Counted from the stretch's first letter, positions 1 to 64,000 are shown. The stretch: DNA of 64,000 nt from Leucoraja ocellata (GCA_036785375.1 JAWMAR010000051.1:1426001-1490000), one strand, 5' to 3'. Notes: a model not told the origin generated them from the letters alone. A program made the numbers and translations.

Positions 1-2355
1 TGTAAATTGGAAATGGGCCGTGTAGCAGAGAAATGTAAAGATTCCTTCAGTGTTAGAATGTGTTGAATAATTTAAGATCTGACATAAAAAAAACTTGGTT
101 ACTTTTGCCATTTAAAATATGTCCGAAACTCTCTGCAATACACAAACACATTGTAGCCTCAGATGTGTCCTTTTCTTTAAAGCTGAAAGACATAAAATTA
201 CTTGTTGTAAGCACTAAGCCAAATGGTCAAACCAATCTAAATCATGCATTTTAGACAGTGTCTGTTTTCTTTTAATTGGCTTGTTGCAACATGACATTTT
301 GAATCATCTGGTGAAATTATATAGTACCTTACTGAAAGAAGCTTCTTTAGTTTGTTTTGATGGAAGAACAATCAATTTGATAAGTGGTAGCACATCTCAT
401 TGTCTCAGATTAATTATACTAATTGCTTGATGTTAGCCTTCAGAACAAGCCGAGCCTGAAGAGGAGTGAGGCTGTGGCCCCCCTTTGCATGCAGTGTGAG
501 TGCCAGTTCCAGTTGCCTGCACACAGGCTGGATACAGCATTGTTAGAATTCAGGTCTACACCTTCGCTGTCAGTACTGGTTCTGCTGTAGTCAAGTTCCT
601 GCTCTGAGCAGAGCAAATCTTTGCTCAGTTAAGTGAGCCTCAGTCACTGTTGCACTTTCAAAAGGCTTGGCCAACAGCCCAGCTTTGTTAGGCTTTTGGA
701 GCTTCACCTGAATGAGATATTGACGGAGCTTTGTTACCTGAACATCTCCAAATAACACGGGGGGAAAAAAAGATTTGATAATTAAATTGTTATAGAATAA
801 CAAAGTCTGCGGATTTCGAAGCCTGTGGCCTCCAGAGGGATTGTCATAGAAAACATAGAAAATAGGTGACTATTTGGTCCTTCGAGCCTGCACCGCGTTA
901 TGGTTAATTTTGACTGGAATTTGCTTGTGTGAGCCCTAGATTCCAACATTTGTACACTTTTGTTGATTTTATTCAACATTGCTTTATTTTCTTGAGGTGA
1001 GCCACCATTGTGATGACACTATTCGTTGCATGAGGGACTCCCATTTAAAAAAATAATAATTCTGAAGTGGTGTTTGCAGCCTCACACAGTATCTTATGAA
1101 GCATCAAAGTGTTGATTAGCAGAAAGACAAACCCATTCTGGGTGTGGCACAATTTCCTGCCCTCTTGTAAATTCAGAACAGCTGAGCAACCCTATACATC
1201 TGAAGCACCTGGTCTCTAGGATTGGGTTACAGCAACTTTATTGTGTTGTTAAAGGTCAGTACTCGGCATATGCTGCATCTCTTCAGAGGTGCTTATCTAG
1301 CAGCTTATTCCATGATAACACATTTGCCGACTGAAGTCACAACTAACCATAAAGAATGAAAAGCATTTCAAGCATCTCACCTTCCCCAAAACAAGCGTGC
1401 AATAGTAACAAGCTCTGCCCCTGACATGCAGCCCAGTGCCTTTAAATTTACTGTATGAAAGGTGGGATTGGCTCTTTAAAAGTTACAACTGGCATCTAAA
1501 TTTGAAATAGAAACAATTGGAAGAATTGTTGTATAATTAATGTATTATCCCTTGCTTTCATGTGCAATATTGCAGCTTCACGCCAGGAAAAATTTTAATT
1601 GGAAAGCACTGTAGCAAGCAAAAACTTCCCTTATCGAATCATCTTTGTCGATCAAATATCAGAATGTACCAGGGAATGAATTCATGCCTCAGCAAATGCA
1701 CTGTTAATTGTGCATAAGCATCAATGGAATGTCAATTAAATGACATGAATGGTGTCTATGAAAGTTTTTGATATTTTCACACCTTGGTTTACTTTCCATA
1801 GTCTCTTCTCTTATTTCACCCCTTCCTCCTGTAGTAGATGAATTTTTAAACAAAGCTGTGCACAACCCTATCACCATAACTTTTTTTAAATTTGCTTAAA
1901 TTTAACCCAGGTCAGATTACCTCAGGTTTCACTGTGAATAAGATCGACAGGTTGTTTGCTCTGCTTCCCTTTAGCTTCCCACTTGATAGAATGTGTAAAA
2001 ATTGCTTCCTGATATTCTAAAGTCAAATTTTTGATGCAAAGGACGATAATGTGCTTTAGGAACAGTGGGATTAGCTGTGGATTGCTGTAAAATAAAATTA
2101 GTATAACCGTGATATACAAATGGCCTTGTTCTTTGCGTTAAACCTGCATGCTCTACTTTTCTTACTTGAAGCTTGCGTAAGACTGATAGCAGTCAATGCA
2201 AGCTGGTAATCTGAATCGCGATCCTTCAGCTCAATATAGTCATAGAGTTATGAAGAGATACAGCCCAGAGTCAGGCCCTGTAACCCGCGTGCCTGCAATG
2301 AACATCAAACACTCAATTACGCTAATAAATCCTTTTTTTTAAAAAGGATTTTAAA

Positions 2356-2420
2356 GCCTATTTCCTTCGCTCCATGGATGCTGCTGCACCCGCTGAGTTT
2401 CTCCAGTTTTTTTGTCTACC
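2356..2420 (+). mobile_element. Short PLE 3' fragment
   Basis: GCCTATTTCCTTCGCTCCATGGATGCTGCTGCACCCGCTGAGTTTCTCCAG is nearly identical to 60229-60279. Confidence 0.8.
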
Positions 2421-2435
2421 TTTTTTTTAAATGTT

Positions 2436-2722
2436 GGTTTAGTCTTAGTTTTGAGATGCAGCACGGAAATAGTTCCTTCAGCCCACCGAGTCCACGCCAA
2501 CCATCATTTACCTATTCAAACTAGTTCTATTTTAGGGGCACTAGGGGCAATTTTACACCGGCCAAGTAACCTACCCACACATCCTTGGGATGTGGGGGTT
2601 AACCAGAGGAAACCAACGGGGTCACAGGGTGAACATGCAAACTCCACACAGACAGCACCCGAGGTCGGGATCCAACCGGGATTTCTTACGGTGTGAGGCA
2701 GCAGCTCTACCAGCTGTACCAC
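2436..2722 (-). mobile_element. tRNA-derived V-SINE (HE1-like)
   Basis: The minus strand has an A/B-box head, GGTGCTGTCTGTGTGGAGTTTGCATGTT, a V-domain and a CR1-like 3' tail. Confidence 0.88.
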
Positions 2723-2724
2723 TA

Positions 2725-2980
2725 AGAAGCCCCTCTTCTCACATTCCCATGAACTCCCCATAGTTTCTACAACTCGTCCACACTGTAAAGTCAACTTGCA
2801 GTGGCCAATAAACTGACTGACTCGCACGACTTTGGAATATGGGAGGAATCAGAAGCATCTGGAGGAAGCACACGCAATCACCGAGAGAACATGCAAACTC
2901 CACACAGTCAGCACCCTAGGTCAGGATTGAACCCAGGTCACTGATGCTGTGTGTTAGCAGCTCTACTAGCTGTGCCACCT
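2725..2980 (-). mobile_element. tRNA-derived V-SINE (older copy; tail probably at about 2240-2330)
   Basis: GAACATGCAAACTCCACACAG...CAGGATTGAACCCAGGTC...CTACTAGCTGTGCCACC. Confidence 0.82.
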
Positions 2981-3202
2981 AGTTTGTTGGAGTAAAGACA
3001 TAAAAACATGTACAAATGATTCTCTTCTCTAAAGATTTAGAGGTTTTGCTGTTTGAACCTGGTCAGGAATTAGCAATAACCTTTTCAAGGGATAAAACTG
3101 AACTCATAATCCTCTAGGCGAAGAAACCAGTGTTCTAGAATAGAGTTTCCACTGCAGACCACTGCCATAGGAATAATCCTTTGCATCTGTATGGAAATGC
3201 TT

Positions 3203-3488
3203 AATTTAGTTTAGTTTAGTTATTTCGTTCATTGTCACGTGGTACAGTGAAAAGCTTTTGTTGTGTGCTAGCTAGTCACAAGATTACAATCGGGCCATCC
3301 ATGGTGTACAGATACATGATATAGAGAATAACGTTTAGTGCAAGGTAAAGTCCAGTAAAGTCCAATCAAAGATAATCCACTGGGCTCCAATGAGATAGAT
3401 AGTAGCTCAGGACCGTTCTCTAGTTGTGGGTAGGATGGTTTAGTTGCCTGATAATAGCTGGAAGAAACTGTCCCTGAATCTGGATTGC
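3203..3488 (-). mobile_element. Non-LTR retrotransposon 3' end with (CTAAA)n tail (clade uncertain)
   Basis: (TTTAG)n followed by ATTGTCACGTG-GTACAGTGAAAAGCTTTTGTTG...GATTACAATCG. The same family is in + orientation at 60385-60512. Confidence 0.6.
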
Positions 3489-4877
3489 GTTTGTTCTTAT
3501 TGCAAAGAAGATAGATATATTGTAAAATATTTTACCGTTCAGCTCTGTCATAGAAAGAAATTAAACATAAAATCTTATCTCCATTTGGCCATGAATGAAG
3601 AGAGTTTTAAGCGTAAACAGTTTAGCATGAATATCCTTACATCACTGTGGGCAACCTCGGAGCTCTAACACATTGAATCGGTTGCAGTATCCATGTTCCA
3701 CCTCTGAGGTCAGTATGCATTGACATGGATGAAGCTCCATCAATCCACCCTGGTTATTTTGACAGTTTACCTTTTGTATTATTTCTACAGTGCCCTGCCT
3801 AGCTCTGTCTTGTCTGTATGATTAAATTTGGCAGATGGCACTTTTCAGGCCAATAAATTAACACTGTGTTGAACTTTGATACAGTGTGTGGTGCAGGTTA
3901 TAATTTAACAGTACTTGCTCAGAACTCATTTTCAATTACGTTAAGTGTGATTGCATTTCTTTTTATTAATTTTGCCATAGTTTTAATTTTGTAGATCTAA
4001 TATACAGTATATCTACTAGTTTAAAATTCTAACGTTTCATCTGTCGATTGAAGCACAAAATAGTGAAAGTAGCTAAATCCAAAGCTGAGGACATATATGC
4101 CACTTAAATTTGTAAATTTAGAAGTACTTGGATTAGTGAAGATTTGGAGTATCTAATACTTGACTTGAGACTTGATTCTAAAGTTAAATATATCAAATGA
4201 ATTTGAGTGGAGAGAACTGGCAAACCTTCTAAGATGGCATCAAAAATCCACCAGAACTGTCGAGATTTACAGCACATAAACCCACTCAGCTGCTTTCGCC
4301 TGTTGGCTTTGTGTCGGTTTGTTGGCTTCAGCAGTCCAAAGACAAATCTCTCTTTCCACAGTTCTATTTGTTCTGGTGCATCAAATTTTTTTTTTCCAAT
4401 TTTCCCTTCAAAGTTTCAGTAGTTTCCTCCAACTATTCACTTGCAGCAGAGTACATAGTCTCCGTGTAAAGAGCATCTGCCTGTTATCTTCATTTATTTG
4501 CTGTCATGTTCAAAATTATTGATCCTTCGTGAATGATTCCACACTCAGAAAATAATCTTTACTGATTAGCTCTTTCAAAATTGTGGAAGAAAAATTGGCA
4601 CAGGGGCTGAATCTTCCGTAAGCATGGATCTTAGTCGTAGCATTTCTGCCTGTTATACCAAAGTCTCCATGGTCCTTGATCCCATGGTCAGGAATACTGC
4701 AGAACGGGCCCTGGTCAAATCCTTGCTACATGAACAAAGTCTGCTGATGTCCAAATGTATGTCTTAACCCCACTATTAGCACATTCTCAATGGGGCATGA
4801 AGGAGGGGATTCAGAGAAGTTTCTGAAATCTGCTTCCCTATCCTTGTCTACATGTAAAGAGTTACTCAACCTATTGG

Positions 4878-4951
4878 ACACATAAGAGATTGCAGATACT
4901 GGAATTTTGCACAAAATCAAGCTGCTGGACAAACTCAGTGGGTTAGGCAGC
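4878..4951 (-). mobile_element. Short PLE 3' fragment
   Basis: TGCAGATACTGGA...TGCTGGACAAACTCAGTGGGTTAGGCAGC is the reverse of the family tail. Confidence 0.6.
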
Positions 4952-5039
4952 TCAGTGCTGGAAAATGTTCGTCCAGCAGTCTGTTTGGATCCATTAGCAC
5001 TTGTTTATCAGAACAAGTGTGCACAAAGTTGTTTTAAAC

Positions 5040-5835
5040 CCGGGAAGATTATCTTAACTTGGGTATTTTACAACTTAACAGTATAAGCATTGAACTCTCT
5101 GACTTTAGGTACCTAATCAACTATAACCCTCTCCCCCTCTTTTCCATTTGTCCATTATGAAGCACATCCATTTCTCCCACTATCTCACCCCCCCCCCTTT
5201 CCCCATCCACCTGTCACCCTTCCTCTGGCTTCACATTTGGAACCCCTTCTCTCATTACCTCACAGCGTTTTGTCTTTTCATCTGCAGCCTTTGTTCTCCC
5301 AGTTGCCAATCAACTGTGAACCCCCCCCCCCCCCCACCCTGACTTGTATCCACCTATCACATGTCAGGCTTTGTCGCACCCCCACTACTATGTACATTCT
5401 AGTCTCTCCCCCACCACCAAAATCAGTCTGGAGAAGCGGTTTATACTTTGGACTTTAAAGATACAGAGCGGAAACAGGCCCCTCAGCTCCTCAAGTCCGC
5501 ACAGACCACTGATCCAGCATTAATAAACCAGCACTATCGTACACACTAAGGGCAATATACAATTTTTAATAAAGCCATTTAACCTACAAACCTGTACGTC
5601 TTTGAACTATGGGGGGAAAACCGGAGCACCCAGAGAAAAACCCACGCAGTCACAGGGAGAACGTACAAACTCCGTACAGGCGGCACCTGTAGTCAGGATC
5701 GTACCCGGGTCTCCAGCGCAACAAGGCAACAACTCTATGGCTGTGCCATTGTTCTAACCCAAAACATTGCTTACCCATGTTTTCCAAGATGCTGCCTGAC
5801 TTGCTGAGTTACTCCAGCAGATTTGTGTCTTTTTT
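5040..5835 (+). mobile_element. Old PLE 3' fragment interrupted by a SINE
   Basis: 5059-5109 translates LGILQLNSISIELSDFR, a decayed GIY-YIG C-terminus (compare LGSLHPGGMNIDFSQF). It is followed by a C/T-rich tract, a split hammerhead and the TGCTGCCTGACTTGCTGAGTTACTCCAGCA tail. Confidence 0.75.
5441..5750 (-). mobile_element. tRNA-derived V-SINE
   Basis: GATACAGAGCGGAAACAGGCCC tail, GGAAAACCGGAGCACCC V-domain, CAGGATCGTACCCGGGTC B-box. Confidence 0.9.
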
Positions 5836-6384
5836 CAAAGATCGCTTTAACAATCATTTCCAGGTGAAATCGTGTACACCAGGAACTTGGGGGAGGTACA
5901 TTTGCACACAATTCACCCGAGCACAGCTGATCTATTCCTCTGTGTCAGTTAGTCATCTAATAACATCACAAGAAGAGTTTCCTCCATTGTCGACATCAAT
6001 TGAAGCTCCTGGCTGCAGCCTATAATTTGCGCTGAACACTCGCAATGCAACTAGAATTACATTGTGGTGCTTTGTAGCATTTGTCTCCATTTGCAAAGGG
6101 AACTCTGCAGACTGCTGGTGATCTAACTGGGCTCACTGCAGGCTCTTCAAGCAGCTTCCAAAGTCTGCAGAATGGGGTTAATCCAACAGGGTGCGTTTCT
6201 TTTTTCAGCATTTAGTGCTGAGATACTCATTCCGTTGGTTCAATCTGTACAGTGGTCAGTTTATATCTGCACCTAGAAGAATGTAATTTTAACATGAATA
6301 AAAACCCATTTCAACCCGACTAGAATTTAGAATTAATTAAGGCAGAAAAAAAGACAAATGTAGGGAGTCATAATGTACAAACAC

Positions 6385-6540
6385 GAAACTGCAGATGCTG
6401 TTACCATAGAAAATAACAAAGTCTGAAAAAATCTGAAGACGTGTCCCGACCCAAAACAATACCTATTCATGTTCTGCAGAGATGCTGCCTGAACCGCTGA
6501 GTTACTATATACAGCAATGGTTTCCAATATTTGTGTTTTA
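6385..6540. mobile_element. PLE-derived fold-back fragment
   Basis: Reverse tail AACTGCAGATGCTG, then CTGAAGAC...CCCGACCCAAAAC and GATGCTGCCTGAACCGCTGAGTTAC. Confidence 0.7.
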
Positions 6541-6779
6541 GTGCCTTTAATACTACATTGTTTCAGGTGAGGGTTCTGACTTGAAAAGTTGCCCCTTTGA
6601 CTTTGACCTACATAGATGAATTTAATAGCCCTTGAAGGCTCTTGTACCAAGCGTCTAGGCTTCAGACTGTTGCCCTGGGCAGGTCGAGGAAGCGGCCTGG
6701 GATGGCTGGATATTGGGTATGGGTGCATATTCTTTCTAAAGGATGTAGACTAGAATTAATACAGAAAATTAATTCAATG

Positions 6780-7733
6780 TAACATTAGCAAATTTGCAGA
6801 TGACACAAAGCTGGGTGATAGTGTGGACTGTGAGGAGGATGCTATGAGAATGCAGGGTGACATGGACAGGTTGGGTGAGTGGGCGGATGCATGGCAGATG
6901 CAGTTTAATGTGGATAAATGTGAGCTTATCCACTTTGGTAGCAAAATCAGGAAGGCAGATTACTATCTAAATGGTGTCAAGTTGGGAAAAGGGGAAGTAC
7001 GACGGGACTGGGGTCCTTGTTCATTAGTCAATGAAAGTAAGCATGCAGGCACAGCAGGCAGTGAAGAAAGCGAATGGCATGTTGGTCTTTATAACAAGAG
7101 GAGTTGAGTATAGGAGCAAAGAGGTCCTTCTGCAGTTTTATAGGGCCCCAGTGAAACCACACCTGGAGTAATGTGTGCAGTTTTTGTCCCCTAATTTGAG
7201 GAAGGACATTCTTGCTATTGAGGGAGTGCAGCGTAGGTTTACCAGGTTAATTCCCAGGATGGCGGGACTGTCGTATGCTGAGAGAATGGAGTGGCTAGGC
7301 TTGTATACTCTGGAGTTTAGAAGGATGAGAGGGGATCTTATTGAAACATATGATTATTAAGGGTTTGGACACGATAGAGACCAAAAGCATGTTCCCGATG
7401 TTGGCGGAGTCCAGAACCAGGGGCCACAGTTTGAGAATAAGGGGTAAGCTATTTAAAACGGAGATGAGGAAACACTTTTTCTCACAGAGAGTTGCGAGTC
7501 TGTGGAATTCTCTGCCTCAGAGAGCGGTGGAGGCAGAGAATTCTGAGATTCCAGAGGTTCTCTGGATACTTTCAAGAGAGAGCTAGTTAGGGCTCTTAAA
7601 GATAGCGGAGTCAGGGGATATGGAGAGAAGGCAGGAATGGGGTACTGATTGGGGATGATCAGCCATGATCACATTGAATGGCGGTGCTGACTCGAAGGGC
7701 CGAATGGCCTACTCCTGCACCTATTGTCTATTG
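6780..7733 (+). mobile_element. CR1-type LINE (HER1-like), 5'-truncated
   Basis: ISKFADDTKLG RT motif at 6784, WQMQFNVDKC, VQRRFTRLIP, RTRGHSL, WNSLP. 3' tail GAATGGCCTACTCCTGCACCTATTGTCTATTG. Confidence 0.95.
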
Positions 7734-7737
7734 CCTA

Positions 7738-7958
7738 AAATGCTGGAAATACTCGGCAGGTCAGGCCACATCTGTGGAAAGAAATAATAAAGGTAATATT
7801 TCAGGAATAAAATCCTTCCTCACCCTTGTTCTGATGAAGGGTCATTCACCAGGAACATTAACATTGTCTCTCTTCCACTGATGCAGCCTAAACTGCTGAA
7901 TGAGTTTTAGGGTTTTCTGTTTTTTCTTAAATTTTGGGTTTCCAGCATCTCCAGTTTT
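7738..7958. mobile_element. PLE-derived fold-back fragment
   Basis: TGCTGGAAATACTCGGCAGGTCAGG arm, GTTCTGATGAAGGGTC...GGAACATTAAC hammerhead remnant, TTCCAGCATCTCCAG tail. Confidence 0.7.
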
Positions 7959-8208
7959 TCATTGGATTTTCACATACATGATGCAAATTGACGGTTTTCT
8001 CATGAGAAAGGTTGTCAGTGGTCTGAATCTGCACATTGACGACTTCTCAGAGGAAGATGCAGTAACCTGCTGACACTCCATCATTATTTCAATATCAAGA
8101 ACCAGGGCTGAGCTAGTTTACAGTCTCCCGGCCATAGGTCCCTTCAACCTTATTCTTTTCCTTGCTCTCTGTGCTCTCATTAAAGTGTAGTGCGTGAATT
8201 GAGGGTGG

Positions 8209-8925
8209 CATGAGAGGAATGGATCGGGTAGATGCACAGAGTCTCTTGCCCATAGTAGGGGAATCAAGAACCAGGCTTAAGGTGAGGGATGAAACACTTA
8301 ATAGGAATCTGAGGGGTAGCTTTTTCACGCAAACGGTGGTATGGAATGAACTGCCGGAGGAGGTAGTTGACGCAAAGTTTAAGAAACATTTAGACAGGTA
8401 CACTTTTAGAGAGATACTAGACCAAGTGCAGACCCGTTGGGTCTGCTCCCCCAATGGTGTGATCCCCCGACCCAATATTCCACCATGCACCCATCTCTTC
8501 CAACGGAACTGAACCCGTTCCTAAATGTAAGATTCCAGCACTCCCCTGCCTCCCTCAGCAGTGGATTGAAAAAAAATTCCAATTGCACCTTCCCTGCCTG
8601 CTGCAGCAGTTCCAATTGCAATATCAATTGGCCCTCCCCCTCCTGTTGAAGCACTTGCTGTGATATCCCATTGAGGTGAAAAGTTCAGAGTGTTCCTGTC
8701 TTGCAACTTTGTTTTGAAGTGTGTTGGAAGCTGATATGAAGGAGCAGCGAATCAAAAGGCAGCCGGACGCCAGGCGGCAGGCAGCAGCCACACAGTTTTA
8801 ATATATAATAGATAGATGGGCCAAATGCAGGCAGGTGTGACTCGTGTAGATGGTACATGTTTTCCGGTGTGGGAAAGTTGGGCTGAAGGGCCTGTTTCCA
8901 TGCTGTTAGGCTCTATGACTCTATT
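8209..8925 (+). mobile_element. CR1-type LINE 3' fragment (host of the Helitron)
   Basis: WNELPEEVV...FKKHLDRY and the 3' tail GGGCTGAAGGGCCTGTTTCCATGCTG...CTCTATGACTCTA; interrupted at 8417-8816. Confidence 0.85.
8417..8816 (-). mobile_element. Non-autonomous Helitron (400 bp)
   Basis: The minus strand starts TC(TATCTATTATATA) and ends CTAG. Hairpin GCAGACCC-GTT-GGGTCTGC (8428-8446) lies 11 nt from the 3' end. Inserted between A8416 and T8817 with no TSD; removal restores the CR1 sequence GAGATA|TGGGCCAAA. Confidence 0.88.
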
Positions 8926-9290
8926 GCTCTATGACATGTCTGTGCTACTTCTGCATAGCATCTCACTGCTCTTTCACGAGAACTAGCTGTTCATGTGCAG
9001 CATCCTTTCGCTCCTGTGGAACTGTAAGCTGCTCACAGGTACGGCCTTCTGATCTTTGATGCTGCAATCTGCTTTCTCCTGGCACCTCTTTGCTCAATGA
9101 AGTCATCAAGCAGCTCGCTGGTGTCTTATTGAGTGTCAAGATGCTTCTGGGTGTCTGGGACCAGACCTCTAATGGATCAGAGTGAGACTGCATCGAATCA
9201 GCCAAATTGTGTGTGGCTTTCATCTCTGCATTCAGATAGGCACTGTACAACATGATTGTAGTTGATACCCAGCAAAGAAGTGTGCATGGA

Positions 9291-9620
9291 CAAGGAGCTG
9301 CAGATGCTGGAATGATGAGTAACAGTGTTGGAGTAACCCAGTGAGTCAGGCAGCATTTTCGGAGAACATGGACAAACAACTTTTCAGGTCGGGAAAGGAC
9401 ACAAAGTGCTGGAATAACTCAGCCGATGAAGCAGCATCTCTGGAAAACAGGAATACACAAAAGGACATAAAATACTCCCGAGATGTTGTCTAGAGGTGCT
9501 GCCTGATCTGCTGAGTTACTCCACGCACTTTCTGTCCTTTTGTGTATTAATCAGCATTGCAATTCCTTGATTCTATATTTCAGTTAAGGACCCTTCTTCG
9601 GACTCCATCACTTTGTGTTT
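9291..9620. mobile_element. Nested cluster of PLE-derived fragments
   Basis: Three copies of the GCTGGAGTAACTCAG/CTGAGTTACTCC motif in mixed orientation. The reverse hammerhead halves TTTCAGGTCGGGA and CCCTTCTTCGGACT are separated by an inner copy. Confidence 0.7.
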
Positions 9621-11165
9621 TAAAGAAGTGGAGGTTATTGGGTCTAGAGTGAAGGGCATGGCCTCTTGGCAATGCAGAATCCTCTGTGAGAAATTGTAGG
9701 CTCTGTCCTCCAGGTTCTTAACGCCTCTTGCATGAAGCCAGGACAACTGTCAGATCACTGACCATTTCCACCCGTACTTGTGCATCAGCTTTGTCATTAA
9801 AGCATCCCAATCATGAACCTCACCTGAATCCGTTCAGGTAGGATGAATGTGTGAGTGCTGATATCAGATTCCCTGCACCATGCGACAGACTGGAGTCACT
9901 GGTGCCTGGTTTATCTTCTTGTGTCCTGCATCCCTCTAACCTTATCTGCTTATACCTTTGTGAGAATGAAAGAGCAGCATTTCTGTTAGACTGAACATTA
10001 CCATGATATGAATTGAGAGATAATCAAGTTTCCTCGAGATCTGGTCTATGAATTTTGTTGTTCTGGAGAATACTGTAACCGCCTTCTGCCACGTTCTTTA
10101 ATGTTGACCCCTGACACATTCTTTAATGTTGACCCCTGATATATCTCATGGCCGGGACCCCCTTCTTCTCATGGCCACCAAAGCCTAACATGAATATCAC
10201 CGAGCTGTCTCCCTTTTGCCTGCAGCCTCACCCTTCACCAGAACTGCCTTGCATGTGTTGCAGTTTAAGGCTGTGAAGGGGCATGTGCCTTCAAGGGATG
10301 TGCCCCAACTCTGTTTTCTTTTGCACTATATAGGAAATAAGGTCCCGTGCAGATCCTGATTTGATGCATTAATTCAGGGTGCAATTAGCGAGGCATTATT
10401 TCCCTTGGCCGTTATCGGGAATTTTTGCAGGTGATCTAGTTGAGGAGTAGCACCGTAAACAGCACGTGTTTAGTGCACCAATAAAGGGCGAAATTCAATT
10501 TCTAGCATACAAACTTAATCCAATAATAATTGATTGCTTCATTTCAACTTCGACTCCAATTCATGTTGATTTCCAATCAGAGCCTATGACTGTCAGTAAC
10601 TTATGAATAGCTTTCACATATCAGCACCAGAATGGTTAAGAAGTCTTTAAACTCTGCTTACTGCTTTATAGTGGAGAGCCATAGGTCAGAGCAGACCTTA
10701 CGGTTGTTCTGATTATAGGCTTAAATAATAAATTCCAAAAATACCCAATTTTAAGTCCAAAAAGAATCTTATGTTTTGAGTATTAAATAGCTTCAACAGA
10801 AGACAACATAGCTTAACTATGTTATTTCCAGACTTTGGTCTTTAAAGTGTTTAAGAGTTTGTGTATTTTTAGTTGACCCAGGTCAGAGATCTCAAATTAA
10901 AGCTTTTGGTTGTATCCGAAGAACAACTGGCAGACACAAATCATATTCCTAACTGCATTTTGCACTTACTGCCAACAGAGCTCTATTTATCAGTTTTCAC
11001 AGGAATGTCAGCTCTTCACACCAATGCGTATTTTCTTCTAATATCGAAAACAATGATATATAAGTTTAAGATCAAGAGTCGAGGGTGTTTTACAGACAAA
11101 CATATGTCCCGAAACTGAACAATAAAATTCTTACTTGCAGCCAGCACAACAGATATGTAAACATA

Positions 11166-11353
11166 TAAGTTTAGCACAAAAAGCTGGAGTAACTCAGCGG
11201 GACAGGCAGCATCAGAAGGGTCATTCTTCAGAATGGTCTCGACCCGAAACGTCACCCATTCCTTCTCTCCAGAAATGCTGCCTGCCCCGCAGAGTTACTC
11301 CAGCTTTTTGAGTCCATCTTCGGTTTAAACCAGCATCTGCAGTTCCTTCTTAC
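11166..11353 (+). mobile_element. PLE-derived fold-back mini-element with 17-bp TSD
   Basis: TSD ACAGATATGTAAACATA (11149-65, 11354-70). Inverted arms 11178-11212 and 11275-11309 flank GGTCTCGACCCGAAACGTCACC. Confidence 0.85.
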
Positions 11354-14300
11354 ACAGATATGTAAACATAGTACTCAGAGGTTCCAATGGACTCCCTGAG
11401 CATATAAAAAATGACACTTTGCTCGTAACTGGAGCTTCACTTCAGCGAGTGTGAAATTCAAATAAAGCGTGGTTATTCATTGGTTCTGATTTCACATCTT
11501 TTTCTTCCATCTGTCTGTGAATCAGGTGCTAATCCGTGTCCTGAGTAATGTCGGAACTACTGTGACAGCGTGCACTTATAACCGTTTTGTATTGCTGCTG
11601 AAATGCCGGTATGAAATTCCGTCAATTCACCACAATAGTTTCAAAAGTTAGCAGTGGCTTCTTAATGATTTCAATAAATGTAATTATATTTTAAAACCTC
11701 TCAAAAAGAGCATGCGTATTTATATCAAAACCATACGTACCACATATAGTAACATGAATAATAATATATATATGTTCATGTGAGCTTTACAAATAATAAT
11801 TGATTGAATGGATGTAAGGAAAAACTTTAACCAAATACAATAGTTGGCACTTTCAGCAGCTTTTGACTCCCTGCAAGCCAAGTACATATAATCATACAGT
11901 TAACTATAAATATTAGTCCCTTTCATGAAATGTAATTGACTGTTACTTTTGAAGATCACCACTGGAGTTTCTCTAATAGGTAATCTCTTAACGTTATTGG
12001 AAACAAAGTGATTTTCAGGTTTATTGTGAATCTAGGAATTAAAGCCGCAAAATTAAGTCATCGTTCCCCCTGCGTCTCACTGAAATAATCGGCAATTTGA
12101 TGTTTCTCTAAATATAATGCAAAGTCGGCATCTGCCTAGATATAAAATTATGGGACTCTTATAAACTATCAATCTTGCAGACCTACCCAAATAGAAGAGA
12201 CTATTTGAATTGCTGTTTCTTGATCAAGAAACACAAAATTGCTTAAATATGTATATTGCTTGAGAGGAATGCAGGATATGCCCAGCGATGGTAAAAAAAA
12301 AAGGCTGACGCACACACGACGGACAAAAAATTGACTTGTGTGAGATACAGGAGCCTGCAAGGACTTTAGATGGAAATCTGCACTGTCAGGGTGGAACGAA
12401 AAGAACACACAATTAGAATCGTCAAGTAAGAGTATTCACATGCACAGTGAAGTTATACAATAAACAGCCTTTGTCGATAATTACAGTTATAAATACGTGG
12501 ATTGTTTCAATGCCAGGATTTCGGAATATTAGGAAAACCATTATGTCTTCATTTTTTTTGAAGAGAGGTAACTACTTTGATAAAAATGCACATCTTTCTT
12601 TGAAAGCTTTTTTTTAAACAGAAACGTTCAATGTTTTAAAAACATATATTTTGCAACTCATAAGTGAGCCTTTGCATCAATAATGTATTTGCTGGGCATT
12701 TTGACATTGTTGAAGGTCAGTAATAATAAGAAATATTGATACAATTCAAAACTTTTGAAAATGCTTATTGCTTAAGACAATTGCGTTTTGGGCTGGAGCA
12801 TGAAATTCCATGCATTCTCCCTTGAATTGAATAGACCTGTATAAATGATCGAAAGCATAAAAGGTTAAAGTTAGAGCACTGTGCAAGAAACTTTAATGGC
12901 ATTTTCTTGTAGAACACTTATTCAGTGGGTGGAGCATTGGTGACTGCATGAATGCTCTGCAGTTCGGCTGTGAGTATTGAACTGACAAGCTTTATACGGG
13001 ATTAACAGAGAAACCCTAGAATTTGAGTGTTGTTTATCATTTTAAAAGAGTCAAATGCAGTAATCTTTATTGTTGTGGGGGATTAGGGTTAATTTGGATT
13101 TGCTTGATCTTTTTCCAGAATTCTCTTATTCTTAATTCTGCAGCCACTGTAATGCCAAAACGCTTCATTGTGTGATCTTGTACATTGGCCCTTTCAGTGC
13201 ATATTGTTATGTGATGCAATCAGGCTCTGTGGTGTACAGATAAATGCCTGTTTAATATTGCAAGCCAAGTTGCAAAAATAGCTTTTAAATCAAAACTACA
13301 GTATGACTTTTCAGATTTGCTGCTAAACCTGAAACTCCTTTTTCAGGGCAGATACCTTTTCATTCTGGTCGATTGGAGCTGCTTGAGCTGTTTATACAGT
13401 GGTCTCTCTATATTTATCCCATTGTACAATGGTTGCACTCATTGAATTGAACTGGCAAGAAACAACTTACGTTGGCCAAACTTATGAAAGACAATTTAAT
13501 TGTATTACTTTAAATGAAAAATTGAACAGATTGAAAAATATTAATAATCTGAGAGGCATTATTTTGTGTTTTTTATTTCAATTGTTGCTTGTTTTCTATA
13601 TTTTCCTGAAATGTTGTATATTGATGGAGCTTCTGTGATCGTGAAAAATCATAACTCAAACAACTTAATGCTGGCAAGGTAAACAACGGTGGTTTTTCTG
13701 TGAGCTGATGTGGTCCTCTCCCCTTATCCATCTTCGTACAAAGTTTATTTTTTAATATCTTTCCCTGTAAACATTTATCTTAAAAATGATTAATTATATA
13801 AATATTAATCGCTGATCAAACAATTCTGGCTTTGAAATAACAAATTAATTCAAGTATTTAATTTTTTTACATACACTTTAGATAAGTTTAAAAAAATCGT
13901 AAATTGAATTTATACCAGGAGTCAATCGATAAATTAAAAAAAAAATAATTAAATGGTCTACATTACGGTTAAAATTTGGCCTGACTTACCATCATTTCCT
14001 CTTTGATGTGTGATCCATCAAGTTAACCATGAATGGCAAATAAAGGAATGTTTTGCTTCCAGTACATTAAGAGTTCATGTTGCACCTTTCAAACCTGTTT
14101 CACCTTTCTCAGTCATGCCCAAATCTCTATTGACAATACAAACATTGGCTGCTGTTTGGGAGCTCTTGATTATTGACCCAAAGGTTACAGGAAGGTGCCA
14201 AGGTAGTTTTAACATCTAGTGCCAAAGAAGGAGGGCATTTCTCCACACTTGAGGTCACGTCCATAAACCAGAGAGAATAGTTTAGCAACCACAGCCAACA

Positions 14301-14476
14301 AATTGGAGCCCATGAAATCTTATTGCCCACGATGTACAAGTATTTTCTAAAGAAAAAGTGTTTTTGATTGCTGAAGCCAGGTACTGGGCAATAGTTTGCA
14401 ACATATCAGTGGGCAATTAGGAAATTATGTGTACATATTTGTTTGCCTGGACATATTGTAAATCTAAGAGGCCTAA

Positions 14477-14988
14477 AGTGCCTGTCCCACTTGGGCGACC
14501 TAATCCGCGAGTTCTGGCCACTTTGCCCTCGACTCATACTCGCTACATGGTCGACACAAGGTCATAGGAGGTCTTCGTAACTCTCCTTCATGCTCGAGAG
14601 TGGTCTCCGCGTACTCAAGGCCTCAGCTAGGTTGCGGCGTTTTTTTCAATATGTTAATAAATGCCTGCGAGTTAACAAAAGGTCGCCATAGCAAAAATCA
14701 ATACTCATAGGTTTAGTCGCAGTAGGTCGGCATGTTAGTCATAGGTAATCCAGGGTAGTCGAAGGTAGTCGTAGATAGTCTTCATCATAGTTGAAGGGAG
14801 GTCAAAAGAGATCGAAGGAGGTCTTCTTCACTCTCCACTATTCGGTGTCCAATTTTCCCGAAGTTAGTCATAGCTAGTCGAAGCTGGTGTCCAACATAGT
14901 TGAAGGAGGTCTCCTACATAGTCGAAGGAGGTCTTCAACATGTCATTTTTTCAAACTCTGCTAAACTCGCCCAAGTGGGACAGCCCCT
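14477..14988. mobile_element. Non-autonomous PIF/Harbinger-type MITE (512 bp)
   Basis: TAA TSD (14474-76, 14989-91). TIRs AGTGCCTGTCCCACTTGGGCGA and TCGCCCAAGTGGGACAGCCCCT. Internal degenerate TAGTCGAAGG(AGGTC) repeats. Confidence 0.85.
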
Positions 14989-15624
14989 TAATACTGACAG
15001 AAGTTAGTCCACAAGCCTCATTCAGGAAAGGTGTTGACTTGACTTCATCACTCTTCGGTCCTCCCAGATTGGGGAAGTTAGAGTTGGAATAGAGTGTGGG
15101 AAGATTGGATAACTGTCCCTCGATCCAGCAGGAAGGGAAAAAAAACAAATTTCTAACACCTTCCTTTCATTGCATATTAGTATAAGCCGTCCCAGATAAT
15201 ATGTTTTACACCTAGTTTACACCCATATATTGAAGGCAGCCCAAACAAGTTTATGTTATCCCTAGTATCCAATGCTTTCACTTACACCAGGAGTTCCCAA
15301 CTGTAGTTGCAACATAACCAGTTAAAGAAAAAAAAATCCAAAGTTATCAAACAAGCTACCTTCCAAGGCCCACATTTAGCCTTGGATATTGGTCACACAT
15401 CCCACCCCATCCAGTGAAAGACAACACGCTGACTACTCCCAATTGCCCACTCTGTCAGATATCCCATCCCTATTCACGCTACATCAATGAAGCACATATA
15501 ATCTCAAGGCACAGGAGTGAAGACAGCACTGGCCTAATGTCTTACTGATACCCAGTGACTGAAGACCATGATGCGCTTCTCTAACTTGTGTTGCTTTCTA
15601 TGTGCAAGACTGCAGGAGTTCCCA

Positions 15625-15915
15625 TGGGGAAGAATGAGGGAGAGAGAAAAGGTGAAGAGTGAAGGCAGGGAAGCAAGGGGAGGAGGGTGAGAGAAATGTT
15701 AAAGAAGCCGATGGGGAAGGAGGGGTGGAAGGAAGAAGGAGCAGGAATAAGTGGAGATGAAGAAAGGAGGATGACAAGGAATTGTGAAGGAAGGAAAGAG
15801 TAAGGAAAGGAAGATAACTGGAGATGGACAAAGGAGAGACGGCGAGAGGGACTGGAGATGAGAGGAGGAAGAGTGAGATGAAAGGGGAAAGAGGAGATAA
15901 AGAGAAAAAGGAGTG
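15625..15915 (+). repeat. Purine-rich (GA) low-complexity tract
   Basis: About 290 bp composed mostly of G and A on the + strand. Confidence 0.85.
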
Positions 15916-16286
15916 ATTGAACAATCAGACTTTATTTGAAAATGTTCACACTTTAATAATGACAACTAATGTTTTTACATTGTTGTTTTGCTTTGGTCAG
16001 CATTGTGGTCATGTGAGAGTTTAGATATTAAAATTGGATTATAATGAAAAACACTTTGGGGAAAATCAGTTAAAGGTTTAAGCCCCAGGTCAGGAATATT
16101 TTCACATCTATGTTCTTTCCAATTGTTTTGTGCTTATTATTGAGACGAGTTATGCCAAATTTGAGATCTGGAAATATATTTTTCTCGGATTTGAATATTT
16201 CTCAGGTAAGAATTAAATGCCTGAAAAATTAAATTCCTATAATCTGTGTGCCTTAACCCTGATTTCATAAACTTCCTCTGATCAGA

Positions 16287-16560
16287 GGTGTAGTGGTACA
16301 ATTGTAGAGCTGCTGGCTCACCGCACCAGTGACCCTGGTTCGATACTGACTACATGTGCTGTCTGTGCAATGTTTGTACGTTCTCCCTGTGACCTTGTGG
16401 GTTGACTCAAGGTGTGCTGGTTTCCACCCACATCCCAAAAACGTGTAAGTTTGTAAATTTCTCATGTGTGTAGGGAGTGCTGAGAAAGTGTGAATGGGTA
16501 ATCGATGGTCAGCGTGGACTCAGTGGGCCGCAACGTCTGTTTCTATGCTGTAACTTTCAA
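16287..16560 (+). mobile_element. tRNA-derived V-SINE
   Basis: GGTTCGATAC B-box, TTTGTACGTTCTCCCTGTGACC, GGACTCAGTGGGCC tail. Confidence 0.85.
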
Positions 16561-16574
16561 TCATTAGAGACACA

Positions 16575-17015
16575 AGATACACCAACATTCCAAATGGTCA
16601 CAGGCAAGAGATTCATCAGAATGAGGAAGGATCTTTCAGTTTTTCATGGAGACTTTGAGAACATCCTCAAAGTGTTTTCTCTGTTCTCCCGGAAATCTCT
16701 TGCCATGACGGAGCATGGAGTAGAGTGCTTGTATTAGGCATGTGGATCATATGCCTATGCATTAGCATGTGTGAGGAAACAGGCCTTATTCCATTTATCT
16801 AACCTGCCAATTCATTTCGAGGATTGTACAAAAACAACACTGGCGATATCTCTCCAATTCTTTGAGGTATCCATTAGACTGTTTAAGGTTTTAGTAATTG
16901 CACACCATTTTCCTCAGTCAACTGAAGGCTCTCTGGCACATCGGTGGGACATTGATCAACTCTTAACTGAGAGGTCACTCCTGAGCTATGGAAGTTATCA
17001 TTGTTTCCCTGTGTC
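16575..17015 (-). mobile_element. Degenerate RTE-type LINE fragment
   Basis: The minus strand at about 16650-16732 reads QALYSMLRHGKRFPGEQRKHFEDVLKVS, typical of RTE-clade ORF C-termini. Confidence 0.6.
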
Positions 17016-17289
17016 CTAATTATGGACCTTCATTATTGGATGGGGCAGTTGCTCAAGCAGTAAGCTATTATACCCTTTCACCTGTTTAACTCCTTACTTT
17101 CTTTAATGCAACTGTGCGCAGGTGTCAGTTGAAATCAGGCATCACACAGCAAAAAATGTCAAGTATCAGGGGAAAATCCTCTTTTATTCTGAAAATAGTG
17201 AAAATACAAAACACACTATTCAAAGGAGTTGATGATTTTAAGGTCATAAAAGAGAAGGGAATGGAATGGAAGGAAATGATGATGGATTC

Positions 17290-17712
17290 AGAAAACAACA
17301 AACGCTCAGCAGGCCATGTAGCCTATGTGAGAAAAAACACATTTCAAATCTGGGGCTCTGCATCGGAACTGGGAAGGAGGCAAAGCATGTTAGTTTTCAC
17401 TAGCAGAGGAGGTGTGGGGGGACTGGTGAGAACAAAGGGAATATCTCTGATAGAGTGACCAATGACCTAATTTAGTTCTTATTATATCAAAGATATTCTC
17501 TTTGTTCTCGCTGCCCACCCCCTCCCACGCTGTTCCTCCAATGCTGCCGAACCCTCTCTGCCACTGAAAACAAACTTGTTTTCTCTCCCTTCCAGTCCTG
17601 ATGAAGAATCCCAAAACTGAAACGTCAGTTTCTCTTTCCACAGATGCCGCTGGACTGGCTGAGCTATTCTTTTAGCATTTTTTCTTTTTATTTCCGATAT
17701 CCAGCATCTGCA
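17290..17712. mobile_element. Old PLE-derived long fold-back element
   Basis: Imperfect inverted arms at about 17300-17453 and 17484-17665 (for example GAGAACAAAGGGAATATCT / AGATATTCTCTTTGTTCTC), each with a hammerhead remnant. Confidence 0.7.
17594..17630 (+). ncRNA. Degenerate hammerhead motif in an old PLE-derived fold-back
   Basis: CTGATGA (17598-604) ... GAAACGTC (17619-26); stem II is decayed. Confidence 0.45.
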
Positions 17713-18716
17713 TTTTCTCTTTTATTTTGAAACTGTGATAGAGGTAGGTGAGGAAGGATGGGAGTGGGGCAATGAACCAGTGGGGCAGAGTGTTTTTCTG
17801 TGCTGTACATTTTAAGTAATCGATGTGAAGTTGCATCACCATCAATAGCATTGATCCATAAATGAGTGCTCTATATTTAAAGACTCCAGCATATCCTTGG
17901 GAGAGTTATATCTGTGTTCTGTGCATTTGTATGCAGTGCATAATATAATTCCTCAAAACTGATTTTTAGATATTCACTGTAACAGCAGTGCTATTTTGTG
18001 TTGAAAGTTAAAATCTGTACTCTATTATCTTCATATCTAATTTCACACATAATTTAGATTTTCTTCAAGAATGTAAGCACAGTGGAGAATTGGTCAACTA
18101 TTATTGGCCGTTGCCACCTTACATAGATTTTGTATTGTCAGACAAGTGGGGCCTTTGAACATATAGTAATGGCCTTGTACATATAGTAATGAGTACAAGG
18201 CCATAGGAAAAAAAACATGCAGTTGTATCAGAATGAAGTAAGCTGCCATTTGAAACCACTTAAAATGTCAGTGACTACATTAAAGCTACCTAAAAATTGA
18301 TTTTTATTTTGTACCAGGTGACTTAATAAAACTTTCTTTTCTGCTTTCCTTCTTTCCGCCTCACATTACAACTGTAAAAAGATTGTCATTTAATACATCC
18401 AAAGAAGTTGAAAAGGTTAATTGATTTATTCAATAAATATATACAAGGTGATCCAAGTCGGAAACTATTGTATTTTCTTCTGTATTCCTTCCTTCCATTA
18501 ATGGGTGTTATATGTTGTCTTGTCCACGCCCACCCAATTTCACATTCTGCATATCTTTTTACTAACTTCCATCTGAGTGCAAAACATATTTTGCCTCCAA
18601 CCATTGATCACAAATTCACCACTGTTATAGAGAATCATGCCATTTATAATAAGTGAAATGTCAAAACTATATATTTAATATATCCTTTCTTCCAAATGTA
18701 AAAGCATTTTTGCTTT

Positions 18717-19045
18717 CACAAGTTCACAAGTTATATGAGTAGAATTAGGCCATTCGGCCCATCGAGTCTACTCTGTCAGTCAATCATGGCTGATCTCTGC
18801 CTCTTAATCCAATTTTGCTACTGTCTCCCCATAACCCTTGACACCCATTCCAATCAATAATTTGTTTATATCTGCCTTAAAAATCACACTGATTTGGCTT
18901 CCACAGCCCTCTGTGGCAATGAGTTCCACAGATTAACTACCCTCTGACTAAAAAAAGTTCCTCCTCACGTCCTTTCTAAAAGAGCGCCATTTAATTCTGA
19001 GGCTATGGCCTCTGGTCCTAGACTCTCCCACCAGAGGAAACTCCC
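18717..19045 (-). mobile_element. CR1-type LINE 3' fragment
   Basis: Reverse tail TTAGGCCATTCGGCCCATCGAG...ATCATGGCTGATC; GAGTTCCACAGA is the reverse of LWNS. Confidence 0.85.
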
Positions 19046-21374
19046 ACCCAGATCTCAGGATTCAACATGAGGAAATGTGCAAAATTTAAAAAAGACGGAT
19101 TGTGTGTAAATAAGCTTCCACGCATATATTCAGTGTGTAAAAAAATTAAACAGTAAATATAAAATGGCTTTCAATCCATCTCCTCCTAACTATTGATGTT
19201 CCTCAACCACTTTGTGATCAACGATGGCATATTTTTATGCATCTCTGCCTCTTCCTTAGCACTAAATCTTTGTTGTGGGCATTTTATTTCTCCTGCGTCC
19301 CAAGTCTAATCCTCCTTGTGAGTGCTATTTATCTGTGCTCGTGTCAGATGGTGATACTTTTCAAAACTCTGAAATGATTGCTGTATTTATGTGGAATTTT
19401 GCGAACAAACTCCTGTGAGAAAGTTAATCAACTGACGGATTTATTTATCAACTTATTTGCATTTGTTGTAATATGTTTCCAAAGCATAATTTGTCGTAAC
19501 ATCATTCAAACACTTCATATGTTATCGTGTGAAAAATATTAATGACAGTGCGACATAGAATGTTTCTCATTCATTTATTTTTTAAGCGAAGATCCTTTAA
19601 ATTACGACATTTTTTTTAAGAACCTTGAAAGCCACTTCCAGAATGCAGTGTAGAATTCAGTTTAAAACCCAGGGATTCTTCCAATTTTGGAATACATATT
19701 TTGTATTCTTTAGCACTTTCTCTTTTTCTCTTTAGATCTGGTAAATAGAAATTTTATTGGTGAGTAACTGTATTGTGATATTGTTTATTGTACAGTACAT
19801 GTATTTTCAATTTGAATTATAAATATATTTTGAGACTGAAAGTGCAACATAGGATGAATAAATCATTTTAAAGTGCATCCATAAATCTGGCAGTTTCAAA
19901 CTGGCGGGATAAAGCTACCCTTCATTGGGGAAAGGTGGCGAAGAGTTATAGTAATTAACCCATTACTGCTATTGCATTTGGACATTTCATCTTGAGCATC
20001 TCTTAGTGTGTCTAGTTAGTATTTAAACCGTGCCAGATGTGGTTTCATTATAGGTATTGTGACTATTGTGCAGCATACATTTTATAATAATGTGTTGGAT
20101 GGGACATGACGTTAAATTAAGTTTATAGAACACACTGAATATATAACTAAGTAAGACCAGTTGATTCTTAACAATGTAAAAAATAAGTTGTCAGAAAAGA
20201 TTGCAGAAATGTTGCCAAACAGATGCGAAAGGATTAAAGGATTAACTTCAGGGTCAGGCCTATTCACTTGCTAATATATTCATGGCGCTAATGATAGGAC
20301 AGTTCACACCTACTGTCAACTAGAAGCAGAAAACGGTTTAGCGTGTTTGTGTGCATTGAGGTTTTAAGTCACAACTAGTGTATTTTGACATTTGATGAGA
20401 CCCAGCCATAATGGAAAAAAAGAATAAGTCGTCTCAAAATACTGTCTTTTGAAAATGGGTTGACATTTGGAAATTATATACTAATCGGATTAAGAAGCAT
20501 AATAGTAGGATGAAAAATGGTTTTCAGTTTATTTCTGTAATTTCTGATTTTCAAGTTAAAATAGCACAAAAATGTGCACCATCATAGATTTCAGCCTAAA
20601 GTATTTAACAGTGAAGAGGAGACACTTAATCCCAGTGGATGGCAGTATGCTGCTTTTGTATGAAATCACTGTAACTAAAACCCTAGATTGATTTGGAACA
20701 TCTTATCTCATTTGTTATGTATATTGCAATTTCCCATCCAATATATTAACAGCAACATGGTATTTGCAGCAGACTTGGCCCTTGCGTTTCTCAAGAACAA
20801 TGGTGCATGCTAATTATCTCCTGATATTAAAGTATAACATTGTAAAGTTCCTTGTTAAAAAGTGGTGAAAACTATCAGACGTTTTGAACAATGTTATAAA
20901 TAAGTGGAAAATAAAGCGATACTTAAAGGATAACTTTTGGTGCTTTGGTATCGTGTTGCAAACACAAATAGAATGGACACACATCTGATGTCATTGTAGG
21001 TTTCATTGATGCACAAGCATTGGAGGATATGGGTCAATGGTGCTGCAGATTCACCCAGGAAATTGGACACTGCTCTTCCTTAATTTATGGAGCTACATAG
21101 ACTTTTTGTTTGGAAGACTGGTGCTCTGAAAATTGAATCGATAGTAAACCTGTTGTGGAAAAAGTATGATTTCACAAGGAAATGTAGGCGATATGCTTCC
21201 ATGGCATTGTGGTGTTGCCTTACAGTAACGAGTGGAATTGTATTTGTTGTAATTTGCTGGAGGGATGGAGGTAAATCCATATCCAGAATCTCCTTTCCGT
21301 CTTGTTTTACTCATAAGCTGAACTCTTCACAAAGGTGCTATAATCAGTAAAAGAATAACAATGTGCACCAAAAG

Positions 21375-21650
21375 CAAGAAGCAAAACACTAGAGGAATTC
21401 AACAGTTTAAGAAGTAACTGCAGATGCTGGAAAAATCGAAGGTAGATAAAAATGCTGGAGAAACTCAGCGGGTGGGGCAGCATCTATGGAGCGAAGGAAT
21501 AGGAACTCAACTGGTTAGGCAACATCTGTGAAGGAAAATGGACAGGTGGGGTTTCAGCATGGGGTAGGGTCCTGGCCTGAAACGTCACCTATCTGTTCCT
21601 CCAGCACTTTGTTTTGCGCTCAGGATTCCCGCATCTGCCGTCTCTTGTGT
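21375..21650. mobile_element. Old PLE fold-back with a younger PLE 3' fragment (21404-21500, minus strand) nested inside
   Basis: The inner piece is the reverse complement of 60230-60327 and is flanked by AGGAA(T/C)TCAAC. The outer piece carries GGGTCCTGGCCTGAAACGTCACC. Confidence 0.75.
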
Positions 21651-23081
21651 CAACAAAATGCACTTACATATATTGTAAGTTGTATTTTGTATTTGCTGTT
21701 GTGGCTTGTTCCATGCAACAAATGTGCTGAACATTACCCTAACGAAAGATTTGGAGATTGTTTCTAAGTGAATTCAGTATCATTTTCATATTTTGTAATG
21801 AGGGAAAATGTGTTTTTTTTTAAATAACGATCTCATTGGGACAGGGGAGAATGAGATACCAAGCTAATTATTTTTTCAACCAAATAGTGAATATTCAAAG
21901 TTCATTTATCCTCCCCAGGGAACCTTTTTGCCGCTACAATTAAAGTCAGTATTTTTTTTTCACATTGTATATATGTTAATTATTACATTTACAAAGTAAC
22001 GGAATTAGTTGTATATGTGCTGCCTGATGGAGCAGAGAAATAGTGGCAATGTTCCTATGAAGGCCTATACTGTTATCAAGTAACGAGAAATATCTATTTT
22101 TGTAAGCCATATCATCAAATGTAAGATGCAGACCCCTCTACAATTACTGGCTGTGACCAGGAGGACCGTGTTCATCCAGGCTCGCTGGGAGTTCTCCAAG
22201 GTAATTGAAATTCTACCTCCATAGAGTTCAGATGAGAAGTGATATGAAGATGTGGGAAAACCTGAGCTGAATTGATTTTTTTTCCCCTTAATGTTTGGAC
22301 AAAGAAATAACTTAGCTAAGTGTAGCAGAGATGATAAGCGCATTCAGTAATGGTAGATTAAGAGGCCTGCATCAGTTAACACAGACTGTATTTTATTCTC
22401 CCTCTATGTGCTGCCATGTTTAGATTGGAGATTAATTGCAATAGAATTACTGTACGTCTGTTTGTTTTTTTAACAATTGCAAATTACATTAAACAGCCAA
22501 TGTGTTTTCTAATATGATTGTTCTTACCTGATAATTGGGATGGCGCCACAAGAGATTTTGATAAGAAATTCATAAACACTCTTTTATGAAGCCCTCGTGA
22601 CTTCATTTTGTGACTATCTAGAGTGACAAATTATTTGAAGAAAGCAGACATACACACAAAACACAATGCTCTGTTTCTTTCAGCGTTATGGCTCTTTGTT
22701 TATTTTTTCAAATATTTGCCCTGTGTTATCTTGCATATGATGAGGAATATCATGAAATGCTATACAGCAGCAATGTTTCCTGGCTAATTTATTTTTTTCC
22801 TGCTCCTCCTGTAGCCTGATAGCTGTACATGGGCAAAAAGTATGAAATTGTTATCTGTTCTTGCAATTAGAGATCAGCCTTTTTCATTCCAATCCTATTT
22901 GAAGATTGATTTGATTTTCGTCCAATAACAAAAATATAACAGAACACAGCTTGGGTTTTGTGGAGATATCTGTAGCTGTGAAGTGTTAATTGCAATTTAG
23001 ATAAGGATTAGAAGGACCATATCTCAGTAGACCACATTTATTTGCAAGTGCTGTACTGTAATGCATCAAGATTTCTTGGGG

Positions 23082-23181
23082 TTGTGTGTGTGTCTGTGTG
23101 TGTGTGCCTGTGTCTGTGTTAGATGGTCTGTCTGTCTGTATGTGTGTGTCTGTGTGTGTGTCTATGTGTGCGTGTGTGTGT
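23082..23181. repeat. Degenerate (TG)n/(TGTC)n microsatellite
   Basis: Directly visible. A shorter one lies at about 30145-30206. Confidence 0.9.
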
Positions 23182-23424
23182 TTACAGAGTGCCCACATTT
23201 AGATAATGTGGATCTGGCAAGCCCTCCTGCCAGCATCACCACACTACATGCAGGGGTTTGGAGAATGGTAGAGCAGACTTCTTAAATGTGCAAAATTTCT
23301 AGTTCTAAACTAACTTCAAGTCTGCTGAATTGACCTGATTTACATGACTTTTCCCTCACTGTCCTTTCTATCTCAACTTCTTCGGCTCTGATTCATTATC
23401 TTAACTGTTGTGTTACCTGCTTTA

Positions 23425-23500
23425 TAGACAATAGACAATAGGTGCAGGAGTAGGCCATTTGGCCCTTTGAGCCATTCAATGTGATCATGGCTGATCATGG
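23425..23500 (-). mobile_element. CR1 3' tail fragment
   Basis: TAGACAATAGACAATAGGTGCAGGAGTAGGCCATT. Similar small remnants lie at about 845-897 and 42270-42350. Confidence 0.8.
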
Positions 23501-23550
23501 CGTTCTTCAACTCAGCTGGGTACTTAGTGACTGACCAGTTGTTTAAGTGA

Positions 23551-23710
23551 TGTTTAAGAAAGAACTGTAGATGCTGGAAAGATCGAAGGTGAAGTTAGAC
23601 CCAAAATGCTGAGTAACTCAGCGGGTCAGGCAGCATCCCTGGAGAAAATGGATAGGTGACGTTTTGGTTCGGGACCTTTTTGCAGACTGGTCATGACCCA
23701 AAATATTCTT
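23551..23710 (-). mobile_element. PLE-derived mini-element with 15-bp TSD
   Basis: TSD CAGTTGTTT(A/G)AGTGA (23536-50, 23711-25). Reverse complement of the PLE 3' end, with a degenerate hammerhead at about 23655-23688. Confidence 0.8.
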
Positions 23711-24304
23711 CAGTTGTTTGAGTGAGTTGGGCAGAAGGTGTATTCCACTTTCCTAGCACAGTACAGTTTTATTTACATGCAAAATGCCATGGAAATACCA
23801 GTTATTGTGTCCGATGTATGTTTTAATCTGCTATTGAATTATTATTTGAGGATTGTCCATTGCTTCTCTTGCCAGAAAATAAAAAAAATTACATATGTAC
23901 AACTAATAAAATTTACATTAATTAAATTGAACATTACAGTAATTTTTTTCCTCTGGTCCCCAAGAGATAATAATGTCTGAACTGATTTTATCCATTCGGT
24001 TAAATCTGATCTACGCTCTATTTGAGAAAGAACTTCATAATTTTAAATCCAGCCTCGTGAGCGTGCCTGTTTTAAATAGGTTGAGACCGTCGTGTGGCAC
24101 TAAACAGGGTAGAGGAGAGTGTAAACATAGGTTTCTGTGGGATTGGGGGTCACAATGAGCTTACAACGTACAGTAATTGAGGGGGGAATATCATCATGAT
24201 GGTTTTGATGGCCGCTCAGACATGAGAAGGTTGAGAACATTGGGTAAGGGGCTGGGGTAAATCCAACACTACCTCCCTGAAGATAATCACAAAGATATTA
24301 AAAG

Positions 24305-24500
24305 GAAATTGCTGGAGTAACTCAGCAGGTCAGGCAGCACCTCTGGTGATGTTATGGTCGAGATCCGAGTCTGAAGAAGGGACTCGACCTGAAATGTCAC
24401 CTATTAATTTTCTCCAGAGATACTGCCTGACCCATTGAGTTACACGAGCATTTTGTATCTATCTTCGGTGTAAATCAGCATCTGCAGTTCCTTCCTACTA
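24305..24500 (+). mobile_element. PLE-derived fold-back mini-element
   Basis: TGCTGGAGTAACTCAGCAGGTCAGGCAGCA, then the hammerhead, then CTGCCTGACCCATTGAGTTAC, then the tail CAGCATCTGCAGTTCCTT. Confidence 0.8.
24368..24401 (+). ncRNA. Hammerhead motif in a PLE-derived fold-back element
   Basis: AGT-CTGAAGA-AGGGACTCGACCT-GAAA-TGTC-ACC; the catalytic boxes are retained. Confidence 0.55.
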
Positions 24501-27500
24501 CATATTTTAAAAAGTACCTCTAACTTAAGCTTACAACTTTGTATATTTCCATATTTTATTTGAATTATATATTACTTATGAGTGAGGTTATTTTGTAAAC
24601 GTGAATAAAAAAAACTATATCCAGATGGTGAAGTATGGTACAGAAACTTGTAGTTTGTACTCTTGGAAATGCAGCTAAGGGAATTCCAGGAAGCGGAAAG
24701 ATTTGGTTACCCTCTGTAAATGAAATCTTGCACTTTCCATCTTAAACATGTTTCTATAACGTGTCAGAAGTAACATCTCTTTCAAAATCTTCAACTGCAA
24801 CAGACGTTTAGATCAGGGACACGCAAATAAAATGATCTGTGAAATGTGGCCTGGGAGAGAAGGTGCTGGGCTCTGCTTGATTCCTAATTAATTGACTTTT
24901 TTAATTACTCGCATGCTATGCATTATTTGGAGCGCGTATGGAGTGCGGAATTAAATGTATTGTAGTGGTTAAAGAGTTATGTCTCATGATTAGCTGATAT
25001 GAAATGGGAAACCACAATTCACATTGCCAGTTTAAAGAAGCTAAATGATGCATCTATAAAGGTGATGTATAGTGTACTGATATAGTGCATACAAATGCAC
25101 TGCATTAACCCTGCAAATACTACATGGTCAGTTTCAGAAATCACTTTTTTATGAAAATCCTAAAATTAAATTACCATGGTATGCAAGACATAATAATAGC
25201 AAGTCGGGTTCTGAAATCCCTTTGCTGCCTTCTATAGTTCCATAGTGCCATAGCGCTGGTTTATCAAATCATCATGATTTGTGGGGATTTCTCTATAGTC
25301 AAATTAAGAAAGTTGCACAATACTTTTACCTTAAATATATGTAGATTGTTTTTCCTATTATTTTAGTATTATCATAGGGTTTAAATGGGGTGAAGGTTTT
25401 TGAATCTATTCCCCTGAACATACCCGTCACTTGATTTAGTGTTGAAGTTGTTAATAGCATCAAAAGCAGACCACCCACAGTCGACAAAGAGCTATTAACA
25501 TATCAAAATGGTAGGGTGCCTGAGACCTGTCACCTTTTTTTTTGCTATGTGACAATTGCATTGCCTGATGCACATGGAGATTATTTTATCAGTTGCTCAT
25601 AACAGTTGGGCAGCAATGTGTCTTCTGAGGGTAGGCTGAGTATTTGATGCTAGTGGGCTTCCTTGAATTCTCTCCACTTTCTAAATACAAGTGCATGTTG
25701 GCAGAGCCTTGGTTGCAGCATGAAACATTGTGTAAATTCATTGTGCCCTGGAAAGAAGCTTAGAGTCACTACTGCCCTCTATTGTCAGAAATGGAACGGC
25801 AGGACATTTTAACGACCAGTTTTAAAATTCCCCACGATGTTTCCTAGCACAACGTTCCTGGAATGCCTGCTGCTGTTTTTTCCCTGAAATAAAAAAAACA
25901 ATAGTGCTCATAATGCCTTTGACCAAATAGTTCCTATTACTTTTCATCAATGAGATACAAAACATTTCAGAGCATCACATGAGACCTAATTATTGGTGAT
26001 CATTAAAAAGATGTATGGCTTACTTAGTCACCTGTTTAATAGCTACAAAGATTACAAGGTGTAGATCAAAATTTCTGATGACAACTCTGGCATTGCGAGT
26101 AAAATGGATATGAATACACATTTGCCGAATATACTGACATCCATCTGCAGACTCTTTCGAGAACTCTGTCATCAACAGAAACATTCCACAAATCCACTGG
26201 TTACAAAACAAGTTGAAAGTACTTTTCAAAAGCACAATTTTAGATATCAAGTCTTTTTTTTTGTGCAATGATAGCTTCCCAAAATGCTTCAAAATCCTGA
26301 TGAAATGACATCAAGAGAGTACCCAACATAATATTTTTCTTCCAATAATTTACTGCACAAGGATAAAATGTAAGGAACAAAATGTTTAAAATACATAATT
26401 TGCCATTTGAAATACCTCGGTATTTTTTCAATGGTCGGGTAATGTTCACACGTGCAGTGGGTGGAAGTGATCTAAATCTTTGTACATGTATATCAGTCTT
26501 AACATGAGGTGTGCTTAAATTGATTCTCAAGCTTAAATGCCTTTGATCTTGCAAAGGTAAAAACAGTTAGTAAATGCTCTTCAAAATGTAAATTTACATA
26601 GCCTTTAATATTTTTCTTGCTTGGTTGCAATGATCTACAGTATATCACCAAGTTAAAATATTTTTCTGAATTGCATTGCATCGCACTGAATACTTTGCAT
26701 TAATTTTACAGAGAACCATGAGCACCTATGAATAGTTCTGTGTCTATTCTAATCCACAGTAAGGATGGCTGCAGGAGATTTACAAGACAAAGCATTGTAT
26801 TTACATCCATTGGAATGAAATTTAGTTTTATTTGAGCGATTATTGTATCTAGTTAATGCTTTGCTCCGTGTTAGGTTTTTGAATGTATGCATCAGTAGGG
26901 CACAGGAGCAAAGAAGCGAAGTTAATTTTTTCAAGGAACATTCAGTACATTACCTGTTATGATGACTTTGCCATTAATGGAACAATCAAAATTAATCTGA
27001 ATAAATTTAGAAATTAATAACCTATGAACACCAGAGAAATATCATATTTGTAGAATTTGCAATCCACTTCACGGTATAAATGAGTATTCTGGATGCTTGG
27101 GTGTAATAATGATACTGATATCATACCACGCTGATTACATTTGGAAAAATAAAATGCAAGGAAATGCCAACAGATTTCTGAAATCTTGTGTTTAGAGATC
27201 TTGTAAAGGTGGCTGGATCCCTGGTTTGGAAAGTTACGTGAAATGCTGCATTGTTTTATGTGGTAAATTGCACTGTTTCTGTGGCATTGTGTTAAAATGC
27301 ATTGTGACCACCTCCCTGCCACCACCTCCCCATTCCCATAAAGGAGTTGTTCTGAGCGCAAAAGACATTGCTGTGGTCAGTGGGCTACTTTCATTGTAGC
27401 TCTGTTGATCGGTGTTTTGTGTGCACAGGCTTTGTGAAGCATTCTGTATACAAATACACAGCACGTTGCGAGCGCTTTCATCCATGCTTATTGCCAAACA

Positions 27501-29579
27501 TTGGGTTAATGTAAAGTTTGTGTTCAGAAAGGATGCGGAATTCTGATGCTGACAAGCGCAAAGCGGTTGAGTCTAAGACGAGGCAGATTTTTGCAGGTTC
27601 TGTTTGTACCTGTTGTGGTTAGTTGATTCAACCCCACCGAAAATCAGGATTCGACACAAATAAATGTGAAATGGGTCGGGCTGGTCAATACCATATGATC
27701 AAGGCCATTGCACATGATAACATTTCTTCTAAGCAACAAATCATAGACAAAATGGATTGAGGTGTGTACTGTCAGTACAAAATATAACGATATCACGGGG
27801 CGGTCATGTGCGATTGATGGAGCTAGGTGCACTGTTGTTCCTCCTGTTTGTAGCCAGCAAGGATTAAATAAAACTTGTCCTTAACTGTGTAACGGCTCTT
27901 TAAAGGGAAGGGTCTGAAGCAGATAATGTTTCTATTTAAAATGTTCTCTTGGGTGATTTGAAAGTCAAAGGGGCTGGATGCAGTCATGTGGCATTTTATC
28001 TAAAGAAGCATAATGTGGTTGAGGAAGAATGTGTTTCTGAACTGTGGAAAGGACTATGCTTATACTGATTATTAAATGCTAAGATCTCCTAATAATATAG
28101 ATTTAATGTGTGCCATTTTTGTGTGTTGGTGTGGGGGGTTGTGTGTGCGAGGTGAAATCCAATAATATTAATTTACTACATTTAATTTAGTAATTGGATA
28201 AGTTGAATTTAAATTATAAAATAAGGAAGTATGGAACCTCAAAACAATGATGTTTAATTTCTGAATTATTGTTTGTTAATCGTAGGTATTAGTTTAGTCG
28301 ACCCCACCAGTAGTCTTTGATAGCATAATAAATATACATAGGCATTTTTTAAATTAAGATTAGAGCCAATACAATTAGAAATTGATGAAATCCACAAATG
28401 TACTTGAAGCTGGTTGGCAGCCATTCGATAATTAGGTGGAATTTTTGTTGTTGTTAAATATATTCAACGTGTCCTGACTGATTACCAGACCTTTAGGAAA
28501 CCCTTTCAGGAAAGCAACTGCCTGCAACACTGTGCCTGCTGAATGGTTAATTTAACATCAGAAGCAATTCTGAGACAGCCTTGTTTTTGGACACTAAAAA
28601 GGGTTTACATTGGGTTAACGGAATGCAGAGGGACAGCCAGCTGTTGGAGCTCACTTTATTTGAAGGAGACCATGATTGGAGGAGCTGTATTTCAGAACAG
28701 TTCCTGCAATGGCTTTGACTACGCCGGTTAGCCTTTCCACAATTGCTTCGAGCCACATTGTCGTATTGCTCTGTAGCAGGCAATTCATGTCAACACAGTA
28801 AAGATATCGGTGCTTGCACAAGGGAAGCATTTGTCATCATACTTCTGGAGCATCCAGAGTTTTCAAATTGGGTATGAAGACGTGAAACGCTCTGATGAGT
28901 TTTTCTATCATCGTCATTCCTGAACTCTCAGCTTCGTGCTAAATTTGCAAGTGGCATTTAAAAAAAAAAAAAGCTGTCAGCGTGCAACACTTCAGCAAAA
29001 TGAAATAATATGTAAGACCTATTATCCAATACAAACTTAAATTTCAGAGGTAAAAATCTCAAGCCTTCCCTTCAAAATGACCTAAAATTTAGATTTTACT
29101 CTATTATATTATGTTTAATACATTTCTAAAAAGTGTTTGACTTTAAAATATTTAACCGAGTCACATGAATCTTCTCATAGGAAAGGCCATTCAGTTCAAA
29201 CAGGAATAAAAATGCGATTGCGTTTTATAAAATAAATAATGCTAAATAGAAATTGCCATTGTACTTTCAGCGATAAAATATATAAAATGGTATAGAGAAA
29301 CTGAGGCAAAGTAATGATCGAAACTTGTAAAATTATTTGTCAGCTCAAGCTGTCATTTTCACAGAAACTTTTGCAGCGGTATATGAGCAAGGTCCCTTTA
29401 AGTTTTCATTTTCGCAGTGCTTTAAGTCTAATAAAAATTGTGCTTTAAATGCTGTACAACGTATATGGTTGTGGAATTTTGTCTCCCTCCTCCCACTTTA
29501 CTGATTTCCCGCCTACTGTACCTGCATTGCTTCCCTTAGCCAGTGTAGGAATTGTCCTGTCTGCAGTGCTTTGCTCTGA

Positions 29580-29822
29580 GTGGCTACAATCCCACCAATG
29601 CGAAGACTGGTGAGGTCGGGGATTGCATATGTAAAGACCTGCTTCATATTAATAAGCTCCAATCGGGACTTTAAGACCTTGATTAGGAGAGTGCGAGCTT
29701 GGTCCCAGCTGGCTTTGCCTATAGGCTGTCACCAGAGAACATTTGTGTTAATTGTGCCACTCTGTCAGGGAACTTTGATTTATTGCCAGGAGTGTGGACT
29801 CGAATAATGGTGCTGAGCGCAC
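29580..29822 (+). promoter_or_regulatory. ESRRG: ESRRG proximal promoter and 5'UTR of the first coding exon
   Basis: CCAAT at 29595 and 29659, near-palindromic POU-type TTGCATATGTAA at 29623-29634, TATA-like TATTAATAA at 29647. The stretch AAGCTCCAATCGGG...GATTAGGAGAG...GAGAACATTTGTGTTAATTG...AATAATGG resembles the human ESRRG 5'UTR as I recall it (not aligned here). Confidence 0.7.
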
Positions 29823-29851
29823 ATGGATTTTGTAGAACTTTGTCTCCCTGA
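29807..29851 (+). other. Upstream ORF (14 codons plus stop) overlapping the long-isoform ATG out of frame
   Basis: ATAATGG at 29804-29810 has -3A and +4G. Reads MVLSAHGFCRTLSP* with TGA at 29849-29851. Starts 16 nt before the main ATG. Confidence 0.7.
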
Positions 29852-29878
29852 ATCTTTTTCTCTCCGCTACAACGAAGA
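29823..29878 (+). CDS. ESRRG: ESRRG first coding exon (N-terminal extension of the long isoform)
   Basis: ATG at 29823 reads MDFVELCLPESFSLRYNE plus GA, then donor GTAGGT at 29879. It resembles the ERRgamma N-terminus MDSVELCLPESFSLHYEEE and joins in phase 2 to G-CTT-CTC-TGC-AGA-ATG at 52641, giving E-L-L-C-R-M. Too short for the ORF track. Confidence 0.95.
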
Positions 29879-32800
29879 GTAGGTACCCTTTTCTTTCCAT
29901 TACGGGCTTTTTTTTTGTTTTACAGGGCTACTGGGGATTTGTTGTATATGTGTCTGTCCCTGTGTGTCTGTGCTGCCTGCTTGCATGTTTTGTGCCAGGA
30001 TTATGTCCTACTCTTCTGTGTAACGGATGTTCTCTGAATTATCTCCAGATTCCCAGAAGCAGTCTACTGTTACTGCATATTGTGCTGCTATTTGTAATGT
30101 AGCCAAAGATGTGAAAAAGCCATCGGAATGGACAAGGTCTCTGCTGTGTGTATGTGTCTGTGAGTGTGTCTGTGCCTGCGTGTATGTGTTTGTGTGAGTG
30201 AGAGAGAAACAGATATTACCTTTTTTTTAAATGATGTTTTATTTTATTCTCAAAGCAAATTACTGTGAATGTCTTTTATAATGCACTTGATGTAGTTGCA
30301 TCCAAATGAAATTTGTACAACATAGCTTTTGTTACTGATTTTAAGCAGAGATTTTTTTTTAACAGGCAGCTTGCCGCAAACGAGGAAAGGGAGAATAAAA
30401 TCTAGCTGACAACTTGTATCAAGTTCTCTCACTTTTCATTGTACTATTTAAACGATTGTCCCTTTAAATGATCGCCCCTGTTCAAGGAGCAACAGGCAAG
30501 GGCTATGGGAAGAACGTCACAAACCTGTATGAAAATACCTTCACATCTTGAAATGCTTCAAATAGAGTTTTCTCCCGCTGTTCGGCAGGTTTTGCATATT
30601 TGCACGGAGCTTTAAATATTGCAAGAGGTCAGATGCTCCGTTTGAAAGATGCAAGATGTACTGTATGACAACCTTGTATTCAAAGGGAAGAGGCTATTTA
30701 GTATGTTCATTTGAATGCTTTTTGCTGCACCTCTTTTGTTGTCAGAGCCTCCAGTGATATAGTAATTAACCTGCAGTAAAAATAAAACCCATGCGACTCC
30801 TGATTTCATTCCCACACAATAAGCTTTTTTTTAAAAATAAATTTATTCCCTGGCTTTGTGGTCGCTATAAATTACAAAGATTAGAATGCTACAAATGATA
30901 TTTTAATTGGCGAGACTGTGGCAAAAAGCAATATATTTTTGATCTGCTCGGAATGTGTATCTGTGCCTATGGTTAAGCTCTCTGGAGGAAATAGGCGATT
31001 ACAGTGGAGCAGTTTGTGCAGTATTATCTCTTTTACATTCACTCGCCTTGTATTAAATTGTCATTGTCCTAAACCAAGAAAGAAATGAATTGCAGCTTTC
31101 AATACTGCCAGACAGTGAAATATTTACCCTCTTGTGTCCCCAATCATACTTCACGCGTGTTTGATGGCGTGACTCTGACACCAACAATCTTGCCGGTTTG
31201 ATGCTCACTTACAGCTTCTTCCTTTGCTTTCACCTCCCCGGACTTTACGCCACAGTAAAAAAAAAGTGACGCGTCAGATTCCCAACATTACTTTCTCTGC
31301 TTTGTTTCCTTTGAAGTGCCTGTTTGTTCTTCAAGGGGGACTCATCTCAGATGGAAGCAAAATATAAATTCATAAAACGCCACATTAAAGGGTGGTGGAG
31401 CGGCCGGATTCAGATCTTGCTGGACAAAATGGCCTTCTCTTAAATGACCACTGTAGGCGTGAGCCAGGCGCAGTTGTTCATTGCAGTGGCTGCTTTACTG
31501 TACCCATATGGAGCTATGTAATTGGCTTCAGATTGTATTAGTCAGTAGAGCCTTACAGATCAGCACTGTCAGGTTTTAACATTAGTATGAATGACACCTG
31601 TCCAATCAATCATGTGGCCAGAGCTCTACAGATGGAATGGGTCTTGCCTGCTTAAAAATGCTACTAAATCATGGCACATACTTGTCTTATTTCATATTGT
31701 TATCCTTTCTGGAAATCAAGAGAAAATATTCACTCCACACTTATGGACAGCGCTCAGTCTTAAAGTGCGTGTATGGAGATGGGTGGGTGCTTTGTAGATA
31801 GCTGGCGTAATGGCAAGTGCTATAATTGGCTTTACTGTGTTAAACTAATCCCAGCAGGTTAGACAGATAAGAGATTTCAGAACAAGTATATGTCCAGTTT
31901 CACTTGAGGCCCAGAGCTGCGGCTGACCAATTGTCCAGTCTGCAAATTCTCAAGCAGATAAATTAAAGGGTAATTTTATACCCTCCTACTGCTCAGGGTT
32001 CGTCTTACTAGTTAGTCTTTTCTTCGGTTATGCTGCCTCTTCATGCATTATTCTTTGGCTCGGAAATTACCTTTCTCTATTTTAAATATTCTTGTGCAGG
32101 ATTTTAAAACGATCATCAGAAATTCTGAAATTAGCAATAACATCCAGTTTTTAATGTCCATTTCAAAAATATAAGTAAAGCATGCGTTAAATGGCTAACC
32201 GAGTAAAGGCTTCTGAGTTAATTAATTGTGGCTGCATTTCTATTTGTAATACTTTTTTACATCACGATGTGGCCTCAGATAACATAGAAAATGTTTTTAA
32301 CTGTTGTAATTGTTCTGTTCAGCTACTCGGTAGAACGATGAGGGCTTTGAAATGTTGATATATTTTGAATAGGCACGAGCAGTCATTACTGGAGGCAGCT
32401 TGTTACCCAGTGTGAATAAAATGCCAAGTTTTACATCAGTGAAACTCAATGATTCATACTTTGGATTTCAAATCAAACAGCGGTAAGCCATGCTGTGGCA
32501 TCTCAATGTTTAGATTTTTTCTCTCCTTGCGACAGTGTTGGATAATTCAACCGAGGAGACCTTAGTAAAATGACTACCTTTTCCCGAAGTCGATTTAGTG
32601 CAGCTATTTCATTTTCATTCAGGCTGCTTTAGGCAAGCAAGCAATCTAGAGGGTTAGTTTTTTCAATTTGTTACAGTAAGAATATTGAAGAACACATTTT
32701 TAAGCACTGGATTTATTTTTATACACCCTCAAAAAAGTTTAAAAGTTATTTCAAACAGTTAAAGGCTATTTTATTTTTAAAGATTTTTTTGGTAAAGATT

Positions 32801-33320
32801 TTGCATGTAAACCCCTTATCAGTTAGAGTAATTCAATAACGCCTCAGCTGGTTGCTGCTGCTGAACTCCAGGATAGTCCCTGGAGATTTTGTAATTAATA
32901 TATGGACCTTTTTGTCAAGTTCTTTTTCTAAATTCCTCAGCTCCTGCTTGGTTAGGAAGCCAGAATTAAATTTTATATTGAGCAAATGTAATCTTCGATT
33001 CTAGCCACATTAGACTAGTCTATGGCTATATTTTGTTAGCACGTTTTAAAGGAACAAGAACCACTTCAGCGATCTTTATTCTCTTTAATCAGCATCATAA
33101 ATTGCAATTTAGTCCCTTCTATGTGCCTCAAATTTGTCCTGACAGAATGATGCTGGTGTTCAAGAGCATGTCACCAAAACCCAATGCGCCGAGCACTGAT
33201 AAAGGCAGACGCTAGTTAGCCCTGACAGAGTGCGGGAATGTTGCTATTCTGTGCCATAGGTTGCAACTTTCATCCTTGTGGATTACGGCAGGTCAACCCC
33301 TTATCTCTCTCCTTTTATTT

Positions 33321-33341
33321 CCCCCCCCCCCCCCCCCCCCC
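33321..33341. repeat. Poly-C run (21 nt)
   Basis: Directly visible. Confidence 0.9.
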
Positions 33342-33974
33342 TCTTTTCCTTTGAGATTGAGGATAGTAAGTCAAACCAGGTGAGGTTGTTTGTGTGCATG
33401 ATACTGGTCACTCCCTAAAACAAAACAGTTTGGTTAATATCTAGTCATCAGCTGGTGTGCACAATGCAAAAAACAGGCTCATTCCAGAAAACTGTTGGCA
33501 ACCCAAACAGACCAAACCAAAGCTTGAAGTCGTCTTCCGCTGGGTTGGGTTTATTTTCTAAACAAAGAACAGAGTGCCGTCGAGAGCTCTGCACCCTTCC
33601 AGTTAATGAACACATAGTCCAAAAATTCTTCTTATTTTTTTTTGTTTCTGAATTGTTGTTTGAATCTTTCAAGTTTTCCACAGTGGTAAAGTTGTATTAC
33701 CAAACCAAAGTGGACTTGAATTTATGAATTTGGTTGCCTGTATATGTTTTTTAAGGTGCTCTTTGTTCATTTGGATTGTAGACGTCGTTCCCATTGCGAA
33801 GCCATACTATAACTTACGTGTCAGGTGACTTTAAAAACCAAATGTTATAACAGAGGGGTGAATACCATGCGCATTGCAGTCCCAAATGGACATGAGCCTT
33901 GATTTTTGTAATGCCAAGATGGGACGTTGGAAGATTTAGCTCCTTTAAACCATTTCATATTGAATTCTGTAATT

Positions 33975-34340
33975 GAAGCATACAGCATAGAGACAGCCCC
34001 TTCAGTTTGTCCAAGTTGACCCTGTTGATGAGCCAAACTAGTCACACTTGCTTTGGCCTGCCTCATATCCCTCCAGTCCTTTCCTATCTATGTACTGGTC
34101 TGAGTATCTTTTAAATGCCATAATTGTAGCCGCCTCTACCACTTCCTCTGGCAGCTCATTCCACGTACGGACCACAATCCATGTGAAAAGTTTGCCCCTA
34201 GGGTTCTTTTCAAATCGTTCCCCTCTCACCTCAAACATATGCCCTCAAGTTTTTTGACTCCCTTACCCTGGGAGAAAAAGCTGTGGCTGTTCACCTCATC
34301 TACACTCTTCATAATGTTATAAACCTCTACAAGATCATCG
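33975..34340 (-). mobile_element. CR1-type LINE 3' fragment
   Basis: The minus-strand ORF contains TWNELPEEVVEAATIMAFKRY. Confidence 0.85.
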
Positions 34341-37300
34341 CACGGCACTTTTTTAAATATTGGGAACAAGTGGATGCTTTGGTTGACTCCCTCACCAGTA
34401 CAACACTCAGAGAACAGCCTCCATTCAACCCAGCATGCAAAATGCAATTTGCAGCCTACAGTATAACTTTAGCCTAACCAGCTGTACTTCATATTTCACA
34501 GTCACTGATCTAAGACTGACAATTAAATACAACTTTTGAGAGAAAAAACTAAGGGAACCAGAGCACATCTATTTAAATTTGGAGGACAAAGTTATTTTTA
34601 AACAACGCTTCGAGATTCATAATAAGGAAGGGAATTAGATTACTATTGATGGGTGACTTACACCGTCTAAGACTTCACATTCTGTAGAGATATGTGAGAA
34701 AACAGAGGTACCAATTCAAGCATGTGCATATGAGTTTACTAAGGTGCAGCTAAATCTCAGTTTTGAGAAGTTGTGCCCATTTACAGGTGTTCACTGCCTC
34801 CATGTGTCTCTGCTCCCATCTTTCCCCCAGTAACTAGACCTTAAATCATTTTAGCCGGTGTTTAAATTTAAAGCCTATTTATTAAGGTTAGCTATCATTC
34901 TATTCCTGGAGATAATCATATTTTGTTACTCAGCCATCCCTTGACAAAATAGGACAGTATTGTAGGTCTTTTGTGAACACACGGTTTTCAAGACGAAGTG
35001 GACGATTCCATAAATAAGCTGCGGAATTTCAGATGAAAATTGGTTTCTGCTGGATTGATGCTAATATACCTGGAAGGAAGCTAGTTCGTGCTGAAGCATC
35101 CAGCGTCAGACAGGGCTGTGTGCCATCTGTCCCACCTGCTGCATAGTTAGTCCATCTGGTTATTCAGAATGTGCTTTGTGGGTTTTACCGGAGCAGCTTC
35201 AGTGCCAATAGGCAAGCAAGCAGAGTAAATTATTTAAGCAGCCAATGTAAACTGAAAGCTCTCACCCTGGATGCTGGGGATTGTGTTAAATGCTTGAAAG
35301 CTTCTATTTGCATATAGATTTAGATACTGTATATAGATCATAGAGGAGATAGCAACCAAATTATCTTTATCTAGATTGTTACAGGACATTTTTTCTTGTC
35401 TGTGCCAGGCAAGAATATGAATATTTCTGGAATGTTTTTGTTTGTGGTTTGCGAGGAAGATGAAGGTAAAATATTTGCAGGGTTGTAGCCCCTTTAGTAG
35501 AGCACTGAGCATTAGCAAATATGCTTGAACCTCTTTAGAACATCAAGACTACATTTTATTATTCCCTGTCATCAACTTACTTGCTAAGCAGTCTTTGCAA
35601 ATCTGATATGGGATTTCAAATGAAAAAAACACAAATGGAAAACATAGAACTAAAAGAGGGGAATAAATCAAACAAGGATTTTAAAGACAGCAGATCTATC
35701 TAGCCCATGTGTTTGTTTTCCAGGTAGTGCGCAGAAAAATGCAAAGCAGAGTATTTGAAACACTTTAATTTTTTATTATTGGTTAAAAGATCTATTTTGA
35801 ATTTCACCAAAAAACAGCTGTGTTTCCCATCAATTTGAATGGATATTTATTGTTGAAAGCTAACCAGGTAAGGCATGGCGGTCATTTAGTTTTATCAATT
35901 ATAATATCAGCCACATAAAATAACACTACCTCTGAATACTTTAACAAAAACTACTTTTGATATTTTTATTACTTTGCAGGACGGAGGAAGATAGAAACTT
36001 TACCTTTTAAGAGATAAGGATGTCAAAGTTCTTGTCCTGACTCACTTACAAAATAATTTCAAACCAAGAGAGTGCATGTAAAATTACATTTCTGCATAAC
36101 TTTTACTAAACTTCCATGGATTTTTAAAGACACATTGAATTGTCAGCAGTATCAGTCTTGTAATGGGATCCAAGAATGCAAACTGTCCGATCTCTGAGAC
36201 TTGCTTATTTTGGACCTGAAATTTGTAGAGCGAATCACCAATAAGTTTAATATTTCTGATATAGGTAGAGTTGATGCTTCAACTGACCCCTCAAAAGGAG
36301 AAACTGATAATCCCTTGAGAAAGCACCAACCGTTTGTTCTTGAATGTTGTTTCTCAGAGGTTGGTTACCCCGTTGAGGAAAATTAAAAACTGCTTTAGGA
36401 TGACTAAAAACTGCCCAAGCTAATATGAGGCTGCCACAATTCAGGGGTAGATTGTGAATTCAGAGATCTCTTTATTTTTGATACTAGTAGAGAGCATAAT
36501 GTCGATACTCCGCTTCAAGCCAAATTAAAATATGTTGTGCCACTGTAATGGAACCTTACACACCACTAGAGGCTGCTAGCTCATTTTTGTGTCACTAACT
36601 AGTAATGACTTAATTGGAACACCCATCACGGCTTGTTGGTCAAGTTTGCTGGGCTGAGATGCCCAGTGGGTCACATGTCCATAGGATCTGGCTTCATTCA
36701 GCACCATGCTCAAGTTGCCATTCTTCATTCAGAAGCCTAAGTGTGGTGGGCTAATTAACCACGAGAGGCGACACACTCATCCAAATCTGGACCTTACTAA
36801 CACCACAATTGTTCCAGTTCCTCAGTTGCATCCACATCAACATTTTGCCTCTTAGCCTTAAATAACCAAGACCAATTGCCTTGTCGCAGATACTGTTCTG
36901 GTAGAAAACAGAACTAGTAAAGCACTTCACAATGAATGCAAGTAGTTTAGGAGATTATAATTCAAGCATTAACTGAAAAATAAAACGTGAAATGCTATAA
37001 AACGATGTATGCAGATTTTCTAAGGTTCAACAAAACATCTGAATGGATTCATGAATATTCATAAAAATGGGGAACAATGCAAGTACAATAATTCTCCGTG
37101 TAAGCTGATCAAAGGGGAGAAATGTTAGTTTAAGTGCTCGGTTCAAATGTTCCTCGAGAACAATCTGCCATATCGTTATCGTTAAAACCAATTTGACCGT
37201 ATTGTTATTTTACGGTTGTAACAATTGGCACGCAGTGTAGTTTGGGAGTGTAGAGCACACTCTATCAACGGATTGAACAATCTAATACACAGATGAACCA

Positions 37301-38323
37301 TTAACATCTGCAAGAGAAAACATAGATTCATACTCGTGCAAAGAGACTTCATCCTCCACATGAACCTTGCCCTTTGCGATACTGCCAAGGCTGCTGTTTG
37401 CTTGCAGGTACTTTCATAATTTTTACTGTATTTTCTGTATTAATTTTTTTAATATTTAGGACCAACAGTTGTGCCAATCCTGCCAGGGAAGAGAGTATAT
37501 TAGACCTCGGCTCATGGAAATGGAGTCTCTTTAAATTAACTCCTTTTTGTATGCACATAAGTTCAGAATATCAATTAGTTGTCATGATATGGAAATAAAA
37601 TCAGCTCGTCTTCAATGAAGGGTTATGGTGCCTTATTGCCATGCAGACCAGCTGTTAAAGAAGCAGTCCTTGATTGGCTTCTCCCTTAGGTTTGTTCCCG
37701 TCAAACCTATTAAGATCAATTCAGTTGAAAAGTCCTGCTGTGGTCAGTACAGTGTTGTGCATATTTTAGTGACACAAGGTAATATCTACATCACCCATGA
37801 TCTACTATAATTCACTATATATTCAGCAATCTATCCTACTCGCATCTGAAGGCATTCTTCAATTCTGAAGTGGGTTAATATCGCCTCTGGTCAGCAGAAA
37901 AGTCCATCTGTTTTATAAAAAAAATAGGAAGATATTCGGCCTAGCTGATAGATGGGTTAAATCAACTGATTTAACTGATTTCCCACCAGAGGTGATATTT
38001 TATTTATGATAAAATGCTTGGAAAGTGATTAATTTGTCAAGGGAATGTCTTGTTACTGTAAATTTACTGAAACTGTAATAAGTGTATTGCTGCTACCCAG
38101 ATGGTGGAACAAAGAGGCAGTTACTAATGAAGAGACAGAGATTCACTAAATGTTCTAACACAAGTTCATTTTTCAGAAAGCATTTTGCTTTACCAGATAA
38201 ATATAGAATTGTGAATTAGCATTTATAACAGGTCCATGAAGTGCAGCCGTGACTGCTTGTTTTCTTAGCTTGAGCAAGTTCATTCTGCTGTCATTTCTCA
38301 AGGTTTCATCTGGCCTCATAAAT

Positions 38324-38590
38324 GGGTAGCACAGTGGCACAGGTACCAGAACCCAGCTGCCTCCCAGCTCCAGCAGCCCAGCTTCAGTCCCGACCTCTGT
38401 GGCTATCTGTGTGGAGTTTGCGCATCCTTTGCGGGCCTACATGGGCTGACCCTGGTTTTTCTCCCACATCTCAGAGATGTACAGGTTGATAGGTTAATTG
38501 GCCAGTGTAAATTGCCAGCAGGGATTGGAGGACAGCTCTATGATCCAACATGGACTCAGCAGACTAAAATGGTTTACATTTATACCCTAT
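38324..38590 (+). mobile_element. tRNA-derived V-SINE (old)
   Basis: GCACAGTGGCACAG head, TCTGTGTGGAGTTTGC, CTCCCACATC, AGGTTAATTGGCC. Confidence 0.75.
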
Positions 38591-40407
38591 AGAAATATGG
38601 AAGTGAAGAATTGTGCCTGTATAATTGCTTCTAACCCGTTGCTTTGAATAACTCGTATGCAGTCAGTGGCAGGGGAGGGAGCAGACCACGAGGTTATATG
38701 TAGACTGCGCAGTAAATATATAAACATTTTGACATTTTTTTTTTTTAAACTGTCTGCCGTGGAGGGAGTGTACATTTATTTTGTTTGGACTGCAGGTCCT
38801 CCCCAGACAGGTTACGAGAGGTTTCCGTTCCTGAAAACTGTTTGTGACTCAAGGAATTTATATGTTGCATATGTGGCTTCCCAGCAATATATATTTAAAT
38901 AGAAACAAATGCCAAACAAGGGTTAAACCAGGGCGTTTAACTCAGCTATTCAGATATTGCTGCAAACTGAGTTCTCACACAGCAGATGATGCTTGCAGCC
39001 CTGCAGTACCCGGCAGATCCATGCCGTCGGTCTGTCAAACACTCGATCGCATCTATGAGCTGTACATAAGTCCAGCGTCCGTTACCTGGTGAGAATTTGT
39101 ACATTATTCTAGGGTTTCTCATTCCACCAATTGTACATTTTTAAGTGAGTGTAAAGTAACAATTGGAATTGTTGATAAGGAGAAAGAAAGAAAAATGCCT
39201 TCCGTCCTCGAGACCAAAGCAGTTCACAACTCGGATGTTTTAAGCACAACCACTGTGTAATATAGTCAAACAGATCAAGCAACTTGCATATAACAGGTCC
39301 CTACATGGCGTGTCACCTCTTGGTGAGCTGATGCTGTGAGAAAGATTTGTAAGCTTCAGTTCATACATTTTTTACCCCAAACTTTTATATGTTAAAGGCA
39401 TTTTATTTTTTAAATAACTGACTGCTGAACCATTCCAGGTTACCCACCAGGCTTCCACTTCCCAATTTTTCATGGCCAACTGCATTCAGTTTTCTTCCTG
39501 CTTTTTTTTCCCATCTTCATGTTAACATGTTCTGTTGAATAAGACTCAACAACCAACATGTGCTGTAGTTCTACCAAATCACAGACAACCACAGGGACAA
39601 ACAGAATCGAAATAATCGAGGCACCCGCACAAAGAAAATTAAAAGAGCAATTTTTTACCAAAATGTGTAAAGGACTTTTGTGCTTGAGGATGAAAAAACA
39701 ATATAACTATGAATTTGTGATCGTGTTTTAAATATGCTGCAATCTAATATTAACCTATTAAACGCAACATGAAAAATTTAGTTAGGATCTTAAAAAATGG
39801 AATGCAATTACAGGAGTCATATTTCGCACAGTTAAATTAATGTGTATTAAAATAAAAAATGTAAATAGCTGATAAATTGACTGCATTTTTATACACCTTA
39901 CAATCAATAAGATTAAAAAGATTGCATTATATTGGCACAATTTTAAAGTATGATCTATTTAAAATTTATAGTTAAAATAATACTGGAAATATGGGGAAAA
40001 ATAAAAAATCAGCTAGCAATAATAGTGATTAAAAAGAAGTGTATTACAATAAAAGCTCACAGTAAGGAATACCCATTGCTGCACTTGATTAACAGTAAAA
40101 AGTGTATCTTTTGTAACGTGCTCATTGTTGCCTGATTTCCATTGTTTATACAACCCACAGTTTAATCAGAAATTTAGATTGACTAATTGCTCTTCCAACC
40201 TCCGTGAGTTGTTGCTGTTGACCATCATTGAGTCTTAAAAATATATAATTCTGTTTGATTTTTGGACAACTGTTCCCCAATTACAATCACTTTTTTAAAA
40301 AAAAGCTTGAGGAACTTTAGCACAGTCGGGCAACATGAACAAATAGTTTCCTTGGGATACAAGATGGGAATCAGTTTGGTTGATGCAGTAATATAAGGCT
40401 CTACAGA

Positions 40408-40720
40408 GCGGCACAGTGACACAGCGGTAGAGTTACTGCTTTACAGTGCTTGCAGCGGCAGAGATCCGGGTTCAATCTTGACTAAAGGTGCTGTCTGTAC
40501 TGAGTTTGTACGTTCTCCCCGTGACTGCTCCGAGATCTTCAGTTTCCTCCCACACTCCAAAGACGTACAGGTTTGCAGGTTACTATGGCTTTGTATAAAT
40601 TTAAATTGTCCCTAGTATGTGTAGGATAGTGTTAATGTGCGGGGATCGCTGGTCGGTGCGGACTCGGTGGGCCAAAGGGCCTGTTTCTGTGCTGTATCTG
40701 TAAAACAAATAAAAACTAAA
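40408..40720 (+). mobile_element. tRNA-derived V-SINE
   Basis: GCGGCACAGTGACACAGCGGTAGAG head, GGGTTCAATC B-box, GGGCCAAAGGGCCTGTTTCTGTGCTGTATC tail. Confidence 0.9.
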
Positions 40721-42077
40721 TGTCTGCTCATGGTGACTGAACCCAATGTAGTCTCTTTCTCCCTTTCATCAGATGGTCAATCTGTAGCACGCACTGCGTT
40801 GGAAGGAAACACAAGAACGTTTATGAAATTGTTGGAGACTAACTCCATGGGTCATACTTGTACTGGAATCTTGTATTAATATGGAACATATTTCTTCTTA
40901 CATACAGACATTTTTAGAAGTGGCAGAGGTAGAATCCAACAGCCCATGAAATGGCTGCAGAGTTAGAGATGTATGATTAACCCTTGCCTGATCAGTGGAA
41001 GGCAGCCAGCACGCCAGCTTTTTTGCCGCTTGCTCATTTCTGTGATTTCTCCCTCCAGCTAGTGCCAGTCGTGCTGTTCATTTGCTATTCCTTCAGCGGA
41101 GCCCAAACCTGCGAGTGGCTAACACCAATTAAAGCCGGCCTGCACTGCTTACAGGCAGCACCGGAGAAATGGGACGAGTATGGGTGGGCATTCCACAATC
41201 AATCCGACTTAGGACACCCAGGAGAAAATGGACCAATTTTCAGATATAGTAAGCAAAGGCTTTGATGGAGAAGATAGGAAGCAAGAGGAATATTTTGAAC
41301 TCGTAGTTGAGCCAGGAGAGCAACCAGGTCCACATCAGAAGGTAAGGGAACAAATAACCCTGAGGTCAATGCTGGGATCCTCTGTGAGGAATCTAGAAAA
41401 CGTGTGATTAAAAAGCTCAGTGAACACGCTAATTGTGAATGTCAGGAAGCACATCTTTAGTGGTATATCTGTCTTAGGTTCAGATATTTAACAATTTACT
41501 GTAACTCCTCTACAATCAGGACTGAAAGCTAACATACGTAGGCTCAAATACTTAGCGCCACTGAAAGCCTCGTATGCACAAGTCATTCATAATGGCAGCA
41601 TTTTAATCAGCATATTGCACCACACGTGCTGATACACAACCCTCTCTCTTGCGGGTAAAGATGGCGGACACCCAGACACAGCAGACTTTGCATATTCCCC
41701 CAGGCATTAGATAGTGATCACCATCATGAGATGCTCATACCTGTGACCACAGGAGGACTGAAGCCACCATTGGTGCTGATGTTCTCATTCTCACCATCCA
41801 ACCCCTGCCTCAACATTCCTTTCTGAGTTATAAGCTGCAAACCTCTTACATTCTCTCGCTTCTCGCTCCACTACCTTATCCCTGGGCTTTTTTAGATTTC
41901 AGATACCCAAGGTGAGGCCGAGCGTAAAAGTGCAGTGTTGTTGGTGATACACTATCACAATGTTTCACACTCACAGCCTCCAGCTCTCAAACTGTGTAGT
42001 TTCGAGTTGGACTCAGCACACGTGGCTTGAAGTCGGGCCAGGAGAGTAGGTAGCACTGGGGAACATAATGCATTGGA

Positions 42078-42255
42078 ATGTAGAAACAAAGACCTGCAGA
42101 TGATGGTTTATACCAAAGATAGACACAAACTGCTGGAGTAATGCAGCATTTATGGAGAAAAAGGGTCGGTGATGTCCCGATCCGAAACGTCATCTATCCT
42201 TTTCCTCAGGAGAGGCTGCCTGACCCGCTGCGTTACTCCAACAGTTTGAGTCTAC
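42078..42255. mobile_element. PLE-derived fold-back mini-element with 11-bp TSD
   Basis: TSD AATGCATTGGA (42067-77, 42256-66). Arms TGCTGGAGTAA and TTACTCCAACA flank GTCCCGATCCGAAACGTC. Confidence 0.8.
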
Positions 42256-42660
42256 AATGCATTGGAGGATAGGACCAGGAGAGGCCATTTGGACCCTCAA
42301 GTTTGCCCTGCCATTCAATATGATCATGGCTGATTCATGGCTGATCTGCCCCAGCGTTCATCCCCTCTTGATTTATTTGACTACAGAGAACTCTCAGTAG
42401 GCATTTGGGAGACTGACCTGAGACCTGGCATTTAATGTCAATGTAGAAATCCAGTACCAAACTGCACATTTTTGGATCAATTCTCATGTCTGGGAATAGT
42501 AACTAACTCCCCTCAAAATATTGGCCATGAATTAACAATGAAGTCCAACTTACACGTTTTAGTGAAGGGTGAGGATGTGCATGCACTATGCCATTTAGTA
42601 CAAATGTTACGTGCCATTAACATTAAAGATGCTGTTCCTGGCACCATAATATCCATCTAT

Positions 42661-42975
42661 AGTGGTGCAGCGGTAGAGCTGCTGCCTCAGAGTGCCAGAA
42701 ATCTAGGTTTGTTCCTGACCTCAGGTGCTGTCTGTGTAGAGTTTGCATGTTTTTTTTCCCTGTGGCCGTGTGGGTTTCCTCCGAATGCTCTAGTTTCCTC
42801 CCACATCCCAAAGACGTGCGGGTTTGTAGGTTAATTGGTCTTTGTAAATTGCTCCTCGTGGGTAGGGAGTGGATGAGAAAGTGGGATAACATTCAACTAG
42901 TGTGTTCCATGGGCATCGTGGACTTGGTGGGCCAAAGGGCTTGTTTCCATGCTGGATCATTCAATCAAACAAAAT
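42661..42975 (+). mobile_element. tRNA-derived V-SINE
   Basis: GTGGTGCAGCGGTAGAGCTGCTGCCTC head and GGGTTTCCTCCG...TTTCCTCCCACATCCCAAAGACG V-domain. Confidence 0.9.
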
Positions 42976-43037
42976 TACCTTAGACGATGTCTACTTCAAG
43001 ACATCTTTCTGTGCCGTAATCTGAGCACTTGTTAGTA

Positions 43038-43298
43038 AACATAGAAACATAGAAATTAGGTGCAGGAGTAGGCCATTCGGCCCTTCGAGCCTGCACCGCC
43101 ATTCAATATGATCATGGCTGATCATCCAACTCAGTATCCCGTACCTGCCTTCTCTCCATACCCCCTGATCCCCTTAGCCACAAGGGCCACATCTAACTCC
43201 CTCTTAAATATAGCCAATGAACTGGCCTCAACTACCCTCTGTGGCAGAGAGTTCCAGAGATTCACCACTCTCTGTGTGAAAAAAGTTCTCCTCATTCT
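43038..43298 (-). mobile_element. CR1-type LINE 3' fragment (young)
   Basis: (AAACATAG)n tail and GGTGCAGGAGTAGGCCATTCGGCCCTTCGAG, the reverse complement of the 7690-7730 tail. Confidence 0.9.
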
Positions 43299-44142
43299 CA
43301 TAGTAGTTTAATGTTCATAAACAGTGATGATCTTTGCTGATCAAACCCTACCTCGCCTACATGATCTGGATGCTGCCATTTCTCCTTATGCTCTGTCACT
43401 TCATTTCAGCAGCTCAGAGGATGCAATGGGTCATGCTAGAAGTTAAGAGAACTGGATGTGATGAATTAGCTGTGGGCTGAACCTTGTGCAAAATGGTATA
43501 ACATCAGGACTCGGGTTAAAGGCTGCACGCCGTATACAGGACTTATACATGCACATTAAGCTGTTTCATCCAGGGTTACAATGAAGTACAGATATAATGT
43601 ATGTTGTTACTCCGAGCTGAACAAATCCAGCTGTAGGTAATGCAGTAACATTACCGTATCAGTATTTTATGGTCAAATTTAAAGTTTCTATTTGGAATCT
43701 TCTCTAGATTACTCACCGACTTTAGAATCTATGGTTTGCATTTTTTGTTCTGAAGTAAATATACAATCATTCAAATGTGATCTTGGACCACTGACTTTAG
43801 CAAATGGCCTTCTTCACATTTAAGATGCTTTACAGATGGGAGTCACAGCAGCCTGCTCAGCCACAACTATCTCTGTAGGTTGATAGATGGGTATAAATCT
43901 CAACAATCCTTTCCTGACAACCAATTTATAGAATCTGATCTGGTTAAAGACATGACTTTCATACCGAAGCCAGAGGAAACTGGCTTCTATTTTTTTTTAA
44001 ACGGTCTTGTTATATTTAATCAAGATCTACCTCTTAATGATATAGGTTTTAATTACAATTTTGTTTCAGCTCACTGTGACTCCTTGTAAATGTATATATA
44101 TTTTTTTACAGATCTAGGTTCCCTCCCAACTACATTTACACT

Positions 44143-44205
44143 CCCCCCACCCCCCCCCCCCACCCCGACCCTCCCCACCCATCCACCCCCTCCCCACCAA
44201 CCCAC
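44143..44205 (-). repeat. C-rich tract (G-quadruplex-capable on the minus strand)
   Basis: More than four runs of at least 3 C with short spacers. Confidence 0.75.
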
Positions 44206-46728
44206 GCAACTTCATTAGCAGCTGTGATGGTTCTTAGACTGACTGACATCTTTATTACTAAATCCAAGTGTATAAAATCACCTTGTCACAGTGTCATCAT
44301 AAAAAAAAGCAAAGGTGGTTACTGTGGAGTATCTGAAACGAAAGCTGGGACAATCAGTGTGTAAAGTCAGTTTCTTAATGGCAGTAAAATCAAATGTGCC
44401 AACAACTCCATGACTCCCCGCTGTGAGCTGACAGCATGGTGCAAGACGTTAAGGCTAAACATTCAGTTAAACAGTGATTGTGATGAAATGCCATTCTGTG
44501 CTTAGCAAAAGAACCGAACAGGTGTAGCGTGTGGGCCTTTTTTTTGTTGAAAACTGCAGGAGCATCACAGTGAAAACATATTCTGTGCATTTTATTTTCA
44601 AGGTAAGTGCAAGCCTAGTGCAAATAAATGTTTGCACCAAGCTGTGCAATAAGTCGTATGCACATTTATTAAAATCTGCTGCATGATTGCGGTATATTTT
44701 AGGTCCAATTTTTTTTTCTCAAAATTTGTGAATAAGGATTTACTTGAATTGAATGGGAATGTATTTCTTATGAGTTTTTTTTTTCAAAGTCTGTTTTCCC
44801 AGACAACAATTGATTTCTATGTATCCTAATCAGTGCACAATCTCTGTTTAATGAGGATAATAGGACATAGGGCATAATTTCATTTTTATTGGAATATATC
44901 CCTTGCATTATATTTAGTCCTGTAATGAGCATCAATGCTTTGGAAGTAATCTGCGTAATAAAATAATGACAGAGAAGGCAACGTTAAAATATCACCACCA
45001 ATGTAAAGGAGCACTTTCCTGACTTATTTTGCTGATACAAATATGAATGTTAATAGGTGTAAGTAAGCTAACTGCCATGACAGGGTTTTCTTTAGTCATA
45101 CCGCTATTGTACATACCACTCCGACATTTAGCCTTCCTGTAAACGTTATGTCCTCTGTTCTCAGAATTTAACTATTTATCTCCCTCAGTTTCCTTGTCAT
45201 CGTAAAATCAGCGGCCTCGATTGTTGGCAGCTTTTTGCTATATCTCTCCCACCAACCTTCTCCTTTCAAATTTCCTCAGATTTGGAAGAAATTCTCGACC
45301 TGAGCCACCAGCCCATTTGTAAAAACTGAAGGTCACAAATTTGGGATCATAGGTGTCTGTTTTGGAATTATGGTGAGATTACTAAGCGTTGAGGCTGCAG
45401 GTAGATAGAGCAACTTAATTAGTGACCAACCGTAGTGGGAATATTTGAATAGTTACTTCATGAACATTGTTCCTTGCTCTATTTCATTGATTTATTTCAT
45501 TTGGGTGCCTCTCGTGTCAGTGCTGAGATTTTGAAACTGTGACCAATGTGTTTTAATATCAGAAGGTTAGATTTCATACTCTTCAAGTTCTGTAAAAGAA
45601 AAATAAGGTGAGATTAACTGTGGCATGAAAGATGAATAAGGCAATAAATTATTGCATGGGGGAAGTGAAAAACATATTTTTTGGTTAGAAACTTTGATTT
45701 TTTATTTCCCATGCAATAAATTTGCAGTGTACCCTTTCCCATGTTGTTTAAAAAAAGATATAAAAATGCAGTTACATTTATAGAAGTTACAACACAACTG
45801 ATTTGTATAATTGAACATGGCTGCATTCTGCAAACTGGCAGGTGTAATAGATAAAGACGTGAACTTTATTGTAAGTGATGGGTAACAGGCTGACCATTTG
45901 ATATCTTTCGATCAACTGAAAGAAGTTGCATAATTGAGTTGCAGCAAAAATGGAGGAGGAGGGACACTTAGTGAAAAGGGAAAGAGATACCCGTAAATAT
46001 ATCAGGATTCATAAAATTCAAGAAGCAATGGAATTTTACAACAGTTACTTAATCAAATCGCCTTGGTTTATATTAGATTTAGTGAGGATATTGACAAGAG
46101 TGTTTTAAGCAATGTTTCAATTTGCTATTCTTTATAGTCGGCTCAATTAAAGTTTTTCCTGCAGTTCTTCCATCCTTTTATCTAATAACATTATTATTGA
46201 AGAAATTGTATCACTGCATTGTTTGACTGTGTGTAATCAAAAGTGAAAATAACACCACAGCCACGATACCAGCCCAGCATTAAAAAGTGTTTAAATTATT
46301 TATCTTCTCTGGTGTGCTGCATGATTTAACACAAATATATAGATTGTTGCAGTTGTATGCGTATTGAGGATAACCTATGCATAAAGCATCATAAAGAATT
46401 TACAATATTTTAATTAACGTATGAGCAGAAATAAATTTAAACTAAAATAAAATTGCAAGTAAATTGAAATAGGTTGATAATTTTGCTCAAATAATTGCTC
46501 TCATACCGAATAAGTAGAATGCATATCTTGGCAAACACCAAGGTTGAAGGGACCTTGTCTTTCATGCAAAGTACCTTCAGTGTGCATTTGACCCTTTTAA
46601 AATTTATCCTTTTCAGACAATGTGTTAGCTCCATTATAACAAATGTAGTTTGCTTTATTGTTGTATTTCAATGGCCACTTTCTTGCCAGGAGAGTAAAAT
46701 ACTGCTATTGGGAGGATTGTGTGACATA

Positions 46729-48337
46729 CAGTGCCCTCCATAATGTTTGGGACAAAGACCCATCATTTATTTATTTGCCTCTGTACTCCACAATTTGAGA
46801 TTTGTAATAGAAAAAAATCACATGTGGTTAAAGTGCACATTGTCAGATTTTCATAAAGACCATTTTTATATGTTTTGGTTTCACCATGTAGAAATTACAG
46901 CTGTGTTTATACATAGTCCCCCCATTTCAGGGCACCATAATGTGTGGGACAAATGGCTTCACAGGTGTTAGTCATTGCCCAGGTGTGTTTAATTGCCTCC
47001 TTAATGCAGGTATAAGAGAACTCTCAGCACCTAGTCTTTCCTCCAGTCTTTCCATCATCTTTGGAAACTTTTATTGCTGTTTATCAACATGAGGACCAAA
47101 GTTCAACATGAAAGTCAAAGAAGCCATTAAGACTGAGAAACAAGAATAAAACTGTTAGAGACATCAGCCAAACCTTAGGCTTACCAAAACCAACTGTTTG
47201 TAACATTATTAAGAAGAAAGAGAGCACTGTTGAGCTTATTAATTTGAAAAGGGACTGGCAGGCCAAGGAAGACCTCCACAGCTGATGACAGAAGAATTCA
47301 CTCTATAATAAAGAAAAATCCCCAAACACCTGTCCGACAGATCAGAAACACTCTTCAGGTGCGGATTTGTCAATGACCACTGTCCACAGAAGACTTCATG
47401 AACAGACATACAGAGGCTACTCTGCAAGATGCAAACCACTGGTTAGCCACAAAAATGGGATAGCCAAGTTACAGTTTACCAAGTACTTGAAAGAGTAACC
47501 ACAATTCTGGAAAAAGGTCTTGTGGACAGATGAGGCAAAGATTAACTTGTATCAGAGTGATGGCAAGAACAAAGTATGCAGGAGAGAAAGAACTGCCCAA
47601 GATCCAAAGCATACCCCCTCATCTGTGAAACACGGGTCTGAGCGTGTATGGCTGCTGAAGGAACTGGCTCACTTATCTTCATTGATGATACAACTGTTGA
47701 TGGTAGTAGCATAATGAATTCTGAAGTGTATAGACACATCCTATCTGCTCAAGTTCAAACCAATGCCTCAAATCTCATTGGCCAGTAGTTCATTCTACAG
47801 CAAGACAATGATCCCAAACATACTGCTAAAGCAATAAAGGAGTTTTTCAAAGCTAAAAAATGGTAAATTCTTGAGTGGCCAAGTCAATCACCCGATCTGA
47901 ACCCAACTGAGCATGCCTTTTATATGCTAAGGAGAAAACTGAAGGGGACTAGCCCCCAAAACAAACGTAAGCTAAAGATGGCAGAGCATCATCAGAGAAG
48001 ACACCCAGCAACTGGTGATGTCCATGAATCACAGACTTCATGCAGTTATTGCATGCAAAGGATATGCAACAAAATACTAAACATGACTACTTTCATTAAC
48101 ATGACATTGCTGTGCCCCAAACATTATGGTGCCCTGAAATGGGGCGAGTGCATTAACACAGCTGTAATTTCTACATGACAAAACCAAAATATATAAAAAT
48201 GGTCTTTATTAAAATCTGACAATGTGCACTTTAACCACGTGTGATTTTTTGTTTTCTATTACAAATCTCAAATTATGGAGTACAGAGGCAAATAAGTAAA
48301 TGATGGGTCTTTGTCCCAAACATTATGGAGGGCACTG
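46729..48337 (+). mobile_element. Tc1/mariner DNA transposon, full length (1609 bp), decayed
   Basis: TA at 46727-28 and 48338-39. TIRs of about 220 bp start CAGTGCCCTCCATAATGTTTGGGACAAAGACCCATCA and end ...TGTCCCAAACATTATGGAGGGCACTG. An inner direct repeat GGGCACCATAATGTGTGGGACA gives IR/DR architecture. Confidence 0.97.
47089..48080 (+). pseudogene. Tc1 transposase pseudogene (DD34E)
   Basis: Motifs GRPRKT, VLWTDEAKINL, QQDNDPKH followed by 34 residues to SPDLNPTEH, and C-terminal GYATKY*. Contains frameshifts and in-frame stops. Confidence 0.93.
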
Positions 48338-48392
48338 TAATGTCAAACTCTGGTGAGTAGTTTCAATGTGAAGCTTCTCGTTTTCCTCTTAA

Positions 48393-49092
48393 TGGGCCTG
48401 TCCCACTTAGGTGATTTTTTCAGCGGACTGCCGCGATTGTCAAGTTGCCGGCAGTCGCCTGAAAAACCGGCAATTGGAACGGCGACTGTCAGAGTGGAAC
48501 ACACTCACAAACACATCGCTTCGTTTACCAGCCCGTGTGAATTTTTTAGACAGCGCTCCCCCCGCTTGCCCTGTCTAAAAAATTCACACGGTGCAAACCC
48601 AAGGTGATACAGACACACACCGTGATGAACAGGAAGGTTGTCGCTGTAATTTAGACAGCTAAATTAAAAGAGGGGGGGAGAAGGAGTGGAGACAACTTTT
48701 AAGAAGCCAGAGAAACACGGCTGTGAAGCTCGGCGAACATTTAACTTATCCTTGGTTCTGAAAACTACTGCTTACCTTTTTTTTTCCCCAATGACCCAAT
48801 GAAATTCACCGGTCGGCACCGGCTACAACCTCCGAGGACCTTTGGCCTCCTGGCAACCCACCGATGGCTTGAGAATTCTCGCTACTCTCCATTCTAGTCG
48901 CCGCTAATTTTTCAACATGTTGAAAAATTCACGGCGACCATAATGAGACCGCGACTAGTTCCCAGAATGCGGGAACTCCTCGCGACCATGAAGGCGACTC
49001 TCCAGCAACCACCCGCGAACATGTGGCGACTGTGTGACGACAGCAAAGTCTCCCGCAGTTGCCTAAAAAGTCGCCTAAATGGGACAGGCCCT
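48393..49092. mobile_element. Non-autonomous PIF/Harbinger-type MITE (700 bp)
   Basis: TAA on both flanks (48390-92, 49093-95). TIRs GGGCCTGTCCCACTTAGGTGATTTTT and AAAAAGTCGCCTAAATGGGACAGGCCCT. Repeated GGCGAC/GTCGCC motifs, CpG-rich, non-coding. Confidence 0.85.
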
Positions 49093-52000
49093 TAACTCTT
49101 CCTGTTATAATATCTGCTGCCTGACATTTTTAACTACCCAACTTCCAGCAGATCCCTTCTTTCGCATCTATTTACAGAATATTCGACTTTCTGCCCTTAG
49201 CTGTAAAAATGCACAACCTTTATGGTGGTAATTTAGATCTTACATACACTAATTAAAATGAAAACAAAAAAAATCTCTAGGATAGCACACTTTGCATATT
49301 GTTCCCCAATGTGACTGACTTTCATTTGACTAGATTTGGGCTTTTAATCCGTACCAGTAGAAATCTCTGCTTTACTTATGAAATGCTATTGTTGCACTGA
49401 AAAGAAGCATTCCCTCCTCACTACAATGCCTTAATGCAATGATGATATGTTTGCTCCGGCAGCTGACAAGCTATTGTATCATTTAGATTCCATAATGACA
49501 CCTTGTCACACTGAAATAGTCATGTTTTCCAAATCATACATTACAGCGTTGACTCCCAACATACTGAACAATCTCGATGTGATTTTTTTTTTTACCCCGC
49601 TTCCACAATGTATACATTTTGTTTCCACTTTTCCTATTTTGGCACCTTGTGTGGTGAGCACAATTAGTTCAGGTAGAAAGTGAATTACAGCTTGTTCTCC
49701 AAAGGAGAAGAGTTAACAACATAACTGGATTCATTCACTGAAGCACAAAATAATTACAGTGGTACTTTCTAAACCGCTAATCTAAAATTCAGAGGAGCCT
49801 GCTTCTTTGGTTTGGACAACTTATTCAAAGCAAGAGGGAAATATGAGAATGAAAAGAAAATTGATTCATAAGGATGGCTTAAAATAATATTCTGTTCCGA
49901 TAAAATAACTTTACTGTCAGCTGCCACAAGTTCAAGATTCAATTCAATATTTTTCAAAACCTAATGTATGTATCAATAACTTGAATATAGTATTTGCAAA
50001 AATGAGTAGCTAAGGATTTTTTTTAATGGCTGATATTCTGTTGAATTTAATTACTAACCTATATCCAGGACAGACCAGTTAATAAATTACTTGACACTTA
50101 AAAAAAAGGCACAATGTTATCCTGAGCTTGTGATTTACAAGCAAGAAATACAGGCATGCTGAATCTTGCCTGAATGTGGAAGGATCGGAAATTGATGCAG
50201 CTATTATCATTTCCACAATAGCAATTACATTGAATGGTTTGTAAATAGAGTTAAATACATAACTGCAGCAGTAATAGTTAGGCACTGTTTTGGACAAAGG
50301 AATTACTGTTATGTAAGGTTGGCAATATTCAAATAATTTTAACAAAATTCAACAGAATTGTTGTTGAAATTAATGGTCCATCTGGTCTAACAAATGTGGT
50401 GCCATATTTTGGGGCCTGTATATTCCTTTGATATGAAGATGGAAGGGGGAACTTTTATGTTTTTCTCATAATGGATGGCTTGCTGCCTTACAAGGTGTCA
50501 TAGCCGGCAATGTAGGGTGCTGTGTTAGCTTTGGAAATCACTGGAGTGCAATGAGCTGAGTGATGTCATTTTCTCCTCTTCAAAGCCCAACAAAGAAGTG
50601 ACAAAACTCACTTAGCCGAGGCAGGAGAATTCAAGTCCAACTACTGACCATCTCTTCGTTTGGCAATCTGCAGGTCAAAGGCCAGATGCTGTGACGCCTC
50701 GGCTTGCAGTGTCCTCTGAAAAATATGACCGTAATACTCTTAGATATCTGTTCATAATACTCCAGAATAGATAAGGATCACAGAATGCTGCCGAGGCCAT
50801 CGAAGGGTCCATTCCAAATGTCTTATCAAGCCTGCACTGCAGTAAATATGTTCACAGAATTTTCTGAATGGACAGATATCTTACTGACAAACCCAGATAT
50901 TCTCTGGAGGTAGTGGAAATAACGCACAGATTGCCGTATCTTGCCAATGCATCAATTGACTAAAACCAACAAGGGATTTTTAACTTTTGTTTTGCCTCAT
51001 CCCTGTTGCTTTCTTTCACTACATTGTTTTCAAATACCTGGAGATTTATTTAACTCTGTTGGCAGCATAAGTATATGTCAGCTACCTGACATAAGCATGC
51101 TGGAGACTCCCAGCAATTGATGGAAATAAGTGGTAAAATTAATACTTGTACCTTGCTATTAGCTAAATGAATTCAGTGAACTAATTAGTATAAATAAGGA
51201 AACAAACTAATCCTTTTTGACTGTTAAGTTTCCCGCTTTATACTTTATAGTTGCTTAATTGCATTTGGTCAATCATTCAACTGCAGCTTTTGAAAAAAAA
51301 TGTCTTCAACGGCTTATCGGTTGTCTTGTACTATCTAGCAATGCACTACACATTTCTCTTTGTTATTATAGAAAGGGGTTAAAGTGTCGAGCAGGTAAAT
51401 GCTCTTTCTGTCCAGCTCAGTATGGTTTCAGAGAGACATTCTTTTACCAGACTCTATGAGTCAAGGACCCTGCCTGCAACAATTTTTCCTTGCAGCCAGT
51501 GCTGTTAATGAGAGCAGTAATTAATTGATATCTCTCCCATCCCTTGACTACCACTCGGGGCAAAGAGTGGGGATTAAATTTTTCCCAAGTCAACATTAGA
51601 GTGAGCAGAATGTGCATTGACTTACAACAGCTCTGTGAATTCATCTAATTTAGAGTACTTACTCTTCCACTTATTACATTGTAATTACTGCTCTCCAATA
51701 CATTATGTTCACAGGCTTCAGTTGGAAATTATTAGTGCACTCTTCCTCTCTCCCCTTGAAATTCCATGGCACTATTAACGTGGAACTGGAACATCCACAA
51801 CTATCTATAAATTCAGTTGTCAGGTGTTAGTTTTTATTCTGATCTGCAGTTGAATTTAAAATTAGAGGCACTAAAATTCACATTAGCCACTCGAGCAATG
51901 GAATTCTAAAAACTATATTTAACAAAGAAAACCTTTTCTGTCAGAAAAAAAGCTATTTGGGAGGTTATGATCTTATCCTTTTGTGGGTGAAGAATTGACT

Positions 52001-52640
52001 TATTTCCATTTTGTGCTGTCAATGCAAAATTTGATATCACTCTGCACTGAAGCCAAAGATTTGGTTGTGTTTTTCAAATGGGGGTTAATTTGTGTCAATT
52101 GAAAAATTATTAAATCAATCTTTGGGGAATTTTGCCTTTGTACTTTTTTTGTTACAACTTTTCTATTAGCATTTTGAGACAACCCACATTTAAATCTCAA
52201 CGTGTTAACTGCAGTCATTGCTTTTAAATCTTTCCGTGCTGGTTTTGTCCAGCGTATGAGTATTTAAAAAACCTTGTAAGTCTTTCTGCCATAATCCAGG
52301 GCCGATTATACACAGATAGCCTATCTTTCTTTGAACTGTTCTCGCAGCGAATGTGAGAAGTCATTGCTCGGGTAGAATTTAAGTGGAAGAACTGATCTTG
52401 GGAGGGAATAGTTTGTGTGGATTGTTTCTATTCTTTCTGCTCCTCCTCCACCCGACCCCCTCCCCTGCTTTATGTTTTGTTTACCACCTGTCTCCAGTTT
52501 TGATAAACCTCTGTCGTGCCCTTATGCTGATTATGTTCGTGTAGAACAACTTGTATTGACTAACGAATGAATGATGCCTGGTCCCTTACCTCTCAGGAAG
52601 GCCCTAAAGAATGTTGTTTTTAATTCAATGCTTTCCACAG

Positions 52641-53053
52641 GCTTCTCTGCAGAATGTCAGCAAAGGATCGACACATTGATTCGAGCTGCTCATCATACAT
52701 TAAGACAGAGCCGTCCAGCCCTGCCTCACTGACAGACAGTATCAATCACCACAGTCCAGGTGGCTCGTCGGACGCCAGTGGGAGCTACAGCTCCACTATG
52801 AATGGACATCAGAATGGCCTGGACTCACCCCCGCTCTACACCACCACCACCCTGGGTACCAACGGCAGCTCCCGTAAACGATACGACGACTGTTCAAGCA
52901 CTATAGCCGAAGACTCGCAGACCAAGTGCGAGTACATGTTGAACTCCATGCCTAAAAGATTATGTTTGGTCTGTGGCGACATAGCATCAGGATATCACTA
53001 TGGTGTGGCTTCATGCGAGGCATGCAAAGCCTTCTTCAAGCGCACTATACAAG
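52641..53053 (+). CDS. ESRRG: ESRRG exon: A/B domain and first zinc finger (413 nt)
   Basis: Acceptor TTTCCACAG ends at 52640 and donor AAG|GTAATG starts at 53054. Encodes [29 protein letters not shown]...[35 protein letters not shown], with the ERR P-box CEACKA and the IKTEPSSP phospho-SUMO motif. The short-isoform ATG is at 52654. Confidence 0.98.
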
Positions 53054-53176
53054 GTAATGCCCCCTTCATATTCTATCACGTATCCTTGCAATATTTGTAA
53101 TAAAGGCAAAACAGAAAGCCACGTAAAACATAAAACCAAGAGAGTTTTAGCACAACTTTGCTTCAGTCAGCTTCTG

Positions 53177-53367
53177 TTAGTTTAGTTTAGAGATACAAGT
53201 GTGGAAACAGGCCCTTTGGCCCACCAAGTCCATGTGGACCATCACACACTAGTTCATGTTATCCCACTTTTGCATCTTACACACTAGGGGAAATTTTCAG
53301 AGGTCAATTAATGTACAACCCGCATGTCTCTGTCGCTTTGAAGCAGCAGCTGTACCGCCATGCCACT
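53177..53367 (-). mobile_element. Internally deleted V-SINE
   Basis: (TTTAG)n GAGATACAAGTGTGGAAACAGGCCC tail and a head remnant GCAGCAGCTGTACCGCCATGCCAC. Confidence 0.75.
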
Positions 53368-53560
53368 CTTCCCGCTATCTCTCGAATTTGATTAATTGAT
53401 CAAGCTAAATTTGTGGTTGTGGTTATCAGCTGACAAAATAAAATTTGAGCTACTAGGTTATACTGAGGATAAAGCACTTTTGTACAGATCAAACTTGGTT
53501 TTACAAACTTTCCTCAGATGAGGCAAAGCGGTCAGCAGTTGTCTTTGTCAGGTAATTTCA

Positions 53561-53885
53561 AACATAGGAGATGCGGCCCATTGAGTCAGTACCAACTCTC
53601 AGACACATCCCATTTCCCCACCTCCTCTACCTATTCTTTCACGCAACCCATAACAATGCCCTGGCTTTACCTACCTTCAGTCCACACTTTTGGAAATTTA
53701 TAGATAACAATCAATCTAATGACCTGCATATCTTTGGGAGGTGGGAGGAAACCTGAACAACGAGAGAAAACCCACACAGGCCTGGAGAAGAAGATACAAA
53801 CTCCATGCACACATCACCCAAGGTCAGGTTCACACCCAGGCCACTGAAATTACAACACATCAGTGCAACCCACTGCACACTGTGT
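53561..53885 (-). mobile_element. V-SINE (old)
   Basis: TCTTTGGGAGGTGGGAGGAAACC, CAAACTCCATGCAC, AAGGTCAGGTTCACACCCAGG. Confidence 0.72.
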
Positions 53886-55905
53886 AGCCCTCCTGTTCTG
53901 TTAACTCTTTTAGTCTATTCCACAGTCCTTAACAGGGATGGTCTGATTGTTCACAATTTTTTTCATTTAGAATGACAAATTAATAGAATGTGTAATTCTG
54001 AAAAAATGGGATTATTTCAGATAAAATGTTGATTGGTAATTTTTCTTTACTATGTCTTGCTCTTAAAATACTGGATATAATTAAACTTTGGCTACGTGTC
54101 TGTTGCTCTAAAAACAATCATTGTTCTTTTTTACTTAAATGCTCAGGTTTTCATTAATTCAAATATATTATGAAGGTATTTAGTTTCAATTTAGAAGATA
54201 ATTCACCTTAAATTAGTGAATAATGTTCTAAATTAAAACTAAATACCTTCATTTTGTCATTGAACTTAGAGATTTTCATAATATTTAAAATGAAATGAAT
54301 AGTTTATGTGAATGGCATTGATGATTGATTAATGGTGCATATAGTAATTCATTAATGTGAAGGGAGATTAAAAACTTGAAAATAACTTTTGACAACATTT
54401 TTCTCAAGCATCTTTCCCAGAAGTAAATGTCTCTATTAACCACAATGACCCATTTAATTTATATCTGTGTGTGTAACATCTGTACAAAGCATTGATATAA
54501 ATTAAGATACAGTGAGAAGATTGATAGATGTTAGATCCAACAGAGAGCTGGCTTTCAATGGCTTATGTTCAGCTTGCATCCTCTATAAAGTGTCAATTCA
54601 TTCGGAGTCAGATCACAATTATTGTTAAGATTAAGGTACGATTTTGTATCTGATATCATGAGGTACATCTGAGAAAATGGGAGTGTTTATTCTTTTGCAA
54701 CTTTGAAATCTTGGAGTTTATGTGGTGATATAACACACAATATAGTCATTGCATCAAAGCTCCTCTCTCCTGTCCTACCTGAACCTATTACATTACAGCA
54801 ACCATTTAATTTCCAAGAGCTTCAAGAGGTAATTAGGTTATAATGGATTCAGTATTTGGTCACTGACTCTGTTTGTTGCCCAGCAGTTTGTGACATTCAG
54901 CATCAAAGGCTGCTGTACCGAATGGTACTGGCCTGATGCATGCACCATCATCGTCCCATATGCTACATTATGTCAATCAATCCCTGTTTTAATTTACGTG
55001 GCTGTGAAGACACTTTTACAGCAAGCTACAGATTGCACATAGCAATAAATGTTTCCATAAATGGACCCCAGCAGGTTTTATTTTTCATTTTGAATATCTT
55101 TTCTTAAGCAAACATAGACAAGACCAAGAGAGAATTTAATTCAAAAAGAAAACTTCAGGTCCATATGTTCAAGTTATATGCTACCAAATTTACCAGTCTC
55201 TGTTCTAATAAATATAAATGCATGGTTAGAAATGTATGCTTTTTTTGGTATATGTAAACGGAATTAGGAATTTCAACAATCAATTTTTCTTTCCGAAAGC
55301 AGAGATTGTATAATGTATGCCGTCTTGAATACAAGGTAAATTATAATCTCCTTTAAGCAATTGCCCGAAAGGATGTATATGTGCGAATAGATTTCTTTCC
55401 CAGACCAGTTGTTTTGCACAAGGTTTTGCATTGAGTGAGGAGTTTTTAGTATTTAGTCTCTTAGTGTTCCACTAATCTGTTATTTAATGAGGAAGCGTCG
55501 GCTCAGAGAAGGGTAGTCAATATAAATCAGTGTTTACAAAGTGTGATTAACTCTGAAATATTTCATCAGAGCTGCTGTCCCAGGTGGATGCGGTGCTAAT
55601 TACAGGGAGTTGCATATGTTTCTAGGGGAATGTGATGGACCCTGAGTGCTGCTAACATGAAGTATCAAGGTTACAATTACACTCACTGCCAACCTGCCTT
55701 GTCTGCACTGGCAATTTATGCACTCTGTGCGATGACCCTCCTCTCCAGAGGACAATAAACAAAATGCATTTTCATTAAGACACTAATGTATTTAACCACA
55801 GAGGACCATGGAAGGTTGGGGAGGAGGGTAGGGAAGACAGCACAGAGGGAGAAAGAGGTGGAACATTTAAGAAATCAGATATCCAGCTATATCTCCTTTA
55901 AATGA

Positions 55906-56163
<258 letters not shown>

Positions 56164-58469
56164 TAAAGGTAAGGAAAAGCCTTAATAGATTTACCTTTGA
56201 AATGCAATGCAAAATATGGTGTAAATGAATGCACTTACATTTCATTGTGATCCCTGCAATCATTTTAATGTGACTGAAATAACATAAGCACACATAATAT
56301 TAATGTCAATATTATATGTTTCATTGATAAATCTGCAGAGGTAGGTTAAATAAATACACATCTGTTTTATATTTATTACACTCTGGTAGCTAATTTTGTA
56401 AGTTTTAACAAGCTCATTTCATGACTTTCATTGTTTTCAATTATTTTTGAGAGGTGTTATCCGACTTCATAATGTGATGTGCATAAAAGTTAGGAGGTAT
56501 AACTAATTATGATTGTTGTCCACAGTGGCCAGCAATTTCACCAAACTTTTTCAATTATCTCAACAATAGGATTTATGAAAGCCAATTATTTGAGTTTTAC
56601 CCCACATTCATATTCAAGTACTGAAACTAATTCAATAAAGAAGCTTCATGTAAATAATTTCTTCTTCTGATTACAAGAGTTCAATTCTAAAGTTCTATTT
56701 CAACAAGCATTTCATTTCATCACACAGTCACCAAGTAGAAGATTACATGAAATTGGAGATTCAATCTTGAGCTCGTGGGGGTGCAAAGGTGTTGTGGAGG
56801 TTAGGAAGGGAACTGAGTCTGTGTGGATTCTCCTAACTTAATCACACTTTTGCCTTACCTGTTCTTAAAACTGTGTTTGTCACAACCATTGACTAGCCCA
56901 GCTTGCAAGCTATCACAGAACACATGATCCTGTATCTTCAAAAAGCAAGCAAGATATAGAACGAAAGTACACAGGGAGACAGTTTCAATTTTAAAAACAG
57001 ACCATCGAATTAAATAGTGAAAGAATACGTTGGAAGGATTTCTGCGCGTTTTGCAGGAGTCGGAAGCCTGACCTCTGCAAGAGGAGCACTCATGGTACTT
57101 TGTAATTAAATGTTAATAGTAATGGCTCTTGAAAGAGAGAGAATCCCCTTTATCACCTTCTACTAGACTGCATTTTAAAACCACCACAAATCAAATGCAC
57201 ATGACCTACCTTTAGAAATGTGGCCATCTTTCACGGAATAAATAAATATGAAATTGAGCTAATCCACTTCAGATACCACATTGGACTGAGAAGATGGATC
57301 ATTTTACAACATAATTCAATTTATTAATGTATCTTGAAATGTTTAATGTCAGGAATTTGCAAAACAAAATTGTTGTGAAATGCTGACACAGCTAAAAGGA
57401 CACTGTCATTGTAATGTCATTGTTACACTGATCTCCGCATCAAGGCTCACTCTGCATTGCTACCTAAAATACAGATGATGTTACTTCAATCTCAAAGTTA
57501 TTGCCGTGCATGAAGCTTACTCCAAAACTAGGTTCTGAGAATTTTACCTTCAAACAAACGCAGCTTATGGCAAATTAAGAGCCCATTTTACATTACAATT
57601 TAAAACAATTTTTTGAGTCACATTGGTTTATTTCTAAGTAATAGAAACTAATGATAAAAGCAGCATTGGTGTGCATAGAAGTTTGCAATGCTGCCCTAGC
57701 CCTTTCCATCTCTCATTCCATCCACAAATTACAAAAAAGGTTAATCAAGCTTTATAACTGGGTGCCTTTACATGTACACCAAACACATATGTTGCCAGCA
57801 TTGCATCAGCAAGTGTAGAATATAACCTTGGGAGTATTCTTTTCTGAAAACCTAACATTTCTGATGCGGTGTGTTTAATAAACAATGTTTCATATCCCTT
57901 TCCTTTTGCAAAAATAAAACCCAGTAATGGAATTGTTTGCTTCATTCTTGCTGCGTTGCCGGATTGAGCACCTTTGGTAGCTACTGTTTCTTCACATCTG
58001 CCAAGATAGATCTCTGTGTTACACGGCAGAAACGCATTATGCAGGCTTGTTTTAAATGTTTTAACATTTGCTTATGTGCAAGAGTTTAGATGACAGCTCA
58101 GTAATTGATAAGGGAAGTTGGAGACAGGCCTGATGGATGTTATGCTAGTTTTGATATGGCATCTTTCCCCAGGAGCCTTCAGACAAATAGCAGCCTTTTG
58201 TTCTACTCCCAGCCACCCATATACACATATATCAACATGGCACTCCCATTTGTTGTGATGTGGCTCAGTTTGATACTGGGGTCCTTCCCCGCGCTGGAAT
58301 TACTGCTTCAAATAGGCAATTAGGGTGTCCACAATGGAAACCTTGAACACTCTGTGGCCTAATGAAGCACAAATTTGGATGTAGAACATGAAGGCATTCG
58401 AAGTTTGGATTGCCCTCTGGGAAGAAGATTGCCGTTGGGAGCAATCATACTGCACGGATACTCCTCCTT

Positions 58470-58490
58470 TATATATATATATATATATAT
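58470..58490. repeat. (TA)n microsatellite
   Basis: Directly visible. Confidence 0.9.
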
Positions 58491-59343
58491 TTTCATGAAC
58501 TGCTCTCAGATCTCAGTTTTGCTTCACGGTGACAAGGAAGAAAATCTGCCATATCTTGTTAAGTTGTCATGTGTTTCTGCAGTGGCTGTTAGTTCATTTG
58601 CCCGTGCTCAAATCTGTTGCTTGATAGAAGAACTGTTGTGTTGCTTTAATATTCATCTTCTTCTTCTTCCTTGCCAATCTGCTAGTGGAGAGTGGTTGTG
58701 GATCAGCTCGTCCGCAGGTACAGGTTTCACAAGAGGTAACTACAGCCTGGCTGCCAAAGCAAGCCTACTGAGAGCAGCTGTCTAGCCTCCCCCTATTGCA
58801 CTTTACCCTCTGCAGACCCTCCAAATCTTCCTGGCTCAAGACATAAATCATCATCCTGTCGCTAGTTCTTGGTTTTCGTATTATGCAATTTCTAAATTCA
58901 TGCAAAACTCTAGAACATGAAGATAAATAATGACCAACATAAAAAGATTTATTTTCTCCACATTTTAACATATAATTTTAACATTTCATCACTGCGGTAA
59001 TAGCTTCAGTTAGGGACAGTATTATGATTACTGAAACTATATATATACTGTAAATATGCAAATTAATAATTGCCTTTAAATGCACTTGTAATTCCTGACC
59101 ATGTTAATCAGTGGACGTTAATATTATTATCTACCCATATAGTTATTTGGTACCTTATATTTTAAGATAATTCAAACATTTGTGTGGTAATTTTCATTCT
59201 GTTTATTCAATGGACGTTGAGGAAGTGGCTAGTTAAAATTGGCCTAGTGATTTAGTTTCTTCCTTAGACCTGCTCACCATTTTCAACCTGCACTGCTTAT
59301 CCGACAGCAAAGACTGGAGGCGTTCCACACCAGGACATCTGAA

Positions 59344-60084
59344 ATGTCCTCACTATTCAGGGAACGGGGGTTCCCCTCCTCCACCATAAATGAGGCTCGC
59401 ACCAGGGTCTCTTCCATACCCCGCAACACTGCTCTCTCTCCCCATCCCCGCACTCGCAACAAGGGCCGAGTCCCCCTAGTCCTCACCTTTCACCCCACCA
59501 GCCATCACATACAAAAAATAATCCTCCGTCAGTTTCGCCACCTCCAACGTGACCCCACTACTAGCCACATCTTCCCATCTCCCCCAATATCTGCCTTCCG
59601 CAAAGACCGCTCCCTCCATAACTCCCTTGTCAATTCTTCCCTTCCCTCTCGGTCCACCCCCTCCCCGGGCACTTTCCCTTGCGGCCGCAGCAGATGCAAC
59701 ACTTGTCCCTTTACCTCCCCCCTCAACTCCTTTCAGGGACCCAAGCAATCGTTCCAGGTGCGACAGAGGTTTACCTGCATCTCTTCCAACCTCATCTATT
59801 GCGTCCGCTGCTCTAGATGTCAGCAGATCTATATCGGTGAGACCAAGCGGAGGTTGGGCGATCGTTTCGCCGAACACCTCCGCTCGGTCCGCAATAACCT
59901 AGCTGACCTCCCGGTGGCTCAGCACTTCAACTCCCCCTCCCACTCCGCCTCTGACCTCTCTGTCCTGGGTCTCCTCCATGGCCACAGCGAGCAGCACCGG
60001 AAATTGGAGGAACAGCACCTCATATTCCGTTTGGGGAGTCTGCACCCCGGGGGCATGAACATCGACTTCTCCCAATTCTGTTAG
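59344..60084 (+). pseudogene. PLE ORF remnant: RT thumb/linker, Cys-rich motif, GIY-YIG endonuclease
   Basis: CGRSRCNTC linker, NLIYCVRCSRCQQIYIGETKRRLGDRFAEH, VAQHFN, RKLEEQHLIFRLGSLHPGGMN. The RT core was lost by 5' truncation. Confidence 0.92.
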
Positions 60085-60197
60085 TCCTTGCTGTCTCCTC
60101 CCCTTCCTCAGCTCCCCTGCTGTCTCCTCCCACCCTCCAGCCTTCTGGCTACTCCTCCTTTTCCCTTTCTTGTCCCCACCCACCCCCACCCCTGATC

Positions 60198-60231
60198 AGT
60201 CTGAAGAAGGGTTTCGGCCCGAAACGTTGCC
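60198..60231 (+). ncRNA. Minimal type I hammerhead ribozyme motif in the PLE terminal repeat
   Basis: CTGAAGA (60201-07), extra A, stem II GGGT-TTCG-GCCC, GAAA, then C-G-TT (loopless helix III, NUH = GUU). Helix I is very short. Minimal hammerheads are a known feature of PLE pLTRs. Confidence 0.7.
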
Positions 60232-60384
60232 TATTTCCTTCGCTCCATAGATGCTGCTGCACCCGCTGAGTTTCTCCAGCTTTTCTGTGTAACCTACGAT
60301 TCTCCAGCATCTGCAGTTCCCTCTTTAACAGCAAAGACTGGAGTCTGTTCATCTGGTGGGACCTTCAATTAAAGAGCAAATCAA

Positions 60385-60512
60385 TCTTTAAATGGCTCGA
60401 TTGTAATCGTGTTTTGTCTTTCTGCTGACTGATCAGTACGCAACAACAGTTTTTCCCCGTACCTCGGTACACTTGACAATAAATAAACTAACTAACTAAA
60501 CTAAACTAAACT
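60385..60512 (+). mobile_element. Non-LTR retrotransposon 3' end with (CTAAA)n tail
   Basis: CGATTGTAATC...GTACCTCGGTACACTTGACAATAAATAAACTAACTAACTAAACTAAAC shows reverse-complement similarity to 3203-3300. Confidence 0.6.
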
Positions 60513-61460
60513 TTGATTATGCTATCCTGGACTAAAATGTTAACTCTGGTCCGATTGGGGGAACTGCTGTGCTTTTTGCTGTCAAGGCAATGGGGAGATG
60601 ATCCATAGTGCAAATAAATATATTTTCTTCACACTTTCTCTGTTGATCAGACTTCTCCCCAGACAGGACCTGTGCAAACCCTTCTTTTCATTGTTTTTAG
60701 ATGTAGATGGTATTTTGGAAATAAAGTCACGTAGAATAAGCTGCTGAGATCAGTAGTAGTGCTCACCTTACATTCCATCCATCCTGGTTAAAATCGGGAC
60801 TGTTGTGGCCAGTTTGGGTGCTGGATCTTTTTTATGGCCCTGTCACATGCATCGCTGCAAGTGGCGAGCTTTATTTGAAAATGCAGCTGGTGTCATTCCG
60901 ATAGCATACTTTAAAGAATGAATACAAATTCTGATTCAACTTAGTGTAAGTTAAACCTCTATATTTGATTACATTTTTCATTTAGACTGTATTACCAAAC
61001 ATGCACAAATTCTATTTCACTAAAAAGGCATTTCAATCGATACTTTAGTGATTCCCATGAATCACAACCTCCAAAATCTTACTACAATTTGATAAAAACA
61101 TCAGCCATGAATAGATTCTAATTGGAACAATCTGCTGTCAGATTTGCAAATCAAGGTATGGGAATTATATCGTGAGTGAGAAGTATCAGTTCAATATTTT
61201 TGGTCAACTTTACTTTATCGTTTATAATTATTTTTTCCCCCCATAAAGTTTTATGATGCCATTCACTCACACATCATGCGGCTGAATTCCCCAAAATGGC
61301 TGAGCTGTAACTCATCAGCACTGAAAATCTGTTCGTTGAAAATGGGTGTTGGTCACTTAATCGTGAAGGAAGTAATTTTACAGCCACCTTTGTTGACTGG
61401 AAGGAGCAGGAACGTTTCTAACGTGCATCCTTCCTCCAAACACTGCCCGGTGCACACACA

Positions 61461-61938
61461 GATCCGAAACGTCACACATCCATTCTCTCCAGAGATGGTA
61501 CCTGTCCCGCTGAGTTACTCCAGCATTATGTGTCTATCTCCCACCCTCCCAGTCATCCTGCTCCTTTCCCCTCCTTCCTACCTACTTTTCCATCCCCGAA
61601 TCACTCATTTTCCTCTTCCCTCCCCTCCCAGTTCATTTCCACCCCTTTGGTTCTACATTTTCTTTCCTTTGACTATACATTTCACTCTTCTTATCTGAAA
61701 CCCATTGTCTCCTTTTCACCTCCAGTTCCTATCACTTACTCCAACCATGTGCCAAACGAAACCCTCTCACCTGTATCCTCTATCACCTGCCAGGCATTGT
61801 CTCGCCTCCACCTCTCTGTTCCAGTTTCTCCCCCCTCTACTACTATCAGTCTAAAGAAAGTTTATGACCAAAAACGTTGCTTGTCCATTCCATCCACAGA
61901 CATTGCCTGACCCGCTGAGTTCCACCAGCATGTTGTGT
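61461..61938 (+). mobile_element. Tandem PLE-derived terminal-repeat fragments
   Basis: GATCCGAAACGTCAC...CCGCTGAGTTACTCCAGCA, a C/T-rich spacer, then ATCAGTCTAAAGAAAG...AAAACGTTGC...CCTGACCCGCTGAGTT. Confidence 0.72.
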
Positions 61939-64000
61939 TATAATTGAGTGCACCATATCTCCTACTAAGCAAACTGCTTGCACCATTCACCGCATAGCTG
62001 CCATTTAGCCTCAGCTCTGGCCAGCTCCCAAATGCCAACAATAGAATCCCCAACCATCATTCACACTTACTTGTGACGTGCACATGGTACCTCAAGATAT
62101 GGTTCTACCCACGACTTGGATTCTCCAATTGATTGGAACAAATTTCCCCACCACAGTGTCTCTCGGTCCCCAATGCACCAACCTCCTCTCGTAGCCTATG
62201 ACCTTCTGAACCAGGCTTCCAGCCAATTGCCCTCCACCCTATCACTCATACTGCTTGTGGCTGGGAACTTCTCTTGAAGAAGTTCTTTAGTATAATTCTG
62301 CAGGAATAGTTGAGAAAACCATTCTTAGTTGAGCAAATCATAATCTCACAGCAGCCCAGCCCAATACAGATTTTTTCCCTCCGGACTGAAATCCAATCTA
62401 ATGCTTCACTTTGTCTATTTAAAGTCAATCTATTTGTTTTGTCCTCATTAAGATGCCAGAAAGATGATTGACTTAATAAAATTCCGGAATCAAGATATAA
62501 ACACGCTTTTTAATAAGAGCATTTTTCACTTCTCTTTCACTGACATTTACTTATTAATTTGTCAAAAGCTTTCTGTAATATGTTCCTGGCCTTTAGCATT
62601 TCTGGCAGACAAAAAAAAAAACAAAAGGAGAATAAAACAACAAATGCTACCACGTACTTTATCATATCGGACAAAAGGAAGAATTTTTTATACCATTCCA
62701 AAGTTGAAAGTCCCCATGGACTTTCTATTGATCAGGTAAGCATTTCCTGAACATGTTGTACTGTCAGGAGCTAATGGTGATTTTTGTCAAGTGTTGCCTT
62801 CTGGGAGCTTGAATACAATTAAGGGGTAAGTGTTGGTGAATATTTTCATACCCTTTGGAGGGTCTCGAGGGAGGAACTAGCAAGGGACACAAGACATTTC
62901 CAGCTGTACTACGCTTTCCACAAGTAGTTTTTTTTTCAAAAGATAAAAAGCAAACCTGCTTCTGACTGGCTGCCTTCCAAAACAGGATCCTCATTTGAAT
63001 GCAGAAATGGAGAATTAATCCGCTCATGCTATTTCCCTGCCTAAAGATATTTTTATATTTCATGTCAAATGTGAAGTAAGTTGATTATATCCTTAGAACA
63101 TTTATCTTTTGAACTTGCGCAGGGTTTAAATCCATTTTCTCATTTCTTTGAATGCCTCCTTTTATTGAAATAGATCCATTACTTTAATGTTCTTAAATTT
63201 CCTCAACTAATCTTTTGCAGAATAAGCAATTTATTCAGCCCAAACCCACCTATTTAAAAACAAGTTTTTGGAATTCTCGTTACTGATCATAACCAGTGTA
63301 GACCAATGCTCAAATCTGGATTGTGATAGTATCAATGCTTTCACCCAAGGCTAGAAGCATTAATTTTTCTTCTTAAATCAACCACTTTAATAGTTTCATT
63401 TGGAGTTTGAAAGGAATTGGTGAGAGAGAAAGAGAGTGCATTGCAGCCAACAGATTTTGAACCAAATGTTGTCATTGTTGTAGTTACTATCCATTTACCA
63501 GATTATAAAAGTCAATTAGATTCTGAATGTATCTTGGTGACAAATGGATAGAAGGTTCCCCACATCATCCTGTTTACTTACATTTATGTAGATTGTCGTT
63601 TCTGGTTCATGAACCCACGACAAACAGAAGCCGAATAGCATTGCAAATAAAAGCTTAGAATTGCATTTGTATTGATTCCCTGTTAATCTTACAAGATTTC
63701 CCCTCCTGTTAATATCAATATTTTTATTTTTAGGCACGTGGCTATTATATCCTTCAAATGTTATAGACTTTATTCATACACAATCTATTGTTTTTATGTT
63801 GATAATTTCCAATGGGCCAAAGCATTCACATTTTGTAAAACTGAAACGTTAAGAAACATTATTTATTTTTATTTTTCAATTGGCAAAAGCAGTGCATTAA
63901 ATTATATTTCATGAATGCATTTGATTCCGAGTTTAGATGTACAATTGAACATTCTGGTCTTTATTAATTGTTCTTTTTAATCTATTAATGTCAGAATAGA

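Follow-up and report, generated by a model that had tools for sequence, protein, structure and literature searches.

The 64,000-nucleotide stretch of Leucoraja ocellata DNA analyzed here (the window) is non-coding vertebrate DNA surrounding one exon (52624-53097) of an oestrogen-related receptor gene, and it carries copies of the pLTR of a Penelope-like element (PLE) (Table 1). The parent-type copy at 59320-60327 is flanked by a 16-bp target-site duplication, and its empty site is present in contigs of three organisms, indicating that this copy is recent. Only the 3′ end of the parent ORF lies in the window, with no RT sequence; the encoded fragment matches GIY-YIG (Pfam E 0.0018, below the curated cut-off) at residue 158, preceded by a C-x4-C-x2-C linker at residue 120. 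A zinc-finger-like linker between RT and nuclease is common to Neptune and Nematis (PMC8557442), and the motif read from this sequence fits either. Behind the ORF, the stretch 60198-60327 is the part matched by the fold-back pLTRs, and at 60201-60228 it contains an intact minimal hammerhead that passes the pattern, with 9 of 9 tested pairs possible. The Penelope origin proposed in a preliminary description of this DNA is upheld by this copy, in which a GIY-YIG ORF is followed by the same pLTR. Metagenome searches with the parent ORF gave 153 candidate stretches, none confirmed as a relative, and pattern scans of viral contigs and metagenome contigs gave zero matches.

Table 1. pLTR-derived features in the window; arm positions are in pLTR numbering, with the C of the CUGANGA core as +1 (60201 in the longest copy)
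Feature	Coordinates	Strand	Description
Non-inverted copy	2344..2418	+	Starts at +29 (2356), 12 extra letters before; 13-bp duplication
4884, extra fold-back	4884..4985		Pivot about +46 / +70, downstream of hammerhead
6385 element	6380..6506		Tail end in inverted orientation (+126..+96) fused to sense arm -3..+75; non-overlapping arms
7738, old-subfamily fold-back	7736..7960		Inner ends +2/-3
9392, extra fold-back (9392-9575)	9292..9603 (region)		Inner ends +32 / about +18; pivot in hammerhead
11166, left target-site duplication	11149..11165		17 bp; exact repeat of 11354-11370
11166, inverted pLTR arm without tail	11166..11214	-	About +95 to +49, by arm alignment
11166, scrambled junction	11214..11233		20 nt; sense-like +5..+13 piece and antisense -1..+8 piece
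11166, sense pLTR arm	11233..11353	+	Stem II (+8) to tail end (about +128)
11166, right target-site duplication	11354..11370		Exact repeat of left copy
17270, extra old fold-back	17270..17720		450 nt; pivot about 125 nt upstream of hammerhead; counter-example
21375, old fold-back	21369..21651		Inner ends about +19 / about -3
Younger pLTR copy nested in 21375	21404-21503	-	Ends +30..+33; 11-bp duplication, 1 mismatch
23551 element	23551..23710		Tail-bearing minus arm to -3 and short sense arm +10..+28
24305 fold-back	24300..24497		Inner ends +9/-3
42078 fold-back	42078..42255		Non-nested arms +125..+25 and +11..+93
5′-truncated parent-type element	59320-60327	+	ORF end, C-rich 3′ UTR, hammerhead, pLTR and tail

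Seven short insertions (6385, 7738, 11166, 21375, 23551, 24305, and 42078) had been described as opposed pLTRs, and all seven are head-to-head copies of the Penelope-like pLTR, but 6385 forms no hairpin, its arms having no overlap, and 21375 contains a nested copy. The clean target-site duplications of 17, 15, and 11 bp claimed for three of them were recovered, the 17-bp duplication of 11166 being exact, that of 23551 (23536-23550/23711-23725) having 1 mismatch in 15 bp, and that of 42078 (42067-42077/42256-42266) being exact over 11 bp; only 2 of 300 random boundary pairs reach the weakest of the three scores. No target duplication above background was found in the other four. Three further fold-backs lie at about 4884, 9392, and 17270, the second seemingly inserted within a pLTR copy on the minus strand whose end is at -3 (its duplication is not significant) and the third with a fold z of -8.7 and arms identical at 147 of 198 aligned letters.

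The element at 11149..11370 is strongly folded (-77 kcal/mol, z -8.6; 0 of 200 shuffles equally stable). Its inner ends fall at +49 on the antisense arm and +8 on the sense arm, and the sense CUGANGA core is absent. The reversed core reported at its junction is present as a 9-nt exact match to antisense -1..+8, but it starts at 11224-11225 rather than 11226; among 5000 random 22-mers, none equaled this match on -1..+8 and 49 equaled it anywhere in the pLTR. In 11166, as in 7738, 9392, 24305, and 42078, one arm has its outer end near +84..+95 and the other near +122..+130. Arm deletions are frequent, being seen in 11166, 24305, 42078, 21375, and 9392. The inner ends of 6385 are +96 (antisense) and -3 (sense).

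Breakpoints at the 5′ edge of the pLTR

We counted 28 arms in the window, after a weak match at 6570 and three matches with E above 1 had been dropped or merged, and scored arm ends within a hammerhead zone of -7..+35; the inner ends of decayed copies were read partly by eye. The breakpoints are non-uniform, with 20 of the 28 arms ending in the hammerhead, and the strand switch lies in or near it, as first described: both inner ends fall in the zone in five of the original seven elements and at least one does in all seven. Two of the three additional fold-backs (4884 and 17270) pivot outside the hammerhead. The suggestion that the pivot is special to inversion found no support, since hammerhead ends occur in 6 of 8 non-inverted arms versus 14 of 20 fold-back arms (Fisher p = 1.0). 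Because non-inverted arms end there equally often, the clustering belongs to the 5′ end of the pLTR and not to the inversion: the ribozyme marks the place of the pivot because the hammerhead sits at the 5′ edge of the pLTR, and ribozyme cleavage accounts at most for a minority of ends. Stops per 100 arm-bases number 0.34 in +70..+36, 2.2 in +35..+1, 15.8 in -1..-5, and 0.41 further upstream; of the ten arms extending to -1, six stop no more than 5 nt on, with p about 2e-4 against the in-hammerhead stop rate in a post hoc comparison. All ten window junctions are different, with no identical pair.

Public contig sets from three organisms (82,516 to 137,927 contigs each) and one RNA run were compared with 59261-60400, a reference of the 60201 subfamily that is about 78% like the subfamily of the 11166 element; some events are uncounted. 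Among the best 24 of 4078 loose-end rows, the commonest 5′ boundary is -5..-2, at the start of helix I; this lies about 30 nt upstream of where cleavage is predicted (after +28). Ten of the top 18 rows, which form the contig part, lie at 60195-60199. Five rows at 60198-60199 (-3 and -2), with 262-367 contigs each, have A/T-rich flanks with an agreement of 0.33, matching the expectation for unrelated host DNA, and the C-rich rows at 60195 are likely UTRs of other subfamilies. At 60196, two rows with 291 and 327 contigs terminate in +5..+12 read in reverse complement, which constitutes a palindromic pivot centered on -1 that recurs many times. Among the joints listed, one linking 60241 with 60209 recurs in the three organisms, and of the 12 listed (of 545) that have letters between, 10 pair +35..+41 with -1..+11; the kind of joint is not given in either case. 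The recurrent pivot and joint fit microhomology and also propagation. Splicing was considered for the skip joints that end at 60193-60202 and was rejected, since the intervening letters are unseen and other subfamilies diverge there.

The great abundance claimed for the pLTR part is apparent in the public contigs, where summed depth just after the core is 5-7 times the ORF peak; this step was rejected as a measure of copy number because other subfamilies match only at the hammerhead stretch. The RNA run came from poly(A)-selected material of a related organism and yielded 11,136 matching reads, mostly 80-95% alike; 88 in 100 of these continue into unlike sequence. No place with many shared starts or ends and no discrete unit was found among these poly(A) reads, which look like host transcripts that carry copies.

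Upstream sequence survives in four copies, and in these the core is preceded by a pyrimidine-rich tract and CAG. By the respective consensus motifs, this boundary resembles a 3′ splice site and also an initiator. The D. virilis Penelope element has an intron whose end maps to the helix I 5′ end (PMC4209133), coinciding with the position of the boundary in the window, and a promoter that lies inside its pLTR (PMC2377424). A shared upstream exon is not among the loose ends listed, so a start site or strong stop may be somewhat likelier than a splice junction. All three contig sets have G as the consensus letter ahead of -2, and G precedes -3 in two window copies; a cap-derived origin of this extra G is a possibility. 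Two near-palindromes, -5..+4 (8 of 9) and +11..+25 (14 of 15), span the region in a register that agrees with the observed pivots, and the 42078 crossover falls in the second.

Hammerheads and the retrozyme comparison

Besides the parent, only one of the seven elements passes the minimal-hammerhead pattern: 24305, at 24371, where stem II has 3 bp and distal helix I is lost. Its hairpin is 14 kcal/mol more stable than its hammerhead fold. Rfam returned no hammerhead up to E 1, giving four weak unrelated matches. In a covariation analysis of eight mostly decayed copies, 61% of cells were paired, a value reached by 61 of 500 shuffles, with slid controls at 13-36%. No head-to-tail tandem units with hammerheads were found among the eight tandem-repeat rows in the window.

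Non-LTR retrozymes (PMC7229834; bioRxiv 10.64898/2026.07.22.740005) are described as non-coding, 150-450 nt long, derived from PLE pLTRs, and of type I hammerhead ancestry, all of which applies here, but their units are arranged as head-to-tail tandems, their ribozymes work, and they have circular RNA, whereas the window elements are head to head with broken or buried ribozymes. The proposal of a retrozyme-like family is therefore not sustained: with no tandem units, mostly broken hammerheads, and ten junctions that all differ, the elements do not qualify as retrozymes. The related proposal that the ribozyme site sets the main end also fared poorly, since the strongest boundary listed is -5..-2 and none of the best 24 of 4078 loose-end rows lies at +28/+29. 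We accordingly regard it as very unlikely that hammerhead self-cleavage sets the template end and that the elements cycle through circular RNA as retrozymes do. Such a cycle would draw on the intact hammerhead of the parent pLTR and on three ends that coincide with the cleavage site or lie close to it, namely 2356 (+29), 21503 (+30..+33), and the outer end of the short 23551 arm near +28, which allow for cleavage in a minor share of events. It is opposed by the position of the main boundary, the lack of tandem units, the failure of six of seven elements on the minimal pattern, the preferred hairpin of 24305, and the finding that cleavage is dispensable in vitro for the anole element (PMC11167929).

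Formation of the fold-backs

The fold-backs are probably ordinary one-off truncated head-to-head pLTR insertions made by the enzyme of the parent and likely dead on arrival. The GIY-YIG nuclease would make a staggered cut, giving the 11-17 bp duplications that are seen, and each target end would prime its own cDNA. Reverse transcription would begin inside the RNA near +93 and +130, about 35-40 nt apart, leaving one arm with a tail and one without; this account of the observed outer ends is carried over from the anole element, in which internal initiation takes place on both target strands in vitro and the tail lies between two start sites (PMC11167929). The cDNAs usually stop early, most sharply at -5..-2 and otherwise within the hammerhead stems, and the boundary is probably the template RNA's 5′ end or a strong stop. 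The two cDNAs would then be joined head to head, perhaps aided by the self-complementary words present in the hammerhead. Since inverted and non-inverted copies alike stop at the boundary, ordinary truncated insertion is the most likely origin. The arms of 42078 and 6385 are non-nested, an arrangement that copying back along a single cDNA cannot yield, and they suggest two separate priming events. Against this, hairpin-tip deletion could have made the varied junctions and non-nested arms from more uniform originals; arm deletions are frequent, so tip loss could mimic non-nested arms.

A possible but clearly less probable origin is self-priming, as proposed in PMC3846280, in which one cDNA or antisense template folds on the palindrome at the 5′ edge of the pLTR and copies itself, after which the nuclease cuts the second arm back to the border of the tail. 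The near-palindromes at -5..+4 and +11..+25, the recurrence of the palindromic pivot in contigs, and the nesting of one arm within the other in most of the ten fold-backs are all in keeping with this model; the non-nested arms of 42078 and 6385, unless made by later deletion, and the same boundary in non-inverted copies are not. We think it unlikely that some fold-backs form a propagating family whose members are each transcribed as one unit, are put back into the genome by the parent enzyme, and share junctions. The very high pLTR abundance in contig depth, the recurrent pivot and recurrent joint in three organisms, the similar junctions of 23551 and 24305 (-3 with +10 or +9), and the existence of non-autonomous PLE derivatives (PMC8557442; bioRxiv 10.64898/2026.07.22.740005) would accord with propagation, but the ten window junctions all differ and involve several subfamilies, the ends of both arms lie close to where the enzyme presumably starts, which is expected of elements made afresh, and the RNA reads contain no discrete unit and no places with many shared starts or ends.

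A broader reading may be envisaged in which two-end priming at two internal sites runs to a fixed RNA 5′ end at helix I, that end being a start site or splice junction, and the cDNAs are joined head to head; the minority of ends at +28/+29 would be footprints of cleavage in the animal, and a subset whose palindromic pivot is perfect would have spread as a non-autonomous hairpin retroposon. Taken jointly, these parts would make the fold-backs a record of the Penelope cycle's missing second half, which we consider improbable as a whole.

Truncated one-off insertion accords with published systems. PLE insertions typically carry an inverted 5′-truncated pLTR with a tail of 30-40 bp at one end (PMC8557442, PMC3846280, PMC8969392), palindromes are reported at the inverted junction (PMC3846280), and opposite-strand hammerhead pairs 100-700 bp apart have been attributed to truncated PLEs (PMC4209133). 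Like canonical endonuclease-positive PLE insertions as characterized in these sources, the window elements have head-to-head pLTRs, a 35-40 nt tail on one arm, a target duplication, a junction palindrome, a pLTR hammerhead, and a parent with C-terminal GIY-YIG. They differ in that their arms are too short to include any ORF, their duplications span 11-17 bp versus 8-10 bp in rotifer PLE examples, and a sharp 5′ boundary at helix I is not described in the passages of those sources considered here. The PLE minimal hammerheads of PMC4209133 share the core, the extra nucleotide before stem II, the palindromic helix III without a loop, and occurrence in large numbers, both as truncated single motifs and in opposite-strand pairs; the set as presented in the part of that paper considered here names no cartilaginous fish. 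Poseidon of Anolis carolinensis (PMC11167929) likewise has two internal start sites that bound the tail and both target strands cut and extended, but it belongs to a different clade, its ORF starts in stem II, and fold-back joints are not analyzed in the sections of that paper used here.

A mostly open-access literature search found no account of fold-back PLE copies in sharks or rays, nor of PLE twin priming; the supplements of PMC4209133 and bioRxiv 10.64898/2026.07.22.740005 may list such families. The formation of tandem and inverted PLE ends is still called undefined (PMC8557442). The elements are real, abundant, and of a known kind, most likely not a new self-spreading class; the sharp boundary with its CAG motif and the non-nested arms may be new, a modest novelty, and serve as leads on an open mechanism, not as a new element class. 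The many short duplication-bounded copies provide a data set for distinguishing self-priming from two-ended priming, and they bear on whether hammerhead cleavage of the template ever takes place in the animal. LINE-1 5′ inversions formed by twin priming place an inverted and a direct segment inside one duplication, and 6385 shares their non-overlapping layout. Unlike LINE-1 twin priming, most window arms copy the same stretch, so either one RNA read twice or two RNAs would be needed.

Joints and strand balance of pLTR copies

The non-inverted copy of the Penelope-like element terminal repeat (pLTR) near 2344 begins at +29, counted from the C of the CUGANGA hammerhead core. In the region of its 5′ joint (2315-2363), 12 extra letters precede the copy and extend a stretch of host flanking sequence repeated in inverted orientation, which suggests that target DNA served there as template for snap-back synthesis. 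A partial tandem occupies 61461-61940, where a pLTR piece (+16 to +93) adjoins a 3′ UTR with no gap, and another pLTR, from a different subfamily, comes after it. Among the RNA reads of a related organism (poly(A) run), first-mate-plus reads outnumbered those of the other orientation 1.2-4-fold over the ORF part of the parent-type element (within 59261-60200), whereas the strands were almost balanced over its pLTR part.

Nested copies and the hammerhead upstream sequence

Older pLTR copies were apparently hit by later pLTR insertions at 21393-21511 and 9382-9591, two cases in 64 kb, which may reflect self-targeting; at 9382-9591, where the target-site duplication is not significant, we infer the nesting. 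In four divergent pLTR copies, a pyrimidine tract and CAG lie immediately 5′ of the hammerhead and look like a splice acceptor or initiator.

Positions of hammerhead-upstream tracts and of inverted repeats unrelated to the pLTR
Feature	Position	Strand
Pyrimidine tract + CAG	60192-60200	
Pyrimidine tract + CAG	61842-61850	
Pyrimidine tract + CAG	17585-17597	
Pyrimidine tract + CAG	about 17362-17380	minus
Inverted repeat	48533-48591	
Inverted repeat	48890-48945	
Inverted repeat	14476-14989	
Inverted repeat	54158-54264	

Other features

The first three inverted repeats tabulated may be parts of non-autonomous DNA transposons. A fragment at 6740-7735, with an apparent likeness to CR1/L2-type LINE 3′ ends, stops immediately before the old-subfamily fold-back element at 7738. 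An exon of an oestrogen-related receptor (ERR) gene lies at 52624-53100 (zf-C4), its best solved relatives being ERR DNA-binding domains.
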